A stretch of 32,000 bases of DNA from Geotalea daltonii FRC-32. GTDB taxonomy: Bacteria > Desulfobacterota > Desulfuromonadia > Geobacterales > Geobacteraceae. Position 1 is the first letter of the stretch. Every line of letters begins with the position of its first letter. The notes below the pieces were generated by a model that was not told where the DNA came from, did no database searches, and worked only from the letters and a program-made list of their open reading frames with translations. Position numbers and translations under genes: made by a program. The stretch covers positions 150,001 through 182,000 of the forward strand of contig NC_011979.1 in NCBI RefSeq assembly GCF_000022265.1. The letters are read 5' to 3'. Shown piece by piece: positions 1-32,000 of this stretch.

Positions 1-1173
1 GCTGATCGCCAGATAGAAATTGCCTGATTTGCTGATGCTCATGCCGCCCAGGTATAGGCCCGCCGCACCGCCGAAGGTGCCGAAGCCGAACCACCAGCCG
101 ATCATCCTGCCGACAATGCCGGGGGGATAGTTCATGGCGATGAATGCGCTGATCGATGGGCCCATGAAGGGGATGCCCCAGCCGACAACGAGAAGGCAGA
201 GTGCCAGGACTGTGATGCTTTTGGAGACCGCCGGCAGGAGAATGACGATGACGCAGGCGGAGATGAGAAAACCGATGATCGCGGCCAGTCGCGAATTTCC
301 CTTGGCCACCTTGTCGAAAAAAAGACCGCCGAAAATGGTGGCGAACAGCCCGATGATGGTGACGGCAATGGAGAGCTTGCCGGACATGGCAGCCCCGAGG
401 CCGAGTCCCATCGGGGCATCGGCCGCCAGGTAAGGAGGAACAAGGTTGTAAAGACCGTACATCGCCCAGGCGTTGCAGAAGACGATCAGGGACCCCAGCC
501 AGGTAATGGGGCAGGCAAGGGCATCCATAAAACTCATTGAGGTGGGAGGGGTGTCGGAGGAGGAAATGGCTTCTTCAGTGCTGATTTGTGGAGGATTTTT
601 CCGGGTGGCAATGATAGCGAGAAGGATTGCCGCCCAGCCGGGAATTCCCAGGGTGAAGATCGTTTTTTCCCAGCTTCCTGTCATTCCGAGAACCGCTGGA
701 GATGCAAAAACACCGATTGCACAGCCCAGGGAGATTGAGCCGATCAGCAGGCCGCTGGCCATTCCGTGTTCCCTGGGATGAAACCAGAGGGCAAGAATAG
801 GCCCGATGGTGGCGAAGACAAATCCAACCGATGCCCCTTGAACAAGCCGGGCCATCATCACCGCCGCATAATTGCCGCCTATCCATGGAATGATTGCCGT
901 CGGCAGGGTTGAGCACAAAAGACCAAGGACAAGGGCTGTCGTGATGCCGAATTTGTCGCAGACAACCCCGCCCCAAATGAGAACGCAGGCCACGGATAAG
1001 ACAAAACCCATCATGAGATTGGTGGCGGCGCCCATTTCAATAGTGAGTTTTTTTGCAATCTCTCCCAGTATTGGGGCATAGGCAATCATGTCCATGTAAA
1101 TCGTGCAGATGGCCAGGCATCCCGCCAACAACACAAGCCATCTATAACTGGAATGCTTTTCGACAATTCCCAT
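1..1173 (-). CDS. MFS-family transporter, first 391 codons (C-terminus lies beyond the left window edge)
   Basis: Absent from the ORF track because it is open-ended. I checked every minus-strand codon in the frame ending at nt 1 and found no stop from 1 to 1176. ATG at 1171-1173, GAGGTG RBS at 1178-1183, in-frame upstream stop at 1177-1179. The translation MGIVEKHSSYRWLVLLAGCLAICTIYMDMIAYAPILGEIAKKL...GGVVCDKFGITTA... is a run of hydrophobic helices with an MFS motif-A-like loop. Confidence 0.8.
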   Translation of the reverse strand, partial: MGIVEKHSSYRWLVLLAGCLAICTIYMDMIAYAPILGEIAKKLTIEMGAATNLMMGFVLSVACVLIWGGVVCDKFGITTALVLGLLCSTLPTAIIPWIGGNYAAVMMARLVQGASVGFVFATIGPILALWFHPREHGMASGLLIGSISLGCAIGVFASPAVLGMTGSWEKTIFTLGIPGWAAILLAIIATRKNPPQISTEEAISSSDTPPTSMSFMDALACPITWLGSLIVFCNAWAMYGLYNLVPPYLAADAPMGLGLGAAMSGKLSIAVTIIGLFATIFGGLFFDKVAKGNSRLAAIIGFLISACVIVILLPAVSKSITVLALCLLVVGWGIPFMGPSISAFIAMNYPPGIVGRMIGWWFGFGTFGGAAGLYLGGMSISKSGNFYLAIS

Positions 1174-1283
1174 GCTTCACCTCGGTTTGTTGATTGTTTT
1201 GCAAAGTTCCATTTAATTTATTAAAACATCGTTCTTTTAATTTTGTCGATTTGATCAAACCTTTGCGAGTTTGTTGTTATAAA

Positions 1284-1299
1284 AGCACGGCATATGCCA
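1284..1299 (-). promoter_or_regulatory. sigma54 (-24/-12) promoter for the MFS gene
   Basis: The minus strand reads TGGCATATGCCGTGCT. GG and GC sit at the spacing of the consensus TGGCAC-N5-TTGCW. It lies about 110 nt upstream of the MFS ATG, faces away from the XylR-type activator gene, and is nearly identical to the element at 19644-19659. Confidence 0.65.
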
Positions 1300-1463
1300 A
1301 AACAGTGTTGTATTATTTGTGACAATGTGGCAACCAGCTGAAAATATTAAGTTTACTTGTCTAAAAGAGGAAAAATGGGAGGCAGGTGGGCTCTGGCAAA
1401 TGGAGGGCGGACTAAAGAATTTTTGATCATTTGGTGAATTATGCTGATGAGGGGGGAATGTTT

Positions 1464-1481
1464 TTTTACCAATTGGTAAAA
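1464..1481. promoter_or_regulatory. 18-bp perfect palindrome, candidate activator binding site (UAS)
   Basis: TTTTACCAATTGGTAAAA is its own reverse complement. A third TGGTAAA half-site lies at 1497-1503. The centre is about 170 bp upstream of the -24 element, a typical bEBP UAS distance. Confidence 0.45.
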
Positions 1482-1534
1482 CCGGGCTGGTTCCCATGGT
1501 AAACCGTTGCCGTGGCCTCGTGAATTTTTCTCCC

Positions 1535-1563
1535 TTGCAAGGAGATAGTTGGCAATGTAATAT
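1535..1563 (+). promoter_or_regulatory. sigma70-type promoter of activator 1 (TTGCAA-17 nt-TAATAT)
   Basis: -35 TTGCAA at 1535-1540, a 17-nt spacer, -10 TAATAT at 1558-1563. The same architecture (TTGCAT-17-TATTAT) is conserved upstream of the paralogous activator at 20028-20056. Confidence 0.5.
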
Positions 1564-1690
1564 AACAATGTTACTTTAAATATAGCAGCCGTCCTTGACA
1601 AAAAACGGGCTAATGTGCCGGCCTGCGGTGCTGTCGGTCTTCTGCCAGGACCTTTTCCGATAATAAAAAAACATAGTTATAGGATGAGCT

Positions 1691-3448
1691 ATGTACAAGC
1701 AAAGCGGCAAAACCAGAACTGTCAGCGACACTAATACCGGCGACCTGCGTGCGCGTTTGCGTTTTTGTGCCGAAACCGGCCAGATTTGGCTGCATGAACA
1801 TCGCATGCTTCTCGTTCATGCTGAAGCCCAGGCCTCGCTGCGGCGGGAATTGATCGATACACTCGGCATGGACCGGGCGCGGGGGCTTTTGACTCGCATG
1901 GGCTATGCGGCAGGGATGCGTGACTTTGAACTGGCCCGTACACGTCCCGGGAGCGACGGCGATGTGGAAGCATTCATGGCTGGTCCGGAACTGCACATGC
2001 TGGAGGGAATCGCCCGTTCCACCATCATCTCGCTGGAATACGACCGCAATGCCGGGAGTTTTTATGCCGACATCATCTGGGAATATTCTTGGGAAAGTGA
2101 ATGGCACAGGCACTACTATGGAAACTACTCCGAGCCGGTCTGCTGGAGCCAGGTCGGCTATGCCTGTGCCTATGCTTCTGCCTTCATGGGGCACCCGATC
2201 CTTTACAAGGAGGTGGAGTGTTCCGGCATGGGGGAGAGCCATTGCCGCATCATCGGCAAACCGCTGGAGGAGTGGGATGATGCCTCAGAATACAGCCGCT
2301 TCTTCGTAAAGGAATCCATCGCCGAACAGCTCATCGACCTGCAGACCCAGGTGGTGCAACTACGCTCGGCAATAGGGGAAAAAGAAAAAATCCCCTCTGA
2401 TATCATCGGCAACTCTCCCGCCTTCCGAGCTGCCTATGATTTGTGCCAACAGGCCGCTGCTACGCAGATTACCGTGCTGCTCCTGGGGGAGACAGGGTCG
2501 GGAAAAGAAGTATTCGCCCGCGCTCTGCACAACAGGGGAGCCCGGCGTAACGAGTCCTTCATTGCCATCAACTGCGCTGCTATTCCCCAGGACCTGGTGG
2601 AGTCGGAATTGTTCGGCGTGGAGAAGGGTGCCTATACCGGCGCACTGACGGCCCGTCCCGGCCGTTTTGAACGGGCCCATGAGGGGACCCTCTTCCTCGA
2701 CGAAATCGGCGATTTGCCCCTCTCGGCACAGGCAAAACTCCTGCGTGTCCTGCAGGAAGGGGAAATAGAGCGGCTGGGTGACGACAAGGTGCGGAAGATC
2801 GACGTGCGGCTGGTGGCGGCTACCAACGTTGACCTGAAGCAGATGGTCAAGGAAGGGAAATTCCGCTCAGATCTATACTACCGGCTCAATGCCTTCCAGA
2901 TAGAAATCCCGCCTTTGCGCAAACGAAAGGAGGATATCCCCATCATTGCCAATCGCTACCTGGAAAAATATTCAGCCGTTCATGGGAAGAAGATCAACGG
3001 CTTCACCGACAAGGCCATGCGGGCGCTGTTGGCCTATCCATGGCCGGGCAACATCCGGGAACTTATGAATATGGTCGAGCGGGGGGTGATCCTGGCCCCT
3101 AACGGCAGCCGAATCGAGCTGGAACAGATGTTCTCGGGGAGCGCCGATAGTCCAGGCCCGGAGTTCGGGCTCAACAGCAACGGCAGTCTCGGTATGAACC
3201 AGACAGAAAGCGAAACGAATCTCCAGGATGAGGTCTTGAACGGCAGCATGACGTTGGACCAGGCCGAAGCCGCACTGATTGAAGCAGCCGTGAAGAAAGC
3301 AAACGGCAACCTTTCCGCCGCCGCCCGGGTGCTCGGTGTGACCAGGCCGCAACTGGCCTATCGTCTAAAGCGCCTGAATGGCACTGAATCACAACCTTCA
3401 GGCGTTACCCTCTCATCATCCGACGAATTGGCGGCAGGTAATCTGTAA
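1691..3448 (+). CDS. XylR/DmpR-type sigma54-dependent transcriptional activator (aromatic-effector sensing N-domain + V4R, AAA+, HTH)
   Basis: 585-aa ORF. N-terminal XylR_N/V4R-like blocks ([38 protein letters not shown]). AAA+ core with Walker A GETGSGKE, a GAYTGA loop and [10 protein letters not shown]-terminal HTH NLSAAARVLGVTRPQLAYRLKRL. AGGA RBS at 1681-1684. Confidence 0.9.
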   Translation: MYKQSGKTRTVSDTNTGDLRARLRFCAETGQIWLHEHRMLLVHAEAQASLRRELIDTLGMDRARGLLTRMGYAAGMRDFELARTRPGSDGDVEAFMAGPELHMLEGIARSTIISLEYDRNAGSFYADIIWEYSWESEWHRHYYGNYSEPVCWSQVGYACAYASAFMGHPILYKEVECSGMGESHCRIIGKPLEEWDDASEYSRFFVKESIAEQLIDLQTQVVQLRSAIGEKEKIPSDIIGNSPAFRAAYDLCQQAAATQITVLLLGETGSGKEVFARALHNRGARRNESFIAINCAAIPQDLVESELFGVEKGAYTGALTARPGRFERAHEGTLFLDEIGDLPLSAQAKLLRVLQEGEIERLGDDKVRKIDVRLVAATNVDLKQMVKEGKFRSDLYYRLNAFQIEIPPLRKRKEDIPIIANRYLEKYSAVHGKKINGFTDKAMRALLAYPWPGNIRELMNMVERGVILAPNGSRIELEQMFSGSADSPGPEFGLNSNGSLGMNQTESETNLQDEVLNGSMTLDQAEAALIEAAVKKANGNLSAAARVLGVTRPQLAYRLKRLNGTESQPSGVTLSSSDELAAGNL

Positions 3449-3951
3449 TGAAAGACACTCTGGGCATGGGGGTACAACGGTACCTGCGGGACCATCACGT
3501 TGCAAACCTGTCCACCTGTGGCCATGACGGCCCTTGGGGGGCAGCGATCTTCTATGCGAACGACGGCTATACTCTTTACTTTCTGTCATCGCCCACCAGC
3601 CGGCATTGTCTCGATCTGACGGACAATCCATGCGTTGCCGTGACTATCCAGGAGAACCAGGTGGATTGGCTGGCAATCAAAGGGGTGCAGATCCAGGGGA
3701 TAGCCAGCAAGATTTCCGGTGCGGAAGAAGAAAAAGCCCGCAGCCTCTACGGAGAGAAATTTCCCCTGGTCGGTTTGCTGGCAAAGGCTCCGGCAGCCAT
3801 TGTTCAGGCCATGGCCAAGGTGAGCTGGTACAAGGTCGTTCCCCACCGCCTTTATTTTATCGACAATTCTCTTGGACTGGGCCACCGGGACGAACTTGCC
3901 TTAGGTCTTCCGGATGGCGGGGGGAAATCCGGAGGCAATGATGGTGCTTGA
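3448..3951 (+). CDS. pyridoxamine-5'-phosphate-oxidase-like FMN-binding split-barrel protein
   Basis: 167-aa ORF. Its ATG overlaps the activator stop (TAATG at 3446-3450). Family-like blocks: HVANLSTCGHDGPWGAAIFYANDGYTLYFLSSPTSRHCLDLTDNPCVAVTI and KVSWYKVVPHRLYFIDN. Confidence 0.7.
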   Translation: MKDTLGMGVQRYLRDHHVANLSTCGHDGPWGAAIFYANDGYTLYFLSSPTSRHCLDLTDNPCVAVTIQENQVDWLAIKGVQIQGIASKISGAEEEKARSLYGEKFPLVGLLAKAPAAIVQAMAKVSWYKVVPHRLYFIDNSLGLGHRDELALGLPDGGGKSGGNDGA

Positions 3952-4981
3952 AGGACGCCTGGCCGACGGACTGGGGCGGGGTGCGGCGTTTACCAAGCTC
4001 GACTGGGTGCGTTGCCGGCTCATGGATACCGTCGGCATCGATCCCTTTCCCGGGACTCTCAATCTGACCCTTGATGATGACAGTAATCTGGCTCGCTGGC
4101 GACAGTGGCAGGATATGCCTGGCCATTCCCTGGAGCCGCCCGATACCGGCTTTTGCCGGGCACGCTGCTATCCGGTGCAGGTGATGGGGCATATCCCTGC
4201 CGCAGTGCTGTTGCCCGAAGTTGCAGACTATCCACGCAACAAGGTGGAACTGGTTGCAGCGCTGCCGATCCGCAGGCATCTTGCCCTGGCCCCGGCAGCG
4301 CAGCTCAGTGTGGAGTTGTGCCGCCCCCTTGCCGTTAAAGCGGTATTATTCGATCTGGACGGCACACTGGTCGATTCGGTCGAGGCATATATCCAGGTGG
4401 CGCAGGTTGCGGCCGCACCCTTCGGCCTCCAGGTGACGGAGGAGCAGGTGCGAACGGCGCTGGCCAACGGCAGCAGCTTCTGGCGAGGCGCCGTGCCCAA
4501 GGACCGGAGTGATGTGGATGCGGTCGTCAAAGCCATAGCCGCCCAGGCTTACCGGGAGTGGCCGCGAATCCTTCAGGAACATAGCAGGCTGTTTGAAGGG
4601 ATCATGCAGACCCTCGATGCGCTGAGGAGCCTAGGGATCAAGCTCGGCATCGTCAGCGGCGCGCGACAGGAAGTACTGGAACTGCTAAGGCCGGATAGGA
4701 TCCTGGATCGGTTCGACGCAGTGGTGCTCGGCCCTGATGTGCCCACGAGAAAGCCTGATCCCGAAGGCATCCTGAAATGCCTCGGGATGCTCAATGTCAC
4801 ACCTGCTGCCGCCCTGTACGTGGGAGATGCGCCGATAGACATCATGGCAAGCCGTGCAGCCGGCGTCTATGCCGTGGGTGTACTAACCGGGGCAGGCGAC
4901 AGCGCCTCCCTATCGTCCCAATACCCGGACCGCCTGATCTCCTCCCATATGAATCTGCCCGCCATAGTAGAAGCCGCCTGA
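3938..4981 (+). CDS. fusion protein: archaeal-type (CTP-dependent, DUF120/RibK) riboflavin kinase domain + HAD-superfamily phosphatase domain
   Basis: The ORF is open from 3914; the ATG at 3938 follows GGAGG (3931-3935) and overlaps the upstream stop (3949-3951). N-domain: EGRLADGLGRGAAF...PFPGTLNLTLD, recalled as matching M. jannaschii RibK EGEVVSGLGEGRYF...PYEGTLNLKLD. C-domain HAD motifs: VLFDLDGTLVDS, GIVSGA, K...YVGDAPIDI. Confidence 0.75.
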   Translation: MMVLEGRLADGLGRGAAFTKLDWVRCRLMDTVGIDPFPGTLNLTLDDDSNLARWRQWQDMPGHSLEPPDTGFCRARCYPVQVMGHIPAAVLLPEVADYPRNKVELVAALPIRRHLALAPAAQLSVELCRPLAVKAVLFDLDGTLVDSVEAYIQVAQVAAAPFGLQVTEEQVRTALANGSSFWRGAVPKDRSDVDAVVKAIAAQAYREWPRILQEHSRLFEGIMQTLDALRSLGIKLGIVSGARQEVLELLRPDRILDRFDAVVLGPDVPTRKPDPEGILKCLGMLNVTPAAALYVGDAPIDIMASRAAGVYAVGVLTGAGDSASLSSQYPDRLISSHMNLPAIVEAA

Positions 4982-5156
4982 GCGAAAATAAGGTCCGAGA
5001 GAAGTAGCTCCCGCAACAAGTCCCGCCATGTAATAGCGCCCAAATAACTGCAGTAAACCAGCGAAAGGGGATTGTTTCTGCACTTACAATGCACGGGTCG
5101 CCTCACAAGCCATGCAGATAGTGGATAATAACAGCTCAAGCCGTATAATCACCTGC

Positions 5157-5377
5157 ATGGAGGCAGCTCTGCATTTTCTGCTTAACGAAGAAGAGGCTCT
5201 CGAAATAGTGGAACGGCAGATTGACTGCATTGAGGATGAAAGGTCTGCGATGAGGCAGCTTTGAGCGAGGTAGATCGCAACCTGTTATGGCAAAATCAAG
5301 TATTGAATCTGTTTGCCTTCGAGGGCTTGGAAGGTGGTCCTTTTGAAGGGTCGGCACGCAGGTACGGCCAGGGATGA
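5157..5377 (+). pseudogene. possible frameshifted C-terminal remnant of a HipA-like toxin gene
   Basis: Two short abutting frames: MEAALHFLLNEEEALEIVERQIDCIEDERSAMRQL* (stop at 5262-5264), then, in the frame starting at 5255 (overlapping the last codons of frame 1), AALSEVDRNLLWQNQVLNLFAFEG... (stop at 5375-5377). The pattern (..EA..IV..V....... LS...... L....AFE) resembles HipA-family C-termini from memory. There is no N-terminal part and no RBS. Confidence 0.25.
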
Positions 5378-5395
5378 GGAAAAGTGTCGATGCCT

Positions 5396-5416
5396 AAAAA
5401 AAGACCGTCTACGGCC
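5396..5416 (-). terminator. short hairpin + T7 run overlapping the stop of the YafK-like gene
   Basis: The minus strand reads GGCCG-TAGA-CGGTC (5 bp including one G-U pair) followed by TTTTTTT. Confidence 0.4.
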
Positions 5417-6380
5417 GTATCTCCACCACCGTACCGTTCGGCACTGCCTTGGCAATTTCCGCTATTTCTTCGTCGGTTACGGCAATGCATCCCTTGGTCC
5501 AGTCGGCCTTGGTGTGCAGATCGCCAACATAGGAGAAACCATTCTTGAGGCCGTGGATCATGATGTTTCCTCCCGGTGCAACACCCAGTTCTTTTGCCCG
5601 CCTTTTGTCCCGCTCATTTGGATAGGAAATATGGAGAGCGAGGTGATAACGGCTGTCCCTGTTTCTTGAATCGATGAAGTAGGTTCCTTCCGGGGTCTTG
5701 TTATCTCCCTGCCTTTCTTTCGGGCCGTCCGGATTTCCTCCCAGGGCTATCCGGTAGGTTTTGAGCACCTCGCCCTTGGAGAATAAGGTCAATCGCCGCT
5801 GTTTTTTTTCTATCAGAATCCTGTCTGCAGTCACCTTCTGAATCGTCAGGGCAGAGATCTTCTGCTCAAGCCCTTCGATCTTTTTCTGTAGCAGGGTAAT
5901 TTCATTCTCCTTATCTTTCACCTCCTGCCGGAGCGTTGCAGCCTCGTGCCGGAGTGTCTCGTTTTGTTTCTGCTGTGCCGCAATCGTCCCGTCCTTGAGA
6001 GTGACATTGTTGATATAAAACATCATCATCTCACTGTCCTGCCGGTAGCCACTGCCTGGGTAATCCCTTACGAGTTTCTGAAAACATTCAAGGGCTTTTT
6101 CATAATCTTTCTGCTCGTTCTGTGGATGCCCATGAATAACGCCCATCTCGAACAGAACCCTGTCCCCCATGGTGGGATATTGTTCCTTGATCTGTTTGTA
6201 CTTGGTGAGAGCGGTGTGGTAACTGCCCTGGCTGAATAATTTATTCGCTTCTTCGAAGGTCGGCCTGGCTTTATATTCTTCACTGAAATGACTGCAGCCG
6301 CAGATCAGGGCCATAATGACGCAGATGCAGCCATGGCATATCCTGTCCGATTTTGATTTGACACGCTCACCCGTTCGCAC
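5409..6380 (-). CDS. lipoprotein with TPR-like N-terminal region, coiled coil and YafK/DpaA-type L,D-transpeptidase (YkuD) domain
   Basis: The ORF track extends to 6512, but that extension crosses the upstream gene's stop and terminator. The GTG at 6378-6380 gives MRTGERVKSKSDRICHGCICVIMALICGCS (signal/lipobox-like). C-terminus: LKTYRIALGGNPDGPKERQGDNKTPEGTYFI...HISYPNERD...PGGNIMIHG...WTKGCIAVTDEE. Confidence 0.8.
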   Translation of the reverse strand: MRTGERVKSKSDRICHGCICVIMALICGCSHFSEEYKARPTFEEANKLFSQGSYHTALTKYKQIKEQYPTMGDRVLFEMGVIHGHPQNEQKDYEKALECFQKLVRDYPGSGYRQDSEMMMFYINNVTLKDGTIAAQQKQNETLRHEAATLRQEVKDKENEITLLQKKIEGLEQKISALTIQKVTADRILIEKKQRRLTLFSKGEVLKTYRIALGGNPDGPKERQGDNKTPEGTYFIDSRNRDSRYHLALHISYPNERDKRRAKELGVAPGGNIMIHGLKNGFSYVGDLHTKADWTKGCIAVTDEEIAEIAKAVPNGTVVEIRP

Positions 6381-6413
6381 GTCCAGACCCCTAGACCACC
6401 TTGTTAGATAAAG

Positions 6414-6443
6414 AATTGGCAGGGCTTTGCGACCCTGCCAATT
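6414..6443 (-). terminator. hairpin after the Lpp-like gene
   Basis: AATTGGCAGGG / CCCTGCCAATT gives an 11-bp perfect stem with an 8-nt loop, 16 nt past the stop. On the minus strand it is followed only by CTTTATCT, a short U run. Confidence 0.45.
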
Positions 6444-6459
6444 GCATGATCCGTAGACC

Positions 6460-6780
6460 TTACTTCCGCATTGATTTCTGGAAAATGGCTTCAGCTCTCG
6501 CCGCCTTTTCATCTGCGGCCTTTTCCCGTTCCGCAGCTGCCTTTTCCCTTTCCTCTGCCATCTTTACCGCATTTTCGACGCGGGCTGCGGCAGCATCGGC
6601 CTGCAGCTTGGCTGCATCGGCTGCCGCCTTGGCAGCTTGTGCATCTCGAATGGCCTGATCAGCTTTGGCACCGGTCAGCTGTTCCTGCGCCTGCACTTTC
6701 TCCAGTTCACCGGTTGTTGCACATCCCGTCAGCGCGGTAAAAGCAAGCCCTATTGCGATAACCAAAAGACCTTTCCTCAT
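6460..6780 (-). CDS. Braun-lipoprotein/OprI-like alanine-rich coiled-coil lipoprotein with C-terminal Arg-Lys
   Basis: The ATG at 6778-6780 follows AAGGAGGAG. Signal peptide MRKGLLVIAIGLAFTALTG|C (lipobox LTGC). The mature part is rich in A/K/E/Q (DAQAAKAAADAAKLQADAAAARVENAVKMAEEREKAAAEREKAADEKAARAE) and ends FQKSMRK. Confidence 0.8.
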   Translation of the reverse strand: MRKGLLVIAIGLAFTALTGCATTGELEKVQAQEQLTGAKADQAIRDAQAAKAAADAAKLQADAAAARVENAVKMAEEREKAAAEREKAADEKAARAEAIFQKSMRK

Positions 6781-6807
6781 TGCTAACTCCTCCTTTTTTG
6801 TTGAAAT

Positions 6808-6829
6808 TTCCCTCTGCAAAAAGAGGGAA
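6808..6829 (-). other. 8-bp hairpin in the leader of the Lpp-like gene
   Basis: TTCCCTCT-N6-AGAGGGAA lies between the LysM-LDT stop and the lpp-like RBS. No convincing U run follows. Confidence 0.3.
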
Positions 6830-6870
6830 CGCGTAAAGCTCGCATATCTCCCCACCTTGGGAAGGGGCGA

Positions 6871-8190
6871 CTATATCTTCTTCTCAGGTTCGATCAATAT
6901 GCCGTCGATCTCCAAGTCGATTTTCAAGCGCTTGATCGCATCTTTGGCGGCAGAGATATCGTCAAAGGGACCGGCGATTACCCGGTGACCATCGCTCTTT
7001 GATAACACCCGTGCCGGGATCGGTGGCCCCTGGTGGTTGATAATGGCGGCAATTCTCAGAGCTTCGATTTCATCCCGCATTTTAGCAGCCAGGACATACC
7101 ACGCATCCGATTTCAGTCCGGGTACTTCCGGCTTGCCATATAATTTTACCGGATGTTCAACCTCTATCGGTTTCCCTGCCTCCTCTCCATCCTCTTGACT
7201 CATCTCGATGGGAACGGGAATCCCCCGGGCCTCGACCTGTACATTCTTGATTTTTTTCCAGTCAAGGGTGCGTGCCCCTCTCTTTTCTATGGATTTCAGT
7301 TTCGCATAGATCTTTTCCAATTCAAGAGCGCCCGAGCCTTCCTGGGGCTTATGGGCTTCCAGGTAAAGGACGCCGTTATCCTGACCGAGGAGATAGGGCT
7401 GGTTGACAATGACAACCGGTGTCTTGAGCGGGGTGTCGTCGTAGAGCATCTTCACGTTTTCCGGATAGAGTCTCAGGCAGCCATTGGATGCATTAAGACC
7501 GATGCTGGCCGGTTTATTGGTGCCGTGAATCAGGTAACTGGGTTTACTCAAATAGAGCGCGCATTCTCCCAGGGGGTTGAGAGGTCCGGGCGGAACACGG
7601 GCGGGCAGAGGATCTCCTTTTTTTCGATGATCCTCTGCTATTGAAGCAGGCACATACCAGGTCGGCCGGCTTACCTTGCGCTGCACGAACATCTGACCCA
7701 TGGGGGTAGGACGCTCTTTGGTCCCGATACCGACCGGGTAGGTTGTCACCACCAGTGCGTTGTTGTCCCCCTTGTAGTGGAAGAGTCTCATGGTGGCCAA
7801 ATTGACGACGATGCCCTTGCGGGGAGCGTCTGGCAGGATGAACCGCAACGGCAGAATTACCTGCTCCCCTGCCTTGGGCACCCATATGTCCACCCCCGGA
7901 TTGGCGGCACTGATTGCCGTGACTCCCAAGCTGAAGTGCCGTGCCACATCCGGCAGGGTATCCCCCTCGTCAAGCTCCATGACACCCAACCGGCCAATGA
8001 CGTCGTCGCCCAGGACAACGCGAAACCTGTTCTTTTCCACCTCCTTTGCAAATTGACCCGGAAAGGTGGATGGCCCCTCCTGGGCCCTTTGCATGGCAAC
8101 GCATCCATTGAGAGATAGGATGACCATGCACAGGGCCATCAGGCGAAGCGGGAAATTGGATGAAAATGACAGGTCAACGGTTAGGCACAT
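6871..8190 (-). CDS. L,D-transpeptidase with LysM, YkuD and C-terminal SPOR-like domains (ErfK/YcfS-like)
   Basis: 439-aa ORF. N-terminal LRLMALCMVILSLNGC signal/lipobox. LysM: DTLPDVARHFSLGVTAISAANPGVDIWVPKAGEQVILP. YkuD: YPVGIGTKERPTPMG...PLGECALYLSKPSYLIHGTNKPASIGLNASNGCLRL. SPOR-like tail: WYVLAAKMRDEIEALRIAAII...HRVIAGPFDDISAAKDAIKRLK. Confidence 0.85.
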   Translation of the reverse strand: MCLTVDLSFSSNFPLRLMALCMVILSLNGCVAMQRAQEGPSTFPGQFAKEVEKNRFRVVLGDDVIGRLGVMELDEGDTLPDVARHFSLGVTAISAANPGVDIWVPKAGEQVILPLRFILPDAPRKGIVVNLATMRLFHYKGDNNALVVTTYPVGIGTKERPTPMGQMFVQRKVSRPTWYVPASIAEDHRKKGDPLPARVPPGPLNPLGECALYLSKPSYLIHGTNKPASIGLNASNGCLRLYPENVKMLYDDTPLKTPVVIVNQPYLLGQDNGVLYLEAHKPQEGSGALELEKIYAKLKSIEKRGARTLDWKKIKNVQVEARGIPVPIEMSQEDGEEAGKPIEVEHPVKLYGKPEVPGLKSDAWYVLAAKMRDEIEALRIAAIINHQGPPIPARVLSKSDGHRVIAGPFDDISAAKDAIKRLKIDLEIDGILIEPEKKI

Positions 8191-8228
8191 GGGTTAAATG
8201 AGGCACCTTTCAACAATGTTTAGACCAC

Positions 8229-8274
8229 AAAAAAGCCGGGACCTAATATCTTGTGATATTTCGGCAACCCGGCT
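8229..8274 (-). terminator. orphan minus-strand intrinsic terminator
   Basis: The minus strand reads AGCCGGG..AAATATC-ACAA-GATATT..CCCGGCT followed by TTTTTTG. No annotated minus-strand gene lies upstream of it (8275-8759). Confidence 0.45.
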
Positions 8275-8530
8275 GTCTCAGTAAGACCCTATAGGCTTTC
8301 CGCCCCATTCTTGCAAATGGTTGAGTATTATCGTCTATCTTTCGAATAATTTCCGGCATTGCTACCATTTCTGTGCGCCGGTGTCAATGTTTTTTAAATT
8401 TATGCTGCCAGCGACGGTGCGTCGGCAAATGACACCAATGGAAGGGCGAATGGATCAGGATTGGTTGAGGAGGGAAAGGAGAATGACTCCTAGCGCCTTC
8501 TAATAAAAAGCGGTATACTCTTGTCCCATG

Positions 8531-8697
8531 CCAGAAGTCTGTCGGACTTAGAATGAATCGGCTGCGAAAATGGCAAATCGGTCCGGATCTCCGTAAATTT
8601 TCGACAAATAGGTCCACTATTCGCTCTCAAATTTCCAAATATCCGTCCTCGATTTTCCATTCTCTCGCTTCGATCCCTAAGTCCGACAGACTCCTGG
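8531..8697. mobile_element. 167-bp foldback (MITE-like) element with perfect 16-bp terminal inverted repeats
   Basis: AGTCTGTCGGACTTAG (8536-8551) pairs with CTAAGTCCGACAGACT (8677-8692), extendable to CCAGnAGTCTG.... The interior halves are also imperfectly complementary (AATGGCAAATCGG..CGGAT..AAATTT..ATAG against the reverse complement of the right half). There is no coding capacity. Confidence 0.55.
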
Positions 8698-8759
8698 GAG
8701 GACCGGGAAAGAGATATTGAGACTTGATCACCCTCCGTGGGAAATAAGGATGCCAGCCA

Positions 8760-10700
8760 ATGGGAAGGAAAATCCTCGACGATTTTTTGAAAAGGATCGG
8801 AAGCAAACACCGCCTTGAAGATGAGACGTCACAGCAGAGCTTTGCCCTGCTGCAGGTCGTTTTCAATGAGGCTTTCCAGCTGATGGGGCTTCTGAAGCCG
8901 GACGGAACGTTGATCAAGATCAACAAGACTGCGCATCGTTCCATCACGGGTCATGAATCGGAGGTGATCGGCAAGCCCTTCTGGGAAACCCCTTGGTGGG
9001 TCCATTCTTCCATTGAGCAGGAACGTTTGCGCCAGGCCGTCAGGGATGCGGCTCGCGGTGAGTTCGTCCGCTTCGAAACGACCCATATGACCGGCGATGG
9101 TCAAATGATTTTTGTGGATTTTTCCCTGAAACCGGTTAAGGACCAAAAGGGGAACGTGGTGCTGCTCGTTCCCGAGGGGCGGGATATCTCTGAGCGGAGG
9201 CGGGCGGAGCAGGCCTTGCGGGATGTTGCGATGAAGTACCGGATCGTTGCCGACAATACCTATAACTGGGAGTTCTGGCTGGCTCCCGACGGTCGGTTTC
9301 TCTACACATCTCCTTCCTGCCTGCGCATCAGCGGTCATCGTGCCGAGGAATTCATCGCCGATGCCGATTTGTTGATCAGGATTTTACATCCGGATGACCG
9401 GCAAATGTGGCTCAATCATCGTCACGATATTGCAAAAAACAAGGCGTTGAGCGATGTGGAGCTCCGCATGGTACGTCCGGACGGCGATATCCGCTGGGTC
9501 CATCATATCTGTCTCCCGGTTTTCGCCGACAATGAAGAATACCTGGGGGTGCGCGGCAGCTTTTCCGACATTACGAACCGCAGGCTTGCCGAGGAAAAGA
9601 ACGAGCGGCTGGCAGGCATCGTCGAAGCTTCCGACGATGCCGTGATCGGCAAAACGGTGGATGGCATCATCACCAGTTGGAACAAGGGCGCCGCAAAGAT
9701 CTTTGGTTATTCCGAGAGCGAAGTTCGCGGCCAACCGGTTACCATGCTTGTCCCTCCCGAAAATGCAGCCCAGCTTCTCCATGTCCATGACCGGGTCAGA
9801 CAGGGGGAGCATATAGAACATTTCGAGATCGTCAGTAGAAGGAAAGATGGGACCCTGATCAACATGTCCGTTACTTATTCGCCGGTCAGGGATGCCCTGG
9901 GAAAGGTGATAGCCGTATCGACCATCGGCCGGGACATAACCGAACAGAAGAAGGCAGCGGCCGCCATGGTGGAAAACGCCATGATAAACAGGGAGCTGGA
10001 CATAGCGAAACAGATCCAGCAATCCTTCCTCCCCGAGTGCCCGTCATCACTTCCGGGGATGCTCATGACCTGCTGCTGTATTCCTGCAGCGCAGGTGGGG
10101 GGCGATTACTATGATTTTTTTGCCCTTGATGAGAGCATTATCGATGCCGTCATCGCCGATGTCACGGGGCACAGTATCGGATCTTCGCTGTTGATGAGCG
10201 TCACGCGCAGCGTGCTTCACGCCAAGGTGAATCTCAGCCGGTCCCCACGGGACCTTCTCGCAGCGGTAAATGAGTTGCTCTACGATGACCTTTCACGGAC
10301 AGAGTTGCTCATCAGCATGTTCTATGTGCGGATTGACACCCAGAGATCCACCCTGGCCTACGCCAATGCAGGACACAACCATCCCTTTCTCTATCGCTGC
10401 AGACAGCGCGCGTTTATCGATCTGGATGCCGATGGTCTGGTCATGGGGGTTAGAAAGACTGTCTGTTTTGATGAAAAGGAGACGGTGCTGGAGCCGGGGG
10501 ATATTCTGGTTCTTTATACCGATGGCGTCATCGAGGCGGAGAACGCAGAGGGTGAACAATTCGGCACTGATCGGCTCTGCCGCGTTATCGAGAGCCATTG
10601 CGGCCTGCATCCAAAAGAGATTATGGGGGCGGTACTGCAGGAGTCGATGCTTTTCAAGCGTACGGACGACGTCACCATGATCATCTTCAAAATTGTTTAG
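8760..10700 (+). CDS. multi-PAS sensor fused to a PP2C/SpoIIE-type serine phosphatase (RsbU-like)
   Basis: 646-aa ORF with three PAS-like repeats (..GKPFWETPWW.., ..LHPDDRQMW.., ..SWNKGAAKIFGYSESEVRGQPV..). The C-terminus IQQSFLP...VGGDYYDFF...ADVTGHSIGSSLLMS...NAGHNHPFL...LVLYTDGVIEA is a typical SpoIIE domain. Confidence 0.85.
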   Translation: MGRKILDDFLKRIGSKHRLEDETSQQSFALLQVVFNEAFQLMGLLKPDGTLIKINKTAHRSITGHESEVIGKPFWETPWWVHSSIEQERLRQAVRDAARGEFVRFETTHMTGDGQMIFVDFSLKPVKDQKGNVVLLVPEGRDISERRRAEQALRDVAMKYRIVADNTYNWEFWLAPDGRFLYTSPSCLRISGHRAEEFIADADLLIRILHPDDRQMWLNHRHDIAKNKALSDVELRMVRPDGDIRWVHHICLPVFADNEEYLGVRGSFSDITNRRLAEEKNERLAGIVEASDDAVIGKTVDGIITSWNKGAAKIFGYSESEVRGQPVTMLVPPENAAQLLHVHDRVRQGEHIEHFEIVSRRKDGTLINMSVTYSPVRDALGKVIAVSTIGRDITEQKKAAAAMVENAMINRELDIAKQIQQSFLPECPSSLPGMLMTCCCIPAAQVGGDYYDFFALDESIIDAVIADVTGHSIGSSLLMSVTRSVLHAKVNLSRSPRDLLAAVNELLYDDLSRTELLISMFYVRIDTQRSTLAYANAGHNHPFLYRCRQRAFIDLDADGLVMGVRKTVCFDEKETVLEPGDILVLYTDGVIEAENAEGEQFGTDRLCRVIESHCGLHPKEIMGAVLQESMLFKRTDDVTMIIFKIV

Positions 10701-10796
10701 ATGAGAAAAAGACAGGGGAAAAAATAGGTGCCCTTCTTGACAGTTTCGACCAAAATGGATCACAGGAGCTTACATGTGCAATGAAGCCCGGCCAGT

Positions 10797-11366
10797 TCAG
10801 GGAGAAAACCCGGCCAGCTTCAACTCTGCCCAAGCCAGGCGGGTGCCTGTTTCGGTGAAGAACCAGCTGTCAATCTGCGACGTGATCCATTGCCTGTACG
10901 GACCCTTCTCCTGACGGAACCGTTCCATGTCTATTGCCAGGCCGGTTGCGGTGCAACGGAAAAGCTTGTCGGCATCCTTGACGATCTTGTCGCTGTCTGA
11001 AATCGCCTGAATGCGGGAATCATGACCGTCGATGATATGGAGAATCTCGATGGTCTTTTGCGGATTATAGTCCAGGCGGCTCAAGATACCCCTCGCCAGT
11101 TTTACCCCTTCCACTTCGTGAATCCGTCGCAGATCCGGATCGAAACCGGGGCCGAACGCTTTCAGTTGCAGCTCTTCCGTGAGCTTTATCCACCCCAGAT
11201 CATGACAGAGTATAGCCGGTATGACAACCTCAGGGTCTCCTGGTTCATCCTCAAGCAACCGCCAGGCAAAACCATGGGAAATCTCCACGTGGATGTCGTT
11301 CTTGCGGGTATTCAGATACGGCTTGGCCAGGGCGTATATTTTTTCGTAGATCGGTAATTTTACCAT
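10797..11366 (-). CDS. HD-domain metal-dependent phosphohydrolase
   Basis: The ORF is open to 11396; the ATG at 11364-11366 (MVKLPIYEKIY...) is the likelier start. Motifs: H..ILCHDLGW, HIIDGHDS, VKDADKL. Confidence 0.7.
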   Translation of the reverse strand: MVKLPIYEKIYALAKPYLNTRKNDIHVEISHGFAWRLLEDEPGDPEVVIPAILCHDLGWIKLTEELQLKAFGPGFDPDLRRIHEVEGVKLARGILSRLDYNPQKTIEILHIIDGHDSRIQAISDSDKIVKDADKLFRCTATGLAIDMERFRQEKGPYRQWITSQIDSWFFTETGTRLAWAELKLAGFSP

Positions 11367-11411
11367 GCACTCACCCGTGATCTGTAATTGCGACAACGGT
11401 TGTTGAGGAAA

Positions 11412-11441
11412 GGTTCCCCCTCAAAGGGATTTTTGAGGGGG
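11412..11441 (-). terminator. 12-bp perfect hairpin (C5/G5 repeat family) downstream of the OMP gene
   Basis: TTCCCCCTCAAA-GGGATT-TTTGAGGGGGAA lies about 50 nt past the OMP stop. The U run is weak (CCTTTCCTC). It has the same style as the hairpins at 27699-27787. Confidence 0.4.
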
Positions 11442-11489
11442 AACGTGGTTCAAATCAGGCCTGACGGGTCCTTTCCTGAAGGCAATTGC

Positions 11490-12422
11490 CTAAAAAGCAT
11501 AGGAAATCTTGAACTGGGTCTGGTTGCCGGTGGCGATGTTGCGGGCGCCATACTCCCAGTACTGCTTGAGGGTCATGGTGAATGGCCCCTGTTTCGGCCA
11601 ATACTTGATCCCGACGCCTATCCCTCCGACCCGGCTTTTATCGCTGGTTTTAGAGACACCGTTCACTTCATCTTCGGTGGTCTGCCAGTAGTTGTAACCG
11701 ACCAGGCCGCCAGTCAGGCCGTTCTTCAGGCCATAGCCCAATGCCCAGTCCATGTGGAACTCCTGGCCAGGGTCAGTGCTCGTGTCGCTGTTTCTGGTGT
11801 TGAAGTCGTACATTAGCTTGGCAGAGATGTCGAAGCCTTCCTTCAGGTAAGAGACGGCCAGAACCGGTTCGAAGGTCCAGATGTTCTTGGAGAGGAGGGT
11901 GGTGGCAGGCCGATCCTTGTCATAATTGCCGGTAGGTGCCCACATATCCAGGGCAAAAACCGCGTGGAGCTCCGGACTGAAGTGCCAGCCGAGGACCAGG
12001 GGACTGAAGATGATGTCGCCAATCCCCTTGTCCCTGGAATCAAAATTGAGTGGAGGGATGGCTGCCGAGTCACTCTTGATGTCGGCACTGTAAAAGGGGA
12101 GAAATGCCTGGGCACCCCAACTGGCTCCCAACACTTTATAAGGGCTCACGTAGATGAGGCGTGGTACCTCGGCCACCACGTCGGCCTTGAAATTGGCGGG
12201 CAGGCCGTTCCCCGAATTGTCCCTGAGGCTGCTCTTCTGGGCCAGGATCAGGTAGTTGACCAGATATACACCGGGGGGAGGGAGTGCCCCCACGGCAAAG
12301 TCCTCGACTCCATTGGGGTAGTGCTGTCCACCTCCTGCCCAGCACGGGCCGGCGTACAGCAGAGAAAAAACGGCAAGAAATCTGAGCATGTGGAAAACGT
12401 GTTTATATGCTGATGCCATCAT
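11490..12422 (-). CDS. outer-membrane beta-barrel of the 'MetA-pathway of phenol degradation' transporter family
   Basis: The ATG at 12420-12422 follows AAGAGGA. Signal peptide MMASAYKHVFHMLRFLAVFSLLYAGPCWA. Family-like HYPNGVEDFAVGALPPPGVY block. Alternating beta-strand pattern with a C-terminal ...KISYAF (terminal Phe). Confidence 0.75.
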   Translation of the reverse strand: MMASAYKHVFHMLRFLAVFSLLYAGPCWAGGGQHYPNGVEDFAVGALPPPGVYLVNYLILAQKSSLRDNSGNGLPANFKADVVAEVPRLIYVSPYKVLGASWGAQAFLPFYSADIKSDSAAIPPLNFDSRDKGIGDIIFSPLVLGWHFSPELHAVFALDMWAPTGNYDKDRPATTLLSKNIWTFEPVLAVSYLKEGFDISAKLMYDFNTRNSDTSTDPGQEFHMDWALGYGLKNGLTGGLVGYNYWQTTEDEVNGVSKTSDKSRVGGIGVGIKYWPKQGPFTMTLKQYWEYGARNIATGNQTQFKISYAF

Positions 12423-12482
12423 TGTAGTCCTCTTGATTGATATTGCGCCTGGTTGAATAGTGCATTTGCTCAAATAGCAGTC

Positions 12483-13088
12483 TCACGTGGCGATTCGCAG
12501 TGTTTCCCTCAGTTGTTCCTTTCGGTCATGCCCGTTCCAGCGCGTGAAAAGGTTATGCTCGATGCCCACCTGGTCCAGGGCCTTGCCGATGCTCTGATGG
12601 ATGATGTCCATGATCGACTCGGGCTTGTGGTAGAACGCCGGCATCGGCGGCAGTAGTATTGCCCCGCAGTCGGCAGCGCGCGACATGAGGTCCAGGTGTC
12701 CCTTGTGCAATGGAGTTTCACGCACCATCAGCACCAGCGGTCGCCGCTCCTTGAGGGTAACGTCGGCGGCCCGCACCACCAGGTTATAGGTGAAGGAGTT
12801 GGCGATGGAAGAAAGGGTTTTTACCGTGCAGGGGGCGACGATCATGCCGCTGGTGCGGAACGAACCGCTGGCTACCGAGGCGCCGATGTCGTTGTTGTCA
12901 TAGACCACATCCGCCAGGGACTTGACATCCTCAAGTGTGTACGAGGTTTCGATCTCCAGATTCTTGGCCGCCGCGTCACTGACGATCAGGTGGGTTTCCT
13001 GACCGAGGCTTTTCAGCACGCTCAGCATCTCCACCCCATAGATCACGCCTGTTGCGCCGGTGATTGCCACTACCAATGGAAGGCTCAT
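12483..13088 (-). CDS. ubiX: UbiX-type flavin prenyltransferase (prFMN synthase)
   Basis: The ATG at 13086-13088 follows AAGGAG. Sequence: MSLPLVVAITGATGVIYGVEML...LIVSDAA...GMIVAPCTVKTLSSIANS...RPLVLMVRETPLH...LLPPMPAFYHKP. Confidence 0.9.
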   Translation of the reverse strand: MSLPLVVAITGATGVIYGVEMLSVLKSLGQETHLIVSDAAAKNLEIETSYTLEDVKSLADVVYDNNDIGASVASGSFRTSGMIVAPCTVKTLSSIANSFTYNLVVRAADVTLKERRPLVLMVRETPLHKGHLDLMSRAADCGAILLPPMPAFYHKPESIMDIIHQSIGKALDQVGIEHNLFTRWNGHDRKEQLRETLRIAT

Positions 13089-13142
13089 GATATTGCTCCT
13101 TTTTGCATGAATTACCGGCTGGGTCTGGCAATCCGGCAATTC

Positions 13143-13613
13143 CTATTGCGAGGCCTGAACGGAAGTCTGGCGCCGCGGTGCTTTTCCGAGGGTTCCTGCT
13201 TCCAGGCTGCGGCACAGATGGGCGGCCAGCTGGAAGATTTCGGTGGCGGAGATGATCCCCACCACCACGCCATTTTCCATAACCGGAAACTGGGCTACCC
13301 GCAGTTTCTTGCCGTAATCCAGGCAATGCTCCATGGTGTCGTCCGCATTGACCGTCGCCGGATTGCGGACCATGATGTCCCTGACCCTGAGCCGGTTGAT
13401 GAAAAAGCTGACTTCATCCGGGTTCTGGGTACGCGTCACATAGTGCCCCATGCGCATCATGTTGTGACGGGTCACCAGACCGCGCAACTGTCCATTATCC
13501 ACGACCAGCAACGAATTCAGGTTATTGTCGATAAGTACCCGCTTTGCTTCCGAAGCCAGCATGTCGCTGGGAATCGTCAGGGGGTCGTTTTGCATCCAAT
13601 TGCGCACGATCAT
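13143..13613 (-). CDS. stand-alone CBS-pair protein (PpsC-like stimulatory subunit candidate)
   Basis: The ATG at 13611-13613 follows AAGGAGAG. Two CBS repeats: MIVRNWMQNDPLTIPSDMLASEAKRVLIDNNLNSLLVVDNGQLRGLVT and VRDIMVRNPATVNADDTMEHCLDYGKKLRVAQFPVMENGVVVGIIS. Confidence 0.75.
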   Translation of the reverse strand: MIVRNWMQNDPLTIPSDMLASEAKRVLIDNNLNSLLVVDNGQLRGLVTRHNMMRMGHYVTRTQNPDEVSFFINRLRVRDIMVRNPATVNADDTMEHCLDYGKKLRVAQFPVMENGVVVGIISATEIFQLAAHLCRSLEAGTLGKAPRRQTSVQASQ

Positions 13614-13642
13614 CGCACACTCTCCTTTTAAACAGGTTTTGC

Positions 13643-14899
13643 TCACTGGGCCACTGCTCTTGCCGGAGATCCCTCATACAACCGCACGAACTCATCGACG
13701 GCAGCTCGGGCAAATTCCGAGGTGTACAGGTGCAGATCTACCTCTTTGATCCGGTGGGGTTCGGCGACTTTCTCCTTCAGGCGGGCGACAAAGGCGGCAT
13801 CGGCAGCGGGGTCGTAAATGATCCTCCCCTTGATGTCCTGGGATGACCAGCCCTGCAAGGGAATGAGAAAGGTCCATTCTCCCCGAGCCTGGTTGAGCCG
13901 ATCGGCGATGACATCTGCGGCCTGACGCAGCTCCTCGGCGGTGGTACGCACCTGAACCCTCAGGGAGTCCTGCACGTATTGGGGCCGATCCTTCGTCTTC
14001 TCCAGCATATCCGGCCGGCCGCCGTAGGAGAGGATATCCAGACCGCAGGGGGCCAGCACCATGGGAATACCGGCCTCCACGGCTGCCATCAACCGATCGG
14101 GGCCGGGGTCACGGTTGCCATTGAAGAGGTTTTCGACGATGCCGCCGGTACAGATGTCCAGCACCCCGTGAAAGGCGCCGGCGCGGATCATATCCTCCAT
14201 GGCTTTGTCCCCTTTGCCCTGAGCGTGGCAGACAATAGGGGTGAAGCCGGCCTCATTCAGCATGTCGAGGGCGGCCTGCACTGCCATTTCGCCGAAGCCG
14301 AAGGAGGATATGGCAACGCAGGGTTTGTCGAACTGGATGTCCGTGCCCTGGGTCATCTCCACCATGCCGCAGATGGCGCCGACGGCGTTGGTGATCTGGG
14401 CCTTGAGCAGCGGATTCATTTTGACGATGTCGAGCACCGTGTGGTGCATGGTTATGTCGTGGGTACCAACGTATTTGCCAACGTAGACCGGATGCGCCGC
14501 CATGGGGGATGCCATGAGCTTGGGGATGCCAAAGGGCACACCTTTCATGACACTGGTGCCGACCAGGGAGGACGTTCCGCCGCCAACGCCAAATACCCCC
14601 TGGACTTTTCCTGCTTCAAGCATGTCGCCGACGATGGCGCTGGCGCCCCTGATCTGGTTTTCCATGGCGCGGTCCCGATCGGAGCGATAGCATTCCCTCA
14701 CCGCTTCAATGGTCATGCCGCCGCGTTCGGCGACCTCCTCGCAGGTTATGTCCCCTTGGAACGGCGGGGGTTCTTCCATGCTGAAATCGAGGAAATAGGC
14801 CTGGTGCCCCCGCCCTTCGATGAGATGTTTGACAAAGATAATATCCTCACCCCGAGTATCCAGGTTACAGATGATGACGATACCCTTTTTCTGGGCCAT
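13643..14899 (-). CDS. UPF0261 / Tm-1-like ATP-binding domain protein
   Basis: 418-aa ORF with a GGGAGGA RBS. Blocks: IVIICNLDTRGEDIIFVKHLIEGRGHQAYFLDFS, GVFGVGGGTSSLVGTSVM..FGIPKLMAS, VCHAQGKGDKAMEDMI..GVLDICTGGIVENL, GIPMVLAPCGLD. Confidence 0.7.
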   Translation of the reverse strand: MAQKKGIVIICNLDTRGEDIIFVKHLIEGRGHQAYFLDFSMEEPPPFQGDITCEEVAERGGMTIEAVRECYRSDRDRAMENQIRGASAIVGDMLEAGKVQGVFGVGGGTSSLVGTSVMKGVPFGIPKLMASPMAAHPVYVGKYVGTHDITMHHTVLDIVKMNPLLKAQITNAVGAICGMVEMTQGTDIQFDKPCVAISSFGFGEMAVQAALDMLNEAGFTPIVCHAQGKGDKAMEDMIRAGAFHGVLDICTGGIVENLFNGNRDPGPDRLMAAVEAGIPMVLAPCGLDILSYGGRPDMLEKTKDRPQYVQDSLRVQVRTTAEELRQAADVIADRLNQARGEWTFLIPLQGWSSQDIKGRIIYDPAADAAFVARLKEKVAEPHRIKEVDLHLYTSEFARAAVDEFVRLYEGSPARAVAQ

Positions 14900-14929
14900 G
14901 TGTGTGATCCTCCCTTTCGTGCAGATAGG

Positions 14930-14957
14930 GGCAGGCGGCCGTTGCGAGCCGCCTGCC
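14930..14957 (-). other. GC-rich 10-bp perfect intercistronic hairpin between the UbiD and UPF0261 genes
   Basis: GGCAGGCGGC-CGTTGCGA-GCCGCCTGCC. No U run follows on the coding (minus) strand. Confidence 0.5.
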
Positions 14958-14966
14958 GCTGCATGG

Positions 14967-16469
14967 TCACTTTTTCTTCACTTCGGGCCGGGTGAGGCGC
15001 GGGATCATTTCGGCCACCGGGCTTACCCCGCTGAAGCCATACTCGTTCCAACGATCGGAAACCTTCTGCAGTACCGCCCGATCCATGAAGATCTCGTTCG
15101 GCTTGTTTTTCCACTCGTAGGGGGTGGTGGCATCCATGATGATGCGGCTGACCACATCGCGGGCCTCGATGGGCAGACCGGGATCGAGCGGGGTGGAGCG
15201 GCCGCGGTTGATGACCTGGACCGAGCGCTTCGGATCGAAACGGGTGGCCAGCGCCCACCAGACGCGGTCCATGTCGTCTGCGGCGATGTCATGGTCGACG
15301 ATGATGATTCCCTTGACGCCGTAGTGGCCGGTCGTGCTGCCGTTGATGGCATCGGCCACGTGGTTCGAGTGCCCCGGATACATCTGCTTTACCGAGGCGA
15401 TGACCCAGAAACGGCCGGTGGCCGCAGCCGGGAAGTAGACGCTCTGGATTCCCGGAACCTTCATGGTTTCCAAATCGTGCCACAATGTTGCCGTGCGGTT
15501 GATGGACTGGACCATGTGGGTGTCGTTGATCGGTTTGCCGACCGTGGTTGACCAGAAAATCGGCTTGGTGCGATGGATGATCCGTTTGACGCGGATCACC
15601 GGCTTGGGATAGTCCTTCATCTTGTTGCCCGAGTAATAGCCGGTGTACTCGCCAAACGGCCCTTCCTCCATCAACTCCTCCGGGTCCATCCATCCCTCGA
15701 CAATGATCTCGGCGTTGGCCGGCAGGGTCAGTCCGGTAAGATCGGATTTGAAAACCTCGATAGGACGGCCGCGCAGCGCGCCCCCCACGTCATACTCATC
15801 TGTCTGGGCGCTGACCAGGGTGGAGGAGGCCAGAAACAGTATCGGATCACCCCCCACCACGTAAGCGACGGGCATCTTCTCGCCCCGTTCCTGGTACTTC
15901 TTCATGTGAAAATCGCCGTGCTTGCCGCTGATGATCTGCGAGCCGAGGATATTCTTGCCCAGAATCTGCGAACGATAGGTGCCCAGGTTGGTCCAGCCGG
16001 TATCCGGGTCCTGGGTCACCAGGTAACCGGAGGTACCGAAGAAACGGCCGCCGTCATCGGGATAGAACCAGGGAGCCGGGAAATTTTCCAGATCTACTGC
16101 TTCTTCCGGAATGATGTTTTCCATTACCGGCGGGTTCTTGACGAAGGTGGGCTTGATCATCTGCTTGGTGGTCAGCTCCATCCATTTCCGGGAAAGCTGG
16201 CACATGGTGAGGGACGGGTCCTGCTCCAGGCAGATGGCGATACGTTCGGGGGTGGTGAAGGCACTGGTGAAGACCGGGATAGTGTGCCCTTTGACATTCT
16301 CATAGAGCAATGCCGGACCCTTCTGCTCTTCGTTCACCTTGGATACGTGGGCGAGTTCGAATTTCCAGTCTACTTCGGCCTTGACGCGATGCATGACCCC
16401 TTGGGCTTCCAGGGCTGCGATATAACTGCGGATGTCGTTGATGGGTTTTACCTTTGGATTTGTGCTCAT
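14967..16469 (-). CDS. UbiD-family prFMN-dependent (de)carboxylase, PpcB-like; the only UbiD paralogue in the operon
   Basis: 500-aa ORF with an AGGAGGAAGT RBS. Blocks: FPAPWFYPDDGGRFFGT, MPVAYVVGGDP, DEYDVGGALRGRPIEV, EGPFGEYTGYYS, VKGIIIVDHDI. Confidence 0.9.
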   Translation of the reverse strand: MSTNPKVKPINDIRSYIAALEAQGVMHRVKAEVDWKFELAHVSKVNEEQKGPALLYENVKGHTIPVFTSAFTTPERIAICLEQDPSLTMCQLSRKWMELTTKQMIKPTFVKNPPVMENIIPEEAVDLENFPAPWFYPDDGGRFFGTSGYLVTQDPDTGWTNLGTYRSQILGKNILGSQIISGKHGDFHMKKYQERGEKMPVAYVVGGDPILFLASSTLVSAQTDEYDVGGALRGRPIEVFKSDLTGLTLPANAEIIVEGWMDPEELMEEGPFGEYTGYYSGNKMKDYPKPVIRVKRIIHRTKPIFWSTTVGKPINDTHMVQSINRTATLWHDLETMKVPGIQSVYFPAAATGRFWVIASVKQMYPGHSNHVADAINGSTTGHYGVKGIIIVDHDIAADDMDRVWWALATRFDPKRSVQVINRGRSTPLDPGLPIEARDVVSRIIMDATTPYEWKNKPNEIFMDRAVLQKVSDRWNEYGFSGVSPVAEMIPRLTRPEVKKK

Positions 16470-16523
16470 ACTTCCTCCTGTTCTTGGTTTTGAAAGCTAT
16501 AATGGCTTCCTATAGTGTTTTCT

Positions 16524-17657
16524 TCAGGTCAGGCGTTTTCCTTCGAGCATGCTGGCCAATATGTAATCCATTGCCGAAGCGCCTCCCTTGACGGCACCTG
16601 GCGGCTGCTGTTTCTGGCTCCAGACCGTCTCCGGCCGCGCCTGCAGAATGAAGATGTTGCCGCCGAAGGGAAGGTCCTTGTCCACCGCCCATTCGATGTC
16701 CATGGGGCGGCCATAATGCTTTTCGATCAGCTTGCCCATCCGGGCCAGCTCGGTGATTTCGTCGTCCATCAACGACTGCACCTTCTGCCGCTCGAAGGGC
16801 ACCTCTATGGCGCGGGATACCTGTGTCTTCTGGTCGACGGTGTAGTAGATGTCCTTCTGGGAAATGGTCCGCTCCAAGATGTCCAGGGTGATCTTGTTGA
16901 CGACGAAGTTGTCGGGGGTTACCTCCCCTGAGACCACCGATTCGCCGAAACCGTAATTGGAGTCGATGACGATCACCGAACGGTCGCCGTTGCCCGGATG
17001 AAGCGTGAACATCACCCCTGCGGTAAACGAGTTGGCCATTTTCTGCACGCCGACGCTGATGGCCACCTGCTCGTCCGCGTACCCCTGGTTGATCCGGTAG
17101 GCGATGGCCCGCCCCGTATAGAGGCTGGAGATGCAGCGGCGCATGTTGTGCAGAACCTCATCTGCCCCACGGACCCAGAGATAGGTATCCTGCTGGCCGG
17201 CGAAACTGGCCCCCGGCAGGTCCTCGGCCGTGGCGCTGGAGCGCACAGCAACCGGTACTGCCGGCAGACAGCTGCGTACTGCCAGCTTGCGGTATTTTTC
17301 TGCCACCAGATCTTCAATTTCCGTGGAAAACGGCTGAGCCTCGATCATTTCTCGTATCCCGGCGCTGGCATTCTCCAGTGCATCCATGTCCTGGGAGTCA
17401 ATGCCTTTCAGCCGGGCCTGCACTTCACGGTCGATGCCCGCATCGGCCATAAAGTGCCGATATCCCTCGGTGGTGAGGGCAAAACCTGGAGGCACGCGGA
17501 CTCCCGCATTGATCAACTCGCCGAGGGAAGAGCATTTACCGCCGACGAGCGGCACCGAATCCTTCCTGCATTCCTCCAACCAGCAGACCATGGGCAGGTC
17601 CTTGTTTGCCGTATTCCCAGACTTCCCCATATTTGCTTTCGCCGTGTCAGTCATCAT
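16524..17657 (-). CDS. ppsB: phenylphosphate-synthase beta-like subunit (PEP-synthase/PPDK N-terminal ATP-grasp domain)
   Basis: The ORF is open to 17672; the ATG at 17655-17657 follows AAAGGAG. Blocks: VPLVGGKCSSLGELI, VAVRSSATAEDLPGASFAGQQDTYL, GVMFTLHP, IDSNYGFGESVVSGEVTPD, DIEWAVD. Confidence 0.8.
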   Translation of the reverse strand: MMTDTAKANMGKSGNTANKDLPMVCWLEECRKDSVPLVGGKCSSLGELINAGVRVPPGFALTTEGYRHFMADAGIDREVQARLKGIDSQDMDALENASAGIREMIEAQPFSTEIEDLVAEKYRKLAVRSCLPAVPVAVRSSATAEDLPGASFAGQQDTYLWVRGADEVLHNMRRCISSLYTGRAIAYRINQGYADEQVAISVGVQKMANSFTAGVMFTLHPGNGDRSVIVIDSNYGFGESVVSGEVTPDNFVVNKITLDILERTISQKDIYYTVDQKTQVSRAIEVPFERQKVQSLMDDEITELARMGKLIEKHYGRPMDIEWAVDKDLPFGGNIFILQARPETVWSQKQQPPGAVKGGASAMDYILASMLEGKRLT

Positions 17658-17681
17658 CAAATCTCCTTTCATCGAAATAAC

Positions 17682-19511
17682 TCAGCGATCGATTGTGACG
17701 AGGCCGGTGGAACCATCGACCCGGAGCATCATGCCGGTCCTGATGATCTTCGTCCCGAGCCCGGTGCCGACCACCGCCGGCAAGCCGTATTCACGGCAGA
17801 CTATTGCCGCATGGCTCATGACACCCCCCACATCGGTAACGGCGGCCTTGATTTTGGCAAAGGCAGGCGCCCAGGAAGGCGAAGTGGTGGGTGCAACCAG
17901 GATTTCCCCCTCCTGCAACAGGCGAATATCGTCCGCATTGCGACAGACACGCGCCTTGCCTTCCACAATGCCGGGACTGCCGGCGAATCCTTTCAGGGCG
18001 GTGATGCTGTCCGGATCGGTGGCGTCCTGCACCTCTGACCAATCGGTGATGGACGAGTTGGTTACCCCCCAGAGCACGATGGTGAAAGGCTCCTTGATTA
18101 CTTCAGGGGCAGTGCCGATTGCCGGCGGCGGGCTCCACTGCTGGAATTTCTCCATGACCCCCTTGCGCCAGGCGATTTCCTTCGGCCACACCGCGGTGCC
18201 GCGCGGCTTGACTCCGGTTGCCCAGGCGGTGACCATGTCCCATAAGGCCTGCTTTATTTCGTCGCGGCGCAGATACCAGACATCTTCCACATCCTCGATC
18301 ATGCCGTGTTCTTTCATGATGGCTGCCACTTCCCGCATCTTTTTCCAGAAGACAGTATGGAACCAGTGCTCCACGTAGAACAGATGGTTCTCCACATAGG
18401 GGAAGACGGTCTTGGCCGTGCCGAGCAGGTCATCGAAGGTCTTGCGGTCCTCGTCGGAGGTGATCAGGTCGCGGTACTCGGCGGTGATCCGGTCCCGTTC
18501 GGCACGCACCTTTTCCACCGGCCGTTCGATGTCGATGCCCTGCTTAAGCTGGTTAATGTAGGTGGCGATCCCGGACAGGGGAATATTCAGGTCGTCGTTC
18601 CATGATTTGTCACTGTGCGACCAGCCGGTGCCGGTGGAGACGTGGAACCATGGGTAACGGGCCTCTTCCAGGGCAGCGAGCCATTCCTTTCCCTTCGGGT
18701 TTTTCTTTAGCTCCGCCTTGGCATCCGTCCACTCCGTGCGCGAAGTCAGGATCTGGTCAATCCCCAGTTGGACGGCTTTCTTCGCCAGCTTCTTCAATTC
18801 ATCGTCGGACCGGTACATGAGCACGTCGACACCGGCAATCATCTGGGTGACCCGTTGCAACGGAATGCTCGGAAAGAGCTTTTGCACGAAGTCGAGGAAG
18901 AAGACATAGGCGGCATAGCCCAGGTTGAGGAATTCGAAGTGGTACTGCCAGCACTGGATGCCCAGGTTGATCAGGTCGTCATAGGCCTTGAGCAGGTGAA
19001 AGCCCTTGGATTCGCCGATTCCCTCGGTTACCACGGTGATGTCTTCCAGGTCGGGGAGGCGGGGGATCGGCAATTCTTCGATCTCCTTGATGATCGCCTT
19101 CATCTTTACTTCCCATTTGGCTTCCAGCTCAGCCCAGTTCTTGTAGTAAAAACCGGCACGCTCCATGAAATTCGGGACCCTGCTGCCTACCTCCTCCGGG
19201 TCCATGACCGGCACCGGCGAGATATAGACATAGCCGTTGATGATCCGGTGGTCGACGCCGCGCACCGGTGGTACCTGAAAGATGCGGTTGTTGTACTGGG
19301 ACAAGCCCAGGTACCAGGCCTCATCCCAGATGGTGTCGAAGGGATAGATGGCTTCGGGATAATGGAGTCCATCGTAGAACCAGAATGCCTGTTCTTCGTA
19401 AGCCTTGCGTTCAGGGTCGTCGGTGACGAACTTGTACTGGTACGGATACATCCTTTCCCAACCTTCTGTCCCGGGAATGTCCTTAACCTCGTGTGGCTTT
19501 GGAAACTTCAT
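17682..19511 (-). CDS. ppsA: phenylphosphate-synthase alpha-like subunit (large substrate-binding N-domain + PEP-utilizer mobile His domain)
   Basis: The ORF is open to 19559; the ATG at 19509-19511 follows GGGGGAGA. N-terminus MKFPKPHEVKDIPGTEGWERMYPYQYKF.... C-terminal swivel domain EGEILVAPTTSPSWAPAF..IKAAVTDVGGVMSHAAIVCREYGLPAVVG. Confidence 0.8.
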   Translation of the reverse strand: MKFPKPHEVKDIPGTEGWERMYPYQYKFVTDDPERKAYEEQAFWFYDGLHYPEAIYPFDTIWDEAWYLGLSQYNNRIFQVPPVRGVDHRIINGYVYISPVPVMDPEEVGSRVPNFMERAGFYYKNWAELEAKWEVKMKAIIKEIEELPIPRLPDLEDITVVTEGIGESKGFHLLKAYDDLINLGIQCWQYHFEFLNLGYAAYVFFLDFVQKLFPSIPLQRVTQMIAGVDVLMYRSDDELKKLAKKAVQLGIDQILTSRTEWTDAKAELKKNPKGKEWLAALEEARYPWFHVSTGTGWSHSDKSWNDDLNIPLSGIATYINQLKQGIDIERPVEKVRAERDRITAEYRDLITSDEDRKTFDDLLGTAKTVFPYVENHLFYVEHWFHTVFWKKMREVAAIMKEHGMIEDVEDVWYLRRDEIKQALWDMVTAWATGVKPRGTAVWPKEIAWRKGVMEKFQQWSPPPAIGTAPEVIKEPFTIVLWGVTNSSITDWSEVQDATDPDSITALKGFAGSPGIVEGKARVCRNADDIRLLQEGEILVAPTTSPSWAPAFAKIKAAVTDVGGVMSHAAIVCREYGLPAVVGTGLGTKIIRTGMMLRVDGSTGLVTIDR

Positions 19512-19643
19512 CGCGTGTCTCCCCCCATTGTCGTATAGTTTAGTGGATCGGAACGACAAATTTGATAATCTACAAACCCTGTTTTATAAAATAAGCATTG
19601 TCCTCATGAGCTCTGAATGCTAATCAACGTTTTCAGTTAAAAG

Positions 19644-19659
19644 AGCACCGAATATGCCA
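19644..19659 (-). promoter_or_regulatory. sigma54 (-24/-12) promoter of the pps-UbiD operon
   Basis: The minus strand reads TGGCATATTCGGTGCT with correct GG/GC spacing, about 130 nt upstream of the RBS-supported ppsA ATG. It differs from the MFS promoter at only 2 positions of the 16-nt core (3 when one flanking nt each side is counted). Confidence 0.65.
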
Positions 19660-19810
19660 AACATTGTTTTGCTAAATTGAAAACCAAGTCCTGCTGCACA
19701 GATCAACTGGACTAATTGCTTGTTTAATAAGGATATTGGACGAATCAGAAGGCCGATAAATTAATCTGCGGAGGCACGTTTGTGAGGGGTCCTGCTTGTG
19801 TGGCCTTCCG

Positions 19811-19824
19811 TGGACAATTGACCA
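19811..19824. promoter_or_regulatory. CAATTG-cored imperfect palindrome, candidate UAS for activator 2
   Basis: TGGACAATTGACCA is 12/14 self-complementary. Its centre is about 160 bp upstream of the -24 element, comparable to the palindrome at 1464-1481, which shares the CAATTG core. Confidence 0.35.
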
Positions 19825-20027
19825 TTTTGTAAATTTTCCCGGTGGCGAGCAGGGGTGTTGGACATTTTTGTCGACTTCACTGACTGTGACAAAGCCGGGT
19901 GAGATTATGGAAGAAAGTGTCTAATGGCCGATAAATAGCGGTATTGGGTGGGAGCTGGATTTGGCCCGGACTGTACAGGCAATCAGCAGCAGGGATCCGA
20001 TTTTGCCGGCAGCCATTGTTTTGTCCC

Positions 20028-20056
20028 TTGCATGAAAATAAAGCGAATGTTATTAT
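20028..20056 (+). promoter_or_regulatory. sigma70-type promoter of activator 2 (TTGCAT-17 nt-TATTAT)
   Basis: -35 at 20028-20033, -10 at 20051-20056. It is embedded in the TCCCTTGCA...AATGTTATTATAAC block conserved with 1531-1575. Confidence 0.5.
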
Positions 20057-20246
20057 AACTATGTTTTATGAATAAGCAGATATAATCGTTTTGCAGTCAA
20101 GAATTGAATCTGCAGTCGATGGTGATGTCCGGCTGCAATGCTGTTTTTAGGCACCTTTTCCAAATCGTTGCTGGTATGACAATGTTATAAATAATGTTGA
20201 AAAAGAATGGTATCTGCGGCTACCGGCAGATGGAGAGGTGACAATT

Positions 20247-22010
20247 ATGACCAAGGGGTGGCGTACCGGCAAGTCCGACTGCAAGTCAAAGGATGGAGAC
20301 CTGCGGGCACGGGTGCATTTCTGCATGGAATCCGGCCACATATGGCTGCACGAACATCGCATGCTCCTGGTCCATGCCGAGGCTCAGGCAACGCTCCGCC
20401 GGGAGTTGATCGAAACGCTCGGCATGGAGCGCGTACAGGGATTGCTTACCCGCATGGGTTATGCGGCGGGTATGCACGATGCTGAACTTGCCCGGACCCG
20501 ATTCGAGGGCGCAAGCGACATGGAACTTTTCATGACCGGCCCGAAGCTGCATATGCTGGAGGGGGAAGTAAAAGTGACACCGGTCAAGATCGAATTCGAT
20601 CGTACCGCGGGAAGCTTCTATGGCGAATTTCTTTGGGAAAATTCATGGGAAGGCCAATGGCACAAGCGCCATTTCGGCACCAATGGGGAGCCGGTCTGCT
20701 GGAGTCAAATAGGTTATGCTTGCGGCTACTCCACAGCCTTCATGGGACGGCCGATCTTGTACAAGGAAGTTGAGTGTGTCGGCATGGGAAAGAATAATTG
20801 CCGCATTATCGGCAAGCCCATTGATGAATGGGAAGATGCCACCGACTACATGCGTCTTTTCAACCGGGAGTCCATTGCCGAACAGCTGATGGACCTGCAA
20901 ACCCAAGTGGTGCAACTCCGCTCTGCCATAAACAAAAAGGAAAAGCTCCCCTCCGACATCGTCGGCAATTCGAAGATCTTTTGCACCGCATATGAATTGC
21001 TCCAGCAGGCTGCCAAAAGCCAGATCACGGTGCTGCTCCTTGGGGAGACCGGAGTCGGCAAGGAAGTATTCGCTCGCAGTTTGCACAATAGCGGTGCCCG
21101 CAGCAAGGAATCTTTCATTGCCATCAACTGTGCGGCCATCCCCCACGACCTGGTGGAATCGGAACTGTTCGGCGTGGAAAAGGGTGCCTATACCGGCGCC
21201 ATGACTGCCCGCGCCGGCCGCTTCGAACGGGCAAACGGTGGCACCCTGTTTCTCGACGAGATCGGCGATCTGCCCTTTTCGGCGCAAGCCAAACTCTTGC
21301 GCGTGTTGCAGGAAGGGGAAATCGAACGGATAGGCGATCACAAAACCCGCAAGGTCGATGTGAGGCTGGTGGCGGCTACCAACGTGGACCTGAGACAGCT
21401 GGTCAAGGAAGGCAGATTCCGTTCCGATTTGTATTACCGCCTCAATGCTTTCCAGATCAACATTCCGCCGCTCAGGGAGCGTAAGGAGGATATTCCGCTG
21501 CTGGCCAAACGATTTCTGGAGAAATATTCGGCGATCCATGGCAAGAAACTGCGCGGCTTCACCGATAAGGCCAAGCGGGCACTCCTTTCCTATCAATGGC
21601 CGGGAAACATCCGTGAGATGCAGAACATGATCGAACGCGGCGTCATTCTGGCACCAAGCGGCACTCGCATCGAGTTGGAGCAGATGTTTTCGGCAAGCGG
21701 CGAAGAACATGGCCTTGAAATAGGTCTTGATAACAACGGTTCACTTGGGGCCAACGGTTGGGATTACGGCAAAGATCTTTGTGAGGCGGTTTTTAATGGT
21801 GTCATGACACTGGATCAGGTGGAGGCGATGCTCATTGAAACCGCAGTGGCTAAAAGCAGTGGCAACCTTGCTTCAGCTGCCAGAAAACTAGGTTTGACCA
21901 GACGCCAGCTTGCATACAGATTGGGAAATCTCCGCGAAAATGAACCTGCTGAGCCGGCAATCCCTGTTCCCCGCGAACAGCGGGTCAAGCAGTCGGAAAC
22001 AGCCGGCTGA
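20247..22010 (+). CDS. XylR/DmpR-type sigma54-dependent activator, paralogue of 1691-3448
   Basis: The ORF track starts at GTG 20238; the ATG at 20247 lies 8 nt after GGAGAGG. It shares long identical runs with activator 1 ([80 protein letters not shown]). HTH: [20 protein letters not shown]. Confidence 0.9.
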
Positions 22011-22020
22011 ATTGAAAGCA

Positions 22021-22046
22021 CCCGGACAAGTAACCGGGCTTGTTTG
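22021..22046 (+). terminator. weak hairpin between activator 2 and the kinase gene (possible attenuator)
   Basis: CCCGG-N8-CCGGG followed by CTTGTTTG. The stem is only 5 bp. Confidence 0.2.
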
Positions 22047-22090
22047 AGGTCGATGGGGCCAATCTCCCGGGAAGACTATTTATAGAACAT

Positions 22091-23902
22091 ATGACTTGCA
22101 TTATTCGCAGACATAAGCTGCCGGTTGCCCTGTTTTTAATCTCGATCGGGGCCGTCGCCGCTCTGCTCCTGATTCAGCATGCGAACCGGGACGTGCGTGC
22201 CGAGGCGCGCGCCCGTTTCATCGAGCAGTACAACCGCCAGCAATCCCTGATGGCCGAACTGGCTTCCCACACCCTGGAAGAGCTGTTCGCCACCTACCAT
22301 CGCAACCTTGACCTGGTGGTCAATCTGTTTGAAGGGAAAGCAGTTACCAGGCACCGCGTGGAAGAGGTCAAGGGGAGTCTGAAAAAAATCTACAGCTCCC
22401 TTGCCAACACTCCGGTCATCGAGATGGTGATCTTCGACAGCAAGGGGACAGCAATCACCATAGAACCCTATGACACGTATACAATAGGGCGCAGTTACGC
22501 CTGGCGCGATTATTATCACTGGGCCAGGGAAATGGGCAGGCCGGGGCAGATGTACCTGTCTCCCTACGCCCGCCTGCAAGGGGGAATGCAGCGCGGGAAC
22601 AAAGCATTGATCGTAGCGGAAGGGATTTATGGCCCGGGCGAAAAATTCCTCGGTGTCGTCATCTGCGCCATAGATTTTGAAGTCCTGGCAAAAAAACATA
22701 TCCTGCCCATCCATATTGGTAAAGAGGGCCACGCGTGGCTGGCTGACATCAGCAACAGGACCATGCTCGTCGGCCCCAGCGGACGCTTGGTGGGTCTCAG
22801 TTTTGAAGAAGCATTCCTCCCGCGCTGGCCAAGGCTGTATCAGCTTCTGCTTTCCATGGAAAATGGCAAGCCGGGAAGCGACTGGTATGACTATCTGGAT
22901 CCCGGCACCTATCAGCATCAGGTACGGAAGATCGGCAGCTATCATCCCATCCGTATCGAGAACCGCCTCTGGGCGCTGGGCATATCCACTCCCGAGCACG
23001 AGGTGGAAGAGCTGCTGTCCACTTTTCTTCATCGTCAGGAACTCTTTGCCAACACACTGTTGGTCACGGTCCTGGGGGTGGCGACTTTGCTTCTCGGGTT
23101 CCTCATCAACTGGAACCGTGTGTTGTCGGCTCAGGTTCAAAACCACACCCGTGCCCTCAGTGAGGCACACACCAGGCTGGAGTCCACTTTTGATGAACTG
23201 TTGGTGGCGAAGAAGGTCGCGGCGGTGGGGCAGCTTGCCCTTGGTCTGTCCCATGAGATCCGCAACCCACTGTCTGCTATTCAGATGAACATGCAGATGA
23301 TCAGGAAAAAAATTGACCTTGCCGGTACCTTGCGGGAAAATTTTGCCATCGTCGACGGGGAGATCCAGCGGCTTAACCGACTGCTCAAGGACGTCATGGA
23401 CTTCGCCCGTCCCAGATCCCTGAACCTGCAAAATACCGAGCTCAAGGAAATTATCAGCAGGCTGATGCAGCTGTTGTCCCAGCGCCTGGAGGAACAGCTG
23501 ATCAGGACAACGGTCCGCACCGAGTCCCCCATTCAACTTGTCTGTGATCCGGAGCAGATCCATCAGGTACTGCTGAACCTGATTCTGAATGCCATGGAAG
23601 CCATGAACGAAACACCAGGAGAAAGGCATCTCACCATCTTCGCCCGCAGTGCAGACGGAATGGCCTTGGTCACGGTAAGTGACACCGGGGGAGGGATCCC
23701 CCAGGGCAAGCTGGAACAGCTTTTCGATCCATTTTATACCACCAGGGCTTCCGGCGGTGGACTGGGCCTTTCCATAGTACAGACCATCGTTCTGCGTCAC
23801 GGCGGGTCGGTGGCGGTGGAGAGCCAGCCGGGGCAGGGTGCCACATTTACCGTGGCCCTTCCCCTGAAAGGACCTGCAGGAACAGGAGATATGAGCCAAT
23901 GA
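22091..23902 (+). CDS. sensor histidine kinase with a periplasmic dCache-like domain
   Basis: The ORF track starts at TTG 22040; the ATG at 22091 gives MTCIIRRHKLPVALFLISIGAVAALLL (TM1). A loop of about 290 aa contains YAWRDYYHWA...FLGVVICAIDFEVL. TM2: LLVTVLGVATLLLGFLINW. HisKA: LSHEIRNPLSAI. HATPase: NLILNAMEA, DTGGGIP, GGGLGLSIV. Confidence 0.85.
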   Translation: MTCIIRRHKLPVALFLISIGAVAALLLIQHANRDVRAEARARFIEQYNRQQSLMAELASHTLEELFATYHRNLDLVVNLFEGKAVTRHRVEEVKGSLKKIYSSLANTPVIEMVIFDSKGTAITIEPYDTYTIGRSYAWRDYYHWAREMGRPGQMYLSPYARLQGGMQRGNKALIVAEGIYGPGEKFLGVVICAIDFEVLAKKHILPIHIGKEGHAWLADISNRTMLVGPSGRLVGLSFEEAFLPRWPRLYQLLLSMENGKPGSDWYDYLDPGTYQHQVRKIGSYHPIRIENRLWALGISTPEHEVEELLSTFLHRQELFANTLLVTVLGVATLLLGFLINWNRVLSAQVQNHTRALSEAHTRLESTFDELLVAKKVAAVGQLALGLSHEIRNPLSAIQMNMQMIRKKIDLAGTLRENFAIVDGEIQRLNRLLKDVMDFARPRSLNLQNTELKEIISRLMQLLSQRLEEQLIRTTVRTESPIQLVCDPEQIHQVLLNLILNAMEAMNETPGERHLTIFARSADGMALVTVSDTGGGIPQGKLEQLFDPFYTTRASGGGLGLSIVQTIVLRHGGSVAVESQPGQGATFTVALPLKGPAGTGDMSQ

Positions 23903-25266
23903 AAACGATTCTGATCGCCGATGACGATAAAGCAATCCGCCGCACACTGGAGCTGCATCTTACGGAGGTTGGCTACAGGGTGGTCACGGCCGCCAACGGT
24001 TCCGATGCGGTCAACCTGGCCCTGGCGGACACCGCCATCGGGCACAACATCGATCTGATGCTGCTGGACCTGCGCCTGACCGGAATGGACGGTTTCGAGG
24101 TGCTGACCCTGGTCAAGGAAAAGAAGCCCTTCCTGCCGATCATCATGATCACCGCCTACGATGAAATGCAGACGGCCATCAAGGCCATTCGTCTGGGAGC
24201 CATCGATCACCTGGGTAAACCGGTGGATCTGGACCATCTGGACGAGGTCATCGACAAGATCTTCGAAATGAGCGCCCTGTCCCGCACCGGCGTCACCTTC
24301 AGCGATTCCTTCGATCCCCATTTCGAGCAGAACATCATGGTTGGCCGTACCCGGGCCATGAAAGAGGTCTATAAGACCATCGGCGCCGTGGCTGACTCCA
24401 GGGCGACAGTTCTTATCCAGGGGGAGAGCGGCACCGGCAAGGAGATGGTGGCACGTGCCATCCACTTCAACAGCCAGTTCCGTAATCGGCCGTTTATCGC
24501 CGTGGCGTGTTCAGCCCTGTCACCGACTATTCTGGAAAGCGAACTGTTCGGTCATGAAAAAGGGGCTTTTACCGGTGCTATCCGTACCAAGCCCGGCAAG
24601 TTCGAACTGGCCCAGGGGGGAACCCTGTTTCTTGATGAAATATCGGAGATCAGTCCGGAAATACAGGTGAAGCTTCTCCGTTTCATCCAGGAAAGGGAAT
24701 TTGAGCGGGTCGGCGGCATCGAGACGATCAAGGCGGATGTGCGCATCGTTGCCGCTACCAATAAGAATTTGTCGACTCTGGTGGCAAGCGGCATGTTTCG
24801 CAATGATCTCTATTACCGGCTCAAGGTAGTTTCCATAGACCTCCCTCCCCTGAGGGAGCGGAAAGAGGATATTCCCATTCTGGTCAAGTTCCTTCTGGAA
24901 AAGCTGCACCATGAGACCGGCAAGCGGGTGGAGATCATTCCCCAGGAAACCATGAATAAAATACTGGAACACTCCTGGCCGGGTAACGTGCGGGAGCTGG
25001 AAAATACCCTGCGCCGTGCCGTCATCCTTTCCCATGGCAACATGCTCTTGCCCGAATCGCTACACCTGGAAGAGGGCTGCGACGGCCAGGAGCGCTTTCC
25101 CCTGCTGCTGAAACCCCTCCATGAAGTGGAACGGGAGCATATCCAGAACGTGCTCTGTTATGTGCGTAACGAAAAGAAACGAGCCGCGGAGATCCTCGGT
25201 ATTTCGCGGCCTACCCTTGATCGCCGTATCAAGGAATACGGACTTGAGGAGGAAGATAAGCCGTGA
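23899..25266 (+). CDS. NtrC-family sigma54-dependent response regulator (REC-AAA+-Fis HTH)
   Basis: ATGA overlap with the kinase stop. REC: ILIADDD...LLDLRLTGMDG...KP. AAA+: [25 protein letters not shown]: EKKRAAEILGISRPTLDRRIKEYGL. Confidence 0.9.
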   Translation: MKTILIADDDKAIRRTLELHLTEVGYRVVTAANGSDAVNLALADTAIGHNIDLMLLDLRLTGMDGFEVLTLVKEKKPFLPIIMITAYDEMQTAIKAIRLGAIDHLGKPVDLDHLDEVIDKIFEMSALSRTGVTFSDSFDPHFEQNIMVGRTRAMKEVYKTIGAVADSRATVLIQGESGTGKEMVARAIHFNSQFRNRPFIAVACSALSPTILESELFGHEKGAFTGAIRTKPGKFELAQGGTLFLDEISEISPEIQVKLLRFIQEREFERVGGIETIKADVRIVAATNKNLSTLVASGMFRNDLYYRLKVVSIDLPPLRERKEDIPILVKFLLEKLHHETGKRVEIIPQETMNKILEHSWPGNVRELENTLRRAVILSHGNMLLPESLHLEEGCDGQERFPLLLKPLHEVEREHIQNVLCYVRNEKKRAAEILGISRPTLDRRIKEYGLEEEDKP

Positions 25267-25564
25267 TTGCACCTATGGATAGCTGAAATTATAATAAAAC
25301 GAAGTTATCCTTTTTACATGCTTTCCCGGTTCACCCGTCATGGCAGCTGTTATAAAGCCTTTTGGCCTTGCCTTACCCATGCCTTAGTTTTATCTCGCCT
25401 CCGCCGCCCGTTCAACTTTTTACCTTATCGATCATAATTTTACATGTCCGCATCTTTTTTTATCCAAATGATAAAATGACATCCTAGTCAAACGAATAGT
25501 TTTATAAATACAACATACTGAATTTAAAAAGAAAAAATAACATTTAACATCATGTCGAGGCGGC

Positions 25565-25580
25565 TGGATCATATTTTGCA
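25565..25580 (+). promoter_or_regulatory. sigma54 (-24/-12) promoter upstream of buk
   Basis: TGGATCATATTTTGCA has GG and GC at consensus spacing and a perfect TTGCA -12 box. It lies 85 nt upstream of the buk ATG and is preceded by a very AT-rich tract (25440-25560). Confidence 0.5.
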
Positions 25581-25664
25581 AAACATTATTTTGTAAATCA
25601 ACCGGCTGACCATTGGGACTTCTGATGCCGGTTTTATCAACCGATGTGATGCGGAGGCTTCAAT

Positions 25665-26732
25665 ATGGAAAAAACTTTACTGGTTATCAATCTGGGTTCG
25701 ACGTCGACCAAGATAGCAGTGAGCAAATCGGAAGATATGCTGTTTACCGAGTCGGTCCCCCATACAGCAGAAGAGCTGAAAAAATACCAACGGATCATTG
25801 ACCAGTACGAATTGAGGGAACGGACGGTACTTGACGTGCTGGCCGAAAAAAAGGTAGCGCTGGAGCAGCTGGACGGCATCGCCAGCCGGGGGGGCAACAT
25901 GAAGCCGATTCCCGGCGGCATCTATGAAATCTGCCCGGCCATGATCGATGACATGAAAAGCGGCAAATATGGCCAGCATCCCAATATGTGCGGCGGTATT
26001 GTGGCCCACCAGCTGGGGAAGAAGCTGAATATTCCGGCGCTCACCGTCGATCCGCCGACGGTGGATGAATTGTGCATCTCTGCAACCTATTCTGGAATCC
26101 CGCTGATCAGGAGGCAAAGCAGCTTTCATGCATTGAACCAGAAGGCGACGGCAAGAAAGATAGCTGAGCAGCTGGGCAGGAAATATGAAGATGTGAACCT
26201 GATCGTCGCCCATTTGGGTGGGGGGATATCGGTAGGCGCCCATCGCCGGGGCAAGGTGGTGGATGTGAACAACGCCCTTGACGGAGATGGACCTTTTTCG
26301 CCGGAGCGGGCCGGAACACTGCCGGCGGGGGATCTGGTCAAGCTTTGTTACAGCGGTGAATATTCCCGGGAGCAAGTATTGCGGCTCGTTCAGGGGGGAG
26401 GCGGCCTGATGGCCTATCTGGGGACTACCAGCGGCCTGGAGATCGAAAAGAGAATTACTGAAGGGGATATGGTCGCAGCCGAGGTCTTCGAGGCCATGGC
26501 CTACCAGGTGGCAAAAGAAATCGGCGCCTGCGCCGCCGTCCTTGAAGGACAGGTGGATGCCATCGCCCTCACCGGCAGCTTGGCCTACTCGGAGCGATTG
26601 GTTGAAAACCTGAAAAAGAAGGTTTCCTTCATCGCCCAAGTCCGGCTGGATCCCGGAGAAAATGAAATGGCGGCCCTGGCTGCAGGCGCAATGCGCTATT
26701 TCAAGGGCACCGAACAGCTTTCAATTTACTGA
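25665..26732 (+). CDS. buk: butyrate (short/branched-chain acyl) kinase
   Basis: 355 aa with a GGAGG RBS. Blocks: LVINLGSTSTKIAV, IASRGGNMKPIPGGIY, HALNQKA, VAHLGGGISVGAH, GDGPFSPERAG, ALTGSLAYS. Confidence 0.9.
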   Translation: MEKTLLVINLGSTSTKIAVSKSEDMLFTESVPHTAEELKKYQRIIDQYELRERTVLDVLAEKKVALEQLDGIASRGGNMKPIPGGIYEICPAMIDDMKSGKYGQHPNMCGGIVAHQLGKKLNIPALTVDPPTVDELCISATYSGIPLIRRQSSFHALNQKATARKIAEQLGRKYEDVNLIVAHLGGGISVGAHRRGKVVDVNNALDGDGPFSPERAGTLPAGDLVKLCYSGEYSREQVLRLVQGGGGLMAYLGTTSGLEIEKRITEGDMVAAEVFEAMAYQVAKEIGACAAVLEGQVDAIALTGSLAYSERLVENLKKKVSFIAQVRLDPGENEMAALAAGAMRYFKGTEQLSIY

Positions 26733-26745
26733 GAGGAGAGGAAAA

Positions 26746-27651
26746 ATGCTGAAATCATTCGACGAACTCATTACCGCCGTACAAGAAAAACCGAGGAAAA
26801 AGATCGCCATCGTCAGCCCCGAAGGGTCGACCGTGATGAAACTGGTAAAGCAGGCACTTGAGGCAAAACTCGCCGATTTTATCCTGGTGGGAGATGAAGA
26901 AAAAATAAAGACCATGTCTGCGGAGGCTGGCTTCGATGCCAATCTCATCAATATCATCAATATTATCGACCAGAAGGAAGCGGCCGAGGAAGCGGTGCGG
27001 CTGGTGGTGGTGGGAAGCGCCAACGCCATCATGAAGGGAAATCTCCCCACCGCCACCTTCATGCGGGCCATCCTCGACAAACAGAAGGGGCTGAACGACA
27101 ACAAGGTCATCAGCGAGATCACCATCTACGAGAAGATCGTCGATGCTCCGGGAGGAGGCTTCCGCTTCATTACCGACTGTGCCATCAACGTGTCGCCGAC
27201 CCTGGACGAGAAAAAGCAGATCATCGAAAACGCCGTCGGCCTGGCCCACAAGCTGGGCAACGACTTGCCCAAGGTGGCGGTCATCTCGGCGGTGGAGGTG
27301 GTCAATCCCGCCATGCCGGATACCATAGAGGCGGCGGCCCTGAGCAAGATGGCCGAGCGGGGGCAGATAGAAGGATGCCTCATCGAGGGGCCCCTGGCCT
27401 TCGACAACGCCATTTCGGTGGAGTCGGCCAGATACAAGAAGATCAAGGGGGAGGTGGCCGGCCAGGCGGACATCATCATGATGCCGAATCTGCTTTCGGC
27501 GAATCCGTTGCGCAAGTGCCTGGTTTACTACACCCAGCAGCGCATCGCCACGGCAGTCATGGGGGCGAAGGCGCCTATCGTCCTTACCTCCCGCTCCGAT
27601 TCGGCCGATACCATGCTGCTGACCATTGCTTTAGCGGCATATATTTCCTGA
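26746..27651 (+). CDS. ptb: phosphate butyryltransferase (phosphotransacylase)
   Basis: The ORF track starts at 26662, inside buk; the ATG at 26746 follows GAGAGGAGAGG. Sequence: MLKSFDELITAVQEKPRKKIAIVSPEGSTVMKLVKQALEAKLADFILVGDEEKI...NAIMKGNL...VISAVEVVNP...GPLAFDNA. Confidence 0.9.
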   Translation: MLKSFDELITAVQEKPRKKIAIVSPEGSTVMKLVKQALEAKLADFILVGDEEKIKTMSAEAGFDANLINIINIIDQKEAAEEAVRLVVVGSANAIMKGNLPTATFMRAILDKQKGLNDNKVISEITIYEKIVDAPGGGFRFITDCAINVSPTLDEKKQIIENAVGLAHKLGNDLPKVAVISAVEVVNPAMPDTIEAAALSKMAERGQIEGCLIEGPLAFDNAISVESARYKKIKGEVAGQADIIMMPNLLSANPLRKCLVYYTQQRIATAVMGAKAPIVLTSRSDSADTMLLTIALAAYIS

Positions 27652-27698
27652 AGCGAACGCAAAAATTGTCCTGATTAGCACTAATCTTCCGCCAACAA

Positions 27699-27787
27699 GA
27701 TTTCCCCCTTTGTGAAAGGGGGGCAGGGGGGGATTTCATAGAGCCGCAACAGCAAATCCCCCTAAATCCCCCTTTCATAAAGGGGGA
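27699..27787. repeat. cluster of C5/G5 hairpin repeats (REP-like) in the ptb 3' region
   Basis: CCCCCTTT-GTG-AAAGGGGG (27704-27722). GGGGGGGATTT...AAATCCCCC (27726-27762). Tandem AAATCCCCC (27754-62 and 27764-72). CCCCCTTT-CAT-AAAGGGGG (27768-27786). A related copy lies at 11412-11441. Confidence 0.6.
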
Positions 27788-27842
27788 CTTGGATCTGAAG
27801 CGGAAGATCAGTAGTAAACACAAAAATAGTTGTAAGTGTGGT

Positions 27843-27872
27843 GGCGGGACACAGGAGTGTTCCGCCTTTTTT
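27843..27872 (+). terminator. strong rho-independent terminator
   Basis: GGCGGGACAC-AGGA-GTGTTCCGCC (10 bp including one G-U pair) followed by TTTTTT, about 190 nt after the ptb stop. Confidence 0.75.
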
Positions 27873-28124
27873 ATGCTCACCGGAAACTCTGTGGAAAAAG
27901 GCAGTCGCGGCATCGTCCGTACGCTATGTCGCCACAACTGCGGACCTTGTGGTGCCGCCTGTGTAATAGGGCATGATACTTGAAGTGGCGGATCCATTCC
28001 ATTCAACATGAGGCGGGTGTCTCGCTTGCCGCTGTAGCTTGTCACTCACTCCCGACGCCACGACTGCCTGCTACGGAAATGTGTGAAGAACCCTTTTTCG
28101 GTCTGCGGCATGTTAGAGCGCCTG

Positions 28125-28186
28125 TTGCCGTGACTTTGCCACGTGTGTAAATTCCGGGTCTTTTGCCCCCCAATTCATGGTATAAA
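28125..28186 (+). promoter_or_regulatory. candidate sigma70 promoters for the CBS-PAS activator gene
   Basis: TTGCCG-17 nt-TAAATT (28125-28153), and an extended -10 TGgTATAAA (28178-28186). Neither is verified. Confidence 0.3.
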
Positions 28187-28246
28187 TAATCACGGCTGCG
28201 GCCCTGGTTGCTGCCGGTGATCCCACCAGATTCGGAGGAGAGATTT

Positions 28247-30283
28247 ATGCGGGTCAGCGAAATCATGCTGGCAACAAGGGTGCAGATTCGCCCAGGCGAC
28301 ACCATACGCAGGGCCGTGGAGCTGCTCCAGTCATCCCGGCTGAACGGGGTGCCGGTGGTCGATGACCAGGGAAAGCTGATCGGCTATTTCTCCAAATCCC
28401 ATCTCTACGATTGCCTCTTGCAGAGCGTCGATATCGATTCCACCATTGAAAAACACTATATCCGGGAGGTGGTAAGCGCCTGCGAGGACACCACCTATGA
28501 CAGTCTTGAGGCGCTCTCCCAATGGCTGCAATCATGCCGGGTGGGGCAGACCATCGTCGTCAACCGGGAAAACGAGCCGATCGGCGTGGCGACCCAGGCG
28601 GGGACCGTCCTGGAGCTGCTGGATCGGACCGACTATCTTTTCCGGGAGCTGTCCGGGGTCATCGAGAACGTGCCGGCCGGCATCCTGGCCACCAGCGACA
28701 CGGGCATGGTTACCATGGCCAACCAGTACGCCAAGAATATCCTCGGGGGGGTGCAGTCCGGGCGCTACATCGGTGACTACCTCCAAGAGCTGGAAAGGGA
28801 TTTTTCGCCCGTCATCAGCGGCAACTGGATGCTTCCCCGCAAGATCGAGCACAACGCCCTGAAACTCATTGCCACCGCCGTACCCATATACCAGAATATG
28901 AAAAACAAGGGGGTCATTTTCGTCATTCAGGATATGACTGATGTGGAAGGGGTCGCCCATGAACTGGAAACGGTCAAGGAACTGAAAATGACCCTGGAGA
29001 CGGTCCTTGAGGTTGCTTACGAGGGGGTGGCGGTCCTGGATGAGGCGGGGATGATCACCCTGGTCAATGCCCGCTTCTGCAACAAGATCGGCAAGCCGAA
29101 AGATAATATTATCGGAGAGAACATCAACAGGTTCATTCCCCTGTCCCACAACCAGATGCCGCTAAGTGTGCTGGAAATAAATGCCAAGCCCTGTGTGGTG
29201 TCCACCCTGCCGATCACCAAGGAGGGGAACACAAAGGGGTTTGTCGTCAAGATATATGAGGATCTTGATAACCTGGCCGATATCGTCCAGCAGATCAACC
29301 GGATCAACATGCAGCTCAACTATTACAAGAACGAGCTCTACAAGGTAAACGGCACCAGCTACACTGTGGGGAGCATCGTCTGCCGGGACGAGCGCATTGC
29401 CACCCTGAAATCCCAGGTGCTGCAGGTGGGCAGGAGCAATTCCACCGTGCTCATCACCGGCGAAAGCGGCACCGGCAAGGAGCTCTTTGCCCATTCCATC
29501 CACAATGCCTCCAACCGCCGCAAGGAACCCTTCATCAAGGTCAACTGTTCGGCCATTCCAGGTGAACTGGCGGAGGCGGAACTGTTCGGCTATGAGGACG
29601 GCGCCTTCACCGGGGCGCGCAAACAGGGAAAACCGGGAAAATTCGAGCTGGCCGATTGCGGAACAATCTTTCTCGACGAAATCGGCGATATGCCCCTGGC
29701 CCTGCAAAGCAAGCTGCTGCGGGTTATCCAGGACAAGGAGATCGAGCGGGTCGGCGGCGTCAAGGCCCGCAAGGTGGATGTGCGTATCATCGCTGCCACC
29801 AACCGGGACCTGAAGCGAATGGTGACCGAAGGGACATTCAGGGAGGACCTCTATTTCAGGATCAACGTCGTCGAGCTGAAGATTCCCCCCCTGCGTGACA
29901 GGCGCAAGGATATCCCGCTCCTTGCCGACACCTTTATCCGCAAATACAACAACCAGTTGGGCCGGCGGGTGGAAGGGATTACCGAGGCGGCTCTGGAGGC
30001 CTTGACCCGCTACGACTGGCCCGGCAATATCAGGGAGCTGGAAAACATCATCGAACGGATGTTGAATTATCGGGAAAGCGGACTGATCGAACTGCAGGAC
30101 CTTCCCGAAGAGATCGTTGGCCGCCCAGGCGGAATGGCGGCAAAGGCTACCCAGACCTTGGCAGTCATGGAAATGGAGACGATCCAGGCCGCCCTGGCGG
30201 AGGCCGGGGGGAACAAGTCCAAAGCAGCGCGGCTCTTGGGTATCAGCCGCTCCAAGCTCTACGAAAAGCTCGGCAGCGACTGA
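28247..30283 (+). CDS. sigma54-dependent activator with N-terminal CBS pair and PAS domains
   Basis: The ORF track starts at TTG 28208; the ATG at 28247 follows GGAGGAG. CBS: [47 protein letters not shown]. Then PAS-like regions. AAA+: [26 protein letters not shown]: [20 protein letters not shown]. Confidence 0.9.
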
Positions 30284-30295
30284 TAGTTATCGAGT

Positions 30296-30336
30296 TGTCT
30301 GTACGGAAAACAGACAGTTGTCCGGATTCCGGACAA
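30296..30336. promoter_or_regulatory. tandem palindromes, candidate UAS (or terminator of the activator gene)
   Basis: TGTCTGT-N7-ACAGACA (30296-30316), then the perfect 19-nt palindrome TTGTCCGGATTCCGGACAA (30318-30336). Both begin TTGTC. They lie 117-157 bp upstream of the -24 element at 30453. Confidence 0.45.
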
Positions 30337-30452
30337 AGATTCACTTGAAGAACACCATTGTTTTATCCTGCCTGCCATGTCTCACTGGAAAAATACTGCA
30401 GATTCCAGTAACTTTGCCATATCTTAGCAACTTTAATCACTAAAACATCATT

Positions 30453-30468
30453 TGGCATAACAGTTGCT
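30453..30468 (+). promoter_or_regulatory. sigma54 (-24/-12) promoter of the molybdoenzyme gene
   Basis: TGGCATAACAGTTGCT is a close match to TGGCAC-N5-TTGCW, 71 nt upstream of the ATG. Confidence 0.7.
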
Positions 30469-30538
30469 CTTACTCCGGTAAGCATCACCTCAAGCTGAAC
30501 CCTTGCCGATGCCGACACTATCCAGAGAAGGAGCACCT

Positions 30539-32000
30539 ATGACTTCATCAAAGCAGGTATTAACCGATTGCACCCTTTGCTATCACAGCTGCGGCACCAC
30601 CGTTACCGTCGAGGACGGCAAGGCGGTAAAGGTGGAGGGGCTGAAGGGGCACCCCATCAACTCCGACCAGCTTTGTCCAAAGGGTGAAGCGGCCCTTACC
30701 CATGTCTACTCTCCCCATCGCATCAAAACACCATTGAAGAAAGTGGATGGAAAGTTCGTGGAAATAACCTGGGACCAGGCACTGGACGAGATCTCCGCCA
30801 AGCTGCTCAAGCTGAAAGAGGAGTTCGGCCCCAGCGTCCTTGGCGTGTTCAGCGGTTCCATCGGCGTCGAAAACCTGGAGATGGCTCAATTGACACAGAG
30901 ATTCAAGGCGGCCTTCGGCTCCCCCAACTTCTTCTCCGTGGAAAGCATCTGCTATCGCATGCGCATCCGCACCAGGCAGATCACCTTCGGCAAGTACCCT
31001 ACTGAAGAACTGGATTCCAAGCTCTACATTCTCTGGGGACATAATCCGGACGCCAGTGATTTCCCTCTGAAACTGGCCCTGGAGCGGAATCTTGCCAAGG
31101 GTTCAAAACTGGTGGTCATCGACCCCCGGCGAACGCCAATGGCTGATCAGGCGGACATGTACCTGAAGATCCGTCCCGGCACCGATGGCGCCATGGCCAT
31201 GGCCATGCTCCATGTGATCATCAAGGAAGACCTGGTCGACCATGAGTTTGTCGACAAATTCACCATCGGCTTCGACAAGCTGGTACCCCATGTGGAGCCC
31301 TTTACCCCGGAATGGGCAGAGGAGATCACTTGGGTTCCCGCAGACAAAATACGGGAGTTGGCGCGACTTTTCGCCACCACCAAGGGGGCTTCCATTTTCC
31401 AGGGAACCTGTACCCAGGACCAGACCGCCGGCGGCACCCAGAACAGCCGCGCCTTTTCCGTGCTTCAGATCATTACCGGCAATATCAACGTCCCCGGCGG
31501 CTGGGTGATCAGCCCCCGCCCCCACTTCGGCAATGTGGGGCTCAACGTGGAGGGGGACCCTTTAGGCATGGATGAATACCCGCTCTTTATCGAGGTCTGG
31601 GGGAGAAAGAGTCCCTACGGCGTCATCACCATGGTGCCGGAGGCGATCCCCGACAAGTTGAAGGCTTTCTATGTGGTGGGAGGCAATCCCCTCGTCTCCA
31701 TGGCCGATTCCAATGCCTTCCGCGAGGCCTTCCGTCGCCTGGATCTCCTGGTGGTCCATGACATGTTCATGACCGAGACTGCCCAGGAGGCCCACTATGT
31801 GCTGCCTGCCTGTTCCCACCTGGAAAAGTGGGGTCTGGCCTATACTTACAACGTCTGCCACTGTCTGCCCTATCTGATGCTGCGCAAGAAGTGCATCGAA
31901 CCCATCGGCGAAAGCTGGTCGGAATGGAAGGTCTTCACCGAGTTGGCCAAGAGGCTCGGCATCGGCGACAAGTTCCCCTGGCAGAGTGAAGAAGAACTGA
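30539..32000 (+). CDS. cytoplasmic molybdopterin (Mo/W-bisPGD, DMSO-reductase family) oxidoreductase, N-terminal ~487 codons (continues past the right edge)
   Basis: Absent from the ORF track because it is open-ended. ATG at 30539 follows AAGGAG (30528-30533). MTSSKQVLTDCTLCYHSCGTTVTVEDGKAVKVEGLKGHPINSDQLCPKG gives a CxxCxxxC...C 4Fe-4S motif with no twin-arginine signal. Then ITWDQALDEISAKL, KLVVIDPRRTPMA, IRPGTDGAMA, VVGGNPLVS. Confidence 0.85.
   Translation, partial: MTSSKQVLTDCTLCYHSCGTTVTVEDGKAVKVEGLKGHPINSDQLCPKGEAALTHVYSPHRIKTPLKKVDGKFVEITWDQALDEISAKLLKLKEEFGPSVLGVFSGSIGVENLEMAQLTQRFKAAFGSPNFFSVESICYRMRIRTRQITFGKYPTEELDSKLYILWGHNPDASDFPLKLALERNLAKGSKLVVIDPRRTPMADQADMYLKIRPGTDGAMAMAMLHVIIKEDLVDHEFVDKFTIGFDKLVPHVEPFTPEWAEEITWVPADKIRELARLFATTKGASIFQGTCTQDQTAGGTQNSRAFSVLQIITGNINVPGGWVISPRPHFGNVGLNVEGDPLGMDEYPLFIEVWGRKSPYGVITMVPEAIPDKLKAFYVVGGNPLVSMADSNAFREAFRRLDLLVVHDMFMTETAQEAHYVLPACSHLEKWGLAYTYNVCHCLPYLMLRKKCIEPIGESWSEWKVFTELAKRLGIGDKFPWQSEEEL

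What the first reader, a model, noticed from the sequence alone, without database searches (positions are those of the whole stretch)
3448..4981. Flavin module co-transcribed with the aromatic activator: PNPOx-like protein plus archaeal-type riboflavin kinase fused to a HAD phosphatase
Seen: overlaps at 3446-3450 (TAATG) and 3938-3951 couple three genes: activator 1, an FMN-binding split-barrel protein and a two-domain protein. The N-terminal ~125 aa of that protein look like CTP-dependent RibK/DUF120 (EGRLADGLGRGAAF, PFPGTLNLTLD). Its C-terminal ~220 aa are a capped HAD phosphatase (LFDLDGTLVDS, IVSGA, YVGDAPIDI). Established: UbiX makes prFMN from FMNH2 and dimethylallyl monophosphate for UbiD enzymes. 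The source of DMAP and the oxidative maturation of prFMN in strict anaerobes are not settled. Thauera-type phenylphosphate carboxylase needs a HAD-type delta subunit, which the operon at 10.8-19.6 kb lacks. Inference, three options. (a) A dedicated FMN/prFMN supply and maturation set. (b) The HAD domain makes DMAP from DMAPP. (c) It is the missing phenylphosphate phosphatase. A kinase+phosphatase fusion also mirrors plant FMN-hydrolase/riboflavin-kinase, but here with an archaeal-type kinase.
Basis: partly seen in the sequence, partly recalled or inferred. Interest (0 to 1): 0.65.

Follow-up and report, generated by a model that had tools for sequence, protein, structure and literature searches.

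The report
Riboflavin-kinase/phosphatase fusion beside phenol carboxylase genes
Next to the genes an iron-reducing anaerobe uses to carboxylate phenol lie a flavin-binding-type protein and an uncharacterised fusion of an archaeal-type riboflavin kinase with a phosphatase, and this pairing recurs in many gene orders, making them candidates for supplying the modified flavin cofactor that the carboxylase needs.

Summary
A XylR-type sigma-54 activator (1691-3448), a YhbP/PNPOx-like split-barrel protein (3448-3951) and a two-domain protein (true start 3941, end 4981) are linked by overlapping stop and start codons. The two-domain protein has an N-terminal PF01982 riboflavin-kinase domain whose CTP-binding, flavin-binding and catalytic-Glu residues are conserved. 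Its C-terminal domain is a capped HAD-IA phosphatase with all four motifs invariant.

The fusion family is large and uncharacterised, and databases call it "HAD-IA hydrolase" or "phosphoglycolate phosphatase". One clade plus two separate lineages sit beside pps/ppcB(UbiD)/ubiX phenol clusters in five gene orders, usually behind one or two PNPOx-like genes. Unfused kinase and HAD gene pairs occur in other phyla, once directly beside a UbiD that is not PpcB-like.

Three results weaken it. Most fusions (Betaproteobacteria-like) show no UbiD/UbiX context. The G. metallireducens ortholog has lost the kinase domain. The HAD is not the capless type I recall for PpcD.

The best reading is an accessory flavin/prFMN supply module. 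The HAD substrate (DMAPP, a riboflavin precursor, FMN or phenylphosphate) is unresolved. This is a new variant of known kinds and moderately interesting.

The parts
1691..3448 (+). XylR/DmpR-type sigma-54 activator (XylR_N, V4R, AAA+, HTH_8); first gene of the translationally coupled trio
   Evidence: Pfam. Orthologs precede PNPOx + fusion in L081, L082, L003, L142 and L150.
3448..3951 (+). YhbP/PNPOx-like split-barrel protein (167 aa), predicted flavin or other cofactor binder
   Evidence: PF01243 E=1.7e-10. NCBIfam YhbP scores 65 bits, below the cutoff of 176. AF2 model has pLDDT 84 and a split barrel; the best Foldseek PDB hits are HugZ-type heme-binding proteins and uncharacterised PNPOx-like proteins. 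Homologs of 63-77% identity occur in G. metallireducens and other Geobacter species.
3931..3935 (+). GGAGG ribosome-binding site, 5 nt upstream of the ATG at 3941, inside the end of the PNPOx-like gene
   Evidence: Sequence. Homolog length of 346-347 aa.
3941..4324 (+). N-terminal domain of the fusion: archaeal-type (CTP-dependent) riboflavin kinase, PF01982
   Evidence: PF01982 E=1e-25. It aligns over almost its whole length to MJ0056 and T. acidophilum RbkR. CTP-site residues G10, G12, T39, L40, N41 and R111 and flavin-site residues F17, F71, P92, Y97 and E103 (proposed base) are conserved (PMC5397151).
4325..4981 (+). C-terminal domain of the fusion: C1-capped HAD-IA phosphatase
   Evidence: HAD_2 E=6e-34. 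DxDGT (138-142), S239, K271 and GDxxxD (295-300) are invariant in 16 homologs. The best NCBIfam matches (PGP, PpaX) are all far below their cutoffs. The closest PDB entries are generic PGP-like HADs.
12483..13139 (-). UbiX flavin prenyltransferase, the consumer of FMNH2 and DMAP
   Evidence: NF004685, 252 bits against a cutoff of 188.
14967..16469 (-). UbiD-family PpcB-like carboxylase, the prFMN-dependent enzyme
   Evidence: TIGR02724 phenyl_P_beta, 542 bits against a cutoff of 469.
16524..19559 (-). PpsB-like (16524-17672) and PpsA-like (17682-19559) phenylphosphate synthase subunits
   Evidence: PPDK_N and PEP-utilizers domains; NF006152, 1392 bits.
10797..14899 (-). Rest of the operon: HD (10797-11396), Phenol_MetA_deg outer-membrane channel (11490-12473), CBS/PpsC-like (13143-13646) and UPF0261 (13643-14899). 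This range also encloses ubiX (12483-13139), which is listed separately.
   Evidence: Pfam. The same set is syntenic in L082, L094, L003 and L135.
19644..19659 (-). Sigma-54-like -24/-12 element (TGGCAT-N5-GTGCT) about 85 nt upstream of ppsA
   Evidence: Pattern search. The number of matches in the window is no higher than in shuffles, so this rests on position only.
20238..22010 (+). Second XylR-type activator, divergent from the pps operon
   Evidence: Pfam. It is 72% identical to activator 1.

Best explanation
The trio is a regulator gene followed by two accessory cofactor genes that serve the UbiX/UbiD (PpcB-type) phenylphosphate carboxylase encoded 6 kb away.

Proposed roles:
- The N-domain of the fusion phosphorylates riboflavin to FMN, probably with CTP, adding FMN supply for UbiX.
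- The fused HAD-IA domain is an active phosphatase working in the same pathway. Candidate reactions, in my order of preference: DMAPP to DMAP, dephosphorylation of the riboflavin precursor 5-amino-6-ribitylamino-uracil 5'-phosphate (ARPP), or FMN hydrolysis for homeostasis.
- The YhbP-like split-barrel protein binds a flavin species (FMN, FMNH2 or prFMN). It would act as reductase, carrier or maturase, playing the part that the flavin-reductase-like PhdC/YclD or LpdD play for other UbiD enzymes.

Shown: domain identities, conserved catalytic residues, gene overlaps, and recurrent linkage to pps/ubiD/ubiX.
Inferred: co-transcription, enzymatic activities, every substrate, and the link to prFMN.
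For: 1. Domains and conserved active-site residues.

2. Linkage to pps/ubiD/ubiX persists through rearrangements:
- A: XylR > PNPOx > fusion;
- B: XylR > PNPOx > PNPOx2 > fusion, divergent from the pps operon;
- C: the fusion is the last gene of ppsB-ubiD-UPF0261-NUDIX-CBS-ubiX-MetA-ack-pta-NUDIX-(PNPOx2)-fusion;
- D: fusion > ubiD > HAD-IIA > ppsA > ppsB > NUDIX > ubiX, in a lineage only 50% identical;
- E: fusion, then XylR on the opposite strand, then ppsA, inside the otherwise unlinked clade.
Of 23 loci with at least 4 kb on both sides, 10 are linked. My rough estimate for chance is a few percent at most.

3. The kinase-HAD partnership also exists as separate adjacent genes in Bacillota, Chloroflexota and Thermodesulfobacteriota MAGs and in an unplaced metagenome contig. 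This argues for one shared pathway. In L004 the order is HAD - kinase - UbiD. That UbiD is a generic VdcC-like type, no pps gene was found in the 13.7 kb held, and so a UbiD-general (cofactor) role fits better than a phenylphosphate-specific one.

4. Dedicated flavin-binding accessory proteins for prFMN (PhdC, YclD, LpdD) are established. The oxidant for prFMN maturation in strict anaerobes is stated to be unknown (PMC13040415).

5. P-O-P cleavage occurs in this HAD-IA neighbourhood: PpaX and the BT2127 pyrophosphatase are among the matches.
Against: - Most fusion-family members (61 of the 84 fusion-bearing loci held) have no UbiX, UbiD, PNPOx or XylR within the DNA held. Their conserved neighbours are rubrerythrin-like, NUDIX-MBL, isochorismatase and URO-D genes.
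- The G. metallireducens ortholog lacks the kinase domain yet keeps PNPOx + HAD in its phenol cluster. FMN supply by this kinase is therefore not required there.
- NUDIX genes in architectures C and D could already make DMAP (PMC12359138).
- The PNPOx-like protein's nearest structures are heme-binding or uncharacterised proteins, and PhdC is not among the top 50.
- No FMN riboswitch was found in the window or in 17 related loci.
- In the window the two genes ride on the regulator's transcript, not on the catabolic operon.
Confidence: 0.45

Rival explanations
1. The HAD domain is the functional equivalent of the missing delta subunit (PpcD). It dephosphorylates phenylphosphate at the UbiD-type carboxylase, and the kinase domain is an evolutionary passenger.
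For: The eight pps/ppcB operon genes scanned with Pfam include no HAD. G. metallireducens keeps exactly the HAD part, 74% identical, next to its phenol cluster after losing the kinase domain. The main linked clade is tied to pps genes specifically.
Against: The domain is a C1-capped HAD-IA, with about 95 residues between motifs I and II. Its best family matches are PGP and PpaX, and PpcD (TIGR02726) is not among the 25 best of 33 NCBIfam hits. By my recollection PpcD is a small capless KdsC-like HAD. The same fusion, 60-65% identical with identical invariant residues, is common where no pps gene is nearby. Unfused HAD + kinase pairs sit beside a UbiD that is not PpcB-like, with no pps gene found. 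Lineage D has an extra HAD-IIA directly after ubiD; by my recollection HAD-IIA is the p-nitrophenyl-phosphatase type, a better delta candidate. A riboflavin kinase fused to a phenylphosphate phosphatase has no pathway logic.
Confidence: 0.15
2. It is a general flavin-homeostasis enzyme: riboflavin kinase plus FMN hydrolase or ARPP phosphatase, a bacterial counterpart of plant FMN-hydrolase/riboflavin-kinase. It has no specific role in prFMN. Its presence in aromatic clusters reflects general flavin demand or co-transfer on a catabolic island.
For: Most family members are in unrelated contexts. Kinase-HAD pairing exists without a UbiD nearby in L006 and L175. The plant AtFMN/FHy precedent for a kinase + HAD fusion, and the reported FMN and ARPP phosphatase activities of HAD-IA enzymes, are both from my own knowledge. 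NUDIX genes may cover DMAP supply.
Against: Linkage to pps/ubiD/ubiX is kept through five rearranged architectures and arises on three branches of the tree. It sits inside the catabolic operon in architectures C and D. No FMN riboswitch was found and no rib gene was noticed next to it, though rib genes were not searched for specifically.
Confidence: 0.3
3. The two proteins belong to the regulatory circuit. Being co-transcribed with the activator, they make, destroy or sense its effector, for example by hydrolysing phenylphosphate or a related signal, or they protect the cell from reactive aromatic intermediates.
For: They are translationally coupled to the XylR-type gene in the window and in L081, L082, L003, L142 and L150. 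In G. metallireducens a PAS-SpoIIE phosphatase and a second activator lie in the same string of genes.
Against: In architectures C and D the fusion is in the catabolic operon, away from the regulator. The riboflavin-kinase active site is conserved. The family is widespread without any XylR neighbour.
Confidence: 0.05

Closest known systems
Archaeal CTP-dependent riboflavin kinase RibK (MJ0056) and the kinase domain of RbkR (PF01982)
   Same: Same Pfam domain, aligned over almost its whole length. The Gly-x-Gly loop, TLN motif, Leu/Ile-Arg, flavin-contacting Phe/Phe/Pro/Tyr and the proposed catalytic Glu are all conserved.
   Different: It is bacterial, whereas PMC5397151 states RibK orthologs are absent from Bacteria. 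It is fused to a HAD phosphatase instead of standing alone or carrying a winged-helix DNA-binding domain. The 'absolutely conserved' Tyr115 aligns to Val23, with Trp22 adjacent. The Glu of the GxGEG loop is Arg, Gln or Lys in the fusion family. It scores far below the NCBIfam equivalog cutoffs (42.5 against 168).
Plant bifunctional FMN hydrolase / riboflavin kinase (AtFMN/FHy)
   Same: One polypeptide joins a HAD phosphatase and a riboflavin kinase (my own knowledge of the plant enzyme).
   Different: By my recollection the plant kinase domain is the unrelated eukaryotic/bacterial flavokinase fold, and the domain order is HAD then kinase. Here an archaeal-type kinase comes first. The resemblance is convergent, not homologous. 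The plant enzyme has no link to UbiD/UbiX.
prFMN accessory proteins PhdC/YclD (maturase) and LpdD (prFMNH2 chaperone)
   Same: They are small flavin-binding accessory proteins encoded with ubiX/ubiD. PhdC is a distant member of the HpaC-like flavin reductases (PMC13040415); by my recollection that fold is related to the PNPOx split barrel. The PNPOx-like genes here are likewise tightly linked to a UbiX/UbiD cluster.
   Different: No sequence hit to any PDB chain named PhdC. PhdC is not in the top 50 Foldseek matches. I saw no C-terminal ExW motif when reading the sequence, but I did not align it to PhdC. The host is a strict anaerobe, for which no oxidant is known.
Phenylphosphate carboxylase delta subunit PpcD (Thauera/Aromatoleum)
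   Same: A HAD-superfamily phosphatase encoded with phenylphosphate carboxylation genes.
   Different: The HAD here has a C1 cap (subfamily IA), is fused to a kinase, and is not in the ppc operon in the window. PpcD's model is not among its best NCBIfam matches.
HAD-IA phosphoglycolate phosphatase (Gph) and pyrophosphatase PpaX, the names given in databases
   Same: The best-scoring NCBIfam and PDB relatives, with the same fold and motifs.
   Different: Scores are far below the equivalog cutoffs (111 against 180 for TIGR01449; 95 against 218 for PpaX). The database name 'phosphoglycolate phosphatase' is therefore unsupported.

Membership tests
CTP-dependent riboflavin kinase (RibK, PF01982) | Pfam domain match above the gathering score over the whole domain | tested here: met
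   90.5 bits against a cutoff of 25; profile positions 3-120 of 121.
CTP-dependent riboflavin kinase (RibK, PF01982) | CTP-site residues (taRbkR Gly102, Gly104, Gly106, Thr131, Leu132, Asn133, Leu202, Arg203) | tested here: met
   These map to G10, G12, G14, T39, L40, N41, I110 and R111 in the alignment. G10, G12, T39 and R111 are invariant and N41 nearly so in 16 homologs. G14 is Ala in most homologs. Residue list from PMC5397151.
CTP-dependent riboflavin kinase (RibK, PF01982) | Flavin-site residues and catalytic base (Tyr109, Tyr115, Phe165, Pro185, Tyr190, Glu195) | tested here: inconclusive
   F17, F71, P92, Y97 and E103 are conserved or invariant. Tyr115, said to be absolutely conserved, aligns to Val23 with Trp22 next to it.
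CTP-dependent riboflavin kinase (RibK, PF01982) | NCBIfam equivalog score (NF040694 ribK_Meth; PRK14165) | tested here: not met
   42.5 against 168 bits, and 60.7 against 279 bits.
CTP-dependent riboflavin kinase (RibK, PF01982) | CTP-dependent phosphorylation of riboflavin | not testable with these tools
   Needs an enzyme assay.
HAD superfamily, subfamily IA (C1-capped phosphatases) | Motifs I-IV (DxDGT, S/T, K, GDxxxD) and a cap inserted between motifs I and II | tested here: met
   D138/D140/G141/T142, S239, K271 and G295/D296/D300 are invariant. About 95 residues lie between motifs I and II. HAD_2 scores 118 bits.
Phosphoglycolate phosphatase (TIGR01449 / PRK13222) | Equivalog score cutoff | tested here: not met
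   111 against 180 bits, and 113 against 225 bits.
Phenylphosphate carboxylase delta subunit PpcD (TIGR02726) | Best family match to the PpcD model, and small capless HAD architecture (the latter from my recollection) | tested here: not met
Eight weaker hits were not displayed, so a weak match cannot be excluded.
Phenylphosphate carboxylase delta subunit PpcD (TIGR02726) | Phenylphosphate phosphatase activity in complex with the UbiD-type subunits | not testable with these tools
   Needs biochemistry.
PNPOx-like / YhbP (UPF0306) split-barrel proteins | PF01243 match above the gathering score, and a split-barrel fold | tested here: met
   41.7 bits against 28.1. AF2 pLDDT 84; 188 Foldseek PDB matches at E<=0.001, the top 50 listed all split-barrel (PNPOx-like, HugZ-type or related) proteins.
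PNPOx-like / YhbP (UPF0306) split-barrel proteins | YhbP equivalog score (NF002900) | tested here: not met
   65.2 against 176 bits.
PhdC/YclD prFMN maturases | Detectable sequence or specific structural similarity to PhdC; conserved Glu47/Glu136 and the ExW motif | tested here: not met
   No PDB sequence hit at E<=0.01 with the single protein. The profile search at E<=10 lists no chain named PhdC. PhdC is absent from the top 50 Foldseek hits. I saw no ExW motif on reading the sequence, but I did not align it to PhdC. I could not verify that the PhdC entry is in the library.
Plant FMN hydrolase / riboflavin kinase (AtFMN/FHy) | Flavokinase-type (PF01687) kinase domain C-terminal to the HAD domain | tested here: not met
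   The kinase domain is PF01982 and N-terminal. No Flavokinase hit in Pfam.

The most novel reading that the evidence does not exclude
The one or two PNPOx-like split-barrel proteins and the kinase-HAD fusion together form an oxygen-independent prFMN supply and maturation pathway for UbiD-type carboxylases in strict anaerobes. The kinase would make FMN. The HAD would clip DMAPP to DMAP for UbiX. The split-barrel proteins would reduce FMN and/or oxidise prFMNH2 to the active iminium form with a non-oxygen acceptor. That would answer how anaerobes mature prFMN.
Probability: 0.15. Interest if true: 0.85.

Novelty: new variant of a known kind. Interest (0 to 1): 0.6.

Why it matters
UbiD/UbiX (de)carboxylases underlie anaerobic breakdown of phenol and, as proposed in the literature, benzene, naphthalene and phthalate. 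They are also wanted for biocatalytic CO2 fixation, but many cannot be obtained in active form. Two points are open. The physiological source of DMAP is one. The other is how prFMNH2 is matured without oxygen; PMC13040415 says the oxidant in strict anaerobes is unclear.

This locus and its relatives provide a concrete, conserved and uncharacterised gene set to test: two PNPOx-like proteins and a kinase-HAD fusion, with NUDIX genes in some lineages.

It also shows that archaeal-type riboflavin kinase domains are widespread in Bacteria, contrary to a published statement. Hundreds of database proteins named 'phosphoglycolate phosphatase' or 'HAD-IA hydrolase' carry an unrecognised kinase domain.

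Tried and rejected
- The genome-contig scan with the full-length alignment was swamped by the generic HAD motif AVLFD[IL]DGT. Only about 6 of 80 loci were informative. I repeated the scan on metagenome contigs with a kinase-domain-only alignment, and that worked.
- PDB sequence searches with the PNPOx-like protein, single sequence and profile, gave only weak generic PNPOx-like hits and no PhdC.
- Foldseek gave the generic split-barrel fold only, so it says nothing about the ligand.
- PDB and NCBIfam matches of the HAD domain are generic PGP, beta-PGM and PpaX relatives. No substrate can be inferred from them.
- Scans for an FMN riboswitch in the window and 17 related loci were negative.
- Literature searches for a kinase/HAD/UbiD link, for a DMAP phosphatase and for DUF120 in bacteria found nothing relevant.
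- The G. metallireducens phenol paper (PMC2698347) is not held. What I say about its content rests on citations in PMC5946492 and on my memory.
- The conserved neighbours of the unlinked fusion clade (rubrerythrin-like, NUDIX-MBL, isochorismatase, URO-D) may simply reflect synteny among related genomes. I did not build on them.
- The sigma-54 pattern search gave no more matches than shuffled sequence. Only the position of the site upstream of ppsA is suggestive.
- I considered that the fusion ORF starts at 3914. I rejected this on homolog lengths and ribosome-binding-site spacing.

Full report
**1. What is in the sequence**

Three plus-strand ORFs run head to tail. The first, 1691-3448, encodes a 585-aa XylR/DmpR-type sigma-54 activator with XylR_N, V4R, Sigma54_activat and HTH_8 domains. 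The second, 3448-3951, encodes a 167-aa PNPOx_N protein (E=1.7e-10). The third is listed from 3914 and ends at 4981.

The raw sequence shows the TAATG overlap at 3446-3450. It shows the TGA of the second gene at 3949-3951, and in-frame ATGs at 3914, 3938 and 3941. Homologs are 346-347 aa and a GGAGG lies at 3931-3935. I therefore place the start at 3941, which gives an 11-nt overlap. The scan found no sigma-70-like promoter and no plus-strand terminator between the genes.

The third protein has PF01982 (CTP-dependent riboflavin kinase, E=1e-25) followed by a HAD-IA domain (HAD_2, E=6e-34).

**2. Are the domains likely to be active?**

The kinase domain aligns over almost its whole length with M. 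jannaschii RibK and T. acidophilum RbkR. I mapped the residues listed for RbkR in PMC5397151 onto that alignment and onto a 16-sequence family alignment.
- CTP site: G10, G12, T39 and R111 are invariant, N41 nearly so, and L40 (Leu/Val) and I110 are conservatively kept.
- Flavin site: F17, F71, P92 and Y97 are present.
- The proposed catalytic base, Glu195, corresponds to E103, which is invariant.

There are two departures. Tyr115, called absolutely conserved in archaea, aligns with Val23, with an invariant Trp22 beside it. The Glu in the GxGEG loop is Arg, Gln or Lys in the fusion family, but it is kept in unfused bacterial homologs.

In the HAD domain all four catalytic motifs are invariant, and a roughly 95-residue cap lies between motifs I and II.

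NCBIfam equivalog cutoffs are missed by a wide margin for RibK, phosphoglycolate phosphatase and PpaX. The database names 'phosphoglycolate phosphatase' and 'HAD-IA hydrolase' are therefore uninformative.

**3. The neighbourhood**

The minus-strand operon at 10797-19559 encodes the following:
- an HD-domain protein;
- a Phenol_MetA_deg outer-membrane channel;
- UbiX;
- a CBS protein (PpsC-like);
- UPF0261;
- a UbiD that passes the phenylphosphate carboxylase beta model (542 bits against 469);
- PpsB-like and PpsA-like proteins.

A second XylR-type activator is divergent from this operon. A sigma-54-like element lies about 85 nt upstream of ppsA, but the pattern is no more frequent in the window than in shuffled sequence. 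None of the operon genes is a HAD, and tblastn with NUDIX and HAD-IIA queries found nothing in the window.

The closest relatives of the trio are in Geotalea sp. SG265 (85-88% identity) and Geobacter argillaceus. The source is therefore a Geobacteraceae.

**4. How widespread is the fusion, and what lies next to it?**

The top 120 homologs all carry both domains at 60-99% identity. They include Geobacter, Geotalea and many Betaproteobacteria/Burkholderiales MAGs. A metagenome scan seeded with the kinase domain alone returned 80 loci. In 77 the HAD follows in frame, and the other three are cut by a contig end.

I searched all loci by tblastn with the window's proteins and some further queries. 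Two situations emerged.

(i) Linked to phenol genes. Of the 80 loci, 17 carry pps/ubiD/ubiX/XylR/PNPOx genes. Of 23 loci with at least 4 kb on both sides, 10 do. Five gene orders occur:
- A: XylR > PNPOx > fusion (window, L081, L082, L095; L162, a 1.8-kb contig, shows only PNPOx > fusion).
- B: XylR > PNPOx > second PNPOx-like gene > fusion. In L003, L142 and L150 this unit is divergent from the pps-ubiD-UPF0261-CBS-ubiX operon. In L152 and L168 the operon lies downstream on the opposite strand.
- C: the fusion is the last gene of ppsB-ubiD-UPF0261-NUDIX-CBS-ubiX-MetA-ack-pta-NUDIX-(PNPOx2)-fusion, with PNPOx and XylR on the other strand (L135, L092, L093, L130, L148).
- D: fusion > ubiD > HAD-IIA > ppsA > ppsB > NUDIX > ubiX, in a lineage only 50% identical (L173/L174).
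- E: fusion, then XylR on the opposite strand, then ppsA (L133).

In a neighbour-joining tree, types A-C form one clade, D is a deep separate branch, and E lies inside the unlinked clade. Linkage kept through this many rearrangements is stronger evidence than static synteny.

(ii) Unlinked. The Betaproteobacteria-like majority has no UbiX, UbiD, PNPOx or XylR within the DNA held. Recurrent neighbours are a rubrerythrin-like gene, a NUDIX-MBL gene, an isochorismatase and a URO-D-like gene. These may only reflect relatedness of the genomes.

**5. Unfused pairs**

Stand-alone bacterial PF01982 proteins exist. In four of the seven distinct contexts I annotated, a HAD-IA gene is adjacent or one small ORF away:
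- L004 (Bacillota): PAC_bac - HAD - kinase - UbiD.
- L006: isochorismatase - HAD - kinase.
- L088: isochorismatase - HAD - 86-aa ORF - kinase, with a UbiD 7 kb upstream.
- L175 (Chloroflexota): 86-aa ORF - kinase - HAD.

The L004 UbiD is a generic VdcC-like type, not PpcB-like, and no pps gene was found there. The kinase-HAD partnership is thus conserved both fused and unfused across several phyla. This argues that the two activities belong to one pathway, and that the pathway is tied to UbiD enzymes in general rather than to phenylphosphate.

**6. G. metallireducens**

In GS-15 the string XylR - PAS/SpoIIE - XylR - PNPOx is followed by a 239-aa HAD-only protein. It is 74% identical to the window's HAD domain. 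The string lies next to the HD-MetA-ack-ubiX-CBS-UPF0261-ubiD cluster.

In a tree of HAD domains this protein nests inside the Geobacteraceae fusions, and it keeps the linker sequence ELC..LAV.AVLFDLDG. The kinase domain was therefore lost secondarily. In that lineage the conserved core is PNPOx + HAD, and the kinase is dispensable.

**7. The PNPOx-like protein**

It has 63-77% identical homologs in several Geobacter species and in Desulfuromonadaceae and Desulfuromonadales MAGs. The AlphaFold model (pLDDT 84) is a split barrel. Its best PDB matches are HugZ-type heme-binding proteins and uncharacterised PNPOx-like proteins.

The literature now describes dedicated prFMN accessory proteins. PhdC and YclD are flavin-reductase-like maturases and LpdD is a prFMNH2 chaperone. 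The same paper states that the physiological oxidant in strict anaerobes is unclear (PMC13040415).

I found no specific sequence or structural similarity between the window protein and PhdC. Any relation is by analogy and genomic position only. The second PNPOx-like gene seen in architectures B and C resembles PPOX-class F420/FMN oxidoreductases weakly.

**8.

(a) A dedicated FMN/prFMN supply and maturation set. This is the best-supported general reading. It rests on the linkage data, the unfused pairs beside a UbiD that is not PpcB-like, and the precedent of PhdC, YclD and LpdD.

(b) The HAD makes DMAP from DMAPP. This is chemically plausible, because pyrophosphatases PpaX and BT2127 are among the nearest HAD-IA relatives. 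However, NUDIX genes sit in the same operons in architectures C and D. NUDIX is the enzyme class known to make DMAP from DMAPP in E. coli (PMC12359138). The HAD would then be redundant for this step.

(c) The missing phenylphosphate phosphatase. G. metallireducens keeping only the HAD is in its favour. Against it:
- the HAD is capped, subfamily IA;
- PpcD is not among its best family matches;
- the same fusion is abundant away from pps genes;
- lineage D carries an extra HAD-IIA right after ubiD;
- a riboflavin kinase fused to such an enzyme has no pathway logic.

HAD-IA enzymes catalyse these reactions in E. coli and plants (my own knowledge). The fusion would then join two riboflavin-to-FMN pathway steps. 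No FMN riboswitch supports this in the window or in 17 loci.

**9. Verdict**

A substantial, multiply rearranged subset of the family is embedded in phenylphosphate/UbiD/UbiX clusters together with PNPOx-like genes, but most of the family is not.

The most likely function is accessory flavin/prFMN provisioning. The HAD substrate and the PNPOx ligand remain unknown.

The architecture of an archaeal-type kinase fused to HAD-IA has not been described in the papers I could search. It also contradicts the published statement that RibK orthologs are absent from Bacteria. I rate it a new variant of known kinds, interest 0.6.

Noticed in passing
window 8260-8336 (-): A c-di-GMP-I riboswitch (RF01051, 43.2 bits against a gathering score of 35) lies just upstream of the YkuD-type L,D-transpeptidase-like ORF at 6871-8190 (-). 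A second YkuD-like ORF lies at 5409-6512 (-). The YkuD assignment comes from synteny with L081; I did not run Pfam on the window ORFs.
   Followed up: no
window 13643-14899 (-); also L082, L094, L003, L135: A UPF0261 (Tm-1-like, function unknown) gene is a constant member of the Geobacter-type pps/ppcB operon, between ubiD and the CBS gene. G. metallireducens has a second, 26%-identical paralog next to its HAD-only gene. Its role in phenylphosphate carboxylation is unknown to me.
   Followed up: partly
window 25665-27651 (+); L082 6870-7946; L092 4084-6068; L135 7401-9374: Acetate kinase, and often phosphotransacetylase, genes lie inside the pps/ubiD/ubiX operon in related loci. In the window they follow a dCache histidine kinase and a sigma-54 response regulator. 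This hints that acetyl phosphate or another acyl or aryl phosphate takes part in this type of phenol carboxylation.
   Followed up: partly
L094 10500-11219 (G. metallireducens GS-15, CP000148.1): The ortholog of the fusion is HAD-only (239 aa, 74% identical to the HAD domain). It retains the linker of the lost kinase domain and nests inside the fusion clade, so the domain was lost recently.
   Followed up: yes
L174 7906-8724 and 11908-12432: In a divergent phenol cluster, a HAD-IIA gene sits directly after ubiD, and a NUDIX gene sits immediately upstream of ubiX, overlapping the longest ubiX ORF. By my recollection HAD-IIA is the p-nitrophenyl-phosphatase/PGP_euk type. The first is a candidate delta-like phenylphosphate phosphatase and the second a candidate DMAP-forming enzyme.
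   Followed up: partly
L093 160-759 and 5857-6426; L135 3713-4303 and 9442-9975: Two NUDIX hydrolase genes are embedded in the pps/ubiD/ubiX operon of one lineage, one of them immediately upstream of PNPOx2 or the fusion. The window has no NUDIX homolog.
   Followed up: partly
L088 7735-7995; L175 3023-3283: An 86-aa ORF directly precedes the unfused kinase gene in two unrelated contigs. The L088 copy has no Pfam match. I did not test whether the two are homologous, or what they do.
   Followed up: no
L004 2159-2569: A PAC_bac gene (bacterial proteasome-assembly-chaperone-like, PF21758) precedes HAD - kinase - UbiD in a Bacillota MAG. It could be another small UbiD accessory or chaperone protein.
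   Followed up: no
L006 134-688; L088 6396-6950; six unlinked-clade loci, e.g. L165 11470-12249: An isochorismatase-family gene recurs next to HAD + kinase in unfused pairs, and about 1 kb downstream of the fusion in some Betaproteobacteria-like loci. This is unexplained.
   Followed up: partly
window 8760-10700 (+); L094 6670-8280; L093 8843-10414: The related loci carry a PAS-SpoIIE (PP2C phosphatase) protein among the XylR-type regulators. By its sequence, the window ORF at 8760-10700 looks like the same kind of protein. I did not run Pfam on it. This suggests a partner-switching or phospho-relay layer on top of the sigma-54 activators.
   Followed up: no
window 1284-1299 (-) and 19644-19659 (-): Two near-identical sigma-54-like elements occur (TGGCATATGCCGTGCT and TGGCATATTCGGTGCT). 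The second is upstream of ppsA. The first faces the truncated minus-strand gene at the window start, probably an MFS transporter as in L081. The pattern count is no higher than in shuffles.
   Followed up: no

Follow-up and report, generated by a model that had tools for sequence, protein, structure and literature searches.

How phenol can be activated and carboxylated by an operon that encodes a single UbiD-family enzyme, and what the one unexplained gene beside it contributes, is the question raised by a gene cluster in the window, i.e. the whole 32-kb stretch of DNA analysed, which comes from a close relative of Geotalea toluenoxydans and is collinear with that species at ~94 % nucleotide identity. 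Gene calls and domain searches across the window place eight closely packed minus-strand genes behind a conserved sigma-54 promoter, with a divergent regulator upstream:

20238..22010, plus strand: XylR/DmpR-type sigma-54 activator (XylR_N, V4R, AAA+ and HTH_8; Pfam)
19644..19659, minus strand: sigma-54 (-24/-12) promoter TGGCATATTCGGTGCT, from sequence reading, 148 nt upstream of the ppsA ATG
17682..19511, minus strand: ppsA, phenylphosphate synthase alpha subunit, 609 aa (PF00391; NF006152, 1392 bits)
16524..17672, minus strand: ppsB, phenylphosphate synthase beta subunit with PPDK_N ATP-binding domain (PF01326, 390 bits)
14967..16469, minus strand: PpcB-type UbiD-family (prFMN) carboxylase, the only one of the operon (TIGR02724, 542 bits)
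13643..14899, minus strand: UPF0261/Tm-1-like ATP-binding protein, MarK-family homologue (PF06792 and PF23189; NF002676, 632 bits)
13143..13613, minus strand: ppsC homologue, CBS-pair protein of 156 aa (two CBS domains)
12483..13088, minus strand: ubiX, flavin prenyltransferase (NF004685, 252 bits)
11490..12473, minus strand: Phenol_MetA_deg outer-membrane channel (PF13557, 215 bits)
11413..11444, minus strand: perfect 13-bp stem-loop downstream of the porin stop codon
10797..11396, minus strand: HD-domain hydrolase (PF01966, 37 bits; probable ATG at 11366)

An earlier reading of these letters, made without database searches (the sequence-only reading), had named the same eight genes with their domains, the promoter and a hairpin after the outer-membrane protein gene, and all of them were found. 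The promoter motif, TGGCAT-N6-TGCT, belongs to a pattern with three occurrences in the window where 0.34 would be expected, and 46 of 58 related loci, including the canonical cluster of Azoarcus sp. KH32C, keep its GG-N10-GC core ahead of ppsA. The stem-loop probably marks the operon end or stabilizes the RNA. The HD gene, which the same reading counted as an operon member, lies behind this hairpin and has a homologue in just three of 80 related loci (L002, L009 and L010), which places it outside the conserved module. The divergent activator, syntenic in most loci and sharing 67 % identity with its counterpart in the KH32C cluster, has the MobR phenol regulator as its best NCBIfam match, below the cut-off of that model, and is presumed to be the phenol sensor of the operon. 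The porin, 35 % identical to the same-family 'transporter' that ends the KH32C cluster, is presumed to take up phenol.

The activating part of the pathway is closely related to the canonical system. PpsA, whose true start is the ATG at 19511, carries the phospho-His swivel domain of PEP-utilizing enzymes (GGVMSHAAIVCREYGLPAVVG), equals Gmet_2100 in length and is 76 % identical over 609 aa to the PpsA of the canonical ppsABC-ppcBDAG cluster of KH32C, rather than grouping with ordinary PEP synthases. PpsB (likely start at 17657; 377 aa in the gene call of L001) is 74 % identical to its KH32C counterpart. The CBS protein is 55 % identical over 138 aa to the protein encoded between ppsB and ppcB in KH32C, of which it is a short form (156 versus 222 aa) lacking the ~80-aa C-terminal tail of canonical PpsC. 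The best match of its counterpart Gmet_2104 is T. aromatica CAC12687, an accession that falls between the best matches of Gmet_2100 and Gmet_2102, and the CBS gene is absent from loci without PpsAB. The CBS gene is thus very probably ppsC, so that the 'PpsAB-like' system with a separate CBS pair described earlier is better regarded as a complete phenylphosphate synthase, PpsABC.

The carboxylating part is markedly reduced. The UbiD protein retains the NLGTYR and EGPFGE motifs and scores above the NCBIfam PpcB equivalog cut-off (542 bits on TIGR02724, phenyl_P_beta, versus 469) but far below that of phenyl_P_alpha (185 versus 565 bits); it shares 51, 28 and 30 % identity with PpcB, PpcA and the third UbiD of KH32C, respectively. 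UbiX, 56 % identical to that of KH32C, makes prFMN for this enzyme. Searches of the 32-kb window with the KH32C proteins (tblastn, E<=10) returned only noise for a second, PpcA-like UbiD, PpcG (gamma) and PpcD (delta), bearing out the view of the locus as a phenol-type activation and carboxylation operon without ppcA, ppcC and ppcD.

This architecture, at first taken for a new deviation, is already known: gene for gene it corresponds to Gmet_2099-2105/2107 of Geobacter metallireducens GS-15, the published 'ppcB-only' cluster, and the operon is a close copy of this described phenol-to-4-hydroxybenzoate cluster from a different host species. Order matches and gene lengths are near-identical across Gmet_2099-Gmet_2107, the shared genes being the sigma-54 regulator, PpsA (1830 bp), PpsB (1149 bp), the carboxylyase, a 'hypothetical' 1257-bp gene, CBS, UbiX, an outer-membrane protein with signal peptide and, nearby, butyrate kinase and phosphate butyryltransferase. 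The window differs in a histidine kinase and response regulator pair after the regulator, in the porin directly following UbiX, and in the butyrate kinase lying on the other side. Published accounts report only a ppcB homologue in the G. metallireducens phenol cluster (Butler 2007, PMC1924859; Schleinitz 2009, cited in PMC6114531), neither ppcA nor ppcC in its complete genome, and function through phenylphosphate synthase and carboxylase; they leave Gmet_2103 'hypothetical', outside the counted phenol proteins (PMC1924859; PMC6114531). Deletion of ppsA blocks the phenol pathway in that organism, according to the literature. The operon in the window is therefore, with high confidence, a Geobacter-type anaerobic phenol-to-4-hydroxybenzoate operon, with phenol as the presumed substrate and phenylphosphate as the presumed intermediate by analogy with G. 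metallireducens.

The Thauera/Aromatoleum-type arrangement, ppsABC-ppcBDAG, is represented by plasmid pAZKH of KH32C (L088). Shared with the window are PNPOx, the XylR-type sigma-54 regulator divergent from ppsA, PpsA, PpsB and PpsC, the PpcB-type UbiD, UbiX, a CTP-type riboflavin kinase, the Phenol_MetA_deg porin and the sigma-54 promoter. The window has no PpcD, PpcA, PpcG, third UbiD or NUDIX hydrolase; instead, UPF0261 follows UbiD and ppsC is shifted behind it. The flavin-related genes lie apart from the operon:

1691-3448, plus strand: second XylR-type activator (Pfam/NCBIfam)
3448-3951, plus strand: PNPOx-like flavoprotein (Pfam/NCBIfam)
3914-4981, plus strand: CTP-dependent riboflavin kinase fused to a HAD-IA phosphatase (Pfam/NCBIfam)

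The PNPOx protein shares 53 % identity with PNPOx of the KH32C cluster and the riboflavin kinase domain 40 % with the DUF120 gene there, and a PNPOx-XylR pair adjoins ppsA in most loci; these genes are probably accessory, serving FMN and prFMN supply.

The HAD fusion, together with the view of the genome being 32 kb wide, leaves room for a canonical carboxylase whose ppcA, ppcC and ppcD are encoded and co-induced elsewhere, UPF0261 then being a passenger, a regulatory protein or a cofactor-supply protein (e.g. providing dimethylallyl phosphate for UbiX). A ppcD-like HAD gene is reportedly transcribed nearby in G. metallireducens, an observation attributed to Schleinitz in 2009. The HAD domain of the window, however, is a PGP-like one of class IA without similarity to PpcD, and PpcA, PpcD and PpcG homologues are missing within +/-10 kb at all 87 UPF0261-type loci. 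The G. metallireducens genome mentioned above likewise argues against this explanation, as does the UPF0261 protein itself, in which phenol-binding residues are retained and whose conservation between bacterial classes stands at 79 %. Moreover, Rhodocyclales-type loci and L017 contain both UPF0261 and NUDIX hydrolases, so that UPF0261 does not substitute for the presumed supplier of dimethylallyl phosphate. This explanation is the least probable of those considered.

Gene content, orthology, synteny and the conservation of promoter and residues are shown directly by such comparisons, from which we infer the function of UPF0261 throughout. MarK (PDB 9MPY) is its best match both by sequence (E=1.9e-48) and, through an AF2 model of moderate confidence (pLDDT 75), by fold (E=3e-28). 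MarK (Saro_1862) of Novosphingobium aromaticivorans, described in 2025 and the sole family member of known activity, is an ATP-dependent, multi-substrate kinase that phosphorylates phenolic hydroxyl groups, yielding ADP, but not the weakly acidic phenol guaiacol (PMC12624787). Both proteins share the two-domain UPF0261 architecture (PMC12624787), the nucleotide-loop Asp-Thr and the Gly and His residues hydrogen-bonding the phenolic oxygen; the corresponding D14, T15, G201 and H225 are invariant among 86 UPF0261 orthologues. Each is also encoded beside a carboxylase for a phosphorylated phenolic, the partner of MarK being the acetophenone-carboxylase-type AcvCDEF and that of the window protein a prFMN UbiD in an anaerobic pathway. 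The gene, previously described as an unrelated ATP-binding-fold insertion, is therefore probably not unrelated, and UPF0261 is likely a phosphotransferase of the phenol pathway. Identity to MarK is only ~29 % in the Foldseek structural alignment, Lys16 is replaced by Arg in 83 of 86 orthologues, the stacking His304 and ketone-binding His348 are not kept, and the presumed substrate, phenol, is far less acidic than the keto- and aldehyde-substituted phenols of MarK. That the protein acts on phenol in the kinase direction is consequently a predicted and tentative assignment; the residue changes, the guaiacol result and the modest model confidence all speak against it.

The distribution of UPF0261 bears on this point. 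The PpsA-PpsB-UbiD-UPF0261-PpsC-UbiX cassette occurs in at least 80 species genomes, most of them betaproteobacterial. It is a conserved module that has spread horizontally, and in it UPF0261 (median identity 79 %) is as conserved as the catalytic UbiD (80 %) and PpsA (77 %). UbiD is encoded directly upstream of UPF0261 in 69 of 69 loci, including UbiD-UPF0261-UbiX operons without PpsAB and CBS, some of them under a XylR-type regulator (L008, L011, L017 and L086). Such operons would be expected if UPF0261 itself supplied the phosphorylated substrate, and would lack a phenylphosphate source if it were a carboxylase subunit.

The latter possibility, in which UPF0261 replaces PpcD, perhaps also as an alpha/gamma scaffold, would give a two-protein phenylphosphate carboxylase: UPF0261 would bind phenylphosphate at the conserved Gly/His phenol-oxygen site, pass the phosphoryl group to water, histidine or ADP and hand phenolate to the single UbiD. 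It would fit the position of UPF0261, which stands where ppcD-ppcA-ppcG stand canonically, and its absence from all of about 35 classical PpcA-containing loci, mirrored by the lack of PpcA, PpcD and PpcG in the 87 UPF0261-type loci. At 51 %, PpcB has also drifted much further than PpsA and PpsB (74-76 %), as a change of partners would lead one to expect; PpsABC accompanies UPF0261 in 51 of 54 loci, making a second, co-transcribed phenol kinase look redundant; and a related cluster that works without UPF0261 (L084/L085) has a PF21758 chaperone-like protein and a metallophosphoesterase in its place. Against the kinase reading, no operon gene would account for phosphoester cleavage, the task of the delta subunit in Thauera, if UPF0261 were solely a kinase. 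The Geobacter enzyme is said, again with reference to Schleinitz in 2009, to lack exchange between 14CO2 and 4-hydroxybenzoate, suggesting that its reaction is obligatorily coupled to phosphoryl transfer. On the other hand, more distant UPF0261 clades (L140 and L158) occur within full alpha-beta-gamma-delta-type clusters alongside PpcB, two PpcD copies, PpcA and a PpcG-like gene, so that the two gene sets are not strictly exclusive and an independent role is indicated rather than subunit replacement. The only activity known for the family runs in the kinase direction. Finally, the strict anaerobe Desulfatiglans anilini has a Pps/Ppc variant that, like the window, lacks a gamma subunit but comprises two UbiD paralogues and alpha, beta and delta subunits, with UPF0261 not reported; there, the two UbiD subunits alone carboxylate phenylphosphoamidate without the delta subunit (PMC6114531, PMC7500099). 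A subunit role is thus considered rather unlikely.

The aniline pathway of D. anilini, with its PpsAB-like dikinases and PpcB-like UbiDs (PMC6114531, PMC7500099), also lends some substance to the earlier suggestion of another substrate (aniline via a phosphoamidate, cresol or hydroquinone, with catechol as a further candidate), a UPF0261 kinase then broadening or redirecting the substrate range; the multiple substrates of MarK and the limited identity of UbiD to canonical PpcB would be compatible with it. Nevertheless, PpsA and PpsB share 74-76 % identity with their counterparts in the canonical phenol cluster, while in D. anilini the identity between the aniline and the phenol enzymes does not exceed 36-42 % (PMC6114531, PMC7500099), UbiD exceeds the PpcB equivalog cut-off, the regulator is of the phenol-sensing XylR_N/V4R (XylR/DmpR/MobR) type, and phenol is the substrate on which the orthologous cluster of G. 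metallireducens was studied experimentally. Another substrate is accordingly disfavoured as highly improbable.

The reading towards which we lean is a phenol-to-4-hydroxybenzoate operon in which UPF0261 serves as a pathway phosphotransferase, most likely as an ADP-forming phenol kinase feeding a single-UbiD carboxylase. Phenol would enter through the porin and be sensed by the divergent activator, which would fire the sigma-54 promoter. PpsABC would convert phenol and ATP to phenylphosphate, AMP and Pi, and UPF0261, as a MarK-family phosphotransferase belonging to the carboxylase part of the pathway, may form phenylphosphate and ADP from the same substrates. The single PpcB-type UbiD, loaded with prFMN from UbiX, would then carboxylate phosphorylated phenol at its para position, dispensing with the alpha, gamma and delta subunits that the Thauera enzyme has; the riboflavin kinase/HAD and PNPOx genes elsewhere in the window would provide FMN.

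Beyond the published cluster, the analysis adds the assignment of the CBS protein as PpsC, the conserved, spreading cassette and a MarK homologue encoded behind UbiD. If UPF0261 is a kinase, it would offer a cheaper, near-equilibrium route to phenylphosphate, drawn forward by the adjacent UbiD. For the one unexplained gene of the operon, membership in a family whose activity on phenolic hydroxyl groups was demonstrated in 2025 offers a testable candidate mechanism for so reduced an enzyme system.

The operon under study comprises eight closely packed minus-strand genes (window 10797-19659), assigned with Pfam and NCBIfam, from which a sigma-54 activator gene diverges.

Genes of the operon and the divergent activator (window coordinates)
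17682-19511, minus strand: PpsA-like protein; PEP-utilizers swivel domain with GGVMSHAAIVCREYGLPAVVG; NF006152, 1392 bits
16524-17672, minus strand: PpsB-like protein; PPDK_N ATP-binding domain
14967-16469, minus strand: UbiD; passes the PpcB equivalog TIGR02724 (542 bits, cut-off 469), fails the PpcA (alpha) model TIGR02723 (185 bits, cut-off 565)
13643-14899, minus strand: two-domain UPF0261 protein
13143-13613, minus strand: CBS protein; two CBS domains
12483-13088, minus strand: UbiX, flavin prenyltransferase
11490-12473, minus strand: porin of the Phenol_MetA_deg family
10797-11396, minus strand: HD-domain protein
20238-22010, plus strand: XylR_N/V4R sigma-54 activator

The true starts of PpsA, the CBS protein and UbiX lie inside the longest ORFs, start codons having been placed by ribosome-binding site, homologue alignment and gene calls on an identical metagenome contig. 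The sigma-54 element TGGCATATTCGGTGCT is located at 19644-19659, and its pattern occurs 3 times in the window against 0.34 expected. In 46 of 58 related loci, the canonical Azoarcus cluster among them, ppsA is preceded at a distance of 51-250 nt by a GG-N10-GC motif of this form; the promoter is therefore supported by conservation. The regulator combines an XylR_N and V4R sensor, a sigma-54 AAA+ domain and HTH_8, which together with the GG-N10-GC promoter places it among XylR/DmpR-type activators, and with sigma-54 it would drive the operon. The porin gene is followed on its 3' side by a hairpin with a perfect stem of 13 bp (11413-11444). The gene set, the promoter and the gene absences that the sequence-only reading had described were thus borne out by domain calls, motif conservation and a tblastn search of the 32 kb.

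The surroundings of the operon are rich in further regulatory elements. A second sigma-54 motif, TGGCATATGCCGTGCT (1284-1299, minus strand), is divergent from a second XylR-type activator (1691-3448) and points leftwards at a multi-pass membrane transporter (window 1-1299), MFS-like by eye, that runs off the left end; this is probably another phenolic-responsive transcription unit. The third motif (30453-30468) follows a CBS-PAS sigma-54 activator (28208-30283, plus strand) and precedes a gene, running off the right end, whose N-terminus resembles a molybdopterin (bis-PGD) oxidoreductase and which may encode another enzyme of anaerobic aromatic metabolism. Directly after the XylR-type activator of the operon lie genes for a dCache histidine kinase and a sigma-54 response regulator (22040-25266, plus strand), an arrangement kept in Geotalea toluenoxydans and in the related loci L007 and L009, and just past the HD gene a triple-PAS SpoIIE-type phosphatase is encoded (8760-10700, plus strand). 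These three proteins may constitute additional regulatory layers, and they could relate to post-transcriptional control, which is reported to occur in Geobacter metallireducens. A c-di-GMP-I riboswitch (RF01051, 8260-8336, minus strand; 43 bits, gathering score 35) immediately precedes the gene of an L,D-transpeptidase/SPOR-domain protein (6871-8190, minus strand), which is followed by a second YkuD-family gene (5409-6512).

The window is collinear with G. toluenoxydans JCM 15764 at approximately 94 % nucleotide identity; for its UbiD, identical sequences were recorded in two metagenome assemblies only. Butler et al. 2007 (PMC1924859) list for G. metallireducens, in a supplementary gene table, a sigma-54 regulator (Gmet_2099), PpsA (Gmet_2100, 1830 bp), PpsB (Gmet_2101, 1149 bp), a carboxylyase (Gmet_2102), a 'hypothetical protein' (Gmet_2103, 1257 bp), a CBS protein (Gmet_2104), UbiX (Gmet_2105, 606 bp), a butyrate kinase (Gmet_2106) and a signal-peptide protein (Gmet_2107). 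The gene order is that of the window and the lengths of four genes are equal, which identifies the window as the orthologue of the published Geobacter phenol cluster. It shows the order of the Geobacter-type 'ppcB-only' clusters (regulator, ppsA-ppsB-ppcB-(hypothetical protein of 418 aa)-CBS-ubiX, without ppcA, ppcC and ppcD), to which the locus belongs. The architecture that the sequence-only reading found striking is therefore real, but it is not new, having been known since 2007-2009 from a published cluster that matches it gene for gene. According to the literature, the Geobacter cluster uses phenylphosphate synthase and phenylphosphate carboxylase with ppcB as the only ppc homologue (PMC1924859; Schleinitz 2009 cited in PMC6114531), and ppsA is reported to be required for both phenol and benzene metabolism; a substrate other than phenol is considered unlikely for the operon. 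No expression or proteome data for Gmet_2103 were found in the literature searched. Butyrate kinase and phosphate butyryltransferase genes adjoin the phenol cluster both in the window (25665-27651, plus strand) and in G. metallireducens (Gmet_2106 and Gmet_2098), and in the related locus L017 a butyrate-kinase-like gene directly follows UbiX, so the association with UbiX is recurrent.

The activation module closely resembles its canonical counterpart, for which the cluster on plasmid pAZKH of Azoarcus sp. KH32C (locus L088) served as a stand-in for the Thauera/Aromatoleum-type ppsABC-ppcBDAG; PpsA and UbiD were placed by NCBIfam equivalog scores and pairwise identities. PpsA, 76 % identical to KH32C PpsA, resembles PEP synthase in that enzyme's central part and swivel domain and has the conserved phospho-histidine (PF00391 at residues 549-619, GGVMSHAAIVCREYG motif), while PpsB, 74 % identical to its KH32C counterpart, resembles the N-terminal ATP-binding domain (PF01326, 390 bits). 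Thauera protein 3 is reported to have two CBS domains. The window CBS protein, which had been read as a plain CBS pair, shares 55 % identity with the product of the CBS gene located between ppsB and ppcB in KH32C; its length is 156 aa, as against 222 aa for canonical PpsC. The best match of Gmet_2104 is T. aromatica CAC12687, an accession that falls between those of the best matches of Gmet_2100 and Gmet_2102 (Butler 2007, PMC1924859). Judged by similarity, the CBS protein is a PpsC homologue, an identity that the earlier reading missed and that would make the synthase complete. PpsABC would thus make phenylphosphate; the reaction phenol + ATP to phenylphosphate + AMP + Pi is reported for G. 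metallireducens extracts. A structure search found no solved structure of PpsA or of phenylphosphate carboxylase.

The carboxylation module is where the two cluster types part. The one UbiD gene of the window is beta-type by its equivalog score and encodes a protein 51 % identical to KH32C PpcB. It keeps N161-x4-R166 and E-GPFG-E (the NLGTYR and EGPFGE motifs), which we take to correspond to Fdc1 N168/R173/E277/E282, i.e. the metal-binding and Glu-Arg-Glu residues, and UbiX is encoded alongside (NF004685, 252 bits). The beta subunit is shared with Thauera-type PpcABCD, whereas alpha, gamma and delta belong to the Thauera type and are absent from the window: tblastn with Azoarcus PpcA, PpcD and PpcG detected no second UbiD, delta or gamma subunit anywhere in the 32 kb. 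No PpcA-like gene was present in 87 related loci; a search with KH32C PpcG (PF09662, approximately 10 kDa) produced no window match below E=1 and no gamma subunit in the 87 loci; and PpcD, a KdsC-like HAD phosphatase, had no match in the window or in those loci. The window encodes a single HAD domain, PGP-like and of class IA, in a fusion with riboflavin kinase; this fusion was rejected as the missing PpcD because it shows no similarity to that protein. That ppcA, ppcC and ppcD are encoded elsewhere in the genome is considered unlikely. Schleinitz 2009 reportedly found 14CO2 exchange to be missing in Geobacter and a ppcD-like gene to lie nearby.

In KH32C, the annotated canonical megaplasmid cluster runs ppsA, ppsB, CBS, ppcB, ppcD, ppcA, ppcG, a third UbiD, UbiX and a DUF120 riboflavin kinase, ends with a NUDIX gene, an AMP-binding protein and a Phenol_MetA_deg porin, and has PNPOx and the sigma-54 regulator divergent from ppsA. 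Identities to KH32C are 67 % for the regulator, 56 % for UbiX, 53 % for the PNPOx-like protein (3448-3951), 40 % for the riboflavin-kinase domain (3914-4981) and 35 % for the porin, with 28 % between the window UbiD and PpcA. Nearly all accessory genes are therefore common to both cluster types, and what truly sets the window apart is the absence of ppcD-ppcA-ppcG and the presence of a UPF0261 gene behind UbiD. In both canonical and Geobacter-type clusters the PNPOx-like flavoprotein gene overlaps the stop of an XylR-type regulator (window 3448-3951, plus strand; L088 5674-6138), and it might, speculatively, serve prFMN handling under anoxia. A CTP-type riboflavin kinase also occurs in both, fused to a HAD-IA phosphatase in the window and with a NUDIX hydrolase gene after it in Azoarcus (L088 17735-18737); it is speculated that the HAD-IA fusion and NUDIX could both make dimethylallyl phosphate for UbiX.

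The UPF0261 protein is annotated in databases as 'Tm-1-like ATP-binding domain-containing protein', 'UPF0261 family' or 'hypothetical', and consists of an N-terminal PF06792 and a C-terminal PF23189 domain. Its best solved relative is MarK (Saro_1862 of Novosphingobium aromaticivorans; PDB 9MPY, E=1.9e-48), and the AF2 model of the window protein (pLDDT 75) likewise matched 9MPY best, followed by tomato Tm-1. MarK provided in 2025 the first catalytic activity for the family, the phosphorylation of the phenolic hydroxyl of acetovanillone and related aromatics with conversion of ATP to ADP, and it acts ahead of a carboxylase (PMC12624787). Among 86 orthologues scored, Asp14 and Thr15 of the MarK nucleotide site are invariant, the Lys16 position is Arg in 83 and Lys in 3, and the phenolic-oxygen ligands Gly195 and His219 are retained as Gly201 (86/86) and His225 (85/86). 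By contrast, conservation does not extend to MarK's stacking His304 or its ketone-binding His348, which align to Gln310/Asp311 and Gln/Leu354, a result that is alignment-dependent and involves a loop of low model confidence. The gene had been read as an unrelated ATP-binding-fold insertion, and its membership of a phenolic-kinase family was overlooked. Phenylphosphate is not mentioned in the MarK paper (PMC12624787), and the literature searched contained no link of UPF0261/Tm-1-like proteins to UbiD or anaerobic phenol metabolism. A role in cofactor supply is unlikely; a dimethylallyl-phosphate or cofactor kinase was rejected, as UPF0261 keeps the phenol-binding residues and occurs alongside NUDIX.

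A genome-collection scan with the window UPF0261 protein returned 167 relatives, the best 80 of which are 74-96 % identical to it and come from Geobacterales, many Burkholderiales/Rhodocyclales MAGs, Alphaproteobacteria and Anaeromyxobacter. Among loci with enough flank, UbiD is directly upstream of UPF0261 in 69 of 69 and PpsAB upstream in 51 of 54, with CBS and UbiX each downstream in 71 of 75. UPF0261 has a median identity of 79 % to its window counterpart, as compared with 80 % for UbiD, 77 % for PpsA, 65.5 % for PpsC and 56 % for PNPOx, indicating that the UPF0261 gene is constrained like the catalytic enzymes. Four loci (L008, L011, L017 and L086) carry UbiD-UPF0261-UbiX only, without PpsAB or CBS, behind an XylR-type or LysR regulator. 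Two others (L082/L083) are arranged UbiX-PNPOx-PpsA-PpsB-UbiD-CoA ligase-UPF0261-CBS, and L087 is arranged PpsA-PpsB-UbiD-CoA ligase-UPF0261-HAD. Thus, CBS travels with PpsAB, and UPF0261 with the UbiD-type carboxylase. In a metagenome scan with PpcA, approximately 35 long classical loci were recovered, all PpsABC-PpcB-D-A-G-UbiD3-UbiX-DUF120, and UPF0261 was absent from every one. In two divergent loci, L140 and L158, a distant UPF0261 (39-42 % identity) occurs beside PpcA, PpcB, PpcD in two copies and a weak PpcG-like gene, so that mutual exclusion between UPF0261 and the alpha, gamma and delta subunits is close to complete but not absolute. The cassette of the window type, and not that of the Thauera type, is the one widely found in many environmental Betaproteobacteria.

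Further variants were encountered in these scans. The PpsA-PpsB-UbiD-CoA ligase cluster of L084/L085 (13425-15188; UbiD 73 % identical) lacks UPF0261 and CBS and has instead a PF21758 (LpdD/PAC_bac) chaperone-like protein and a metallophosphoesterase, along with UbiX and a UbiA prenyltransferase; a single PpcB-type UbiD is here equipped with a third set of accessory genes. With four PpcA-like UbiD paralogues (41-46 % identity) and another UbiD, the metagenomic L161 (1036-15053) recalls the multi-subunit carboxylase clusters for benzene or naphthalene. L008 (13445-14725) and L011 (approximately 2235 onwards) encode a second UPF0261 paralogue, which has 33 % identity to the window protein and the full set of MarK key residues (D-T-K, G, T, H, F, V, H). 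Its gene in L008 is situated on the downstream side of the UbiD-UPF0261-UbiX unit and adjoins DUF1302/DUF1329 outer-membrane genes; the paralogue may be more truly orthologous to MarK, with another aromatic compound as its substrate.

Within the pathway, the PpcB-type UbiD, supplied with prFMN by UbiX, would yield 4-hydroxybenzoate, and UPF0261 would be a phosphotransferase acting on the phenolic oxygen. The kinase direction, to which we assign just under an even chance, is favoured by the sole activity known for the family, by the existence of UbiD-UPF0261-UbiX operons without PpsAB and by the distant UPF0261 genes that accompany full alpha-beta-gamma-delta clusters. The opposite reaction, from phenylphosphate and ADP to ATP, was estimated by us to be thermodynamically awkward, since it would remove the driving force for carboxylation. 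The main competing explanation, that UPF0261 is a carboxylase subunit replacing delta, is less probable and regarded as rather unlikely. It accounts for the position of the gene in place of delta/alpha/gamma, for its near exclusivity with those subunits and for the far greater divergence of PpcB than of PpsA and PpsB; moreover, a second kinase co-transcribed with PpsABC looks redundant, and a mere kinase would leave phosphoester cleavage unexplained by the operon. However, a strict replacement of alpha, gamma and delta is weakened by L140 and L158, where a distant UPF0261 coexists with those subunits. A cheap ADP-forming kinase beside a costly, high-affinity, AMP-forming dikinase would be analogous to acetate kinase versus acetyl-CoA synthetase. 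Returning to the phosphotransferase, it is tentatively proposed, with a probability that falls somewhat short of even, that UPF0261 (the Gmet_2103 orthologue) is the missing Geobacter component and that with a single PpcB-type UbiD and UbiX it forms a minimal two-protein ATP-dependent phenol carboxylase. In such an enzyme, an ADP-forming phenol kinase or phosphotransfer subunit would be coupled to the prFMN carboxylase; the module would work with or without the PpsABC dikinase, and would have spread horizontally among Geobacterales, Burkholderiales, Rhodocyclales, Alphaproteobacteria and Anaeromyxobacter.

The way in which phenylphosphate is carboxylated when a PpcB homologue is the sole component has been an open question since 2009, first for Geobacter and subsequently for sulfate reducers (PMC6114531), and the ATP cost is a further puzzle for energy-limited anaerobes. 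The analysis leaves the identity of the locus unchanged, and its architecture will not surprise a specialist; what it adds is one conserved unannotated gene that co-travels with the PpcB-type UbiD. The link to MarK is the interesting part, as a family shown in 2025 to phosphorylate phenolic hydroxyl groups makes this gene a specific, testable candidate. A compact pair of UbiD and kinase would be attractive as a tool for carboxylating phenols in the para position with CO2. Betaproteobacteria of groundwater and sediment metagenomes widely carry the 'non-canonical' cassette, which bears on the reading of ppcB and ppsA as marker genes at contaminated sites. If the minimal carboxylase is confirmed, anaerobic phenol activation in most of the organisms with this module would be cheaper than, and mechanistically unlike, the Thauera paradigm.
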